Shown piece after piece: positions 1-64,000 of a stretch of DNA of 64,000 nt. How positions within the stretch are numbered: position 1 is the first letter of the stretch; each line of letters begins with the position of its first letter. Source of the DNA: Eledone cirrhosa. Lineage: Eukaryota. Made by a program: the position numbers and the translations under genes. A model generated the notes under the pieces. The model searched no databases and was not told the DNA's origin. It saw only the letters and a list, made by a program, of their open reading frames with translations. The DNA is taken from positions 412,734,001 through 412,798,000 of the forward strand of contig OZ024740.1 of assembly GCA_964016885.1 (NCBI GenBank), written 5' to 3'.

Positions 1-381
1 TGTGCAACGCTAAGAATATTTAAGTGGAGTATTGTTGATAGGATTGACCAAGTATATTGCCTGTATCTTTATATAATCAACCATAGAAGCACTGTTATAG
101 AAGTCTCATCGTTCGGCTGCCATTTTAGATATCATTTACTTTCTTGGTATTTGTCATATTACATACATGATATGCAACGTTACCATATTTAATGATAAAC
201 CGTTAAAAATATAAAAACAAACAGAATATACACATTTTTTTGTAATCATATTTAGGTAATTCCTCTTTCAACATAATTAGGCATTAGAATGATAAAAAGA
301 GGTATTTTGAATACTCTCTCTCACACTCTTTCTCATTCTTTCCTCCTCTCCCCCCTCTCTCCCTCTCTCTCTCTCTCTCTC

Positions 382-425
<44 letters not shown>

Positions 426-444
426 TACATATATATATATATAT

Positions 445-695
445 ACGATATTAACAAATGGAAACTATATTTATAAAACCATATCTATTTTATTATACAT
501 ATTTCAAGGATACCATGTTAAATTATGGTATGCTTTCATCAGACAAAATACAATATATACCTGATGTCTTCTATTCCCGATGTCTTCGAAAAGTAATATA
601 TATATATGTATGTATACGTACATACATATATGTATACAGACGCACAGTAGTAGGTATATATACCTTTATAGATAATAGATACCTTTTATTGATAA

Positions 696-700
<5 letters not shown>
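445..700 (-). mobile_element. Isolated PLE 3' end (related to PLE2) between (TA)n tracts
   Basis: 445-550 aligns to the reverse complement of the PLE2 terminus 37859-37966. Confidence 0.8.
486..550 (-). ncRNA. Type I hammerhead ribozyme
   Basis: Minus strand: tattttgt-CTGATGA-aagcataccat(aatttaac)atggtatcctt-GAAA-tatgta-TA-ataaaata. Confidence 0.85.
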
Positions 701-766
<66 letters not shown>

Positions 767-1058
767 CTATATTACAAATTTATGCCATTTCATTGGCATA
801 CATTTAATTCTATTATATCAACACTAGTACCCGCACATTTTTTGCTTCCCAACGAAAATATTCAAATTTTATGTAAGTTGCATGTAGCCTTATTATATTA
901 TGACTAAAATATATATAAAAATATGCTGATATTCTTCAGAATTACACACACAAGCTCACACATAAGCACACATGCACACACACACGTACGCACACACTCT
1001 CCCTCACACACACAATCACACGCACACAATTACATATAGGTAGATATGCATATATGTA

Positions 1059-1138
<80 letters not shown>

Positions 1139-1177
1139 ATATATAAGATCAAAAGATGGTTAAATGAGTTCCATGTA

Positions 1178-1244
1178 TTTTATTATGCGCATTTCAAAAA
1201 CAAATATCATCATGCAATAACATTTGTGTTTTCATCAGATAAAA
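1178..1244 (-). ncRNA. Hammerhead ribozyme, inverted copy of 4611-4677
   Basis: Reverse complement of the motif at 4611-4677. Confidence 0.88.
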
Positions 1245-2126
1245 TAGGAGGACATGATATGAAGGTTAAAAAACACTTGTGGATAGTGCAGTTTTAAATC
1301 AACATATGAAAAGTAGTTTTAGATTGATGTGTGATATTGGGAAAAAATTGTTTTGAGGGGGGGGGGGGGTAAAGGATGAAAAAGAGGAGGAGATGAGAGT
1401 AACAAGTGGAGAGGGAGGAGTATAGTGAGGAAGGATGAGATAGGAGGAGAGATGGGTGATAGAGAGAGAGAGATAGCTTTTATAACTGAGAAAATATATT
1501 ATTTTACATAGAGAGGTTGAAAAAACCGTTCGAAGATAATGTATAAATTAAAAGAATTTGAAAATTAACGAAAAGAAAAATAATGTAAAGTTAAGGTTTG
1601 TATATTGAAGGGTTTAATAATATGTGCGATGAAAAGAAATTGTTAATATGTATTAAGAATAATATTTAAGGGTTTAATAATATGTACGATGGAAAGAAAA
1701 TGTTAATATGTATTAAGAATAATATTTAAGGGTTTAATAATATGTGCGATGGAAAGAAAATGTTGATATGTATTATTAAAAAAACAGAAGTAATGTAAGT
1801 AAGGATATATTGTGAGATGAGCATGAATAAGTTAGATGAAAGGGAGAAAAAATTATGAATAGAGGATGAATAATCTAACGTCAAAAAATGTTTATGTTTA
1901 CGAAGGATATTTGCAAGGTGATATGAAGTAAGAATATGGTGTATTGTGTAATAATTGTTTCTATGTTAGGCACAGTGAGAAAAGGTACAGATTAGGGGTT
2001 AGAAATTAGGAGTGATGTAGAATATAATAAATATAATAAATAACTTTGAAATAAGGTAGAAAGATGGGTATATATTTAAAGTAGTATATATATATATATA
2101 TATGTGCCTTTGAGAAAAGGATTCTA

Positions 2127-3705
2127 AAATTTGTTCAATTTGATATTGCCAGCTACTATTCTTCTATTTCGCCTTCACTTCTCAACAATGCTCTATCTTT
2201 CGCATTTAAATATTCTGACATCACCACAGATGAACTTCACATCATTCTCACCGCACGTAAAACCATCCTTGAGTTCAACAATGAATATTGGACCAGAGCT
2301 GATACCTCTAACAACTTCGACATCACAATGGGAGCATCCGATTCATCCCATTTGACAGATTTAATTGGTATCTTTATTTTGAACTCTTTGAGTCGGAAAA
2401 TTCCTCAACTTCGCGGTGGAATTTATCGTGACGATGGACTCTTTACTATCTTAAATTGCAACACAGTTAACCTTAATATTATTAAGAACAATATACGTAA
2501 CCTCTTTAACCAACATAACCTGAAAATTGAATTTGATAACAGCATCAAACTAGCTAATTTCCTGGATGTATCTCTTAATCTTGACACTGGCCTATATTAC
2601 CCTTACCATAAAAACAATGAGAACCTAAATTATGTTAATTTTAAATCTAACCACCCTACCAATATTAAGAATGCCATAGTTAGTAATATTGGAAAAAGAA
2701 TATCTAACCTATCTTCTAATAAAAACATCTTCGATGCTAACGCCAATTACTATAATAACGCTCTTTCTAGAAGATCTTACAGTAGAATAATTAATCATGA
2801 TCATTCCAATAACTTTAATAAAAGACCTAGATACAAAAACATAATCTGGTATAATGCTCCTTTCTCCATCTCTATTAATAATAATATTCCTAAATTATTC
2901 TTTAGTGCTTTAAATAAATGCTTCCCTCCCTCACATATCTATAGTAAAATATTTAACAAACACACTATAACATTTTCCTATTCAACATCCTCCGACATTT
3001 CCAACATTATCTCTAAACACAACAATAAAATACTAAATACTAAATCTCTTCCTTCCAACACTGAATATCATAATAATAGTAATAGTACTCCCGACGTCAT
3101 TGTAAACTCTAGGCTAATTTCCGCAAACCCAAATACAACGTCAAACACAACTTCGCTAAATGTTCTTAATCCCATTCTAAATCAAGAAACTATTATTCCT
3201 ATCGCCAATAACTTCTCCAATCCAATTCCTTCTATAGATAACATTAGGTCACTCGTTAATAATCTCTCTAATCGCAATTGCAATTGCCCTGCTAAAAATA
3301 AATGTCCTCTCAACAACCATTGTCTTGATAAAAACTTAATTTACGAATGTAAAGTTATAACTGACACCAATTCCTTCACCTATTTTGGCTCACTTCCACC
3401 TCCTTTAAAGCTCGTCTTTATAATCATCATTCGTCTTTTAAATGTAAACTTAAAGGAACCGACACGGCTCTCTCAGAACTCATATGGTCCTTGAAAGACA
3501 AAAATATTAAATATAACATCTCTTGGAAAAAGGTTTCCTCTGCTTCTCATACTTGAACAGTTCTCTATCTAAGACTTGCAATCTCTGTCTAAATGAAAAA
3601 TTTACCATTATATCTAATTTAGATTCTATAATAAATAGACGCACTGACTTGTTTTCTATCTGCTTGCATAAATTCCACAGAACTTTCCATAAAGTATACA
3701 GCTAA
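2127..3705 (+). pseudogene. PLE1 reverse transcriptase + GIY-YIG endonuclease, 5'-truncated and frameshifted
   Basis: Frame is open from 2127: KFVQFDIASYY (motif A), ITMGASDS (B), IYRDDG (C), NFLDVSL, Zn linker CNCPAKNKCPLNNHC, LIY...YFGS, CNLCLNEK, INRRTDLFSICLH. Frameshifts near 3390 and 3550. Confidence 0.92.
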
Positions 3706-4079
3706 TATGATAAACCTTATCAATTCAGAATCCTTTTCTCAAAGGCACATATATATATATACATATATATACTTCTTTAAAAATATACCCATCTTTCTAC
3801 CTTATTTCAAAGTTATTTATTATATTTATTATATTCTATATCACTCCTAATTTCTAACCCCTAATCTGTACCTTTTCTCACTGTGCCTAACATAGAAACA
3901 ATTATTACACAATACACCATATTCTTACTTCATATCACCTTGCAAAAATCCTTCGTAAACATAAACATTTGTTGACGTTAGATTATTCATCCTCTATTCA
4001 TTATTCTTTTCTCCCTTTCATCTAACTTATTCATGCTCATCTCACAATATATCCTTACTTACATTACTTCAGTTTTTTT

Positions 4080-4250
4080 AATAATACATATCAACATTTT
4101 CTTTCCATCGCACATATTATTAAACCCTTAAATATTATTCTTAATACATATTAACATTTTCTTTCCATCGTACATATTATTAAACCCTTAAATATTCTTC
4201 TTAATACATATTAACAATTTCTTTTCATCGCACATATTATTAAACCCTTC
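4080..4250. repeat. 60-bp tandem repeat (~3 units) in PLE1 3' UTR, mirrored at ~1605-1780
   Basis: Unit ttaatacatattaacattttctttccatcgtacatattattaaacccttaaatattattc recurs on consecutive 60-nt lines. Confidence 0.85.
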
Positions 4251-4610
4251 AATATACAAACCTTAACATTACATTATTTTTCTTTTCGTTAATTTTCAAA
4301 TTCTTTTAATTTATACATTATCTTCGAACGGGTTTTTCAACCTCTCTATGTAAAACAATATATTTTTCTCGGTTATAAAAGCTATCTCTCTCTCTCTATC
4401 ACCCATCTCTCCTCCCATCTCATCCTTCCTCACTATACTCCTCCCCCTCCACTTTTTACTCTCATCTCTTCCTCTTTTTCATCCTTTCCAACCCCCACCC
4501 TCACATTTTTTTTCCCAATATCACACATCAATCTAAAACTACTTTTCATATGTTGATTTAAAACTGCACTATCCACAAGTGTTTTTTAACCTTCATATCA
4601 TGTCCTCCTA

Positions 4611-4677
4611 TTTTATCTGATGAAAACACAAATGTTATTGCATGATGATATTTGTTTTTGAAATGCGCATAATAAAA
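4611..4677 (+). ncRNA. Minimal type I hammerhead ribozyme in PLE1 3' end
   Basis: ttttat-CTGATGA-(aaacacaaatgttattg/catgatgatatttgttttt stem II)-GAAA-tgcgca-TA-ataaaa. Palindromic stem III, AUA triplet. Confidence 0.88.
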
Positions 4678-5307
4678 TACATGGAACTCATTTAACCATC
4701 TTTTGATTTTATATATTATGTATACTCCAGTCCTACAAACTGTAGAGTGCTTCTTATCCGATATCTGCATTGCTTTATTGTACTACAATAAAATTCACCT
4801 CCTACACACATATATATATATATATACAATGATATTTTTTATTTCTTTAATGTTTTATCTCTTTTAAAAATTACTTATCTCTTATAAATTTTTTTTATTT
4901 TTCTAATTTTCTCAAATTTTTCATATTTTTTTCAGTATTTTTTATTAGATTTATAACCACTAACTTATTCTGGCTCAATATATCTTTCAACATTTATAAT
5001 TATTTCGACTAAATAGTCTCATACTAACGAATAAATAAACGAAACTGGAATTTTTCCGTATCTTCCCATCTTAAAATATATAAATATAAATATTCTTATT
5101 AACTCAGTTAATTTAATTTAATTTAACTTAATATTTACTTACATTAAATACATAAGCAATATCCCTCATAACTCGTTAAACCAATTATCTATAACAAGAT
5201 ATCCTCATCTATTCATTTGTTTATATATTTATCTATGTATTTATTTATATATTTATCTATTTATTTATCTACTTATAACAGAAAATATTATATTAGTGGA
5301 TTGGCAA

Positions 5308-5497
5308 GGCGGTGGATTGGCAGCATCGGTAGAGGATCGGACGTCATGCTTTAACGCATAGAGTTACGGCCCTTTCCATTCTGAGTTCAAATCCCACCGA
5401 GGTCAACTTTGCCTTTCATACTTACGGGGTCGATAAAATAAAGTACGAGTAATGTACTGGGTAATTGCTGGCCTTGTGCCAAAAGTAGAAACAATTA
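5308..5497 (+). mobile_element. tRNA-derived SINE (~190 bp)
   Basis: A box tggcagcatcggtag, B box gagttcaaatccc, core aactttgcctttcat..ggggtcgataaaataaagtac, end ccttgtgccaaaagtagaaacaatta. Multicopy in this window. Confidence 0.9.
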
Positions 5498-5844
5498 TAT
5501 TAGAAGCGAATTTTAAACAACTAATAATAGTAAATACACCTATTATTAAGATATATATAATTAGAATATATTTCCCCCAAATGAACGTTATATGAGTTTT
5601 ATTCATCCTCTTTTTTATTTCTTCTCTCTATCTCTCTCGTAATATTTTTTATCTTTATCCCCTTGTATTTTTTCTCTCTCTCCAGTGTCACTTAAACAAA
5701 CGGTTGTTTTTCAATTATTTACATATTCATTTGCATATTCACACATAAGTTTGAATAATCCCTAATATATTTCCACTATTCAGTGAATTTCCAACCGATA
5801 AGGTATGTGTTTCATGGGTATGTCTCTATTTATGAAATAAACTT

Positions 5845-6032
5845 TGTATTTTATGTGATGAAAGCGTACCAATGTTGTCTTGGTACCCTTGAAATAAAAT
5901 AGATAAGGTTTTATAAATATAGTTTCCATTTATTGAATATCATTGAATATTTACTCCACTCTGTTGAGTGTTCTAAATCAGTTATAAACATTTATGTTTG
6001 TCGAACTTCCAACAAAATAAATACCACTTCTA
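5845..6032 (+). mobile_element. Decayed PLE2-family 3' end with inactivated hammerhead
   Basis: tattttat-GTGATGA-aagcgtacca..tggtaccctt-GAAA with stem III deleted. Downstream matches 37920-37965 and the reverse complement of 34688-34774. Confidence 0.72.
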
Positions 6033-6087
<55 letters not shown>

Positions 6088-6615
6088 TTTTAAGTTACAA
6101 ATGTTCGGAGTTATTGGCAATAAAGAGAAAGTTATATTAACGGTAGATTGGAAAACACCTGTACATAGCAATGAATTTGTGCTGAAACAATATAATTAAG
6201 GATAATCAAATATATATATGATGACGTTTGAGAAGGATATGTATCATTATATCGATGTATACTTTTGGAAACCTGCGCCTTTCGCAACATGCATATTATC
6301 CTGTATCAACTAATGATTTCTACTCTAAACACGATCATATTATCCTTATATATTTAGTACAGCTAAAGTTTCATGATAGAATCATGGTGTTGTTAAAGCA
6401 CCATCATGACTCAAGATGGACCGTGTTGATCCTTACCCCATCTCACTAAGTCGGGAAAAACCGATTTCTTCAAAGGATAAAAGGCAAATTTGAACTCGGT
6501 GCGATTTCAACACAACCAGGAGGGCAGGTGGAAGGAACAAATATCGAGAAATTTAATACAACACCCCCTGAAAAACATACTGCTAATTTGCTGTCTTCAT
6601 ATATATATATATACA

Positions 6616-6688
6616 CAGTGTGTCCCCCAAAATGTATAACAGACTTCAACAGCATTGTAGTCAAAGTGTCTATACATTTTAGGACACC

Positions 6689-6691
<3 letters not shown>
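6616..6691. mobile_element. 76-bp Tc1/mariner-type MITE
   Basis: TIRs cagtgtgtcccccaaaatgtata / tatacattttaggacaccctg, within a TA tract. Confidence 0.75.
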
Positions 6692-6758
<67 letters not shown>

Positions 6759-7104
6759 GTGTGTGTGTGTGTGTGTTGTGTCAAGTGTTTCCATAGATAA
6801 GGGAATAAAATCTCAGGTTGTCGAAGCTTACTCTATTAAATATCTGATATTCGCTAGTGTCGCTTATATTTCAGGTAATAGCGTGATGGACGACATTATT
6901 TAGATGTGATCTCGTCATGTCCGTAGAGGAGTACAACCCCAAACATCAAATCAACCCTATTTTACACCCTTTTTATATACTAAACTAGTCTCAGGCCGAC
7001 AAACACATTACTGTATACAGACACGTTCAAATACTATAATCTATATAAATAGTATTAATATAATTCCACAGAAACAAAAAACATCATACTCCATCTATAT
7101 TAAT

Positions 7105-7291
7105 GATCGTTGCTAATTTTGGCACAAGGCCAGCAATTATACCAGTGCCTTACTGGTACTTTATTTTATCGACCTCGTAAAGATGAAAGGCAAAGTTAAC
7201 CTCGGCGGGATTTGAACTCAGAATGGCAAGAGACGTAACTCTAGGCGTCAAAGCATGGTGTCCGACCCTATACCGATACTGCCAATCCACC
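7105..7291 (-). mobile_element. tRNA-derived SINE
   Basis: Reverse complement of the family at 5308. Confidence 0.9.
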
Positions 7292-9020
7292 TATATTAAG
7301 AATAGACACATAAATAGACATGCACGAACACAAACATACAGCATATAAATATTTAATATTCTGCGCCTTAATAAAAACACACATGTACTACAATAATCCA
7401 TATAACTATTTGTAAGAAAAAAATTCTCCTCTCTCACTATCTATCTAACACACACACAGGCACACAAATAATACAATTATAATTATATTTAAAGGAATAT
7501 ACTGACATACACAGGAGTTGCTGCTATTGAATAACAAAACAACCGTTGTTTTTATTACATTAGTATCACACCCCTTGCACTTGTGGAGACCTCATGCAAA
7601 TAACACTGGCCATCTTTGTATTGCCTGAAAGATAACCAACGATAGCAAAGCAATTTTTCCAACACTCTAGAATTTCAAACTGTTCATTGTTATTAGAACT
7701 ACATAGTATGACATTAAGTTATGTTGTTTTATAATTTGTCAATTCATCCTGTAAGTAAATTTGTGAGATTACATTTAGTTAATGTTCAAAATATTTTTGT
7801 TGAAGTGGAATGGGATATCTTTATTTGGTAGGCTCTTATTCCAAACATCTACTCGATTATTGTTGTTATTCTTTCTTGTTATCTTAAATATTATAAATTA
7901 TTATATTTTGTATTACCTTTTTCATGAATTTATCTACCTAAATTATTCAGAGTTATTACATTTTTTGAACAACGTTATTGGACGAAACATTAAACACCAT
8001 ATAGCAAGGCATCTAGTTGATTCTATCTAATTTTACTATCAACAGAGATAATTCTATCAATATACGGCATTCTTAAAAGGCTTAAATTAACAAATATGAT
8101 GAAAAAAAGGCATCCTAAATGTACAAAACTAAAGAATGAACTGATTATAAATCCGCTAAATCAAAATTGACATAGGTGAAAACCGTAAAAACACAATGAA
8201 AACATTGGAATTTTATTGTTCGTATATATTTTTGACTTGCACATATATATTAGAAAGTAAAAGATGAAATAAACTAGTCATGATTATTCCACTACTACTT
8301 ACTGATGTGGCATCTGCTAGAAAAAAAAATGTATTCTCATTTAGCACGTTAAATGAGGTGTCGCTAGGTAAACGCTGTCGGCATAAATACACAAGTGTTA
8401 TGCCTAGAAGCGCTTCATATGACAGTAAACTACACCAACAACAACCATGTAATATTTGGTAAAATCTGTTTTAACGCTTGAAGGATGACAATTATTTTGA
8501 TATAAAACATTACCCAAGATAAAAACCACTTCTGAGTCTGATAGAGATAAATGTGCAACCACATCAGAAAGTCAATAAGCCGATCAAACACAGATCACTT
8601 GTAAATATAGATGAAATTAAATTATTACTATTTTGATCAATTTACTTACCGGAAGTGAGCAACTCAAAGGAAGTGAAGTGAAGTAATACATTTTCTTCTT
8701 CAACAATCATAGTCGCAACCAAGGTTCGAAGAACGAAGATCTGGTTTCTGTGATTTCAATGAACATGTATAGTACTAGGTTAGCAGTCATGCATCTAGTT
8801 TCACAACAGAATAATTAATCAGTATTTATTTAAGATAAAGGAAATAAACTGGCTATAAATGGATCCCGAAACGCATGGTCGCACATAAATGTTAAGTGTA
8901 AGAATCTTTGTTTATATTAAGTAATCTCACTTGCATAAGATTGAGCACTGTTTTCCTTAATATTTCATCTACGAATTTCTACAAATAGTTGGGCTAGATC
9001 GATACAGATCGAAACTTGAC

Positions 9021-9085
9021 CTGATCAATAGCGAAACGCGCGTCACCAATCAATAAACGTAATGAAGGCTTATCAAATCGTCCTT

Positions 9086-9087
<2 letters not shown>
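9021..9087 (+). ncRNA. 3' half of a minimal hammerhead (probable PLE 3'-end remnant)
   Basis: GAAA-cgcgcg-TC (palindromic stem III, GUC) then aataaa. No intact CTGANGA upstream. Confidence 0.45.
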
Positions 9088-9138
<51 letters not shown>

Positions 9139-9163
9139 TATTATTATTATTATTATTATTATT
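9088..9163. repeat. (ATT)n array, left flank of LINE
   Basis: Seen directly. A matching (ATT)n lies at 14941-15020. Confidence 0.95.
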
Positions 9164-9207
9164 GGCGACCTACGTATTGACGACCTACGTATTGGCGACC
9201 TACGTAT
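9161..9207 (+). repeat. Three 15-bp tandem units at LINE 5' end
   Basis: attggcgacctacgt attgacgacctacgt attggcgacctacgt. Confidence 0.9.
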
Positions 9208-9402
9208 CATGGTGAGCTCCGCAAAGTTTTGTTATTTTAAGTTGTTTAAAATTGCCATTTATGGTAATTTTTTATTGTTAACTGTATATAAGTGCACATA
9301 GATTGATTTCTGAAAAGGACACTCAAAAAGATTGGGGCCTTGAGCCCAAAATTTAAACTTTTATAATTATCAAACAAAAAAGAAATTTCTTTGAAAAAAA
9401 TC

Positions 9403-11315
9403 ATGGACGACTCACAGTCACACCTTCCTCACAAACTAACACCTCACACCGACACCACCATTGTAAATATTACTGCGTTTGCCAACACTAAAAATATAAG
9501 CAGTAGCAATATTTTAAATTTGTCTCAGGCAGACATTCATTTCACGCCATTACCAATGACTGCAGGTGTTAAAGCCGCCACCCCCACCACAGCGACAAAA
9601 CAGACAAAAGAAAAAAATAAATTAACTCGTGATATCGAAATGAATTCAACCAAAATGAATTCTTCCACACCGAACACCAGTTACGCCACCACCACCACAA
9701 CTGAACCAAAAATTAACAATAACAAAAATAACGATAACAACAACAATGACATTAAGAAAACCACCCTGAATTTTGCCAGAGTAGCAAAACAGTGCGAAGC
9801 ATTCCAAGTAACTCAGGAGGAATTAGAAGAAGACAAAAAAATGGTAAAGAAAGATGGGTACAGGGTCAGTCTCACCCCCACCTAATAAAATGGAGCATCG
9901 GCGCCTATGCACCGTGTCTTATCGGACGATTAGCATAAAATCGCGCTGAGTGGAACGGGCATCCGAGTCCCAAATCCCAAAAGCTTTGGGACATGTGTGG
10001 GCAAATAAAACCCACATCAGACGTGGACAGAAATATGGAACCGTGGACGTGTTCTTTGAAACACGACAGGAGGCCAGAGAACACTCCATGGCCCCATTAA
10101 GAAGTGACGACTTCACACTCGTCCCAAGCTATTGTGGCCAGAGACTCGTGAAGATCAGGGTGACCCACGTTCCACCGGCCATCGAAATTCCCTGGCTAAT
10201 AGCTGCCGTCCTCGCCGGCATCGAAGCCAACACCAAGATAATCGAAATAGCGAAAGAAAAGCAGGAGACTGGTCCGGATCTGGGATGGAGCTCCTGAACC
10301 AAGCGGACCAAAAAAGCATTGAGGAGATCCCAGAGGTAATAGACCTCACTGACGGCAGCCACCTCACCGTAATTGTCGAGGGCAGAAGGCCTATTTGTGT
10401 CGTTTGTGGTGAAGGAACCCACCTAAGGGCTTTCTGCCCTCAGGCTAAAAGGTTGAGGTCACCTATCTTACCCACCCCAGTGACTCAACCATCAACACCA
10501 CCAGCAGCAGAGATGGCAGCAACAACTGTAGCAGCAACAACAGAAGCAACTGTAACAGCAACAACCCCAGCAACATTGCAAAACCAACACCACCACCACC
10601 CAGCGCGCCAGAACTAGTACCAGCGCCTACACTATCCACCACGCCACAACGAATACCAACGCCTGGGAGGATTTTCCACTCCCTCCCCGGACTATCACAA
10701 CTAGAGACAGATTGTCACGACGAGGAGTGGGAAACGGTATCAGGAACAAAGAAAAAAAGAAACCAAAAAAGAAAAAATTCTCTTGCCTCCCCCTCCAAAA
10801 ACAAAATACAGAGGGAAACAAATAAACTATCAAACAAAAAAGTTAGGACAGATATGCCACCATCCACACCAGCATCACCAACCCCATCACCACAAACACC
10901 AACACCATCACCATCATTAACACCAACACCACCATCACCTACACCACAAAAGTCACCAAAAATCAAAAGAGAAACAAGCCCACAACAAACGCAAACAAAA
11001 CAAAACAACCAAAGTGATACACACTACACAGCATTAAATTTGAACAATAACCAATTATACACTACATCCAACACGACACCAGCATCACAGAAAAAGACTA
11101 CACAACAACCCAAAAATTTAAAAAACACCACATCCACACATACAAATCACTCGCATCACACAGAAAACGTACACGACACTAAAACAAAAATTCCCCAAAG
11201 ACATCACAGACTTCCGACAGACACTCTCCAGGAGGATTTATAAGAACATCCTTCCGGAGGAGGCCACAAACAGTGAAAAGGATGGAGAAACCATCCTTCC
11301 TCTACGAGAAGTAAG
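9403..11315 (+). pseudogene. LINE ORF1 (RRM-like segment, gag-type zinc knuckle, long T/P/Q-rich tail), broken by stops and frameshifts
   Basis: KYGTVDVFFETRQEA; TVIVEGRRPICVVCGEGTHLRAFCP (CX2CX4HX4C). Confidence 0.75.
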
Positions 11316-11353
11316 GTAAGTGGTCTTTCCCATCTTTTCCACTCCATTTCAAC

Positions 11354-14300
11354 ATGACCTCACACAGAATAGGCAGCATAAATGCGCGTGGCTTGGAGTC
11401 TTCATGGAAGCAGGGCCACCTGCTCAACGACCTCAGGTCACTAAACATAGATGTAGTGGCCATCAGCGAGACCAGAATCTCCGAAGCACGGGCCTTCGCA
11501 CCGATCTTAAGCGGCTACGATGTGTACACATCTCCCAGCCGTCCGGGATTGGGGGGAGGAGTTGCTGTGCTTTTTCGGAGAGGTCTGGATCTCGCCATAC
11601 GTGCCATCTTCCTGGACCCAGAAGGTAAGTTGTTGGTGCTAGACGTGACCAGCGAAGACGGGCAAGCTTTCATGCTAGTGGCCGTCTATGGCCCGACAGG
11701 AGCAGGGCGGCCTGATTTGTTCCTGCGTCTGGAGACCTTTCTTGGAAAGTGCCGCTCTTTAGTGTTAGTGGGCGACTGGAACGGGATCTTAGATGCACGC
11801 TGGGACTGTGTGGGATTAGCGGATAGGGGAGGAGGGTGTAAGAGCCTCACCAACCTGTTCAGGCGTTTTGAACTCTCTGACAAGTACCGATTGGATTTCC
11901 CGAATGTGGCAATGTCGACTTGGACAAATCGCATGGGGTCATCCAGATCATATCTAGATAGAGTATGTTGTAGGGAAATAGATAGGTCTAGCATAGGCTG
12001 TCCACAATTCAAGATAGTCAGCTACACGGACCACAAATTCGTGATCTGTGTCCTTGACTTAGATAGGCTTCATAGACGAGGACCCGGCTACTGGAAGCTA
12101 AACGCGTCCTTACCAGCGCGCAAGGCCTACAGAGACCGGATTAGCGAACTAGTTAAGCGGGCGTTGACGGGGGCCATCGTCAACAACAAGTGGTGGTTTG
12201 CTCGAAAAGAGCGATGAGAATATAGTCCATTAGATTTAGTAAGGCTTTAGCAATAGAGAAAAATAGAGCAGAGGGAGAACTAGTTAGAAAATTAGACGAG
12301 GCGCTTAGCAAAGGCATCGCGACCGACGTACTTGCGGCGAAATTGGCCCTCGACCAATTCTTCAATGCAAAGCACGAAGGCTGCGTTGTCAGAGATAGGG
12401 TGCGTGCTCTCAGACATGAGGGGACGAAAGCCGTTCAATGGACCCGTATGACGGAGGCGCGTCGTGGAAACAAAGCCACGCTCCGGTCTTTGGTGGACCA
12501 CGACGGGCGCATGCTACTCGATCCCGGGAAAAAGTGTGAAGCTTTTCAGCGACACTTCGCCCAGCTGTTCGGGGGCAGCGGTGGGCCGAATCGAGGGATG
12601 GACTTTAGTGTCTACCTCGACGGACTGCCGCGGCTCTCGGCCACTGAGGCGGAGTGTTGCGGAAAGCCGATAACAGCCGCTGAAGTACGTGAGGCAATGA
12701 CTGGCTGCACAAGGGGTAAATCGCCTGGTTTGGTTGGTCTGCACTATGAACTTCACGTACAGATGCCAGACTTGTTCGGAGGCCTCTTAGCGGATGTCTA
12801 CTGCAACTGGCAACAGAACGAGAGAATTCCCAGCTCTGTGAGCCGAGGAGCTGTGCGGCTGCTGAGAAAGGATCCGAACAAGGGGGATAACATATACAAT
12901 TTCAGGCCCATAACTCTGCTAAACACAGAGTTCAAGATTTTGGCCAAGGTGCTAGCAAAGAGGTTGGCGCTTGTCGTTGGTGGTCTTGTGGGAGGGGCGC
13001 AGACATGCGCTATTCCCGACAGATCCATCCACGACAACCTCCACCTCATGCGATACATCGTAGAGAGGGTAGCTAGGGAACCTGGCACGGGTGGGTCCTT
13101 TATCAATTTAGATCAGTCGAAAGCTTTCGATAGGGTCGACCATCGTTACCTAGCGGCAGTCCTGAGGGCGGCTGGTTTGGGCCCGTCTTCAGAGGCTGGA
13201 TCGCTGCCATGCACAGCGACATCTGCTCTGTGGTGAGAGTGAACGGTCAACTTTCGCAACCGTTCAACATCATGCGCTCGGTCCGCCAAGGATGTCCCCT
13301 CTCGTCCCTCTTGTACGTATTGACACACGAGCCATTACTGCATAAACTGAAGACGTTGAGGGGGGTCCCGCGCGAACTAGGATGCGGAAGATCCGTATTA
13401 GCATATGCCGACGATGTCACCGTAGTGGTGTCGAACACCAAACACATCGAGATGATCGGCACTACACTAACATAATACGAAGCGGTGACAGGAGCAATGA
13501 TCAACCAGGAGAAGTCCGTTTTCCTGCAGCTCGGCACCTGGAGAGGCAGGTCCATGCCGTCCAACAGTGTTGTCGGGCGCTGGACGGACGGACCGGTTAA
13601 ATTGCTAGGGGTCTGGTTCGGTCAGGACCTCCAGACGGACAAAAACTGGGACGACGTGACGAGCAGGATGGCTTCTCTCATCCAGAAATGGGCGGAGAGG
13701 AAGCTATTCCTGAAAGGACAAGCAGAGGTGGCTAACGCGTATATCGCGTACGTCATCTTCTACAGCCTTAACGTCGTACCTTGTCCTAAGCCCCGCCTGA
13801 CTGCACTGGAGCGTTTGCTCTTTTGCTTTTTGTGGAAGGGACGCGCTCCGATGGTCAGGCGGTCCATCTGCTGTCAACACCCGCTACGTTGAGGGCTGGG
13901 CATGCCGTGGCTGATGATGCGCAGACACGCGCTCAGGCTACGACATCTCCACCTCTTCCTCGACGGTGATCAGGTGTGGTCGCCGTTTGCTAGACACGTC
14001 TTTCCCCAGCTCGTCTCCTTGTCGGAGCTGCAGTCCTGGGTCAAGCGAAGCCCGAGAAGGAGCGCTTTGAGACTGGAATGTCTTCAGGCGCTGACAGCCC
14101 TCGGCCAATCGGGCAATGTGGTCGGTGGAAACTCCACCTTGGCGTTCTATAGAGGATTAGTGGAGGGGAAGAACGACGACGTACTTGGAGAAACTCTAGG
14201 CGTCGACGAAAATCAACTAACCAATCTCTTCGGAAGGACTTTCGAGCCGGGGCCTATGGAGAACTTCCAGAAATCCCTGGCCTGGCAGTGCTACCGAGGA

Positions 14301-14700
14301 GCTTTGCCAGTTCGGGATAAACTCTACAGGCATGGAGGTGCCGTCAGCCGGGCGTTTCCGAGATGCGCGCAGGGCGACGAAACCTTTCTGCACGCCCTCG
14401 TCTAGTGTCCGAGCATTGCAGACTTGTGGGTTTATGTCGAACACCTGCTGTCGCGTGTAGGACGGATCCAGCTATGAGCTGAGTCCATCGTGAGGATTGC
14501 CCCGCCCTCTTCCTTTAGCCGGGAAGGGCAGGCAGTTTTTATTCTGTCTGGTGGCCATGGCGAAAAAGATAGTATGGTGGACACGTTTCAAAGGGCTGAA
14601 GACGAGCACTTACCTCTTTGGTGATGCCCTGATTAATTTTTCAAATTTCATTTGAAAAGGAAAATCAGGGTAGGGAGGGAAGTGAATGGGCCTACTCTGA
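11354..14700 (+). pseudogene. LINE ORF2: APE endonuclease + reverse transcriptase + C-terminal zinc finger
   Basis: SINARGL, ISET, VGDWN, SYLDR, TDH, YWKLN; KSPG, FRPITLLNTEFKILAK, LDQSKAFDRVDH, VRQGCPLS, YADD; PRCAQGDETFLHAL. Several stops and frameshifts. Confidence 0.95.
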
Positions 14701-14937
14701 GTATGTGTCTGGGAGAGGGCACTTGCCCTGGTGGTCAGGGTCACTGTGGCTTATTTATGCGCTTTCTCCACGAATGTCCCTCGGATGTCTACCACGTATA
14801 GGGGAATTTTTCATTATTTTTTTGTTACATCCTCTGTTTTTGTTTTTTACACGCAGAAATGCCCATTTGTACCGTCCTGTATTGTCCTGTACTGTCCTTA
14901 ATGGCTACTTTATGTAAACCCTTGTGGTTAATAAAGA

Positions 14938-15014
<77 letters not shown>

Positions 15015-15031
15015 TATTAATATATATATAA

Positions 15032-15063
<32 letters not shown>

Positions 15064-15581
15064 ATATATTGTTATACTTGGGGAGGGTCATATTTGTGTA
15101 ATACCGCCAGAATTAATAACAGAACACACTCACTTTTTGGTTGGTTTTCACTTTTGGCTTCTGTGACTTTTATATCGGTAATCAAATTTATGCGGTCCTC
15201 AATGTTGCCATTGACTGACCAACGGTCAAAAATACAGATACAATATAGACACAAACACATATATATAGTTTATCAAAGTACTTTCCTTGCACATCTGCAA
15301 CATCGTCAGTGGTGCTATAGATTCCACCCGTTGCATTGTATTTCTACGCCATCTTTATTTAGTCTGTTTATATATTTATTTATTTGTTTGTTTGTTTGTT
15401 TATTTTATTTTGTCTTCTTTGCGCATGCGTTTGCGTGTGTGTATAGTGTTTTATTTGATGTGTGTTCGTGATTGGGTGACTGTGTATTGGTTAATGTGTT
15501 CTAAGTTTACTAGTGTGTGTTTATATGTGTTTGCTGTTATTGTGCTTGTGTATGTATTTATTTATTTAGTTATATATTTAT

Positions 15582-16847
15582 TTATACTTCTCTTAGGTCA
15601 GTGTTGTTTGTTTGGGTGTTGTTGTTATTCCATTCATTATTTCTGTTTAGTCTTTGCCTTCTAAGTTCTATTTCACTGGCCTCTCTGATTTGCCTATCTG
15701 CTGGGTCATTTCTATGTTTAGATATTATTCTAAATTCTATGTTGTCTATGTTACCGTCATGTTGTTGTCTGGCATGGTCGTATAGTACTGACCCGTTTTT
15801 TCATCCTTTTAATTCCCACCAGTGTTGGTCTATCCTTTCACCTATGCTACGAGCTGTTTCGCCTATCTATGTTGTCGTCATGTTTCTGCAAGTACCCCCT
15901 GTACATCTTATGCTATAGACTACATTTCTCGTTTTATAGTTTATCCGGGGGTTTACCTTACATATGATACACTTCCTATTAGTACAGTGGGTTTTCTTAA
16001 AAGTGTAGGTTTTGCTGATCAGGGATTTTATGGTGGTTCCTGGCTTTTCTACCACCTTAATCTTTAAGTGGGCCTTTCTCAGGCCCTTTCTACACTGGTT
16101 AGATAATTTCCCTCCAGGGGTAGCATCCACAAACATGACACTCTGGTATCTCTGGTTGTCGTACCATGAGGTGGCTTTCCCTATCTTATGTCTAGCCCTA
16201 TCTAAGCTATTCCAGGATTTGCTCCTGTATAATGGGCAAATTCCTTTCATGTCCAGTTCTATGAGGGTCTTATACTTCTCCATGGCTCCTTCGTATACTC
16301 TGACTTTTTCTCTTTGGTTGTAACCAGAGAACTGCATGCGGTTGATGAAGTGTTGGATGTGTCTTTCCATGTCTATTGGGTCGCACATGCGGGACACATT
16401 CTTCATCACTCGTACCAAATCTGCGATCAGAATATTAAACTTAGCACTACTGGACATTGCTGAGCTTTTGAGTATCAGGTATTTGGAGGCCATGGGTTTA
16501 GCATAGTGTGAGTGGAGAATTTGGGCTCTCTCGTCTATAGTGTTAATCCATAGTTCCGTGTCTAATACAGGTAGTCTATTGTTAGGGTGTTTGAAAGGGT
16601 AGTCGATAGTTACAGTTATACTCTGGTGTATGGAATTAGCTATCTGCTGGATGCTTTCCATTGTGCTACGTTCTAAATCAAACTTGTTAGTGCTCTCTAG
16701 TGGGGATGTTCTTATAACTATATTGATATCATCTACGTAACGAGAGTACATGATGAGGTCTATGGAGCTCTCATTAAGGAGATCTTTAAGTCTCCTCTCC
16801 CACCATACCATGAAAGGGTTGGCAACATCACCAGCTATGCTGACGCC
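15582..16847 (-). pseudogene. PLE4 RT C-terminal half + GIY-YIG
   Basis: GVSIAGDVAN, RYVDD, LPVLD, HYAKP, CTNRKCIIC, VVYSIRC...*IGETAR. The first ~45 aa of the listed 371-aa ORF come from the inverted UTR. Confidence 0.9.
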
Positions 16848-16949
16848 AAAGAAGACACAATAAAATAAAACAAACAAACAAAAAAATATATAAATATATA
16901 AACAGACTAAATAAAGATGGCGTAGAAATACAATGCAACGGGAGGAATC

Positions 16950-17005
16950 TATAGCACCACTGACGATATTGCAGATATGCAACGAAAGAACTTTGATAAA
17001 CTATA
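16950..17005 (+). ncRNA. Hammerhead-like motif in Neptune-like 3' UTR (also 15264-15319 minus and ~28933-28995 plus)
   Basis: tatagcacca-CTGACGA-t(g/a)ttgca..tgcaac-GAAA-g(t/a)ac-TT-tgataaactata. Stem II good, stem III palindromic in the 15.3-kb copy, stem I imperfect. Confidence 0.6.
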
Positions 17006-17260
17006 TATATGTGTTTGTGTCTATATTGTATCTGTATTATTTTTGACCGTTGGTCAGTCAATGGCAACATTGAGGACCACATAAATGTGATTACCTACAT
17101 AAAAGACACAGAAGCGAAAAGCGAAAACCAACCAAACAGCGAGTGTGTTCTGTTATTAATTCTGGCAATATTACACAAATATGACCCTCCCCAAGTATAA
17201 CAATATTTGTTTCGACACACGATTTCATATAAAAAACCTCGCAAAACTAATTCATCGCCG

Positions 17261-17946
<686 letters not shown>

Positions 17947-18209
17947 GATATATATAATGCTTTCTTTATAACAATACTGCTTTCTTTATGATATAATTTA
18001 TAATACAATATATATGTATGTATACATGTATGTATACATGTACGCATGTAGAAGTCCCCTACTGGATAGAAATTATTTCTTTCAATACACCAATCCTTGG
18101 TATTTCGTTTTAACTACGAAGTCTAGATGGAATGCATATACGTGAAATACTGCAATCAAATTTGTATAAACGTGAATAAAAAATATCCTTTATATATATA
18201 TATATATAT

Positions 18210-18921
18210 ATAATAACATACGTTTAAATAGCTTGACAAATTGAACATTGTGGATATATATATATATATATATTAAAATATATATATATATTCCTTTAAG
18301 TCGTTTGGAAGCCTCGACAATGCAGATGGCTAAATCTCCGGGTAACAGGATCCGGTGGTAGAGAGAGAGATGTAAGTGGGTGTACATTGAGATGCGTGGC
18401 GTGTATAAGACATGTAGAGGAATGAAGGAAAGACCATAAAGGATAAAAATAAAAATAACAACACGAGAGAGAGTTACCTTGGGAGAGATTTAATTGTCCC
18501 TATATATTTCGGATTCACATCCATTAACTGGGGGTTTTTTCAGAGAGGGGGGTAAGATTGTCTGTCGGAAAGGTGCAAAACGTTTCTTCCGCTATTCGTT
18601 GTTTCGGATAAAATCCCCCCCCCGGAAAAAAAACCATTTGATGGATGTGAATCCGAAATATACAGGGACAATTAAATCTCTCCCAAGGTAACTCTCTCTC
18701 GTGTTGTTATTTTTATTTTTATCCTTTACGCTCTTTCCTTCATTCCTCTACACGTCTTATACACGCTACGCATCTCAACGTATACCCACTTACATCTCTC
18801 TCTCCACCACCGGATCTTGTTACCCGGAGATTTACCCATCTGCATTGTCGAGGCTTCCAAACGACTTAAATAAATTTACTTTATTCCACAATGCTTCAAG
18901 CAAACTTCAATACTCTCTTAT

Positions 18922-19004
<83 letters not shown>

Positions 19005-19042
19005 ATGTTCAATTTGTCAACCTATTTAAACGTATGTTATTA
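18210..19042. repeat. Fold-back (inverted repeat) insertion, PLE 3'-end-like
   Basis: 18210-18524 is inverted against 18641-19042, with an imperfectly palindromic spacer. Terminal gcattgtc..caatgcttcaag resembles the PLE5 tail. Confidence 0.8.
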
Positions 19043-19673
19043 CTCTAAGGACCTATCTTGTCGAGTGCTTTACTAACTCATTCATATCGTCTGTCGAATT
19101 ATCTTGTACACCGCCAAAGATTCCATTTTACTAAGTCTCCAATTATATATATATATCGTTTCTGAATTTATATGTATGTATATATATATTTACATGCATA
19201 TGTTCATATGTGGATGTCAGTGTGTGTGTGTGTATGTTCTTGTGCATGTGTTCTTCTGTGCCTATATGTTTCTGAGCATATATGTTTCTTTGAGGGAAAT
19301 ATTGTTCCGTTCGATTTTAAATCCCGATGTACTGTTAATTGCATTACATTTTCATGTTTCAGAGTGATCAATAGTCTGCATTATATTTCTGAAACAATTG
19401 AAGATTTTCCGAAGCTGTAACACCATGTCTAATCAATAAGCTTCAATCATACTATTGACGAAAAATAATCATTTTATGGTGTACAATTCTGCAAATGCCC
19501 CTCAATTAGATATTACTATGATTAGCATCAAATTTGGTTCATTTATATTATCATAAAGTATGTTTTATATCATGTGCTATATCCTACATTATCCTGGCTT
19601 ACAAACCATATAAAATGAAATATTTTACTCACCGCGGAAATATTTTGCTCAAATATATATCATTATTTTATAG

Positions 19674-19838
19674 ATCGGTAGGTCAGACATGCTTTCCAGC
19701 ATAGTTACGCCCCTTTACGATCTGAGTTCAAATCCCGCCGAGGATAACTTTGCCTTTCATCCTTACTAGATCGATAAAATAAAGTACCAGTAGTGTACTG
19801 GATAATTGCTGGCCTTGTGCCAAAGGTAGAAACAATTA
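19674..19838 (+). mobile_element. tRNA-derived SINE, 5'-truncated
   Basis: Family match. Confidence 0.88.
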
Positions 19839-20326
19839 TCTTATAGGCATATTTTCTATGTCAGTAATTTCTCTTCATTCATAATTTCTTATTAATGAAA
19901 TTACCAATGGGGCCAATTATTCGGGATTCCTTATAATTGTTGAAATCTTTTTACTGACTGGCTGCGTTGGAGAAGACACTAGTTGTCATTTTCTGGCAAC
20001 TACCTAGATTTTCTCCTCTAAATGGAGAAAATATATTCAATGAAAATACGTCTCAAATTACTCGTGATAATTATCGTTTCATTTTAATTTTTTCTATTAA
20101 CCGGATGAAGAAATCGTGAGAAGTGATTCGTTCAAACACAAATTTATATAATCTTCATCCATTCAATAAAAAAAATATTGAATTAGTTTGTCTGGGGGAG
20201 CATACTCACGGGTTTTCTGAAAGTTACTTTCCTGCTTCTCATCGCTGGTGAAGTTTTCTAAATGATTGATGAGTGGGACCTGACTAAACCGAAAATATAT
20301 ATAGCAAAGCACCAAAATAAAACCTT

Positions 20327-20428
<102 letters not shown>

Positions 20429-20431
20429 TAT

Positions 20432-20499
<68 letters not shown>

Positions 20500-20784
20500 T
20501 ATATAAATTATATATATATATATATATATAAATTTTGAATAAACGAAGTCAAATTTGAAACATTTGACTTATTTATTTTATTTTATTTTATATATATATA
20601 TCTATATATAGGAATATATGTATCTATATATATATACTTATTCACGCAGCCATGCGTGGGTGATAACAGAGTGGCAATTACGTTTCACCACGTCCAGTGT
20701 CATTGTGAGGTATTCTATACAAGTGTCATCCACAATTGCCTCGAATCGAGCATTGCCCATGCACACACACACACACATATACAG

Positions 20785-20820
<36 letters not shown>

Positions 20821-20859
20821 CATTTAATATTTGACAAATATGATAGGTTTCCGTCAGTA

Positions 20860-21330
20860 CTAGCCCAGGCCATGTCTAAGTAATAGCACCACCTAGCGAA
20901 GTGTTCCAAATCAGGATTTGGGAACCATGGCCCACTCAAATAAAGAGTTATTTCATACGGGGACGTATCCATGTCTAAGCGGTTTATTCCGGATATCTTC
21001 CAGGAATGTGTCCCTAAAAGTTTTGACTTGTATGAGATCTGTTTCAGTTTTAATGCGCTTTGGTGTAATGTTAAAGAGAGCGGGACCAGTTGAGGTGAAA
21101 TAATGGGGACGTAATGTTATCAGATGCGAGTTTGAGGTGCATAACACGAGGTGTAAATCTTCGGTGTTCTTTAAAGATGATGCCACCATCTTTTGTGCAA
21201 TATTGCTGGAATAATTTCCACATCATGCACATAATGTAGGGCTTACGGTGCCATTGCAGATAGTAGAGCTTGATCATTTTCAGTCGACCCCAATAGACAA
21301 GACCTGGCATGTTGAGTCTAGAGTAGTGGT
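20860..21330 (-). mobile_element. CR1/L2-group LINE 3' fragment
   Basis: YWGRLKMIKL..YIMCMMWK, FTSTGPALFNITPKRIK, DTFLEDIRNKP: typical C-terminus of invertebrate CR1-group ORF2. Confidence 0.7.
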
Positions 21331-21419
21331 TATTTCACTGTTTGCGAGGGGGGGGGGGGTCGTTAGGCAATCGAGGGGATTGGTGCACTAAGGTAATAGC
21401 ATATGATAATATTATGTAA

Positions 21420-21690
21420 TCTCTCTTCTTCGCTAAACTCCGCCAGTTGCAGACTGCGCAATAACATGAGATATTTATCCTCCACAAATGTGATCACCAG
21501 CAGCAGAGTTCAAAGAGTAAAGATCAAGTCCAGTGCATAAGTTGACATTATCAAGCCATCCTTTTGGTTGCCGGCCTCTGCTTCTCTTACCAGTGAACCT
21601 TCCTTCCAGGCATAACCTACTCATACCACGAGTTGATTTTTTGTTATATGGCCGTATATTTTGAGTACTCTTGACTTGACAATTCATGTA
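21420..21690 (-). mobile_element. RTE-group LINE 3' fragment
   Basis: LEGRFTGKRSRGRQPKGWLDNV motif. Confidence 0.7.
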
Positions 21691-21759
21691 ATTAGTCTAA
21701 GATGTGTAATGGTGAACAGTTCGATAGCTAGGTTTTTTGTATCTCTTTTGCCAGGTTCA

Positions 21760-22630
21760 TCATGGCTAAAAAGGAGTTTTCTGCTTTAGGAAGCAGTTGT
21801 TTTCCTAATGGTGTGATTGCACTGTTGGTTAGGGTTGTAGTTTCCAATATTGTTTATGCCTTTATTATTGATTTTGTAACTTCGTGAAAGGTATGCTGCT
21901 GTGGGTTAGGTTTTAAGTTGGAGCTCCATTTCTGTTAGTACGTCGAGTCTTTGGAAGATGAGTGAAGGGACAGTCCTTGTGCAAACATAATCTGTCACGC
22001 AGAGAGTACCGGTAGAATTTAGGATTCCAGTTATCCGTGTTTTAGTGTTCGATTAATTATTTACTGGTGTTGATATGATTGAGGGATGTGTACTTTGACT
22101 TTGACTGGTAGTGTTCATATGAATTGTGCGTTTTGTCCCAGGTAGATGTGTGTAGTTGCAAGTGCAGAGCCTTTGGCGTAGTGAGTAATGGCATATTTGG
22201 AGGTTTCTTGTTTGTGCCGTGGGTGAGGTGGGGGGCATTTTGCTTCATAGATTTTGAAAATCTTTTTTAAAGTACTGTAGGATTGATGTGGTGATGTTGG
22301 GGAAGAAATGAGTCATTTATTAATGTTTGAGGTGGTAGGAAGATTAATAGTAGTACAGTAAGAAGGTGATATGGGTGGTGATGATGACGATAATTGTGGT
22401 GGTTGCAGGAGTTGGTCAGTTAACATATTCAGTGAAAGTTGTCATGAGATACTGTCATTGAGTAAATCCACTATTGTGCTGAAATTTAGGAGTGGCTCTT
22501 CCTGTTGTTGTTATTGTTGTTGCTGTTGTTGTTGCTGTGGCTTTTTTTGATGATTTTGTGGCTTTTGTTGTTATTTTTGTGGATTGCGTGGCTGTTGTTG
22601 TTGATGTTGATTCGCTTGACCATTATTTGA
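21760..22630 (-). other. Decayed A/C-rich low-complexity segment, possibly a LINE ORF1 remnant
   Basis: Composition resembles ORF1 at 9.4-11.3 kb, with a possible knuckle end LHKDCP near 21975. No clean ORF. Confidence 0.3.
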
Positions 22631-23536
22631 AGAAATTATATAGCGAAATTTATCAAAGTGACTAAGTTAATTTGTGTTAGACCTCGATATATATAAGTTT
22701 GCTTTGTATCTGCTTTACAGACTGCGTTTTGAATATATGGGCTGAAGCGTCTATATTTTCAATATGGGAGATATTAAACCATGCATTTATGAAGAGACCG
22801 ATTTCAATCTCACACTAATGTCGTTTGTTGTTAACGTGCTTGTTCGTCGTATTTTTTTTTCTTTCTGTTTTTTTCTTTTATATATTCTGTCGTATGTATA
22901 AGAGTTTTGGGTTATTTGGTTATTTGAGGATATTAAAGACCAATAACAATAATTCGTGCAGAAATTGAAAGTTTGCAGTTAAAATACGCACTTACAGTTT
23001 GTAGTTAAATACGTGGTTTAAAAAGATATCTTTTCCAGGGTTATTTACACAAGAGAAATAGTTAGGTATGCTGCGTAGCTTGCTACTGACTTCAAGAGAG
23101 GCTTAAAACCACGTATGTATACTTCAACAGTCCACAATATATCCATATATATGTATGTTTAAACACACATACACAGATCATTCTATAGAGAACATTCATT
23201 CACTTGTTCTTCGGAGAAACTTGTTTTAACCACCAGATTATATTTCATTTATTCACCGAATAAGAAAAAACAGATTTTGGCATTCTTGGGATGCCATCTC
23301 CTCAGCGAAAACTAACATTTTCAGAATGATTCCTAGAGTTAGATATTGTAACGAAATCCATAAAATCTAGGTCGTACATAAATCTTTAATGACTTGTGAA
23401 TTCTAAATCACAGACAAAAATAATGGAATTGATAAAATCAGTAATCAGTAATCAGTTTAGTGTGGCATCACAGAAATTGGAGTTGCGCATCAGAAAGAGT
23501 GAGAAGGAGAGACAGTGAAAGAGAGAGAGAGGGAGT

Positions 23537-23567
<31 letters not shown>

Positions 23568-24044
23568 AGAGGGAGATAAATAGATAGATAGATAGAGAGA
23601 GAGAAAAAGAGAGCTGTATGTGTGTTTGTGTGTGAGTGCGACTGTGTATCTGTTTGTGTGTGAGTGCGTATGTGTGTTTGAAAGAGAAAGATAACAAATG
23701 TTATACATGTCATATGATGAAGACTTAAGATTTTCATACATAGCTGCAGGATTCAATGGAATGCATATCATATAATTTTCTATTTATTTGATTTTAATAT
23801 TGCTTCATTTTTCCACTACTTGTGTCTTTACTGAACATCAAAGCTCTTTTTATATTTAGCTAACTTCACAACTCCTCATTTTATTTAGAAGACAAAGACC
23901 ACAGAAACAACAACCCATACATTCATTAGGAACCACTTGCAGTGATGTAGTACAGACAGAAATATAGCCTCGAACTCACACATCCATACCGACATATACA
24001 CACATACATGCACACACACAAGCTCACACACATATACACACACA

Positions 24045-24445
24045 TTAGAGCGTGAGGCATGTTCTACACCATAGAGCTACGGACCTTTACGTTCTGAGTT
24101 CAAATAAGATCAGCTTTGCCTTTCATCCTTACGTGTTTGATAAAATAAAGCACCTGTAACGCACTGGGGTCGATTCAATCGACTGACCCCGTCTCCCCAA
24201 AATTGCCGGCATTGTGCTTAAATCAGAACCCATTATTATTATTATTGGTGTATTGGCAGTATCGGTAGAGGGTCGGACGCCATTCTTCGCAGCAAAGAGT
24301 TACGGCCCTTTATGGTCTGAGTTCAAATCCCGCCGAAGTTAACTTTGCCTTTCATCCATACGGGGTCGATAAATTAAAGTGCCAGTAATGCATTGGACTA
24401 ATTGCTGGCCTTGTGCCAAAAGTAGAAACAATTATTATTATTATT
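24045..24445 (+). mobile_element. Two tandem SINEs; the first is a longer subfamily with an extra ggggtcgattcaatcgactgacccc hairpin
   Basis: Family match at 24045-24235 and 24247-24440, joined by (att)n. Confidence 0.85.
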
Positions 24446-25226
24446 TGAACGGCGGATAGAATTATTTGCGCTGTTTATTTTGACTCTCAGCTCCCTCAAA
24501 TCAATCACACTTTGTTCAACTTAGTCTATCATCCCTTGAATTTCGATTAGTAAAATTACCAGCCTAGTACAGGAACTTCCACTATATCTCTTTCTCACTC
24601 TCTATCCTTCCTGAAAGAAATCGGTTTTGTTCAGACCTGAAGAGGAAATGAGGCCCTACTTCTTTACCAAATACCAAACAAACGCCGTTTGTCAATGTAG
24701 TGCACCTCAGGATCCATCGTCGGGTGTTACGAAAAATCACAGAATACATATGCACATGTATATATACATACATAATGTATACATGCATACATATATAACA
24801 CTAACGTAATTGCAATATAGTGAAACAATTCCCAAAACTGGTACAGAAAGTTGATTAAATTTATTTTATCATAGTCAAGCTTAAATGCCTTATCTCCAGG
24901 CGAGGGTCATATAATTTTGGGGCTTTCTTGTATACTCAAAAGACAGAGCATATGATCATTTGCTAGGGCCTTTGAAGAGATTGTGAGAAAAACCAACTAT
25001 TTGCCCGGAAAATGGACACACATTTTATTGCATCATGAAAATGCAAATTTACTTCGCAGGAAAGGCTATGTTACCCTAAGGTGTTGCTTATCTTCTGAGG
25101 GTGTGGATGAAATAAGAAATAAATTGTGACAAATTCCTATTTACCCATGATTTGATAAACTTTTGCAATTTCTTAATTTTTTATATTTAATATTTTACAA
25201 TGCATATATTCTATAATATATATATA

Positions 25227-25261
<35 letters not shown>

Positions 25262-25326
25262 CAAAATTAAGATAAATCAAAGTGAAATTAATCTAAATCA
25301 AAATTATGGGTGTCATCCCAGAAAGG

Positions 25327-25590
25327 GATTAACATATAAATAAAGATATGAAACAATCACAGGGGATAATTTTTACAAGTGTGCAAGCACACATAGCAAG
25401 GTGACTAACTAAATAAGGTTAACTAGAACTTCAAAAATAGATACATTATAATATGATTAATCATATTATAAGGTATCTATTTTTGAAGTTCTGGTTAACT
25501 TTATTTAGTTACCTACCTAGCTATGTGTGCTTGCACACTTATAAAAATTATCCCCTGTGATTGTTTCATATCTTTATTTATATGTTAATC
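25327..25590. repeat. 264-bp loop-less palindrome
   Basis: Centre ttataatatgatt|aatcatattataa at 25458/9. Arms have a few mismatches. Confidence 0.9.
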
Positions 25591-25602
25591 AATTTCTAGT
25601 TG

Positions 25603-25641
<39 letters not shown>

Positions 25642-25644
<3 letters not shown>

Positions 25645-25785
25645 TAAGGAACCAGATGGACCATAACGCATCAAATTACTCAATACTTAGGGTAGTAGAG
25701 TGGGTAATAGGAACAAGAAGGACCCCGACGGCAAAGCTCAAGCCGTTTCGACGGCTAATTCTGAGTCCAGAATTAGCCGTCGAAA
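25642..25785 (-). mobile_element. PLE-like 3' end carrying 3' half of a hammerhead, truncated at stem II
   Basis: Minus: gacggctaattctg-gact-cagaattagccgtc-GAAA-cggc(ttgagcttt)gccg-TC-ggggtc. Homologous to 30007-30185. Confidence 0.7.
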
Positions 25786-25790
25786 TATGT

Positions 25791-25980
25791 AGTTTTAATA
25801 TAGATGAGATTCTACAGGAATAGAACTGTTTCAATCTAGAGAAATAATCGAGATTCCTGATGATTTCTAAAGAATGAAACAGTTCTAGTCCTGTAGAATC
25901 TCATCTATATTAAAACTGTTATACTCTGCTATGTAATGAGTACCTTACTTACTAAGGTGACTTCCGATTCAACCCGGAAT
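25791..25980 (+). mobile_element. Micro fold-back PLE end (arms 25791-25849 / 25859-25917) plus tail
   Basis: Inverted match seen directly. Confidence 0.78.
25850..25902 (+). ncRNA. Complete type I hammerhead ribozyme
   Basis: gagattc-CTGATGA-tttctaaagaat-GAAA-cag(ttctagtc)ctg-TA-gaatctc. 7-bp perfect stem I, GUA triplet, short stem II. Confidence 0.82.
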
Positions 25981-26012
25981 AACGTATATATATATATATA
26001 TATATACGATAT

Positions 26013-26055
26013 ACGTTACTGACGATAGCACATAAGCTTGAAACTTGTACAGCGT
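26013..26055 (+). ncRNA. Minimal hammerhead (unit 1), core intact, stems with mismatches
   Basis: acgtta-CTGACGA-tagcacataagctt-GAAA-cttg-TA-cagcgt. Confidence 0.75.
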
Positions 26056-26440
26056 TCCTTTGTCAGTGTTGAACAAACGAGTAACGTGGTTGCTAGACAC
26101 TACGGCTTAATACGGGATGTTTGTTTACAAACACACCGAGCATTATAATAAATATTCGGTGAATCCATACGTACATATATATATATGTGTGCATGTATGT
26201 ATATATAAATACATACTACTGTACGTCTGTATACATATATGTATGTACGTATACATACTTATATTTAAGTAAGAGCCGTACTATGAGTGGGAAATTAATT
26301 TTGTTTCATTTTTTCCGTTTATCGTTTACGGTGCACCCGGCCGATTAACCCACTCAATATGCAAATTGGGCTACTCAGCCGTTAATATGCATAAGGAAAG
26401 TATATACTTTCAGACGTTCAATCATCTGGCAGGAAGGTAT

Positions 26441-26484
26441 ACGTTGCTGACGATAGCTAATAAGCTTGAAACTAGTACAGCGTT
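26441..26484 (+). ncRNA. Minimal type I hammerhead ribozyme (unit 2)
   Basis: acgttg-CTGACGA-tagct(aata)agctt-GAAA-ctag-TA-cagcgt. Palindromic stem III, GUA. Confidence 0.87.
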
Positions 26485-27138
26485 CTTTCTCAATGTTGAA
26501 CAAACGAGCAACGATGGTTGCTAGACACTACGGCTTAATACGGGATGTTTGTTTACAAACACACCGAGCATTATAATAAATATTCGGTGAATCTATACGT
26601 ACATATATATATGTGTGCATGTATGTATATATATATACATACTACTGTACGTCTGTATACATATATGTATGTGCGTATACATACTCATATTTAAGTAACA
26701 GCCGTACTAAGAGTGGGAAATGAAATTTCGTTTCATTATTTTCCGTTTATATATATATACATATGCGCGCGTGTGTGTGTGTTCTAATTGGAAGCTGTAA
26801 ATTTATGAGTACGGTGGTCTAGATTTCCATCATAGATTTAGAAACGTTTGTGTTTGATGTATTAATGAGCTCACATATAAACAAACAGTTCCAGCATTAA
26901 ATTTATCTAATCTGTTCTATATCTAAATGTGCAGGGCATGGTTTGCCGTCGAGATAGCTGGTATTGGGTAGCTAATTCATTGACTATGTATAGTGCAACC
27001 TGCGCAACTATATTCATATATATTGAAGTTTTTTGCATATTTTATGCATGTCTGTTTATAGGTAATTGACGCAACTATAATTCCCAAACAAAATGACATC
27101 TTAATTATATGGAATATATCTATATATATATATATATA

Positions 27139-27187
<49 letters not shown>

Positions 27188-27191
<4 letters not shown>

Positions 27192-29192
27192 TTGCGAGGT
27201 TTTTTATATGAAATCGTGTGTCGAAACAGATATTGTTATATTTGGGGAGGGTCATATTTGCGTAATATTGCCAGAATTACTAACAGAACACACTCACTGT
27301 TTGGTTGGTTTTCGCTTCTCCCTGTCTTTTATATATATATATCTGCGATCTAACTTACTCGGTCCTCAATGTTGCCAAAATGAGGGAGCAGCCATCGGCG
27401 TCAGCATAGCTGGTGATGTTGCCAACCTTTTCATGGTATGGTGGGAAAGGAGACTTAAAGATCTCCTTAATGAAAGCTCCATAGACCTCATCATGTACTC
27501 TCGTTATGTAGACGATATCAATATAGTTATAAGAACAGCCCCACTAGAGAGCACTAACAAGTTTGATTTAGAACGTAGCACGATGGAAAGCATCCAGCAG
27601 ATAGCTAATTCCATACACCAGAGTATAACTGTAACTATAGACTTCCCTTCCAAACACCCTAACAATAGACTACCTGTATTAGACACAGAACTCTGGATTA
27701 ACACTATAGACGAGAGAGCCCAAATTCTCTACTCACACTATGCTAAACCCATGGCCTCCAAATACCTGATACTCAAAAACTCAGCAATGTCCAGTAGTGC
27801 TAAGTTTAATATTCTGATCGCAGATTTGGTACGAGTGATGAAGAATGTGTCCAGCATGTGCGACCCAACAGAAATGGAAGGACACATCCAACACTTCATC
27901 AACCGCATGCAGTTCTCTGGCTACAACCAAAGAGACAGAGTCAGAGTATACGAAGGAGCCATGGAAAAGTATAAGACCCTCATAGAACTGGAATTGAAAG
28001 GAATTTGCCCACTATACAGGAGCAAATCATGGAATAGCTTAGATAGGGCTAGACATAAGATAGGGAAGGCCACATCATGGTACGACAACCAGAGATATCA
28101 GAGAGTCATGTCTGTGGATGCCACCCCTGGAGGGAAATTAGCTAACCAGTGTAGAAAGGCCCTGAGAAAGACCCACTTAAAAATAAAGGTGGTAGAAAAG
28201 CCAGGAACCACCATAAAATCCCTGATCAGCAAAACCTACCCTTTTAAGAAAACCCACTGTACTAATAGGAAATGTATCATATGTAAGGTGAACCCCCGGA
28301 TAAACTGTAAAACCAGAAACGTAGTCTATAGCATAAGATGTACAGAGGGTACTTGCAGAAACATGACAACAACATAAATAGGTGAGACAGCTCGTAGCAT
28401 GGGTGAAAGGATAGACCAACACTGGGGGGAACTAAAAGGACGAAAAAACGGGTCAGTACTATACGAACATGCTAGACAACAACACGACGGTAACATAGAC
28501 AACATAGAAATTAGAATAATATCTAAACATAGGAATGACCCAGCAGATAGGCAAATCAGAGAGGCCAGTGAAATAGAAATTAGAAGACCAAAGCTAAACA
28601 GAAAGAATGAGTGGAACAACAACAACACCCAAACAAACAACACTGACCTAAGAGAAGTATAAATAAGTAAATAAAATTAAATAAAATAAGATAAATAAAT
28701 ACATACACAAGCACATAAACACACACTAGTCACCCAGCAGACACAACACTATACACACTAGTCACACATCGCACATAACACTATACACACACGCAAACGC
28801 ATGCGCAAAGAAGACAAAATAAAATAAGATAAACAAACAAGCAAATAAATAAATAAATATATAGACAGACTGAACAAAAAAAAAAAAAAAAAAAATGGCG
28901 TAGACATACAACACAACAGGAGGAACAATGAATATAACACCACTGACGATGTTGCAGATGTGCAACGAAAGATTTATGTAAATTATGTAAACTATATATA
29001 TGTGTTTGTGTCTATATTGTATCTGTATTATTTTTGACCGCCGGTCAGTCAATGGCAACATTGAGGACCGAGTAAGTTAGATCGCAGATATATATATATA
29101 AAAGACAGGGAGAAGCGAAAACCAACCAAACAGTGAGTGTGTTCTGTTATTAATTCTGGCAATATTACGCAAATATGACCCTCCCCAAATAT

Positions 29193-29200
<8 letters not shown>
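27188..29200 (+). mobile_element. Penelope-like element PLE3 (Neptune-like), 5'-truncated, inverted arm 27188-27377
   Basis: 27230-27377 is the reverse complement of 29053-29200. TA tracts on both sides. Confidence 0.92.
27376..28662 (+). pseudogene. PLE3 RT C-terminal half + GIY-YIG, one in-frame stop
   Basis: QNEGAAIGVSIAG, RYVDD, CTNRKCIIC, VVYSIRC...T*IGETARSMGERIDQH, RQIREASEI, LNRKNEW. Confidence 0.92.
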
Positions 29201-29234
<34 letters not shown>

Positions 29235-29449
29235 GTGAGATGTGAGAAAAACCACAGACCCTCCATCTCAACTCACCTTTTGAAAAGCAGAAGAACTGCG
29301 AAACCGGTAAAGGAACCAAATAAATATATATATTTTTTTTAAAAAAATAAGACTTCAGTTGCATTTTCGATTTCATCCCTTTTTCTTTATACTTCCACTC
29401 GTGTAGGACACCTCGGTTATTTTTCATTTTGTAAAAAAAACCTCACTTT

Positions 29450-29506
<57 letters not shown>

Positions 29507-29687
29507 ATAATAATAAAATTGAAGACTAAAATCCAATATATATATATATATGTATATATATATCACGATAAATTAACGGAGCCATAAACCCTCGCCATTC
29601 CCTGTAAATAATGTGCTCAAAGGAGAAGAAATCCTGAGATCTTTAAAATACAATATGTTGAAAAGGTAACACACCAGAGATATACAG

Positions 29688-29774
29688 TGCGCTATCAGTA
29701 AAACAGGGAAAAAACCACCGGTGTATGGAATTCCATACACCGGTGGTTTTTTCACTGTTTTACTGATAGCGCAG
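29688..29774. repeat. ~87-bp near-perfect palindrome
   Basis: tgcgctatcagtaaaacag..ccaccggtgtatggaa|ttccatacaccggtgg..ctgttttactgatagcgca. Confidence 0.9.
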
Positions 29775-29854
29775 TATATATATATATATTATTGTTGTTT
29801 AGACACTACCTTGCTCACAAGTGTCTTTTTTAAGCTTCATATCATGTCTCCCTA

Positions 29855-29921
29855 TTTTATCTGATGAGAACGCAAATATCGTCCCTGGATTATATTTGTT
29901 TTTGAAATGCGCATAATAAAA
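29855..29921 (+). ncRNA. Hammerhead ribozyme in a diverged PLE1-family 3' end (~29810-29950)
   Basis: ttttat-CTGATGA-gaacgcaaatat..atatttgttttt-GAAA-tgcgca-TA-ataaaa. Flanks align with 4575-4705. Confidence 0.85.
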
Positions 29922-29956
29922 AACATGAAACTTTTCTAACCATCTTTTAATTTCTT

Positions 29957-30005
<49 letters not shown>

Positions 30006-30006
30006 G

Positions 30007-30185
30007 TGGTAAGGAACCATATGGACCATAACGCACCAGAGTACTCAATACTTAGGGCAGTAGAGTGGGAAGTAGGAAAAAGTATGACCTCGACAGCAGA
30101 GGTCAAGCCGTTTCGACGGCAATTTAGTCCAGAAATAGCCGTCGAAACGGCTTGAGCTCTGCCGTCGGGGTCAAACTTTTTCCTA
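30007..30185. mobile_element. Fold-back PLE-like end centred on a hammerhead stem II
   Basis: 30073-30120 is inverted against 30138-30185. Right arm reads gccgtc-GAAA-cggc(ttgagctct)gccg-TC-ggggtc. Confidence 0.75.
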
Positions 30186-30362
30186 TATATATTGTACGGC
30201 AACGCTCATCTTTTTCCATTTCTCCTAGGGTTATAAACCCCACTATCAGGCTAGATATCTCTTTAGTCTAAAATACGGTGAAAGCTTATAATTTCTAATT
30301 TCTAATTTTCAAACTTGCTCACTGTTTCAAAAACATACTTACATGTTTACATTTATAATTAC

Positions 30363-30452
<90 letters not shown>

Positions 30453-30581
30453 TATATATATTTTGGCAATATGTACTGACATCTACATTTCTTTGCTCTA
30501 GGTGATCTCTCACAAACACATGAAATTTCTTTTTTTCCATTTATACATATATATATATAAATGGAAAAAAATAAATGTCAT

Positions 30582-30652
<71 letters not shown>

Positions 30653-30812
30653 AGGAATGAAGAGTAACATGGTTGGCTGTACGAAGAGGGGCTTTATTTC
30701 AGGTATTAGCAATTGTTTCATTGATCATGTGAGTCTAGATGCCGCTAATCGCTCGAAGTAGATTACCTATAACGATAACTTGTTATCCCATATATATATA
30801 TATATACATATA

Positions 30813-31761
30813 AATACAACTATAAATTATCGAGAATCGTATTTCGGCCTATGAAATAACGAAAAACAACCTCAGAGATGTGTGGCAAGTGCTCAATGAA
30901 TCAGATGAACCAGTGCTACAACATACGTTAAAGGCCAAACACACTGAGACGATGGTTAAAGAATCATCCGCATAGCCAAAAAAACGATCAAGTAATTCGG
31001 GTCAAACAAATAAAAATATATGTGATTGAAAATTTACCCCGACCCCTGAATGGTTGGTAAAATCCAGCATTTGGGTTTCTGCGACTCCTAAATCAAGTAC
31101 TGTCCGCTTACATATATAATGTTACGCTTCTGGTAAGATGATTAAACAAGGAAGTCACTTTTTCAACAGGTTTTAGTTCAATGCTAATTTAAGAAATGAC
31201 TATTACTGACCCCACGCGGGTATGGGCAAGGGATGCAACCCTTACTTTAGGGGAATGAATTAAGTTGTGTATATTATTGCAAGAATGCAAATATCACAAA
31301 TCGAATAGAGTTCTCAACACAAGGGTTAAAGTTAACATAAGCTATTCATCAGTCAATAGAATCAACTAAAAAATCAAGAAAATTAACTGGTCAATAGCTA
31401 TATTCTGGAGATTAATACAAATATAAATTATCGAGAATCGTATTTCTGCCTATGAAATAACGAAAAACAGCCTCCGAGATGTGTGGCAAGTGCTCAATGA
31501 TTCAGATGAACCAGAGCTACAACATACGTTAAAGGCCAAACACACTGAGACGATGGTTAAAGAATCATCCGCATAGCCAAAAAAACGATCAAGTAATTCG
31601 GGTCAAACAAATAAAAATATATGTGATTGAAAATTTACCCGGACCACTGAATGGTTGGTAAAATCCAGCATTTGGGTTTCTGCGACTCCTAAATTAAGTA
31701 CTGTCCGCATACATAAATAATGTTAGGCTTCTGGTAAGATGATTGAACAAGGAAGTCACTT
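30813..31761. mobile_element. Non-coding element with ~345-bp direct repeats (period ~602) and long flanking duplication
   Basis: 30813-31160 is repeated at 31415-31761. attac(c/g)tataacgataacttgttatcccatatatat occurs at 30762 and 31782. Confidence 0.8.
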
Positions 31762-31818
31762 ATATATATATATATATATATATTACGTATAACGATAACT
31801 TGTTATCCCATATATATG

Positions 31819-31927
<109 letters not shown>

Positions 31928-32211
31928 TGTGTGTGTGTGTGCGTGCGTGTATATACAAGATGTTGTAGCAATAAACAGAAAGTAAAATAGTAAGTTCTTT
32001 TAAAACGCATCAAACTTTTGCCTGAACATATAATTGTGACACCCTCATCCTAAGAGATAACAGTCATGGAGAATCGAATACAATATAGAACTCGAACATT
32101 CATACCTGCCTACAAACGTAACGCATCTATCAGATATCACCTATATTACTAAAGATATGTCTAAGTATAAATGAATTCACTTTATATCATATTCTATGTC
32201 TATAATTTACA

Positions 32212-32600
32212 TAATTGTTTCTACTTTAGGCACAAGGCCAGCAATCAACCAGTGCATTACTGGTACTTTATTTTATCGACCCTGTAAGGATGAAAGGCAA
32301 AGTCAACCACGGTGGGATTTGAACTCAGATCGTAAAGGGACGTAACTATGCTGGAAAGCATGGTGTCCGACCATCTACCGATACTGCTAGCCACCGTCTA
32401 TAATTTACATTATGATATATAGTTGTTTCTACTTTTGGCACAAGGCCAGCAATTACCCAGTGCATTACTGGTACTTTATTTTATCGACCCCGTAAGGATG
32501 AAAGGCAAAGTTAACCTCGGCGGGATTTGATCTCAGAATGGCAAGGGGCATAACTCTATGCGTCAAAGCATGGCGTCCGGCCCTCTACCGATACTGCCAA
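32212..32600 (-). mobile_element. Two adjacent SINEs
   Basis: 32212-32398 (TSD gtctataatttacat) and 32422-32600. Confidence 0.9.
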
Positions 32601-33230
32601 AACACATAGTGTTTGTTGTATATTTACTACATATTTGTATATACTATAATCTAAATACAGCGATATAATTCACAATAACAGAAGACATTTGATAACAAGT
32701 AATGTTCAAATGTGCATATTACTAGATGAAACATGTCAGATTACATATATGTATATAATGCTGATTTTCTTTCTAACTCGTAATCAGTGTCAAACGAAGC
32801 ACACTGCCTCTTCCTAGAAACTTGCATCAGCTTGCAATGGATTTTGGCAATATGTAATAACATCTACATTTCTTTGCTCTAGGTGAACTCTCATGAAAAG
32901 TCATTTCATTTTACCTAGATACACAACTGATAATATATACTTCCGAATTAATTTACATCGATTTATAGTGAAGCTAATAGTGTGCAGTCAATAAATAATA
33001 TTGATCAAGCCAGCAATGTTAAAATATTTCGTAATAATCGTTATGGAAATTGAATAAATTTCCCCTGTAAAGCTACACACACTCCTCTACACTGTCAACG
33101 TACTGAATGAGGCTTGTCTGATATATTACTTAGATATAGAAAACTAATTCAGGGAAAGATTATAATTGAATGTTATGTACAAATAATAAATTGTACAGGA
33201 TATTTGTTTATATAGTCGCATTATTTCTAC

Positions 33231-33320
33231 GTTAACTTTGCCTTTCGGGGCCGATAAAATAAAGTACCCGTAATGCACTGTTATAATTGCTAGCCTTGTT
33301 CCAATAGTAGAAACAATTAT
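33231..33320 (+). mobile_element. SINE 3' half
   Basis: Family match. TSD attatttctacgtt. Confidence 0.8.
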
Positions 33321-34548
33321 TTCTACGTTCTCTATATGATGCCATCAGGTGGATTACTTCAGGAGAATATCCATTTATTTGACGGAATATACTCATGGTA
33401 TATATTCCGAGATTAATAAGTTAATAAATAATTATACATGTAATTATATAACATAACATTTACAATAATACTTCTAAAACTTCTAATTCCTTAATTGTCC
33501 AATTCTGACAAACCTTTTTTGTATATAGGTAACGATAATATCCACGCCAGGCTCCAGTTTTGTAATTGAATTAAGAGTAAAGAAAAGAGCAATTCATTTC
33601 AATATAGAATTTAATTCAGTAGTATACCGTTGACTTCAACTGACAGGATTGTCTAGGTAGTAATTTGCCGCTACAATATATTCATAAACTCTGCAGTCGC
33701 ATCAATCATTATCAAACATAATCAAGCATTGTTATTAAGTTCTGGTAGAAATTCAAGTGTTACTGATGTTAGAAATGCACGAATCTATCATCTAACTCAA
33801 TAAGTACATGTAAACAATTTTGTTAGAATATCAATTACCAAGTACATTTCCCTTTTTCTTATATAAATCATTTCAATTGCTCGGCTAATGCGGGTTTGAA
33901 GACTAAGCATACGTTTGATTGGATTTTAAGTAGTATTTCAATTGTTCAACTTCGTGATCTAAAGACTTGTTTTTATCATCCATGTACCTCTTCAACGGAA
34001 CATTTTCGCACGTTGTTGCCAGATTGATATGCGTTTGCCTGCAGCAATGTTTTGGGCAAAGATGAAGAGAATTTTATTAGACGAGAATATATGCAACACG
34101 GATCACAGCGGAAGTAAGGCGTTAAGGAAATCGAATTACTACTGTGAATGGTAGAGTTTTATATTAACTTAAAGTTTCATAGCTAATGTGTAAATTGTCC
34201 GAAGGATACTTAGATACTGTTCGAGCTGTCCATTTCCCGTAAGATGGCATAAGTTTGCGTGCAGTTGTAAACACCTGTAGTATGCAGAAAATACTTCAAT
34301 TCAGAAATTATAAAGGTGATTCTTGAATTCGCGTGGATTTAACCAGGTAAACCCATATTTATAAATGACGTGCCCAAATAGAATTCTCATTCGATATGAA
34401 AGGAAAGCAAACATGAAATAGGAATATATATCGACAATAATTTATATATATATAGTAATAATAATAATAAATGTGAAGACAAACATCCAAAGAGGGCTCG
34501 ATAAGGATAAATATATATCAAATATATAAGCACCCTAGAGCAAATATT

Positions 34549-34599
34549 AGTTTCAGAAGATCCTGTTAAGGGTGAAAGCAGAGATTCTTTGCTTAAACT
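34549..34599 (+). ncRNA. Hammerhead fold with one core substitution (CAGAAGA)
   Basis: agttt-CAGAAGA-tcct(gtta)aggg-t-GAAA-gcagag(att)ctttgc-TT-aaact. All three stems pair. Confidence 0.7.
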
Positions 34600-34616
34600 T
34601 TAATATGTTATTTTAA

Positions 34617-34689
<73 letters not shown>

Positions 34690-34871
34690 AAAGTTATATT
34701 TAAATTGTTGGGTTACAACTAGTAAATATTTATAACTGATATAAAAGCACTCAACAAGTATTTGGAGTATATTTACGATATTAAATAAATGGAAACTATA
34801 TTTATAAAACCATATTTATTTCATTATATATATTTCAGGGATATCATATTAACAATATGTTATGCCTTCTT

Positions 34872-36535
34872 CACAAAAGGAATTTTGAAAATGACTTGCC
34901 AGTTAGATTGATCGCACCATCAAAATCGGACCTGGGCAAATTAAGCAAAAACATTCTTGACAGGGTGATACAGCAAATTAAAAACTTGGATTGTTTACCT
35001 AACCTGAGCTTGTGGAAGGGAACTGGAGAGGTTGTTGAGTGGTTTAAGCAAATTAAATATAACAATAATGATAAGTTTATTCAACTTGATATTGCTAACT
35101 ATTATTCTTCTATTACCCCTAATCTACTAAATAAGGCACTAAATTACGCATTCAAACATACAGACCTAACTAGCAATGAAATGCACATTATATTATAGGC
35201 TAGGAAAACATTGATAGAATTTAATGACCAACTATGGACCAGAGCAGATAGAGATAGCAATTTTGACATTACTATGGGATCATCCGACTCAGCTCAGGTA
35301 ACTGACCTTGTGGGCTTATTTTTAATCAATTCGCTACATAGGAAAATACCTGGTACTACCGGAGGTTTATATAGACATGACATGCTTTTACTTATTGATA
35401 ATAATAACTCTGAACTAAATAGAAAAAGAAAACAAATTACACAATTTTTTAATTACTTTAATCTAAAAATAGAAATTGAGAACAACCATAGAATAGTCAA
35501 TTTCCTAGATATAACATTAAATCTCAACACATGTCTTCACTATCCATTTCACAAGTTGAATGAAAACTTAAACTATGTCAGCTTTAACTCTAACCACACC
35601 AGATCTGTCAAAAACACTATAGTAAACTCTGTTCAAAAACGTATCTCTAGAATCTAGTCTAATAGAAAGATTTTCGACGAAAAAGCCCAGTACTACAATG
35701 AAGCGTTAGCTAGAGCAGGATATAGTGATAAGATTATGTACATAGATAATGATAGACAAACTAAACAAAATAACAACTATTTTAATTACGGCCACAACCT
35801 TAACAACTATAATAGAAAGCATTACAATAATTCCAAAAGCCAAAAAAGAAATAGAACTAGGAACATAATATGGTTTGCCCCCCCCCCCCTTTCTCACTAA
35901 ACATTAAAACCCACATCGCTAAACTATTTTTTAAAGCTCTTGATAATCGCTTCCCTAGAACACATAGGTATCACTCAATTTTCAATAGACATACTATAAA
36001 ATTAACCTACTCATCCACCAAAAATTTAGCACAAAATATTAATAGAATAAATAATAGGAACTTAAAACCTAGCGATAATAGCATAAATAATATACAAGTT
36101 AACAAATGTAACTGTAGAGATAGATCTAAATGTCCGTTAAATAACAACTGCTTAGTTAAAAATATAATATACAACTGTAATGTTAAAACGGACTCTAATT
36201 CTTTTAACTACGTCGGTTCCATATCGACGGAATTTAAACTTCGCTATAATAACCACAAGAATTCTTTCACAGATCCAAGCAAAAAATCTTCAACAGCACT
36301 ATCAGGCGTACTCTGGCAACTTAGGCAAGATAACGTTAGATATTCGACGGCTTGGAATATAGTCTCAAGGGGGATTCCTTTTAATTCATCCTCTGAGACA
36401 TGTGACCTCTGTGCGGAGGAGATATTCTTTATACTAAAATCTAAAAATTCCCTTAATCTACGGACAAATTTATTTAGTTGCTGCAAACATAGATTGAACT
36501 CAACTTTTAAATATAAATTTAAATTTAAAATGTAG
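34872..36535 (+). pseudogene. PLE2 RT + GIY-YIG with stops/frameshift
   Basis: HKRNFENDLPVRLIAPSKSDLG, QLDIANYY, ITMGSSDS, LYRHD (YxDD mutated), CNCRDRSKCPLNNNC, IIY..YVGS, CDLCAEE. Confidence 0.92.
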
Positions 36536-37858
36536 TATATTTAGTTTGATTTGTAATTATTTGGGAAACTAGCCGATAAATCTTTCGATTTCTTCTTTTT
36601 ATTCTTCTTTTTATTTTAATTTTTATTTTAAACATTCTTCATGAAAAATTAAACTACCCTAAAAGTTGATGCTCCAAATATATCGAATAAACGTTACACT
36701 AGATAAACTTCTATATTAAATATAAGAACATATGTAGACCAAATGGGTATCCTAAACTTTTGAAATGATTTCTGCTAGACGCGATTTGGTAAATAATTTT
36801 TAGCTTTATCTGTTTTCGACTCTGATGCTTATAATGAACTTGGCAATATATTGTCAATTAATTTTGAAGGGTTGATCTTTGTGGTCGATTTGCGTGGCAT
36901 ATTATGTTTTTATTTTTATTATTTTAATATTTTTTAATATTTTTAATATTGTCATTTTTAATATGTAATATTTTTCAGTTTTCTATTTTATTTATTTGTT
37001 TATTATTATTATTATTATTATTTTTTGTTTTTGTTTCTGATATTTTTATTAATATATTGAAATCTGTTCTCTATTTCTGCTTGATAGATAATCATGTAGA
37101 GTAAAGACAAGAATAGTATTGTTAAAATTAATATAGACTCTATATATATGTGTGTATATATACACATATATGTATACTTAAATGTTTATAGCACAATGAG
37201 AATGTTCTCCGTGTGAAATAGGGGTTTGCAGAGTTGATCACGTAAATTCACATCGATGTTTGTAGTTATCATATAAACATATGAATTTTCAAAACTAGAC
37301 ATAAGATCATTACTTTTCACACATTATAGATACGTGTCTCATTCAGGAATACTGATATTTACATTATAGTGCCTGGTTTTTATACGAACTAATATTTCTA
37401 CATTAAAACATAGGGTTTTTAAATTCTGCCTCGCCTATGTCTGGTTACTTTTCATTTTTCTCTCTATATAACGGCTGGTTTCTTTCCTAACCACATATAT
37501 CTCCCTTACATTAATACTAGAGCTAAATAAATAAATAAATAAATAAATGTATCATTGATACGTCGTTCAACTACCTACTTTTCTCTATATATATCTATCT
37601 CTATCTATTTCCTCTCTCTATATATCTCTCTCTGTTTCTTTACATGAAGTTCTTCTCTTTATCTATCTTTCCATCTCTCTATTTTGTTGCATGCATTTCT
37701 TCTTTTTCTTCTTTTTCTTCGTTTTCTTTCTTTCTTTCCTTCTTTCTTTCTTTCTTTCTTTCTGTTTACAATTTTTCACTGCCAAATCAACTATTTCAAA
37801 TACAAGTCGATGTTGAACGGTATGTCAAATCTATTTATCTATAAAACTGTCTATATTG

Positions 37859-37924
37859 TATTTTGTCTGAAGAAGGCATAACATATTGTTAATATGATAT
37901 CCCTGAAATATATATAATGAAATA
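37859..37924 (+). ncRNA. Type I hammerhead at PLE2 3' end
   Basis: tattttgt-CTGAAGA-aggcataacatatt..aatatgatatccct-GAAA-tatata-TA-atgaaata. Confidence 0.83.
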
Positions 37925-37964
37925 AATATGGTTTTATAAATATAGTTTCCATTTATTTAATATC

Positions 37965-38069
<105 letters not shown>

Positions 38070-38823
38070 CAGAATGGATTTAATACTTGGAAAACTATTC
38101 TTCCTAAGAGAAAAAGATGCTACCTTTATATATTTTCACCAATCATATAAGCCACTTTCCCGAATATGCATTTCTTTCAATCGGCAGGATTTAGTTATAA
38201 AGAAAATGATGTTTGCGACAAACAATGTTTAATTATAATAACCTTGATAGTCACAGACACTTCCACATTGATGATAAATTGCATGTGATAATCTATTTCA
38301 TTGAAACATCTATGTAATAACAGATATTGAGAAGCTGAGTGCCATTACACCTTTATCTGATAATGGAAACTAACCATTGAATACGTGCAATATCCTTTGA
38401 CATAAGCGTGGAACCCATTGAGAATAATACGTAAACAGATTCGTGATTGTATATCGATGTTGTCCTTTTAGGAAACACTTGTATTCCGTTTCCATCATAT
38501 TGCGAAGCGACTGGTTAGCGCGGGAAACTTAAATCAATATAACCAAATAACATATGTATCGATATTTCCAAAACGAAGGATTCTAAGTTCAGGAATATAC
38601 AAGGCTTTAATTAAGTGATTTATTTAATAGTTTCGAAATCTATCTTCACCTGAAGGACTCGTGTCCGAAATGATAATAAACTTTTCCAATTATTTCAAGC
38701 GTGAAACTAATATATTTATTCAACATACTGTGTCGTTTGTTTCGTTTATATCTGTTTAAACTCTCTCTTACTCTCTTTCTTTCCTTCTTGCTTTTTCCCC
38801 CTCTCTCACCCCCGCTCTCTTTC

Positions 38824-38899
<76 letters not shown>

Positions 38900-38906
38900 T
38901 ATATAT

Positions 38907-38965
<59 letters not shown>

Positions 38966-39167
38966 CACAATTTAGTATAGCATAATCGAAGCTCTGGCTG
39001 CAGCTAAGCTAACGAATGCAATCGGGGTGTGCAGCTAAGAACTCAATAAGGTATATTACCTTAGAGTTATAACATTACGTTTAGACAGCTTTGCGAATTG
39101 AAGACAGTGACCGATAGGGGCGTCGCAGTGACCTAAGCGACGAAAAAACTGAACTCAGGAAAATATG

Positions 39168-39251
<84 letters not shown>

Positions 39252-39261
39252 ATATATTATA

Positions 39262-39850
<589 letters not shown>

Positions 39851-41424
39851 ATGTATATAAATATATATATATATACGGATTAACAAATAATAGTTAAATG
39901 CAGTCCACTTAGGTGAAGTCCAGTTATGGTATTCCAGGTAGTGGATGATATTAACGCTTGGTTTGGTTTGACTCAACAAGGCGTTTTCATAGTGATGCTG
40001 CGGATATGCTGTAATTCCTATGTTGTAAATACTTGGAGTAATAATAAATCAGGAAAGAAGGTTTACATGGTTTGCTATACAAAAAAGTTTTTAATCACAT
40101 AGCTTACATTTGTTTCAATATATATATATATATATATATACATATACATATGTACGTATGGGATACATCGAACATTGATTATAATATTCGATTAGATATA
40201 TTTTCAGGGTTCGGATCTTTGTAATAGAGGCATTTTTAACATGTGAGTACTTTTCATAGTTTCTGTTAAAAAGTTGAACTACTGGTTTTGTTTGTTTTCC
40301 CCTCTGGTTAGAGGGTATTTGAGTACAGTTTCGTCGAAAACATTTATAAGTTTCTAAATTTGCTCTGTTACAGATCTTTTCTTTCGAGCGTGTGTTCATT
40401 GAGGAGTTGTGGGCAACAAGATTGAAGGTATCGTACAGCGATCTAAATTTCTATTGTATACATAGGTGATTTGGGAGTCTAAGCGCAGATTACTGAAACA
40501 AATGTCACATCACTCTACCGTTCCCTCGCATCACTAGTCGGATGTTGTACAGTTATCTAAAGCCTTGATATGATTTGGACTGTATATATTGTGTTTTTTT
40601 CTTGTCTTCGTTGACGTTTTACAAAACATTACTCCTATTCAATCAATGGTTTTGTTTTAAACACTATCATTGATATTTTTATTCACTTTCTTCTCTGAGC
40701 TTGAGGGGCTTATCATTTGTATATGATTCTTCTCTTCCATCATATATTTCCAATGACATCATACACCACCTCACATATATTATTGCAGTTGATATCTAAA
40801 GGGAATTAACGAAGGAGAGTTTAAAAAAAAACACTTTCTATCGAGATACGTGTTTGGTAATATAGCTTTTTTTCCTAGTGAGCATCCGTGAGAATATTAT
40901 CAATATCATAAGGATTAGAAAGAATACGTTATACAAGAGATCAATACTGTGCATTTATATGTGCTAATTAAACCTGTTTTTTACGATGGTGAAACGTAAA
41001 CGATTTTGTTTAGCATACACATGGTGTACTAATTGAGATTTTATCTGGAGGGTATCTTTCACTCTATAAAGCAATAAATAGCTAAATCTATATAATTTAT
41101 ATCAAGCAATGGATGTGAGAAATTATAGAAGCCATTGTATTGATATTAATATGTTGTTTTTGTTAAGTCATGACGACCTTATTTAAACTTACAATTCTAT
41201 CCTATATCAGCTTGGTATATTTTCAAATTTCAATATTTTCACAACTGTGTTGGCTGAAAAGTAACAACAGCACAAAACTAATTCTTCACAAATCTAATAC
41301 TCATTCGAAGGTAGATATTTCATTTAATGGATTCCTGATCGATAGCTGCTTACTTTTAATATTATCGCCTGTATACGGGATTATTAAAATCTTCGAAAAT
41401 GTAATTTAATCTTTTTCTACGCTA

Positions 41425-41560
41425 AGGCGGCAAATTAGTAAATTATTAAGAACATTCGATAGAATGATATGAGGTATTCGCCAGTGCTCTGTGCTCTTAC
41501 CTCAAATTACGCCACAGTCATCGGTGCCGTTCATACTTATGTTGCCGATAAGTTAAATTC
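41425..41560 (+). mobile_element. Old degenerate SINE
   Basis: Weak match to the family head (ggcggc..), B box and core (gccgttcatac..gccgataag). Confidence 0.45.
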
Positions 41561-43172
41561 CAATTCAATATTTCTTTTTTTCTGCTCCTCTCTCTCCTTT
41601 TCGCTTTTTTCTCTAAAAGAAATTGTATATGATTTATTTAAATGACACAACGTACATTAGAACGACATCCTTACGAATCCATTAGAATTTCATGGACCAA
41701 GTATGCAAGATAACGTTACTATCTGTCTGTGTGTGTTATTTAGAAACTCTCTAATTTAGGTTGAAATTTCTTATGTGTATTTTTACATTTAATCGCTTGA
41801 AGAGCCGTAAAATAGTTAGAGCAAAAATCTATCGGGTTAATTGTATAATAATTGTATTGTACATATATTATGATTTTAGCTTGTTTTTTATTACATTTAG
41901 TCCTGAACAGTTAAATTCCATTATTTCAGGTTGATATCTTCCCACAACAAAAATGCATATTGTATTTGGCTATTACAATATATGCCTGGTGTTGTTATAG
42001 TTTATACTTTGGTCGCTTTTACTGAGCAGATCTATGATCAAATCGAATTCAACCCTGATAATCCTGTCTTGGACTACATTACATCGTGGGTTTTTCGTTT
42101 TAAAAGAGAAGGCTTTTATGTGAGGGCTAGTTGAGAGCTCTACTTAAATGCTTGTAAAGTAAATACAAATTGATACTCATTGACTTTATTGAGTGATTTG
42201 AGAACTGGTGCGTCACGTTGTAATGATTGCTGAAGAAACAATGGATTGTTCTCGTTGTGATACCGTAAACCGTGGTTACGTGGAATGTTCGGAGCTACTT
42301 TTAAATAAGCAATAACAACTCTTTATGCCATCATAGTTTGTTAAATATTATTATTGTGAAAAGGATATCTTGATAAATCGAAACTTTCATTATCATTTAC
42401 ACTTTGTGTTACAGCATTTCCTTTAAATGACTTTAAACTCCGTAAAAATATGTAAGATATGTAGGTGACACACACGCGCTGAAATGTGCGTTTTTAGTGT
42501 TTGATTCTCGTATAATGGCTATTCCTTTTATTATACCAAACGTAGAAACAATTATTATAATTACTTATGATATATAGCAGAATTTTTATATATTTGCTGG
42601 GTAATATATGGCTTAACAAACACTGTCCCTGTCATCCTGAATTTGGCTGGTATTTTCTAGCACGAATAAAGACGACTTCAATTTTCACCTTTTGACCTTT
42701 CACCCCGAACAGGGCCGTTATTTCTGACGCGTTTCCAGACCAAATCTATGTCTACTTGTTTAGCTTCCACCCCGAATTTCGCTATTTTTAGCACATGTAA
42801 TGTCCATTTCGCTGGCCACTTTTACCTTTCACCCTGACTTTGACTGTTATTTACAACCAATCAAGTCACTTATTTGCTAGGACACAGGGGTAGTGCCCAT
42901 AAATGTAGAAACTGGTACCATGAACCTTGCAGTCGCAATGACCTTGACCAAAACTACTACGCGTGTGACGTTTGTGAAGAAAATTAGCATTTTCTATTCA
43001 TATTTAACACTTCTTGAAAATTGTTTTCAAGTTTATTCCTACATATCACTCCATTCGTAGTATGTATAATTAAGTTTTATTTTTTTGTCATAATTTCTCT
43101 GAAATTTATACTTTCTTTAATTAAAATGCCAATAAAATGTCTTGTACATATACCTTTTATTCTGTAATGTAT

Positions 43173-43232
43173 AGTTATGTTTAGTCTTAAAAGTAGCCCC
43201 GCGTCGGGGCTCCTTTGAAGACTAAACATAAC
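43173..43232. repeat. ~60-bp hairpin with GC-rich tip
   Basis: gttatgtttagtctt..agcccc gcgtc ggggct..aagactaaacataac. Confidence 0.8.
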
Positions 43233-44187
43233 TGTCACTATCTATATAACGAAGAAATATATTTTTACAATCTTTTGACAAACTTGCATATGAAAGGGCT
43301 TCTTTGAATTATCTCTATATTAGCAACATCTTTTACCAAAAAATTGATCTATGCGGATATAAAAGATGCAAAATTGATGAACATCATTCAAAGTAATCCT
43401 GATTTACGGTATCTAATTTTTTATTTTTAAAATGTGTATAAAATATTTACATCTTTAACCGGTCCCAGCTCGGTGTTTCGCTAATTACATCTTTAACACC
43501 TAGTTATATTTGGAGCCTTTCTGAATATATTTGTTTATATTTGAGACATTTTATTACAGTTTTGATATATAGTTTTAAATCATAAAAAAGAGATTTAATA
43601 TTTTCTTTCCTCATTAATTGTTCTACAACTGAACTAAACTTAAATGGTAGATTTGGCATATATTCTCAGTGATTTCAGCCGTGCCTAGTCGACGAAGAAA
43701 TCATCAATGATGGTGGAGCCTTTTCTCGTCCCAGCTCTTCTGCCAAATTGTTGTGCAGGATCAATACTGTAAGTGGTGAAGGGACGAGTTCCCAGCAAGC
43801 TCGTCAACGTTTGTTTCACCGAATCTCTTTGCGGGTGATGTCACTTTATTTTCATGATGATTAATCATAATTATTTTACCATATCTTGTTTAATCTTAGT
43901 TTATATCTTAGAGATATTCTGGAGATTGTCACGTATTTTTAAATAACGATGTTATTTTGTTACATTTGATTAAATTGTTGACCAACAACACTCACCGAAA
44001 GAAGTCCTTTTCTATTCGATGAAAATATTCATAGCTATTGTTATCCATTTAAGGAACACTTGTAAGATTTATAGACGGCATACAACAAAGGAAATCAAAG
44101 TTATATTCATAAAATTTTAGTTTAGGTAATAAATGTTTCAGTTTGAAACTTTTTAAAATACTATAGTGAATTATAAGCCCCATCAAA

Positions 44188-44372
44188 ATAATTGTTTCTA
44201 CTTTAGGCACAAGGCCAGCAATTACCCAGTGCATTACTGCTACTTTATTTTATCGACCCCATAAGGATGAGAGGCAAAGTTAACCTAGGCGGGATTTGAA
44301 CTCAGAATGGAAAGGGCCGTAATTCTATGCGTCAAAGCATGGCGTCCGACCCTCTACCGATACTGCCAATCC
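44188..44372 (-). mobile_element. tRNA-derived SINE
   Basis: Family match. TSD aagccccat(c/a)aaaataat. Confidence 0.92.
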
Positions 44373-46559
44373 AAGCCCCATAAAAATAATGAACGGAAAT
44401 GATGTTCTAATTCGATCGTTGCTTTGAATAGGAAATAAGAATAAATATCTAGACAATATCGTCGGTAGAATATGGGCGAGACATAACATTTTATGAGAAC
44501 GGCCCTGATTTAGCAGCACATTTTCGTTGTAAATTAACTAAAATCCCCAAACAATACAGTCTCTTATTTCTTCTAATTATTTCATTACAAACAGGAGTCT
44601 TGGGGAGACAGAATGACGATAAAATACATAAACAGGTATATTAAACTGGGAGATATGGAAACATATTTCTCTTGTGATGATCCCCGTTTTTAATGGATTA
44701 ATTCAGATTAAGTATTAAACGTATCCATCTATCAGTAAAATGAATAGCTACGTATAATTATCGCATTCTCGATAGACAGGTAAGTATTCCCTTATTGCAA
44801 ATGGAATTTATTAAACCTGTAGGGAGCTACTATATTTCTTATATTGTTTGGGGGGGAGCTAAACAAAAATATTAACTTATTTAGTATTGGTAATTAATTT
44901 TATCGATGCAATAATAATTCGTTTTACCCTTAGAATTACGTATCATATTTTTGGTATGAATGTATAGTTGATTCAATATACTTCAATATACATGTCTGGT
45001 ATAAATGACTGGTACTTATCTATCTAGTAATCGTAAAATACAATGCCAGCCAGGAAACAATTTCAACTGAAGATATTTAAATCAATGCGCTCACTTTTCT
45101 GCCAACGCATGTGCAAAAAATATTGAAATTGTAAACATAAGTAGGGAATGTTTTATATATCTTTTTTCAATCATGCTCTCACGACATAACAAAAGTAGCA
45201 GCAGTTCTTACACAGTATATTTTTATTCATTTATGCAGCATTGCTCGCTAGAATATGCCTACTGTTTTGCGTGATGCTCAATTTGCTACACATTTCCACC
45301 ACCACCCTCCCCGAAAAAACGTCAATTATCAACATGCCTGTGTGCAATATCTTACAAAATAATTGAAAGGAAAATTTGTCTTTTATATATACTTTGCACA
45401 TTATTACATATAATGCATTTCAATGTTCTTACTATTAGTGGTTAGCAGAATACTGAGCTTATATCCGTGCGTATGTGAGCATCTGAGAGTCTGTGTAGAT
45501 GTGTATGCTATTGTGTTTAAGGGATGTTCAGCGATTAATGTTAATTTGTAGCATTGTCCGATGTAAGTATGTGTTCTTATACATTTTTGCCCGTGTTTTT
45601 TTACTCTATCCATCCTTACTTTTAATATGATTGTGTGTGCCCTTTGTTCGAATCGTTTACATTTTTCTTTATGTATAGTTTATAAATAATCATGAGTATA
45701 CTAAATAATATTTTCTTTTACATGATATCATGACATTAACTTTCTCTTGAAAACTTTGTTTTGATGATTTACCAATATCATTTTCCTTCAACAATTGGTG
45801 TTTCATATTGTATCTTCATCTACCGATTGCTGCATAATGAATTATAATCATATAACACATTAAATTATTCAGGAGCTTACCCTTGAGAATTATATAGATT
45901 TTACAGTTAAAATACTAGCACATTCTTTCTGTATCTTTACAATAACTCTAATATCCTAACTGTCATATACGCAGTATTTAGAGAATTTTACGCAAATCAT
46001 TAGAATTGAGAATTCTCAAAGGTCCAAAATGTTTGAACTTGTATCATTCCATAATTAGTAGTTTAAATAAACTACACGAATGCATATTTGGTATTAAGAT
46101 TAATTAGATCAATGTAGTGAATTCACTAAGTTATGTTATCGGGCGTCTACGTATGGTATTTCCCTATATCAGTCAGATAATTTTAAACGTTATTCACCTT
46201 TTCAGTTATGGCGCTTAGTAGTTCTATATACAAAGAATGGAGAATATTCAAAGCAAAGAAGAAACACTAGAATATTACGGGGAAAATGAAGTAAGATATT
46301 TAGCATTATTAAAGGTTTTGGTAAAACATTATGCGGCATATATTAGAAAGTATTGATATGCACACTTCCTGCGTAAAGTGGAATTAAAAGCTACTCATTT
46401 GTACAATAAATATGAGCACGAACATAACAGAATACTAGATAAATCAGAAATAGACACTTTTGATGGCAATTTTTATATCGAAGCCTGTAGTGCCGAAGTT
46501 TGAAATTTATGAGGACATGGAGATTTCTTGTGAGATTTGAGGTGACATATATATATATA

Positions 46560-48060
46560 TATGAGCCCACTCTCCACTTAGTCGGTCATGCAGCGACTGA
46601 ATCTCCAAACTAAAGGACACGTGTATGTATGAGTTCATATATATTTACGGAGTCCGAGCACGCCTTAGTTATCGACGGTGACCGGTGCGACGAGGAAGCG
46701 GCCGGATATGCCCGGTTATTTGCTTGTCGTCCTTTCCTCTGCATTGCGGGCCGCCTTATCGAGTTTGTGACCAAAGCAGCTACGTTGGAGGCGGAGAAAG
46801 TCACACAGCATGGCGTCCAAGATGAGGGATTTACCTCCATCGAATGCGAAGTGGGTAATTATGTCGGGCTGCGTGCCGTCTCCGCCATCGAGGCCTGCTA
46901 ACTAGAGTTTTGATGGGAAGCCAGCAACATCCAGGCTGCTTCTGAAAATGTTCTTAAGAGTGACATGTCAGAGAAACCGGCCTGCGCTCTGATGAAATGA
47001 TTGTGAGCGCATGTTAAACTCATCATCAACAGACCCACATCGGTATCTGTAATGCTCACGCACGCGGAGGCCGAGGCGTTAGGCCACTTCAATGCGAGTG
47101 CATTCGTCATCACGAAGGTTTTCGTTTGATGAAGAGAGCCCAAATTATGCCACGTACCATTGTTTGTATGCCAAGCAGATCGGAGGCCGGCAATGTAGTA
47201 TCGGTCCACACTAAACATGATACGCCTCAAGGAAGATCTGCACTTGATATCGTCCCAGTTACATTGGACATGTGTATACTAGGGGACAGCGAGTCCCTCA
47301 TCAGTCCAGTCGGCTAGAGCCTGCTCCAGTTCTAGGGACAGGTCAGTTTAGGGTGTCTTGCTGAGGAGCTCGCTGATGAGGGTGTGACTGGAGGAGATTA
47401 AGGAGAGCTACGCATGCAGTGCCAGAGCCTAAGATGATCCAATGGCCGAAGCTACCGTATCTCGCCACCATCTACGCCAGTAGCCAGCCGACTCTGGCAA
47501 AACTGACATTGCAAATGAGTTCTTCATAGCGGCGCATGGTGGCCTAAAGTTCACAAAGGTCTATCTGTGTGGGGGTGACATGGTGCACCGTGCAACGTAA
47601 ACAAAAGATTTGGAAGGGCGAAGCAATTCTTGAGGAGGAAAACCGCAGGGGTAGCGTTAAGGAAGCGCAGCCTATCTGCGCTTCTCAGCAGGTCTGCGTA
47701 CTTGGTCGAAGCATGCTCGTATGGCTTTCGAGGGAATTGAAGAGACGAGAATTTAGACAGCATTTTGGGGCGATTGCCGAGCAACGAACCAGAGGCGATA
47801 GGTGCTGATTACAGCATCGAAAAATTTAGCCTCTCCTGAGCTAACGTTTCTCACCTCGGACTTGGGATCCGAGAAACTTTAGAGCTGGGGTGCTTAGACG
47901 AGAGTGCTCAACTACGGTCTCAGCCGAACCACCCAGTGTCACGTCGATCAGATACTAAATATCGAGGAGCGACCGGACAGAGCGAAAAACGCCATCACCG
48001 GATAACACGAAGAGAAGCGGGCCGAGTGGGTCTCCTTTCTGGAAGTTAGAGAGGAGCCCG
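46560..48060 (-). mobile_element. Decayed CRE-clade (restriction-like endonuclease) non-LTR retrotransposon, 3' part
   Basis: Minus-strand motifs across stops: QKGDPLGPLLF, YLIDVTLGG, LLKNCFALP, RLGLRV..RCG..AGRF*H, DGTQPD..GKSLILDA, APVTVDN*GVLG. Confidence 0.8.
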
Positions 48061-48239
48061 TCTCGTCCCCACCATCGAGTTCCTTGCTATCAGGATCTCG
48101 AATGTGATGGCCGGAAAATTGAACGGTTTAATCCTATACTCGGGCGCCACCCGAGTCAAGTGTTCCATGCTTAGTCCATGAGAGTGTGCACTACCAATGA
48201 GGTCAATCTATCTGTCTAATATAAGTAGCTTTAAAACAA

Positions 48240-50350
48240 TGCAAACATTTCAGCTCATAATTAATGAGATAGAGAGCAATGGAATAAACGAAAAATGTCA
48301 AAGCATGACTGACAGTGGTTTAGACGTCTTAGTTCAAATGGCATGTATGAAAATATTATTTACTAGCAATGATTAGTTAAATTTCGTCTATGAAAGATAT
48401 CGTTATCTATGTTATTCAAGGATAATTCTATATATATTTCAGCAGAAATAGATTGCATCTAATATTTCATTAGATTTCATCTAAGATTGCTGTTTACAAC
48501 TAATTCCATGATTGACAGAGAAAACGTCTGTTGTAAATATCAGTGTAGACACAATACGCTACATACCGGAATAAATGTGATTGTGTGGGAACTCAGGAAA
48601 ATGTCCTCCGGCGCGAGGGGTTTCATCGCTGCGCACTGTGAATAGTAAATGTATTTGCAAAATATCATGCATACAAACCAAGCGTTATTTCCCAAAATTC
48701 AAGAAGGTCCATGCAGTCAGGAATCGGAGCGAATTGTCAATGGCGTTCAGTCCTAAATTTCATCAAAGGAACGTGTCCATGATAGCCACAGTACAAAAGC
48801 TTATCTCTAATACAGCGATAGTAGTAGTTTCACAACGTGGCAGCATCACGTGAACTTCAAAAGAGGAAGGTAGATCAAAGCACACTATTGGCGCTTAAAT
48901 TCAAACTGTTTGAAAATCCCGCCGTATATCCTAACCAACGATGTTATATAAATAACAAAATGGAAGTGCATAATACGTAGAAATCGAACTAATATCGAAT
49001 ACTCTCATTTGCATATGAAGCTGTATAAGTTGTAAGAACATAAAAGCCAAATCGAAGTGACCATTGAAGGCACGGATCGGGAATGAAAGAAACAGATATA
49101 CATATACTGTATAAAACTCTGGCAGATTCGGGGAAAAAAGCCATTACGACGTTTTCTTATATACTATAAAGCAATGTTTACCTCTATAAATTGCTTGTTG
49201 GTTTCTTTATTTACTGCAGCTTTGTCAGTTGGGATGTATTAAATGCAATTCATCTATATTTAACCTGTCCCAATAGAAATAATGGATTAAGTTAATTATG
49301 AAATGTGTCAGAATGTATGCAATATGTTTCGGGATTTGATGGAAAAACGGCTATGGTTTCTAATTTGCGAATACATTATTGCTATAAATTAATTTGATAT
49401 TGTAGATAGAAATAATGCCCCACAGACGTAGGGCAATCATTTTCTGAGCGACCTAATATAGCTAGTTATTGATGGCTCAGTTACAAGAAAAATATAAATA
49501 TATTGGTAATTCTTTTCTATACTTACTAAATATAAATGATTAATACACAGTAATTTTCTATGCATATGCCTACCAATACCTACATTGCGATGCTGCTGCT
49601 ATAAACTGCATTAAATGAAAATGAATATGCACATACATTGACATAATTAAATAACTAACTTCAATTTTCAAAGCACACTGTCTCGTTAAGCATAAAATCG
49701 AACACAATAACAAAGTAGTTTTACTGGATATTTATTCGCATGACTAAAAGCATTGCATGTAGCTATTTGCTAAAATAATGTACTGATCTATGGTTACCTT
49801 CTACTCTAGTAATTAATGTCTAATATTCTAAAACTCAACTCGTAAAATCAGTCAACCGTCTATCAATTATGGTTTCCCACAGTCGAATTGTATTTGTTTG
49901 CAATGATCAAAAGCTTTCCTCATGGACATAAAACCTACCAATTGTTTCAAATTGTGTCACGATATTTTCCTTTAAAAACCAAACACGATAAAAACGTCCC
50001 TTTTATTTTGAGCCGTACTATTAGATAAATATGTTTAAACACTTTGTTCTATATTTCATTAGTATTGTATCTAGGAGCCACACTCATTATTTAAATATAT
50101 GCAGGCGTCTGATCGCGTGATCAATGTAAACTGTTTTCAATTATAAAAAAACAAACGAATCCGAAACAAAGATGAAGGCTTAGTTAATATTCTACGGTCA
50201 GTGGATCTATCATTATCTACGTACAATGTAAACCGAAAGCAAGTACGATTAGTTGAACAGATTGTCTGAAAACGTATAATTATAAAGAACTTCAGCTGTA
50301 AAAACCAGAGCTATGAAGAAACGACGTTCGTTAGTGTTTACAAGAATTGT
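48240..50350 (+). mobile_element. Possible heavily decayed hAT transposase remnant
   Basis: Only scattered motifs (VVNISVD, IMHTNQALFPK resembling CxxHxQAL, ESKY..NRLS). No TIRs found. Confidence 0.3.
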
Positions 50351-50859
50351 CAAGATATTTTGATGTATTTTAAAATCAATGAAATATTTGGATATTTTCC
50401 AAGGATCGTTCTATTTCACTGGATCTATATATGATATATAAACACACTAACTATTATACTTATGATTATAAGTTTGATAGTCTATAGTAATATCAACTTG
50501 TCTTCCTGTTTGTATAATTTGGCGTTACGTTTGTTTTGTCCTCCAGCGTCGATTTAGTAACCATATGAAGTAGTCCAGCATATCGATAATGAAAACAGCA
50601 GTAAATTATTGTGATTATAATCATACAAATCCGCTTCACTAATTATATGTTTTTAAAATGTTTTATTAACATTTTAACTTAATCGGTATTATCATATTGT
50701 ATAATTCCGCAGGTGAAGAATACATCGTTTTATGTTTCAAGATATTTCAGTAAAATAATTGTATTTAAATTGATGCATCTAAAATTGGCTCACTGACCGC
50801 AGACCCCCAGGGGTAAGTGGGGCATTGAATGAACAATACAAAAGTGTTTTTACACATTC

Positions 50860-51765
50860 AAATAAAACAGCCACATGAGTTCATTGACACCAATGGTACA
50901 CAGAGAAATGGCAACTATCAACCACACAGATATAAAGGTGAAATATGTAATATCAGCCATAGAGGAAATGAAACAAAATTTAGTAGCTCGTCCTGGTTAT
51001 TTCCCATCAATCTTCCGAAAAACATGCAAGCAAACATTAGCAAAACCACCGCAGATTCTCTTCATGAGATCCCTTGCAAGGGGTAAACTATGCGGAAAAC
51101 TAAAAGAAGAGATAATAAGCAGGAGGTTGTGCAGATGGTAAAAACTTCAGAACCTGTCTCCCTGACCTCACATATCAGTAAAGCCATGGAAGGAATTATG
51201 AAACAAAATTGATTATTTTTCCAGAGGGAAAAAGTCTTCTAACTAACACCCAGCATGACTTTCGCCCTACATCTTCTGCAGCATTATGACTAGATTCTCA
51301 AACAGCTGCTACACCGTTCGAACGTGGATGTGATATATCTCGAATTTCATGTTAGAAAGATATGTAACAAACAACGTAGCTTTGTCATAGCAAACAAAAC
51401 TAGTTGAATCGCTTCATGATTTCTTATAAAACAGAAGCGAGAATGTTGCAGCCAACGCGGCCCTCTCGAAGGAAACTTCAATAACAAGAGGCGTGCCCCA
51501 GGATACACGGACAAAATATGCTGATAATGCGATGATAGCACAGGCAATCAAGAAACCGGCTGATGCTCCCCTCTTACAACAAGATTTAGATGTCATATGG
51601 GTAAAAGATTGCAATATGCAATTTAATGCTGATAAGTTTCAGGCCCTTCGCTACCAATCCACAAATATAGGAGCACTACAACAAAGATACACTGGACCAG
51701 TAGGAATGGAAATCCTCGAATCAAATCAATACGGAATCAATACGGGATCTAGGTATTGACATCAG
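50860..51765 (+). mobile_element. Decayed CR1-group LINE RT fragment
   Basis: PVSLTSHISKAME, TQHDFR, VDVIYLEF, GVPQ, YADN, LQQDLD..W..MQFNADKFQ. Confidence 0.8.
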
Positions 51766-52001
51766 CAATGTTACTCTATTAGTATATTAAGTGTATCAAT
51801 CTGTTGGCTAGAACACTTAATATAGTAATCGAGTAAAATCTCCTGCGAGTATCTCAAATGCCATCTGCTTATGCATGTGCTGTTCAATAGAGACGTTCAA
51901 TTATTATAAAAACTTTCTAGTGTTACTAAAATTAAAATATAAAAGGCAAATGAATACCATTAATTGACATTTTCCATCTTACGAGCAATTACACATACTA
52001 C

Positions 52002-52457
52002 TGTAGTGACCTACATTCCGCGGGCTCACATACATTCTATGTGCGTGATTTGGCTCAGCTCAGCCAATCAGCGCCAGGGGAAGAGGATGTATCTCTACGC
52101 GTTCTGGGGGAGAAATAGCCCGCGAAGATTTGAGGAATCTTGACTTGCAGCTCGACCACGCTAAGGTAAAACACCACTTATTCTTATGCTCCGTAAGCAC
52201 GAGCAATACGTAACGACACAACAATTTTACTACGGACCTGGCCAAACACCTCAGCCAGTCGACCGTATTTTCTCTTGTAATCTTAATTGAATTATTTCAT
52301 TATTCTTGGCATGCCAACTTAATTCACTTCTTAACCTTTGTTAATAAATTATGTAAAAACAAGCTAAAGTCGTTGTCGATATTCCTATCATATCTTTCTA
52401 CCAAACCTGGTTCCTCGTGGCAACATTACCAACTTCTAAATATCACTCTCCGCTAAA
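52002..52457 (+). repeat. 5' LTR
   Basis: tgtagtg...gctaaa, with CCAAT and aataaa inside. Confidence 0.92.
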
Positions 52458-54489
52458 TTGGTGACCCTCGACGATTAAGTATGAAAACGCAGCCTATTTG
52501 TATTCGCCATTCATTTTAATGGCTATGTGGAGTGGCTTAACATTTGGAATGTTCGAATCGGGTAGCTAGACTCACTTAGCGTAAGTCCATACAGTTCATA
52601 ATATTCCATTTGTTGAAGCACGCGGCCTGCACAATATTTCTGTCATAACTTTCATGGTAACACTAGTAACTCACGCATACAGACGAACACAAAAATACAA
52701 CACAAAAAAAGAGTTTTTTTTCGACGACTAACAAAAAATTTCTCTTTTGAATAGAAAAGTATGCGATGTCTTCTATCCGGTTGAGGTGGTTTGGTATATT
52801 TCAATTAGTTGATAAAATGAGTACGGTGACCACCGACTAAGAAGAACTTGCCTTGCAAGCATAGTTTGTTAAAAAAAAAAAAAAAAAAATGATTTCTCTG
52901 GATATAGAATTTTGCTTTCAACCTTCTGTTAAAATTACAAATGGAGACTCAAAAATGTTGTTTTCCCGCGTACAGCTGGTCTTCTTCAATGCCAGCCGTC
53001 TGGTTGGCTGCATAGTGCCACATGACGGCTTCATCACGGACACATTTTTCGTTCGGCCATATTGGGATTTTCTTGCCGAATAATTTTCATGGAAAATAAT
53101 TTTTTTTTATTATTCCAATTTTCTTCAGAATATTTTTAGAAAAAAAATTAGCAGTATTTCAAAAACTTTACGCCACGAGGAAATTTCAAAACGGCTACCA
53201 CCAAGTACCAGCTATCAGCAGCAACACATGGCTAACTATTAACCAACACCAGGGAACGGCTTGTAACTTTACCGACGCAACCACCATACCTTCTGTCTCG
53301 TTACCACAAGGACTCGAGAAATTAAGACATTAGTTTTCTCACCATTATGGCGTCAGACGTGGCTGCCATATTGGTGACTCTAGGTTCTTCAACGCTAGAC
53401 TTCGACTCTACAGAAGATTCATTGTGACTTTGCTTTAACAACAACAACAACTCTACTAGCTCTCTAGTAAAAGCGTTCCCAAAGAAAAAAGAAGCGAACT
53501 TCTTGTTAAAAGAAAAGAAACAATTCTTTCTTTCTTCCTTTTTTTTTCACGCATTTATTTTGGACATTTATTTTTGTTTTAAACTGTATTATATGAAAAT
53601 TCATTTCTCTCTATCATTGTATATGTGACCGCACGCACACATTTTCTCTGCTGTATTACAAGCCTGCATATATACACACACCAACATGTTGTTGTCTATG
53701 GTATGTGATCTTCAAGCGTCGTAATATTCTGCCAGATCCCTTTTCACCTTCTGGAGGTACCAAAACATGCTATCGACACTTGCAGCTTAATTCACCTGCA
53801 CCGCAACACGAGAATGCTAATTGCAGCTGAACTCAAACAGTTTCGCATCTCGTTGCACATTCATCGTCCATAACAACCTCTATCTTGTTATCTTACCCAA
53901 CTCACCGGGAAAACAACAAATAGAACTGGACTTGTCAGCATTTCCACAAGTTGTGTGGATTCGCCTGAATTATGGAACTGCAACCCACCTATAGATTCAA
54001 CTTGCTTTTTTTCTTTTCAAAGCAACCAGACATTTTTTTCCTAGCTCCCTAGCACATTCGGCAATACATCTGGGAGGCCAACATTTTCTCGCCTACCCAT
54101 CATCTTCTAGCCAGCACTGGTAAACTGCCATAATAGCTTCGTCCACAGCTACTGGTACAACACTTACCATTAACATTTAATGCAAGAACAGCAACTTCGC
54201 CCATGTCAGACTTTATCTGTTTTCTGTTAGACCTTTGGTGGTCACGTGTAAACTACAAAACAGCTAGTCATTTGACAGCGGCTCAACACGGCCCGTAGCG
54301 CCTCATTTTTTTTCTTGCATGCATCTTTCTGCTGAATTATTTTTTCACTGATGTGCTCTGTCAGCATTTGTTTTTGCTGATTCAATAATCTGTATCGACT
54401 TCCGTCTAGAAGGGGGGGTGTAAACTGTACATTGTGGGTCCTTGGCTTCATCGTTAACGATTTTCGGCTAAAAATCTGCTCGGAGGTGA

Positions 54490-54945
54490 TGTAGTGACCT
54501 AAATTCCGCGGGCTCACATACATTCTCTGTGCGTGATTTGGCTCAGCTCAGCCAATCAGCGCCAGGGGAAGAGGATGTATTCCTACGCGTTCTGAGGGAG
54601 AAATATCCCGCCAAGATTTGAGGAATCTTGACTTGCAGCTCGACCACGCTAAGGTAAAACACCACTTGTTCTTTTGCTCCGTAAGCACGAGCAATACGTA
54701 ACGACACAACAATTTTACTACGGACCTGGCCAAACGCCTCGGCCAGTCGACAGTATTTTCTCTTGTAATCTTAATTGAATTATTTCATTATTATTGGCAT
54801 GCCAACTTAATTCACTTCTTAACCTTTGTTAATAAATTATGTAAAAACAAGCTGAAGTCGTTGTCGATATTCCTATCGTATCTTTCTACCAAACCTGGTT
54901 CCTCGTGGCAATATTACCAACTTCTAAATATAACTTTCTGCTAAA
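54490..54945 (+). repeat. 3' LTR
   Basis: Same length as the 5' LTR, about 19 substitutions by eye (~4%). Confidence 0.92.
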
Positions 54946-55534
54946 CTACTATATTTTTTTTACATCGGTAATCTTACACGATAACACATTAGATAGTATA
55001 TATGAAAGGAGACAGAAAGTGATACTGGATATATTTTAGAAATGTATGTTTATATGGTGGCTTACCTATTATGCAGTACAGCATTAATCTATATGTAAAG
55101 AAATGCTAATCCGAAAGTCATACCAATTACATTTGTTTCCCTCAGATATATACATGACTCATTTGGCAAAGTATCATTTCACCTGTAAATAATAAGACCC
55201 TATATCCTCTTTTCAATGCTTTATCTCTTTGCATTGTTTTCCAAAAGAAAAGATTACATCGGGAATAAAATGTTTAATGGAATATTGCAGTTGTAAATCT
55301 GTATATCTATCACTTTAGTGGTCTTACATATATACAGAGAAGGCCCATTCGAACTTCTTAGAAGGACTGGATGCACTGCGAAACTCCGCAGCCTAATAAT
55401 CTCCAGTCAGGGTAGACGATACCAAAGACTAGCCATTACTCCAGGCGCATTAAGCATGGTCTCTCGAGACTGAGCTGCCTGTCAATGATATATACACACA
55501 CACAAACACACACACACACACACATACACACACG

Positions 55535-55588
<54 letters not shown>

Positions 55589-55590
<2 letters not shown>

Positions 55591-56820
55591 AGGAAGTTGT
55601 AGCTTACTTGAAGCATTGCGTAATGAGGTATAAACGTTTGGAGTTGGAAGGCCAAGACAATGCATGTATGGACATAGAATATAAATGCAAATGCAAAGGA
55701 TATTGTTGACAATTAGTCTTTTACCTTAAATTTATTTAAATATCCTTAATTTTCGAGATGATATATCTTCTTCGGAGGGAAGTAAAAGGGTCAATCCAGT
55801 GTTCTAATTAGCTTGCCAAGTCATGCTGACAGGAAATGGTATAGATATTCCATTCTATCTCTAATGTGAAAGAGTGAAAGTTAGGTGGATAAAGAGTTGT
55901 CTCCCTTTAAAAGGGGTTTTGTACATGTATGTTTAAGTGTATGGGGGAATAAGTGAAGGTGTAAGTATGCGCGTGTGTGTGTGTGTGTGAGTGTGAGAAG
56001 ATATGTCTATATGTAAATGTGGGGGCTAGATGCTCTATCATGTTAAAATTGGTCTTTGTGTGTGTATGTGTGTGTGTGAGAGAGAATAAGTGGAGGTGTA
56101 AGCGTGTGTGTGTGTGTGTGTGTGTATCTGCGCGTGTGTGTGCGTGTGAGGGGGTGTAAGTGTGGGGCTAGGTGCTCTATCATGTTAAAAATTGGCTGTT
56201 GAATTCTAGTCCTTTATTGATTGTTGGTTGTGTTTTGTCTATAATCAGTGCTTCCTTAATTCTAAGATTGCCGAGGTTTCTTTCCTTAGTTTCTATCCTA
56301 ACTGTTACACACACACACACGCACACGCACACACACACACACACACGCTTACACCTCCACTTATTCTCTCTCACACACACACATACACACAGAAAGACCA
56401 GTTTTAACATGATAGAGCATCTAGCCCCCACATTTACATATAGACATATCTTCTCACACTCACACACACACACACGCGCGCATACTTACGCCTTCACGTA
56501 TTCTCCCACATACTTAAACATACATGTACAAAACCCCTTTTACAGGGAGACAACTCTTTATCCACCTAACCTTCACTCTTTCACATTAGAGATAGAATGG
56601 AATATCTATACCATTTCCTGTCAGCATGACTTGGCAAGCTCATTAGAACACTGGATTAACCCCTTTAATTCCCTCCGAAGAAGAGATATTATCTCGAAAA
56701 TTAAGGATATTTAAATAAATTTAAGGTTAAAAACTAATTGTCAACACTATCCTTTGCATTTGCATTTATATTCTATATCCATACCTGCATTGTCTCTGCT
56801 TTACAACTCCAAACGTTTAT
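55589..56820 (-). mobile_element. Penelope-like element PLE5: GIY-YIG C-terminal tip plus 3' UTR with ~500-bp inverted arm
   Basis: 55629-56125 is inverted against ~56325-56820. Minus 56305-56180 encodes IETKERNLGNLRIKEALIIDKTQPTINK. Confidence 0.85.
56670..56707 (+). ncRNA. Hammerhead-like variant with CCGAAGA core (mirror at ~55742-55780 minus)
   Basis: cct-CCGAAGA-agagat(att)atctc-GAAA-at-TA-agg. Stem III possible only intermolecularly. Confidence 0.5.
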
Positions 56821-56831
56821 ATATATACATA

Positions 56832-56980
56832 TAGAAGTGGTTACACAACAGTTAGTTCACCATACCGGAATTGTTCTCGGTATGGTGAACTAACTGATGT
56901 GTAACCACATCTACCTAACTCGTCACGTGGACTGAGTACTCTACCACTACGGATCTTACCTTCCAGTGTTCTACCACTAT
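56832..56980. repeat. Micro fold-back (~35-bp arms) plus tail between TA tracts
   Basis: gtggttacacaacagttagttcaccataccg / cggtatggtgaactaactgatgtgtaaccac. Confidence 0.85.
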
Positions 56981-57379
56981 ATATATATATATATATATAT
57001 ACATATTTATGTGTATATTTAGTGAAAATAATTTACCTATACACTGGGAAAAAGCTTGTAATGTAGAATAAAGAAAACAGTTTTCAAACACATCTCATAT
57101 TTAGTGCAGATATGGTTTATTACGTCAAATAGTAAAAGAGTTACAAGACAATGTTCGTATGTATTAAAATGCAGTTCATTTCGAATGTGGCAATATCTAA
57201 TGTTACTTTGTCCTATACTGAATAGCATAAATATCAGCTTCTCCCTCCCTTTCGAAATCTATAATATTAATCCTAACTGTTCAATACTGATTTGATATAT
57301 AAAATGTTAATACATGTCAAAGCCTTTTCATTATGCGAAACGTAAACCGCGCACATTGCTAGGAAGCCCAAGCGATCCC

Positions 57380-57600
57380 ACATGAGAATTCCTCAACATG
57401 CGTTTAAGCTGCTGAATATAGCAGTAACACTTTCCTATCATATATTTTCGTTTTCATGACCTTAATATAATTGAACTGACAAGAGTCAAAGAGTTTATTG
57501 CCTTAATCTTATACGTCCCTAATCATAGCAGAACGAGTGCTAAAGCTGAACAGCATGAATGGAGGCTTAGACGATTATGCTGCTTCACTTAAGTGCTTAT
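57380..57600 (+). mobile_element. Possible hAT dimerisation-domain remnant
   Basis: FKLLNIAVTL..SFS and SMN..IMLLH fragments. Confidence 0.3.
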
Positions 57601-58556
57601 ACGATTGTTTAATATAACCTTGAACACATATGTCAATTATTTCGAAATGTTCATTAAAATACGTCATCGATCAGGCTAGCGACAGATATCATATAGCAAT
57701 CAGTCTAATTCTTGGAAAAGATAAGCCGACTTCAGGGGAAAAGATACCGCAAGTGGATTTCCAGTTAATTTCAGATTACAAACCTAATATCAAACGATCT
57801 CAATAACGAAATGAAGAACATTAAAGTAAAATAAGTGAAGTAAACAAACGTTATTCTCACTATTTTGAGAACAATGGAAATTAAATACTAGAAGGTTCAA
57901 TGAGTAGGCACTTTGCTCTTATATTTCTTTTAAATAGATTGAAGTATTTATTTTATTAACATAAGATCATAAACGCTTGCGCCTGCACAGACCCATACAC
58001 AGACACACACATATAAACGTAATTTCTTTTCTGGTGCGGTCGTATATAGAGTTACTTAAGATATATTCATGCATCCATGATTGAGATATAGGCATCTCTT
58101 ACAAATACGTCCACAGGTATGTTTCCATTTCCTGGCCCTTTGAACTTATATCATATCGCTCCTCCAACTTCTCCAATTTCGAAAATTCTCGTGGGCGATT
58201 ATTTTCAGCGAAACATTATCGACGTCTAGCTGAACCAAGCTAAACTTTATAATCTTACACTATTGCACTGACTACTCTCGACAAACAGAAAATATGATTC
58301 AGCTGTGAGCTATCTGATACATTACAACTATTAATAGTAATTAATCTGTTCGTACGTTGGGCGAGCGATTAAATGCAATCTATTTTTACGAGGATTATGA
58401 TGCAAAACAACGAAAAGTTGTGCCTGTGTTCATTACTTACTGAGATAAGTTAAATATAATTGTGTTTTGACTAGACGTACGTTATACATTATCTTCTAAT
58501 TTAATATTGTTCATTAGAATTTGTAAATATAACATAAGACTTCAAATATTCATACT

Positions 58557-58742
58557 TGTTTCTACATTTGGCACAAGGCCAGCAATTACCCTGTACATTA
58601 CTGGTACTTTATTTTATCGACTCTGTAAGGATGAAAAGCAAAGTTAACCCTTGACAGGATTTGAACTCAGACCGTAAAGGGACGTAACTATGCTGGAAAT
58701 TATGGAGTCCGACCCTCCCCCGATACTCCCAATTTACTGCCC
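58557..58742 (-). mobile_element. tRNA-derived SINE
   Basis: Family match. Confidence 0.9.
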
Positions 58743-60034
58743 TTTCATAATTTCATACAAATATGCCCATTACAGAAACATTAGACGAATTTTTAGATGT
58801 CTATATTTAAAACGCAAATATCCCGTAACATATAGAAAGCATTATATATTGTGAATAAAATAGTATATGCTATTTATGTCTGTGAATTCAATGGAGATAA
58901 TATTTTTTTTAAATCTGGAACAATGAATCATAAATGTTAAACTAATATCTATGAACACTATGGATATGTTACCAGTTCTCCCTTAGACCACACTCAAAAT
59001 TAATCTACAATGACATGATCAATGTATGAATGCACACATATTGGCAAATGAAGAATTGTGGAAAACACAATATAGAACGAACTATACAACATAATTAATC
59101 AGTTTCAAACCACGGTGTGTCACATTTTATTAAGAAAATTGAAAGGTATTAAGGTGAACAGAACAGCTGTTTTCAGACGTTGCCTAGTGTTCTTCGTAGA
59201 ATATACTATACCATAGTTAAACTAGTATAAAAGTAAAATCAAATAGCAGTAGATATATGCAATCTATTTCAAACGGTATATATGATAATATTAGAATATG
59301 TAATTCCGACATGAATATGCTTACATGTTTCATACACATGTAGGTAATAGAAGCATGTAATATTCTCCCGAAACTAGATTACAAACAGATACCCACATAA
59401 TAAAACAAACACAACTTTATCAATGTCTATAAAATGCATGCTTTTTATCAACTACGTTATAAATTAAGGGTCAGCTTGATAAATGAGACAATTGTTTTAG
59501 AATACTACGTTTCTATTTGTCCGTAGGGTCTCAGCGATAAGTTTCTATAAATGATGAATCAAACTATTTCACAGAAATAATTCTTAATCTGCTTACTAAT
59601 ATTTAGACGACGGTTTTGTATGTAACTCCTGATAATGATGACAAAGCACTAAGTATACATTGTATGTAGAACAATCACCACATAATGCGTTCCTTCATAA
59701 GACCGTAAACCAATAATTAAGTTGCTTTGCTTTGTTTTCATTCAAATCAACAAAATAACACCTGATTCTGACAGATCATTTCTTCTTAAATGCCTTAAAA
59801 TATCTACCTCGAAGAAGGAACTCGGGATGCTACTTTCACATTATAAATGTAGCTTTAATTTTTTTTTCCTAAACTTGTATGTTTGGTAAATGCCGTACAT
59901 TCAAAATACGTCAAACGCTGGGGGTCGTACATTTTATTGAAGTTGTGATATGTTCTATTGTTGGAGAACAGAGGATTTTGAGATGTTTCTAATGCACTTG
60001 ACTACGTTAAATCGTGTCTCAAGTTCCTAAAAGA

Positions 60035-60107
60035 TAATTGTTTCTACTTTAGGCACAAGGCCAGCAATTACCCAGTGCATTACTGGTACTTTATTTTTTC
60101 GACTCCG
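60035..60107 (-). mobile_element. SINE 3' fragment
   Basis: Family match. Confidence 0.85.
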
Positions 60108-60724
60108 TGATAGAATGAATGTTATGTCTAAACTCTCGGTATCTCGAAACAGTCATTTTAGAGACATTTCAGGAATATTCATGTTACGTTTCCCTTGTTA
60201 TTTTGTAATGATATGATAAATCAAATCACTTTTCGACACCTGAACGTGCTTTTTATTCAAATAAAAAATCTAAAGCCTGGGGAAGCTCTCGTTATAGAAA
60301 TTGTTGTTCGCTTCATGTCTATGGAATTACGATGTTTTGTAAATAAAGGTTTTCTGGCAAATTAGAAACAGTCCTTACGAACTGACCGGTAATGGAAAAT
60401 GCAAGAGAACGAATAGAATAGTTAATATTATGTTATCTGAAGTAAGAGAATCATTTACCATTATTTTGGAAATAATGTTGTTGTTTTTTTTCCATGTACA
60501 TCGTTCAATTTGCTCTCAAGTTTGGAATATCAACAATGGAAACCCTATAAAACATATGATTCTTTCTATAGATGCAGTTCTTTAATTGGTATCCAACTGT
60601 TCGCATAGCTAAAATAGCCTGGACTTGTTCTTATGAAATATGTATGAACATACAAACTCGATCCTTTCATAGAAGTTGAACCACTGCAATATAATTGCAA
60701 GTTTAGTTTCTTCAGGGAAGCAAT

Positions 60725-60930
60725 TGAATGCAACAACCTCACATTATATGTTACTTAAACCTCTTTCATTTCTATGGAAAATGCTTATAGAATTGGGATT
60801 AACAACTGATTTAGATCCAGATAACATTTGAATGCAACAACCTCACAGTATATGCTACTTAAACATCTTTCATTTGTATGGAAAATACTTATCGAATTGG
60901 GATTAACAACTGATTTAGAACCAGATAACA
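60725..60930. repeat. Tandem duplication, two ~103-bp units
   Basis: ttgaatgcaacaacctcaca...ccagataaca at 60725 and 60828. Confidence 0.9.
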
Positions 60931-61037
60931 ACAGTCGTCTTGATTATCAATCCGGAGTTCCGCGAATGTACTATTTCTCAAGACAAAGTATATTGTGTAA
61001 TAATATTATACGTGTAAACATATACAAGCTAATATCA

Positions 61038-61229
61038 ATAATTGTTTCTACTTTTGGTGCAAAGCTAACAATTATCCCAGTACATTACTGGTACTTTACT
61101 TTATCGACCCGTAAGGGTGAAAGACAAAGTTGACCTCGGCGGGATTTGCACTCAGACCATAAAGAGCTGTAACTCTTTGATGCAAAGCATAGCGTCAGAC
61201 CCTCTACCGATACGGCCAATCCACCGCCC
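61038..61229 (-). mobile_element. Full-length SINE
   Basis: Family match. 17-bp TSD aagctaatatcaataat. Confidence 0.92.
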
Positions 61230-61953
61230 TAAGCTAATATCAATAATGATTATGGCCACCTTAAATTTATTATGTGTAGAGAGTATCTTTGTTACGATAC
61301 TACTGCAATTTCTCGCCAATACAAATTGGATAGCTTACACCAGATATCATCTGGCCTAGTTAACCTAAACATGATCACTTCCTTCTGTCCACCGCTCAAA
61401 TTCTATGCGTTAAACATATTTGGGCTATTCTATTCATTCGTTTAAAGCTTCGAAAAATAAAGAAATGTACATTTTTTATGAATAATTTTAAAAGTTAAAT
61501 AAGATATATATCATCAGCATTTAAAGCCCCTATATTCATATAATTGGCTGTGGATCTTATTCTATTACTAACCCGTCAAATATAAACATACGTGCGCGTT
61601 TGTATGCCAGTGTATTAATTAAGTCCACGGCTATCTTCTTGGCCTCCCTTTTCCTTCAATGTTTTAACATTTATTGAGATAATTCTGGCTACAATTGACA
61701 AGCATGCCTGTTGGTTTAATTGTTGATAAAATTATTGAAACTGAAATTGACAAAACAATATTTATTTTAAGTTTCATATTGTGTAACGTCTATTAACTGT
61801 ATATCGGCGATTGATAAATATAATTTCATTTAGAAAATAGTATCTATCTACTATGTTTAACATCTATCCTTCCGACCCTTCTAAAGTATTACTCTAAATG
61901 TGGCATTAACGAACGATAAATAGTTACGCACGTAGAAGCATTATTATAGGATT

Positions 61954-62482
61954 GGTGGATTGGCAGTATCGGTAGAGAGTCGGACCCCATGCTTTCCAGC
62001 ATAGTTACGTCCCTTTACGGTCTGAGTTCAAATCCCGCCGAGGTTTACTTTGCCTTTCATCCTTACAGGGTCGATAAAATAAAGTACCTTGTGCCTAAAG
62101 TAGAAACAATTATGATAGGACTGGCAGTATCGGTGGAGGGTCGGACGCCATGCTTTTCAGTTACGTCCCTTTACGGTCAGAGTTCAAATCCCGCCAAGGT
62201 TAACTTTGCCTTTTACGGGGTCGATAAAATAAAGTACCAGTAGTGCACTGGGTAATTGCTGGCCTTGTGTCAAATGTAGAAAAACTTATTATATGATTGG
62301 CAGTATTGATAGAGAGTCGGATGCCATGCTTTGCAGCATAGAGTTACGACCCTTTACAGTATGGGTTCAAATTCCACCGAGGTTAACTTTACCTTTCATC
62401 CTTACGGGATCGATAAAATAAAGAACCAATAATACACTGGGATAATTGCTGGCCTTGTGCCAAAATTAGAAACAATTATTAT
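61954..62482 (+). mobile_element. Head-to-tail array of three SINEs
   Basis: Units ~61954-62112, 62121-62290, 62296-62478, each with private deletions. Confidence 0.92.
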
Positions 62483-62919
62483 AACTTTAACATAACTAAG
62501 ACATCACTAAATAAGAGTATTAATTACAACATTGGGATAATGCCCTCATCCTTCACGATATGCTTCTTTTACCCAAATGTAAAGCCAACGAATGTCTCTG
62601 ATTTCTGGTTTGTGAGAGAAATGAACTATGGTAGTAAAATATGCGTTTGGGTGATGTTCTACGTTAGGTTCTGTTTGTTTCTGGTGGACTACTATTAGTT
62701 ACTAGAAGTGAGTAACATAGCTCTGAGTATGGTTATAGCGTTTCAATATACCCCAGCGATACCTACTTAGAACAAAATCGAGTCAGCAAGAACACCTGTA
62801 TGTCGTCACCCGAATAGCAAGAAATAGAAGCTATATCCACATTAAATCACACCCAACTGATGTGAAAATTTGATGGTACTTTTAGACCTATTAATCATCA
62901 GCGTCGTCCTGTATGTACA

Positions 62920-64000
62920 TGTACTTGTAATTGTGTCGACATTCACCCTGGACGGGTTGATCCGGCTTCTTCCCTTGTTCTGACGGCATTCCGAACCATG
63001 GCAGCCCACGCACGACGGTCCCGGGCTAGGTTACTGGAGTTAGCGAGCCAGTCACGATTCCATCGGCGCAGGCCGACCACCTGCGGACCTGAGAGTTCGG
63101 AGAGGTCCTCCTTGATTGTCGTTGCCCAGGTATTCAGCCGTCCGCCAATGCGCTTGCACCAATTAGGGAGTGGAGGTGGGAGGAGAACATCGCGGATCAG
63201 CTCACCCTCAGGGCGCCGGGTTGCGTGATCAAACCATCTCAAGCGCCGTTGCAGAAGCACTGAAGGAAGGGGTCGAATATTCAGGCGAAGACAAAGACTG
63301 GTGGTAGGTACTCGATCAACGTGTCGGCAGCGAAAATGCGGCGGATGCAGTCATTGTCAAAGAACTCCAGCCCTCGTTGATCGACTACCCTCATAGGCCA
63401 TGTTTCACAGCCATAAAGGAGGATAGTGAGAACGATGGCCTGGTAGATTCACCATTTGGTCGCCGAGGTGATCTCTCCCCTGTCCTACAGACACCGCTGG
63501 AGGCGCTCAAAAGCGGATTTTTCAGCACCTATACGACGCTGACCTCGGCTGCACCCTGTCCCGTTGGTACCCCTATTGAGCCCAGGTAAACGAGACATAT
63601 TGGCTGCCAGGCATCAGGCGAGACCAGTGACGTCATTGATTCGTAGACCAACGGCGGCGGCTGCAGTGTGCACCCTTTCGAGAGCACCTCGTACATCTGT
63701 CCCGTTAGCGCCCATCAGCACGATGTCATCCGCATAGTCCAGGTCCGTCACCACGACTGCTCTCCCGACCTGCTGTGTTGAGAGTGTAGTCAATGGCGTA
63801 GTTAAAGAGAGTTGGCGATAGCGCACACCCCTGCCGAACATCGGACCCAACATCGAACGACTCCGTCTCCCCCACCATAGGCCCTCACTCGAGCGCAAGT
63901 CGACCGGTAGTAGCCTTGTATGAGACGAAGCAGCTTCACTGGGGCGCCGTCCGCCTGCATTATACGCCAGAAGCCTTCCCGATCTACCGAATCGAAAGCA
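62920..64000 (-). mobile_element. RTE-clade LINE 3' part, frameshifted, runs off the window
   Basis: AFDSVDR at the window edge, DLDYADDIVL, RRLRWFDHATRR, WATTIKEDL, ARDRRAW. Confidence 0.9.

Follow-up and report, generated by a model that had tools for sequence, protein, structure and literature searches.

At 26010..26750 of the window, by which we mean the whole 64,000-nucleotide stretch of Eledone cirrhosa DNA analysed here, lies what is most probably a decayed member of an abundant non-coding hammerhead repeat with Penelope-type insertion ends; the repeat is likely a non-autonomous retrozyme, likely carries an internal promoter and is likely copied by a Penelope reverse transcriptase (RT) from uncleaved multimeric or circular RNA. 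For the way in which animal retrozymes move, this family supplies a measurable integration footprint, made up of the paired use of two fixed start sites, one and one, the read-through of the ribozyme junction and the occurrence of fresh multi-kilobase insertions of identical units. The retrozyme class and its link to Penelope elements are already published (PMC7229834; bioRxiv 10.64898/2026.07.22.740005). Related hammerhead cores, several families taken together, amount to about 21,000 matches and thereby to a sizeable repeat class in the genome.

Organisation and decay of the locus

The initial annotation described a tandem with cores 428 nt apart in a TA tract, and this was borne out: positions 26010-26322 and 26438-26750 align at 93% identity as a partial tandem of about 1.7 units, the CUGACGA cores begin at 26019 and 26447, the GUA cleavage triplets end at 26049 and 26477 (a spacing of 428 nt in both cases), and (TA)n lies on both sides (Table 1). 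The arm measures 733 nt, matches the family majority at 94% and belongs to a 428-nt subtype. No frame of at least 100 aa was found over the element, an ORF encoding RT and GIY-YIG domains is absent from it, and a candidate coding remnant in the internal segment (26323..26437) found no support.

Table 1. Positions of the hammerhead tandem, its parts and a dispersed repeat in the window
Feature	Position	Strand	Remark
Single-arm retrozyme insertion, 428-nt subtype, 1.7 units	26010..26750	+	begins just before hammerhead 1, finishes at the 'long' 3' end
Hammerhead 1, damaged	26010..26055	+	predicted cut would come after 26049
Hammerhead 2, intact canonical type I	26433..26491	+	core 26447; predicted cleavage after 26477
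Predicted snRNA-type upstream promoter	26356..26408	+	TATGCAAATT at 26358; TATA-like box at 26400; predicted start ~26432-26436
Internal segment, from the long 3' end of the unit to the next hammerhead	26323..26437	+	position of the ORF in an autonomous Penelope element
Purine-pyrimidine (TA/TG-rich) hairpin	26595..26689	+	stops at the family 'short' 3' end, ~26690
Tail, ~60 nt between the two fixed 3' ends	26691..26750	+	on one arm only in two-armed insertions
(TA)n target, left	25985..26006	.	from sequence
(TA)n target, right	26751..26762	.	from sequence
~190-nt repeat copies	5311-5501, 7097-7304, 19674-19851, 24070-24444, 32200-32600, 44185-44373, 58545-58743, 61030-61230, 61957-62483		

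The claim that a hammerhead starts each unit held in so far as both cores are present, but unit 1 is damaged: A·C replaces the G-C pair that closes stem I, stem III no longer has its palindrome (ACTTGT), loop II is altered and stem I lacks the upstream half of its extension, the copy beginning 9 nt upstream of core 1. A relaxed hammerhead scan of the window, which returned six matches against a mean of 0.07 in 30 shuffles, detected unit 2 and not unit 1. The sole promoter motif of this copy sits between the units and precedes hammerhead 2 only. Because hammerhead 1 is damaged and no promoter stands before it, the locus is probably a dead end, and for the same reasons the release of a 428-nt monomer that had been proposed for it is not supported.

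Hammerhead fold and covariation

In unit 2, stem I consists of 6 bp, an internal loop and 4 bp; stem II has 3 bp, a basal U·U and a loop of six bases; and stem III is a single A-U pair that closes the palindromic CUAG loop. The palindrome earlier ascribed to stem III is thus present, but not the three stable paired stems in cis, stem III being 1 bp long. Nor is the ribozyme a 'minimal' type I hammerhead, as it had been called, its form being the canonical metazoan type I described in PMC4209133, in which a weak helix III hinders cleavage of the monomer and allows that of tandem dimers, a dimer-dependence thought to spare monomeric circles. On this model the ribozyme of the present family is likely dimer-dependent as well.

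An Infernal scan against Rfam, named in the initial annotation as a check, returned no hammerhead match either at the gathering threshold over the whole window or at E<=10 over 25900-26900; the microRNA matches that Rfam gave arise from the TA-rich hairpin and all fall under the gathering score. Folding of the 61-nt motifs alone likewise gave no signal (z of 0.5 and -0.3), as is expected because stem III is only 1 bp. The covariation set comprised 11 related motifs from about three lineages. Compensatory changes on both sides affect 8 of 15 pairs across families, 91.5% of cells pair (slid controls drop to 32-53%), and the covariation score was reached by 0 of 500 shuffles, a count that overstates the covariation because the sequences are related and the lineages few. 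The catalytic core is invariant across the motifs, with GUA, GUU or GUC as the cleavage triplet, and covariation provides good support for the predicted hammerhead fold. Folded as a circle and set against 40 shuffles, the monomer gives z = -7.8 with the majority sequence of the family and -5.1 with the window copy, about 70% of positions being paired and stem I closing the junction; the TA-rich hairpin accounts for much of the low folding energy.

Family size, age and relatives

A search of the genome (3.0 Gb in 1,796 contigs) recovered 9,874 intact family cores when the loop was relaxed, while exact patterns for the 35-nt core, a downstream and an internal stretch gave 5,424, 6,841 and 3,338 matches, respectively, with none in each control. 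The unit is hence not single-copy, occurring in arrays of up to 50 units, and the earlier description of a non-coding, multi-copy tandem retrozyme with a type I hammerhead was confirmed by these 9,874 cores and by the lack of a frame of at least 100 aa. Across 84 full units the mean divergence from the majority, which is 420 nt long, is 2.6%; this family (family A) is young and contains several subfamilies.

A pattern with the same stem III and a different stem II yielded 11,333 matches (16 in the control), mostly of a sister family, B; the first 100 listed represent B and an older subfamily, C. The family B unit, at 466-470 nt, is 62% alike to the window unit and collinear with it throughout. 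Examples of family B, with arrays of up to 30 units, are found at G000:C1:30831600-30840900 (L250, L251), at C1:5738094-5752747 (L242, L243) and among L236-L258. A distant family, D (L134:3100-3800, L161:1700-2350, L257:2290-2790), possesses a hammerhead with a different stem III, the promoter element in three tandem copies and two 3' ends in (TA)n.

Insertion ends, arm pairing and target

Arms were mapped in 115 loci, drawn from the 30 best BLAST loci (a number that precedes overlap removal) and from the initial 62 Mb of contig C1; loci that overlapped others, and one duplicate, were discarded. A 3' end is visible in 183 arms, 84 of which finish at a 'long' point, 79 at a 'short' point some 58 nt upstream of it and 20 elsewhere, and (TA)n is present at 76 of 84 long and 66 of 79 short ends (142 of 163 canonical ends overall). 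Most loci are dispersed insertions of one to three units with scattered 5' ends, and 61 pairs of arms form two-armed, head-to-head insertions. Among 46 classifiable pairs, 45 combine a long with a short end (two being local duplicates), one is long with long and none is short with short, for which p is about 1e-12 against independent choice of ends. Sister family B, whose tail is about 69 nt, obeys the two-end rule in 13 of 13 classifiable pairs out of 14. This near-strict pairing, which is relevant to Penelope integration generally, suggests that, within one complex, one site primes per strand.

The hallmarks of Penelope elements given in PMC8557442 are a one-ended tail, an inverted 5'-truncated copy, partial tandems and microsatellite targets, while PMC11167929 describes an anole Penelope enzyme that nicks both strands and a tail delimited by two internal sites at which RT starts. 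The family resembles these elements in its 5' truncation, partial tandems, inverted neighbour, one-end tail, AT-rich target and two internal RT starts, and differs from them in a tail of about 58 nt as against 30-40 nt, in having no ORF and in the promoter-like segment that occupies the ORF position. The mobilisation of the family is Penelope-like, and the Penelope-type mobilisation put forward in the initial annotation is upheld at the level of the footprint, namely two fixed ends, the 45/46 pairing and a (TA)n target. Non-autonomous, multi-copy Penelope elements, such as MRC1 of Chlamys, also feature in the Penelope literature (PMC8557442/PMC11167929).

A predicted snRNA-type promoter inside the unit

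Outside the ribozyme, TATGCAAATT is among the longest blocks that are invariant across families A, B and C, of which A and B are 62% alike. The same element occurs at -77 to -79, together with a TATA box at -31, in five of five host genes for U6 (three distinct promoters), U6atac and MRP, and is absent from the host U1, U2 and U5 genes. In the 100 nt upstream of host snRNA genes (L284-L347), the U6, U6atac and MRP arrangement is thus an octamer-like element at -78 and TATA at -31, and that of U1, U2 and U5 an AT-rich box near -90, TCAGT at -56 and a TATA-like box near -30.

A promoter model was built from the five host genes, U6 and U6atac matches without the element being omitted as presumed retrocopies or interrupted promoters. 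Units score 19.5-23.5 bits under this model, family D 14.6 bits and the host genes, each left out in turn, 21.4-29.7 bits, the background being one site of at least 20 bits in 857 kb of flank. The distance from element to TATA is 41-42 nt in the units as against 46-48 nt in the host genes, the spacing window of the model having been widened post hoc, and family A has in addition a TCAG box 26 nt upstream of TATA that resembles the host U1/U2/U5 (Pol II snRNA) promoters. A run of six T residues stops Pol III; such a T6 run is present in the tail, and the arms nonetheless read through it. Transcription is predicted to start 3-28 nt upstream of the core, a region in which 5' ends are in mild excess. 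Judged by these motifs, the unit likely carries an snRNA-type promoter that drives its transcription.

An upstream promoter of this kind would be passed on only if copying enters the previous unit, and tandems or circles would therefore be needed for its inheritance; the candidate promoter would in this way explain the need for the tandem form. The element followed by two intact hammerheads was found in 14 of 187 arms and 14 of 115 loci, the window copy excluded. Promoters inside hammerhead tandem units have precedents, cited in PMC2220036, in newt satellite 2 (snRNA-type, Pol II) and in schistosomes (Pol III). As distinct from newt satellite 2, the motif of the present family matches the host U6/U6atac/MRP element and not that of U1/U2/U5, with a spacing shorter than that of the host.

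Copies of snRNA genes were also seen beside such elements: at L316:1400-1620 a U6atac copy and a family D arm meet head to head, and at L311 and L328 two U6 copies adjoin short TA-flanked elements resembling window positions 25640-25985. Such arrangements suggest that snRNAs have been retroposed as the second arm by the same machinery.

The RNA template and a proposed life cycle

The 5' ends of 153 arms were analysed with an adjustment, approximate for L002-L030, for the patterns by which loci had been selected. Of 121 arms, none has its end within 2 nt of the cleavage site; 11 of 132 terminate in the next 13 nt (4.6 expected), and 14 (5.9 expected, p=0.003 uncorrected) do so at the predicted start, immediately before the hammerhead or in its first part; the 5' ends are otherwise even around the unit (chi-square p=0.16). 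Sharper 5' pile-ups proved to be partly an effect of locus selection, and correction left only two mild excesses, one around the predicted start and one immediately beyond the cleavage site. Because the arms read through the cleavage site, the junction lies within a template that is mostly unbroken, an uncleaved multimer or a circle, and the earlier idea that a cleaved linear monomer is copied is not supported. The excess at the predicted start implies that linear primary transcripts serve as templates in some cases.

Between opposite arms and between adjacent units, 76% of subfamily markers are shared, as against 16% for random pairs, and each insertion derives from one template lineage. Mosaicism at two or more markers affects adjacent units at 8 of 52 informative loci and opposite arms at 15 of 46, and a single monomer circle alone does not explain such loci. 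The clearest case of uniformity is the family B insertion at G000:C1:30,831,600-30,840,900, whose short-ended arm of 3,193 nt and long-ended arm of 6,027 nt, both ending canonically, contain between them 18 complete identical units with four positions that are absent from 55 other units sampled; at L137, nine near-identical family A pieces extend over both arms. Eighteen identical units on both arms are what rolling-circle copying predicts, although they do not require a circle, and assembly polishing could homogenise units.

Higher-order periods of 2 (L136, L160) and 4 (the 50-unit array), together with shared variants in the 30-unit array, indicate later amplification at the DNA level. The period-2 arrays were considered as evidence for dimer circles and discarded as such, given that the L136 and L160 haplotypes differ and DNA-level duplication suffices. 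Family A arrays of this type include C1:51772400-51793800, with about 50 units in a period-4 higher-order repeat, and C1:53354300-53370600, with about 38 units and a head-to-head junction that is still visible. Sequence contigs from four runs of unknown kind contained the repeat in run X1 and traces of it elsewhere, and are not usable as expression evidence.

Based on these findings, the following life cycle is proposed: (i) the motif present at the end of the unit would act as a promoter and drive transcription from just before the next hammerhead and on through the tandem; (ii) by analogy with salamander and mussel retrozymes, cleavage and ligation would follow, the 1-bp stem III with its palindromic loop confining cutting mainly to dimers, so that multimers would be trimmed to monomers of 420-428 nt, which would be stable once ligated into a circle with a single hammerhead; (iii) a Penelope RT-endonuclease, which we infer from the two ends, their pairing and the target observed, would nick both (TA)n strands and prime two cDNAs at fixed sites about 58 nt apart, one per strand, and these would stop at random and be joined head to head; (iv) copying past the cleavage junction, evident as read-through in the arms and presumably on a circular template, would restore tandems of promoter and hammerhead, the sole form that could seed a new round; and (v) some long arrays, as their higher-order periods show, were expanded later at the DNA level. 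The cycle is directly testable with a 420-nt RNA and the intact Penelope ORFs that this genome contains.

A more specific reading is that the insertions record rolling-circle reverse transcription, one circle being copied from two fixed sites onto both (TA)n strands in an event that can yield about 20 identical units (9 kb), and a U6-type promoter working only if copying crosses the ligation junction. We hold this tentatively, the case for it being almost evenly balanced; if true, it would lay out an animal retrozyme's life cycle in full and offer a substrate for its reconstitution, and circularisation would be what makes a minimal element heritable.

It is rather unlikely, by comparison, that the family is a non-autonomous Penelope derivative made from linear uncleaved transcripts only, with arrays formed by DNA amplification, the hammerhead largely a passenger and no circle. 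Such a derivative would have steps (i), (iii) and (v) in common with the best explanation, and the excess of 5' ends at the predicted start, the mosaic arms and the higher-order arrays all fit it, as does the finding that the anole enzyme, the only Penelope enzyme examined in vitro, acted mainly on unprocessed RNA (PMC11167929). A linear template would, however, have to keep about 13 consecutive intact hammerheads uncut to yield the 6,027-nt arm, and two arms that are identical down to private variants are not easily obtained from independent amplification, while the preservation of core and stems through compensatory changes, across families that are 62% alike, speaks against a passenger role for the hammerhead.

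Search for a partner enzyme

None of the 187 arms is contiguous with Penelope coding sequence, which lies near 27 of the 115 loci, all same-strand matches up to 1.2 kb upstream being separated from the arm by a TA run. Attachment to an RT ORF, which the initial annotation regarded as the mark of an ordinary pLTR, is therefore lacking in the sampled arms. That the unit is a 5'-truncated pLTR of an unsampled autonomous Penelope element is accordingly very unlikely, even though the order of its parts (hammerhead, about 245 nt, short end, tail and long end) parallels that of a neighbouring autonomous pLTR and frog retrozymes are homologous to pLTRs (bioRxiv 10.64898/2026.07.22.740005): upstream of the hammerheads lie a 115-nt internal segment and another unit, a TA run always intervenes before Penelope coding sequence, and the family has subfamilies of its own, by which this origin is largely refuted for the sampled copies. 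Least probable of all is a satellite spread at the DNA level with the hammerhead as a relic, for which the 30-50-unit arrays with higher-order structure might be cited, since most loci are dispersed insertions of one to three units, whose two fixed 3' ends, scattered 5' ends and (TA)n target constitute a reverse-transcription footprint and so argue against DNA-level spread as the main route.

As to a partner for the non-autonomous retrozyme that we prefer, sensitive BLAST detected no similarity between the unit and the loci of two neighbouring Penelope families, and a joint profile run over 1.34 Mb of sampled DNA found only non-coding relatives, including family D, and no coding partner. A third Penelope family gave no coding partner match, and its pLTR may lie beyond the sampled flanks; the genome contains further Penelope families besides. 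The view that the surrounding Penelope relics supply the enzyme thus gained no support, none of the neighbouring families tested sharing the sequence of the unit. The families at 27230-29233 and 34785-38076 have the architecture of the unit and not its sequence. The former, an adjacent autonomous family (27230-29233; 15033-17377; L196:4900-9363), is young, with 22,207 candidates, and includes, elsewhere in the genome, intact frames of 1,217 aa that encode RT, a zinc linker and GIY-YIG; in its element at 27230-29233 one arm is inverted, a tail of about 43 nt stands on one side only, and an atypical hammerhead core lies near 28944. Pfam recognised none of four Penelope fragments from the window.

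Comparison with known retrozymes

The present family and the metazoan non-LTR retrozymes of PMC7229834 alike have a type I hammerhead in each unit, unit 1 of the window being a decayed exception. Retrozymes are characterised as low-GC tandems of 150-450 bp, from dimers to multimers, that are non-coding and have a self-paired monomer; here, units are 420 or 428 nt long with a GC of 0.36, in arrays of up to 50, without an RT ORF and with circular folds at z -7.8 and -5.1, and family B (466-470 nt) lies slightly over that size range. Axolotl Amex1 (PMC7229834) has the same 1-bp helix III with a palindromic tetraloop, and Amex2 the same U·U at the base of helix II. In that study (Cervera and de la Pena 2020), cleavage and circles were shown, and mobilisation by Penelope and circular templates were only proposed; here, by contrast, the integration footprint is measured, cleavage and circles being predicted. 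The words 'octopus' and 'cephalopod' do not occur in the main text of PMC7229834, to which that search was confined.

A preprint (bioRxiv 10.64898/2026.07.22.740005) concludes from co-occurrence and pLTR homology in 35 species, none of them a mollusc, that animal retrozymes represent non-autonomous forms derived from Penelope elements. Our data agree with it on origin and class of partner, and differ in that no homologous pLTR was found here; in the portion of the preprint available to us, no analysis of insertion ends, arm pairing, read-through or promoters was encountered. The openly accessible full texts searched here yielded no cephalopod retrozyme and no report of retrozyme arm pairing, read-through or identical-unit insertions, and the main text of an Octopus vulgaris repeat annotation (PMC13282606) does not contain the words 'ribozyme' or 'retrozyme'. 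The family may be listed under another name in supplements, in Repbase/Dfam or in subscription papers.

Other elements in the window

Further Penelope-type elements with hammerheads of their own are present at 1131-4724, 29816-30002, 34785-38076 and 324-560, the cores lying at 542-, 1238-, 4617+, 29861+ and 37867+ (the sign denoting the strand); one of these elements has inverted terminal copies of about 1 kb, and another has 61,032 candidates, with 745-aa frames elsewhere. Near-perfect short palindromes between TA tracts, at 25320-25597 and 25791-25917, are probably very short two-armed Penelope-type insertions, the second of which has a hammerhead-like core that was found in seven sampled loci. 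The window also holds, at 9367-14405, a decayed LINE with an APE endonuclease and RT, which we take from its motifs to be L1/Tx1-like, and many copies and short tandems of a dispersed repeat of about 190 nt, a SINE-like size (Table 1).
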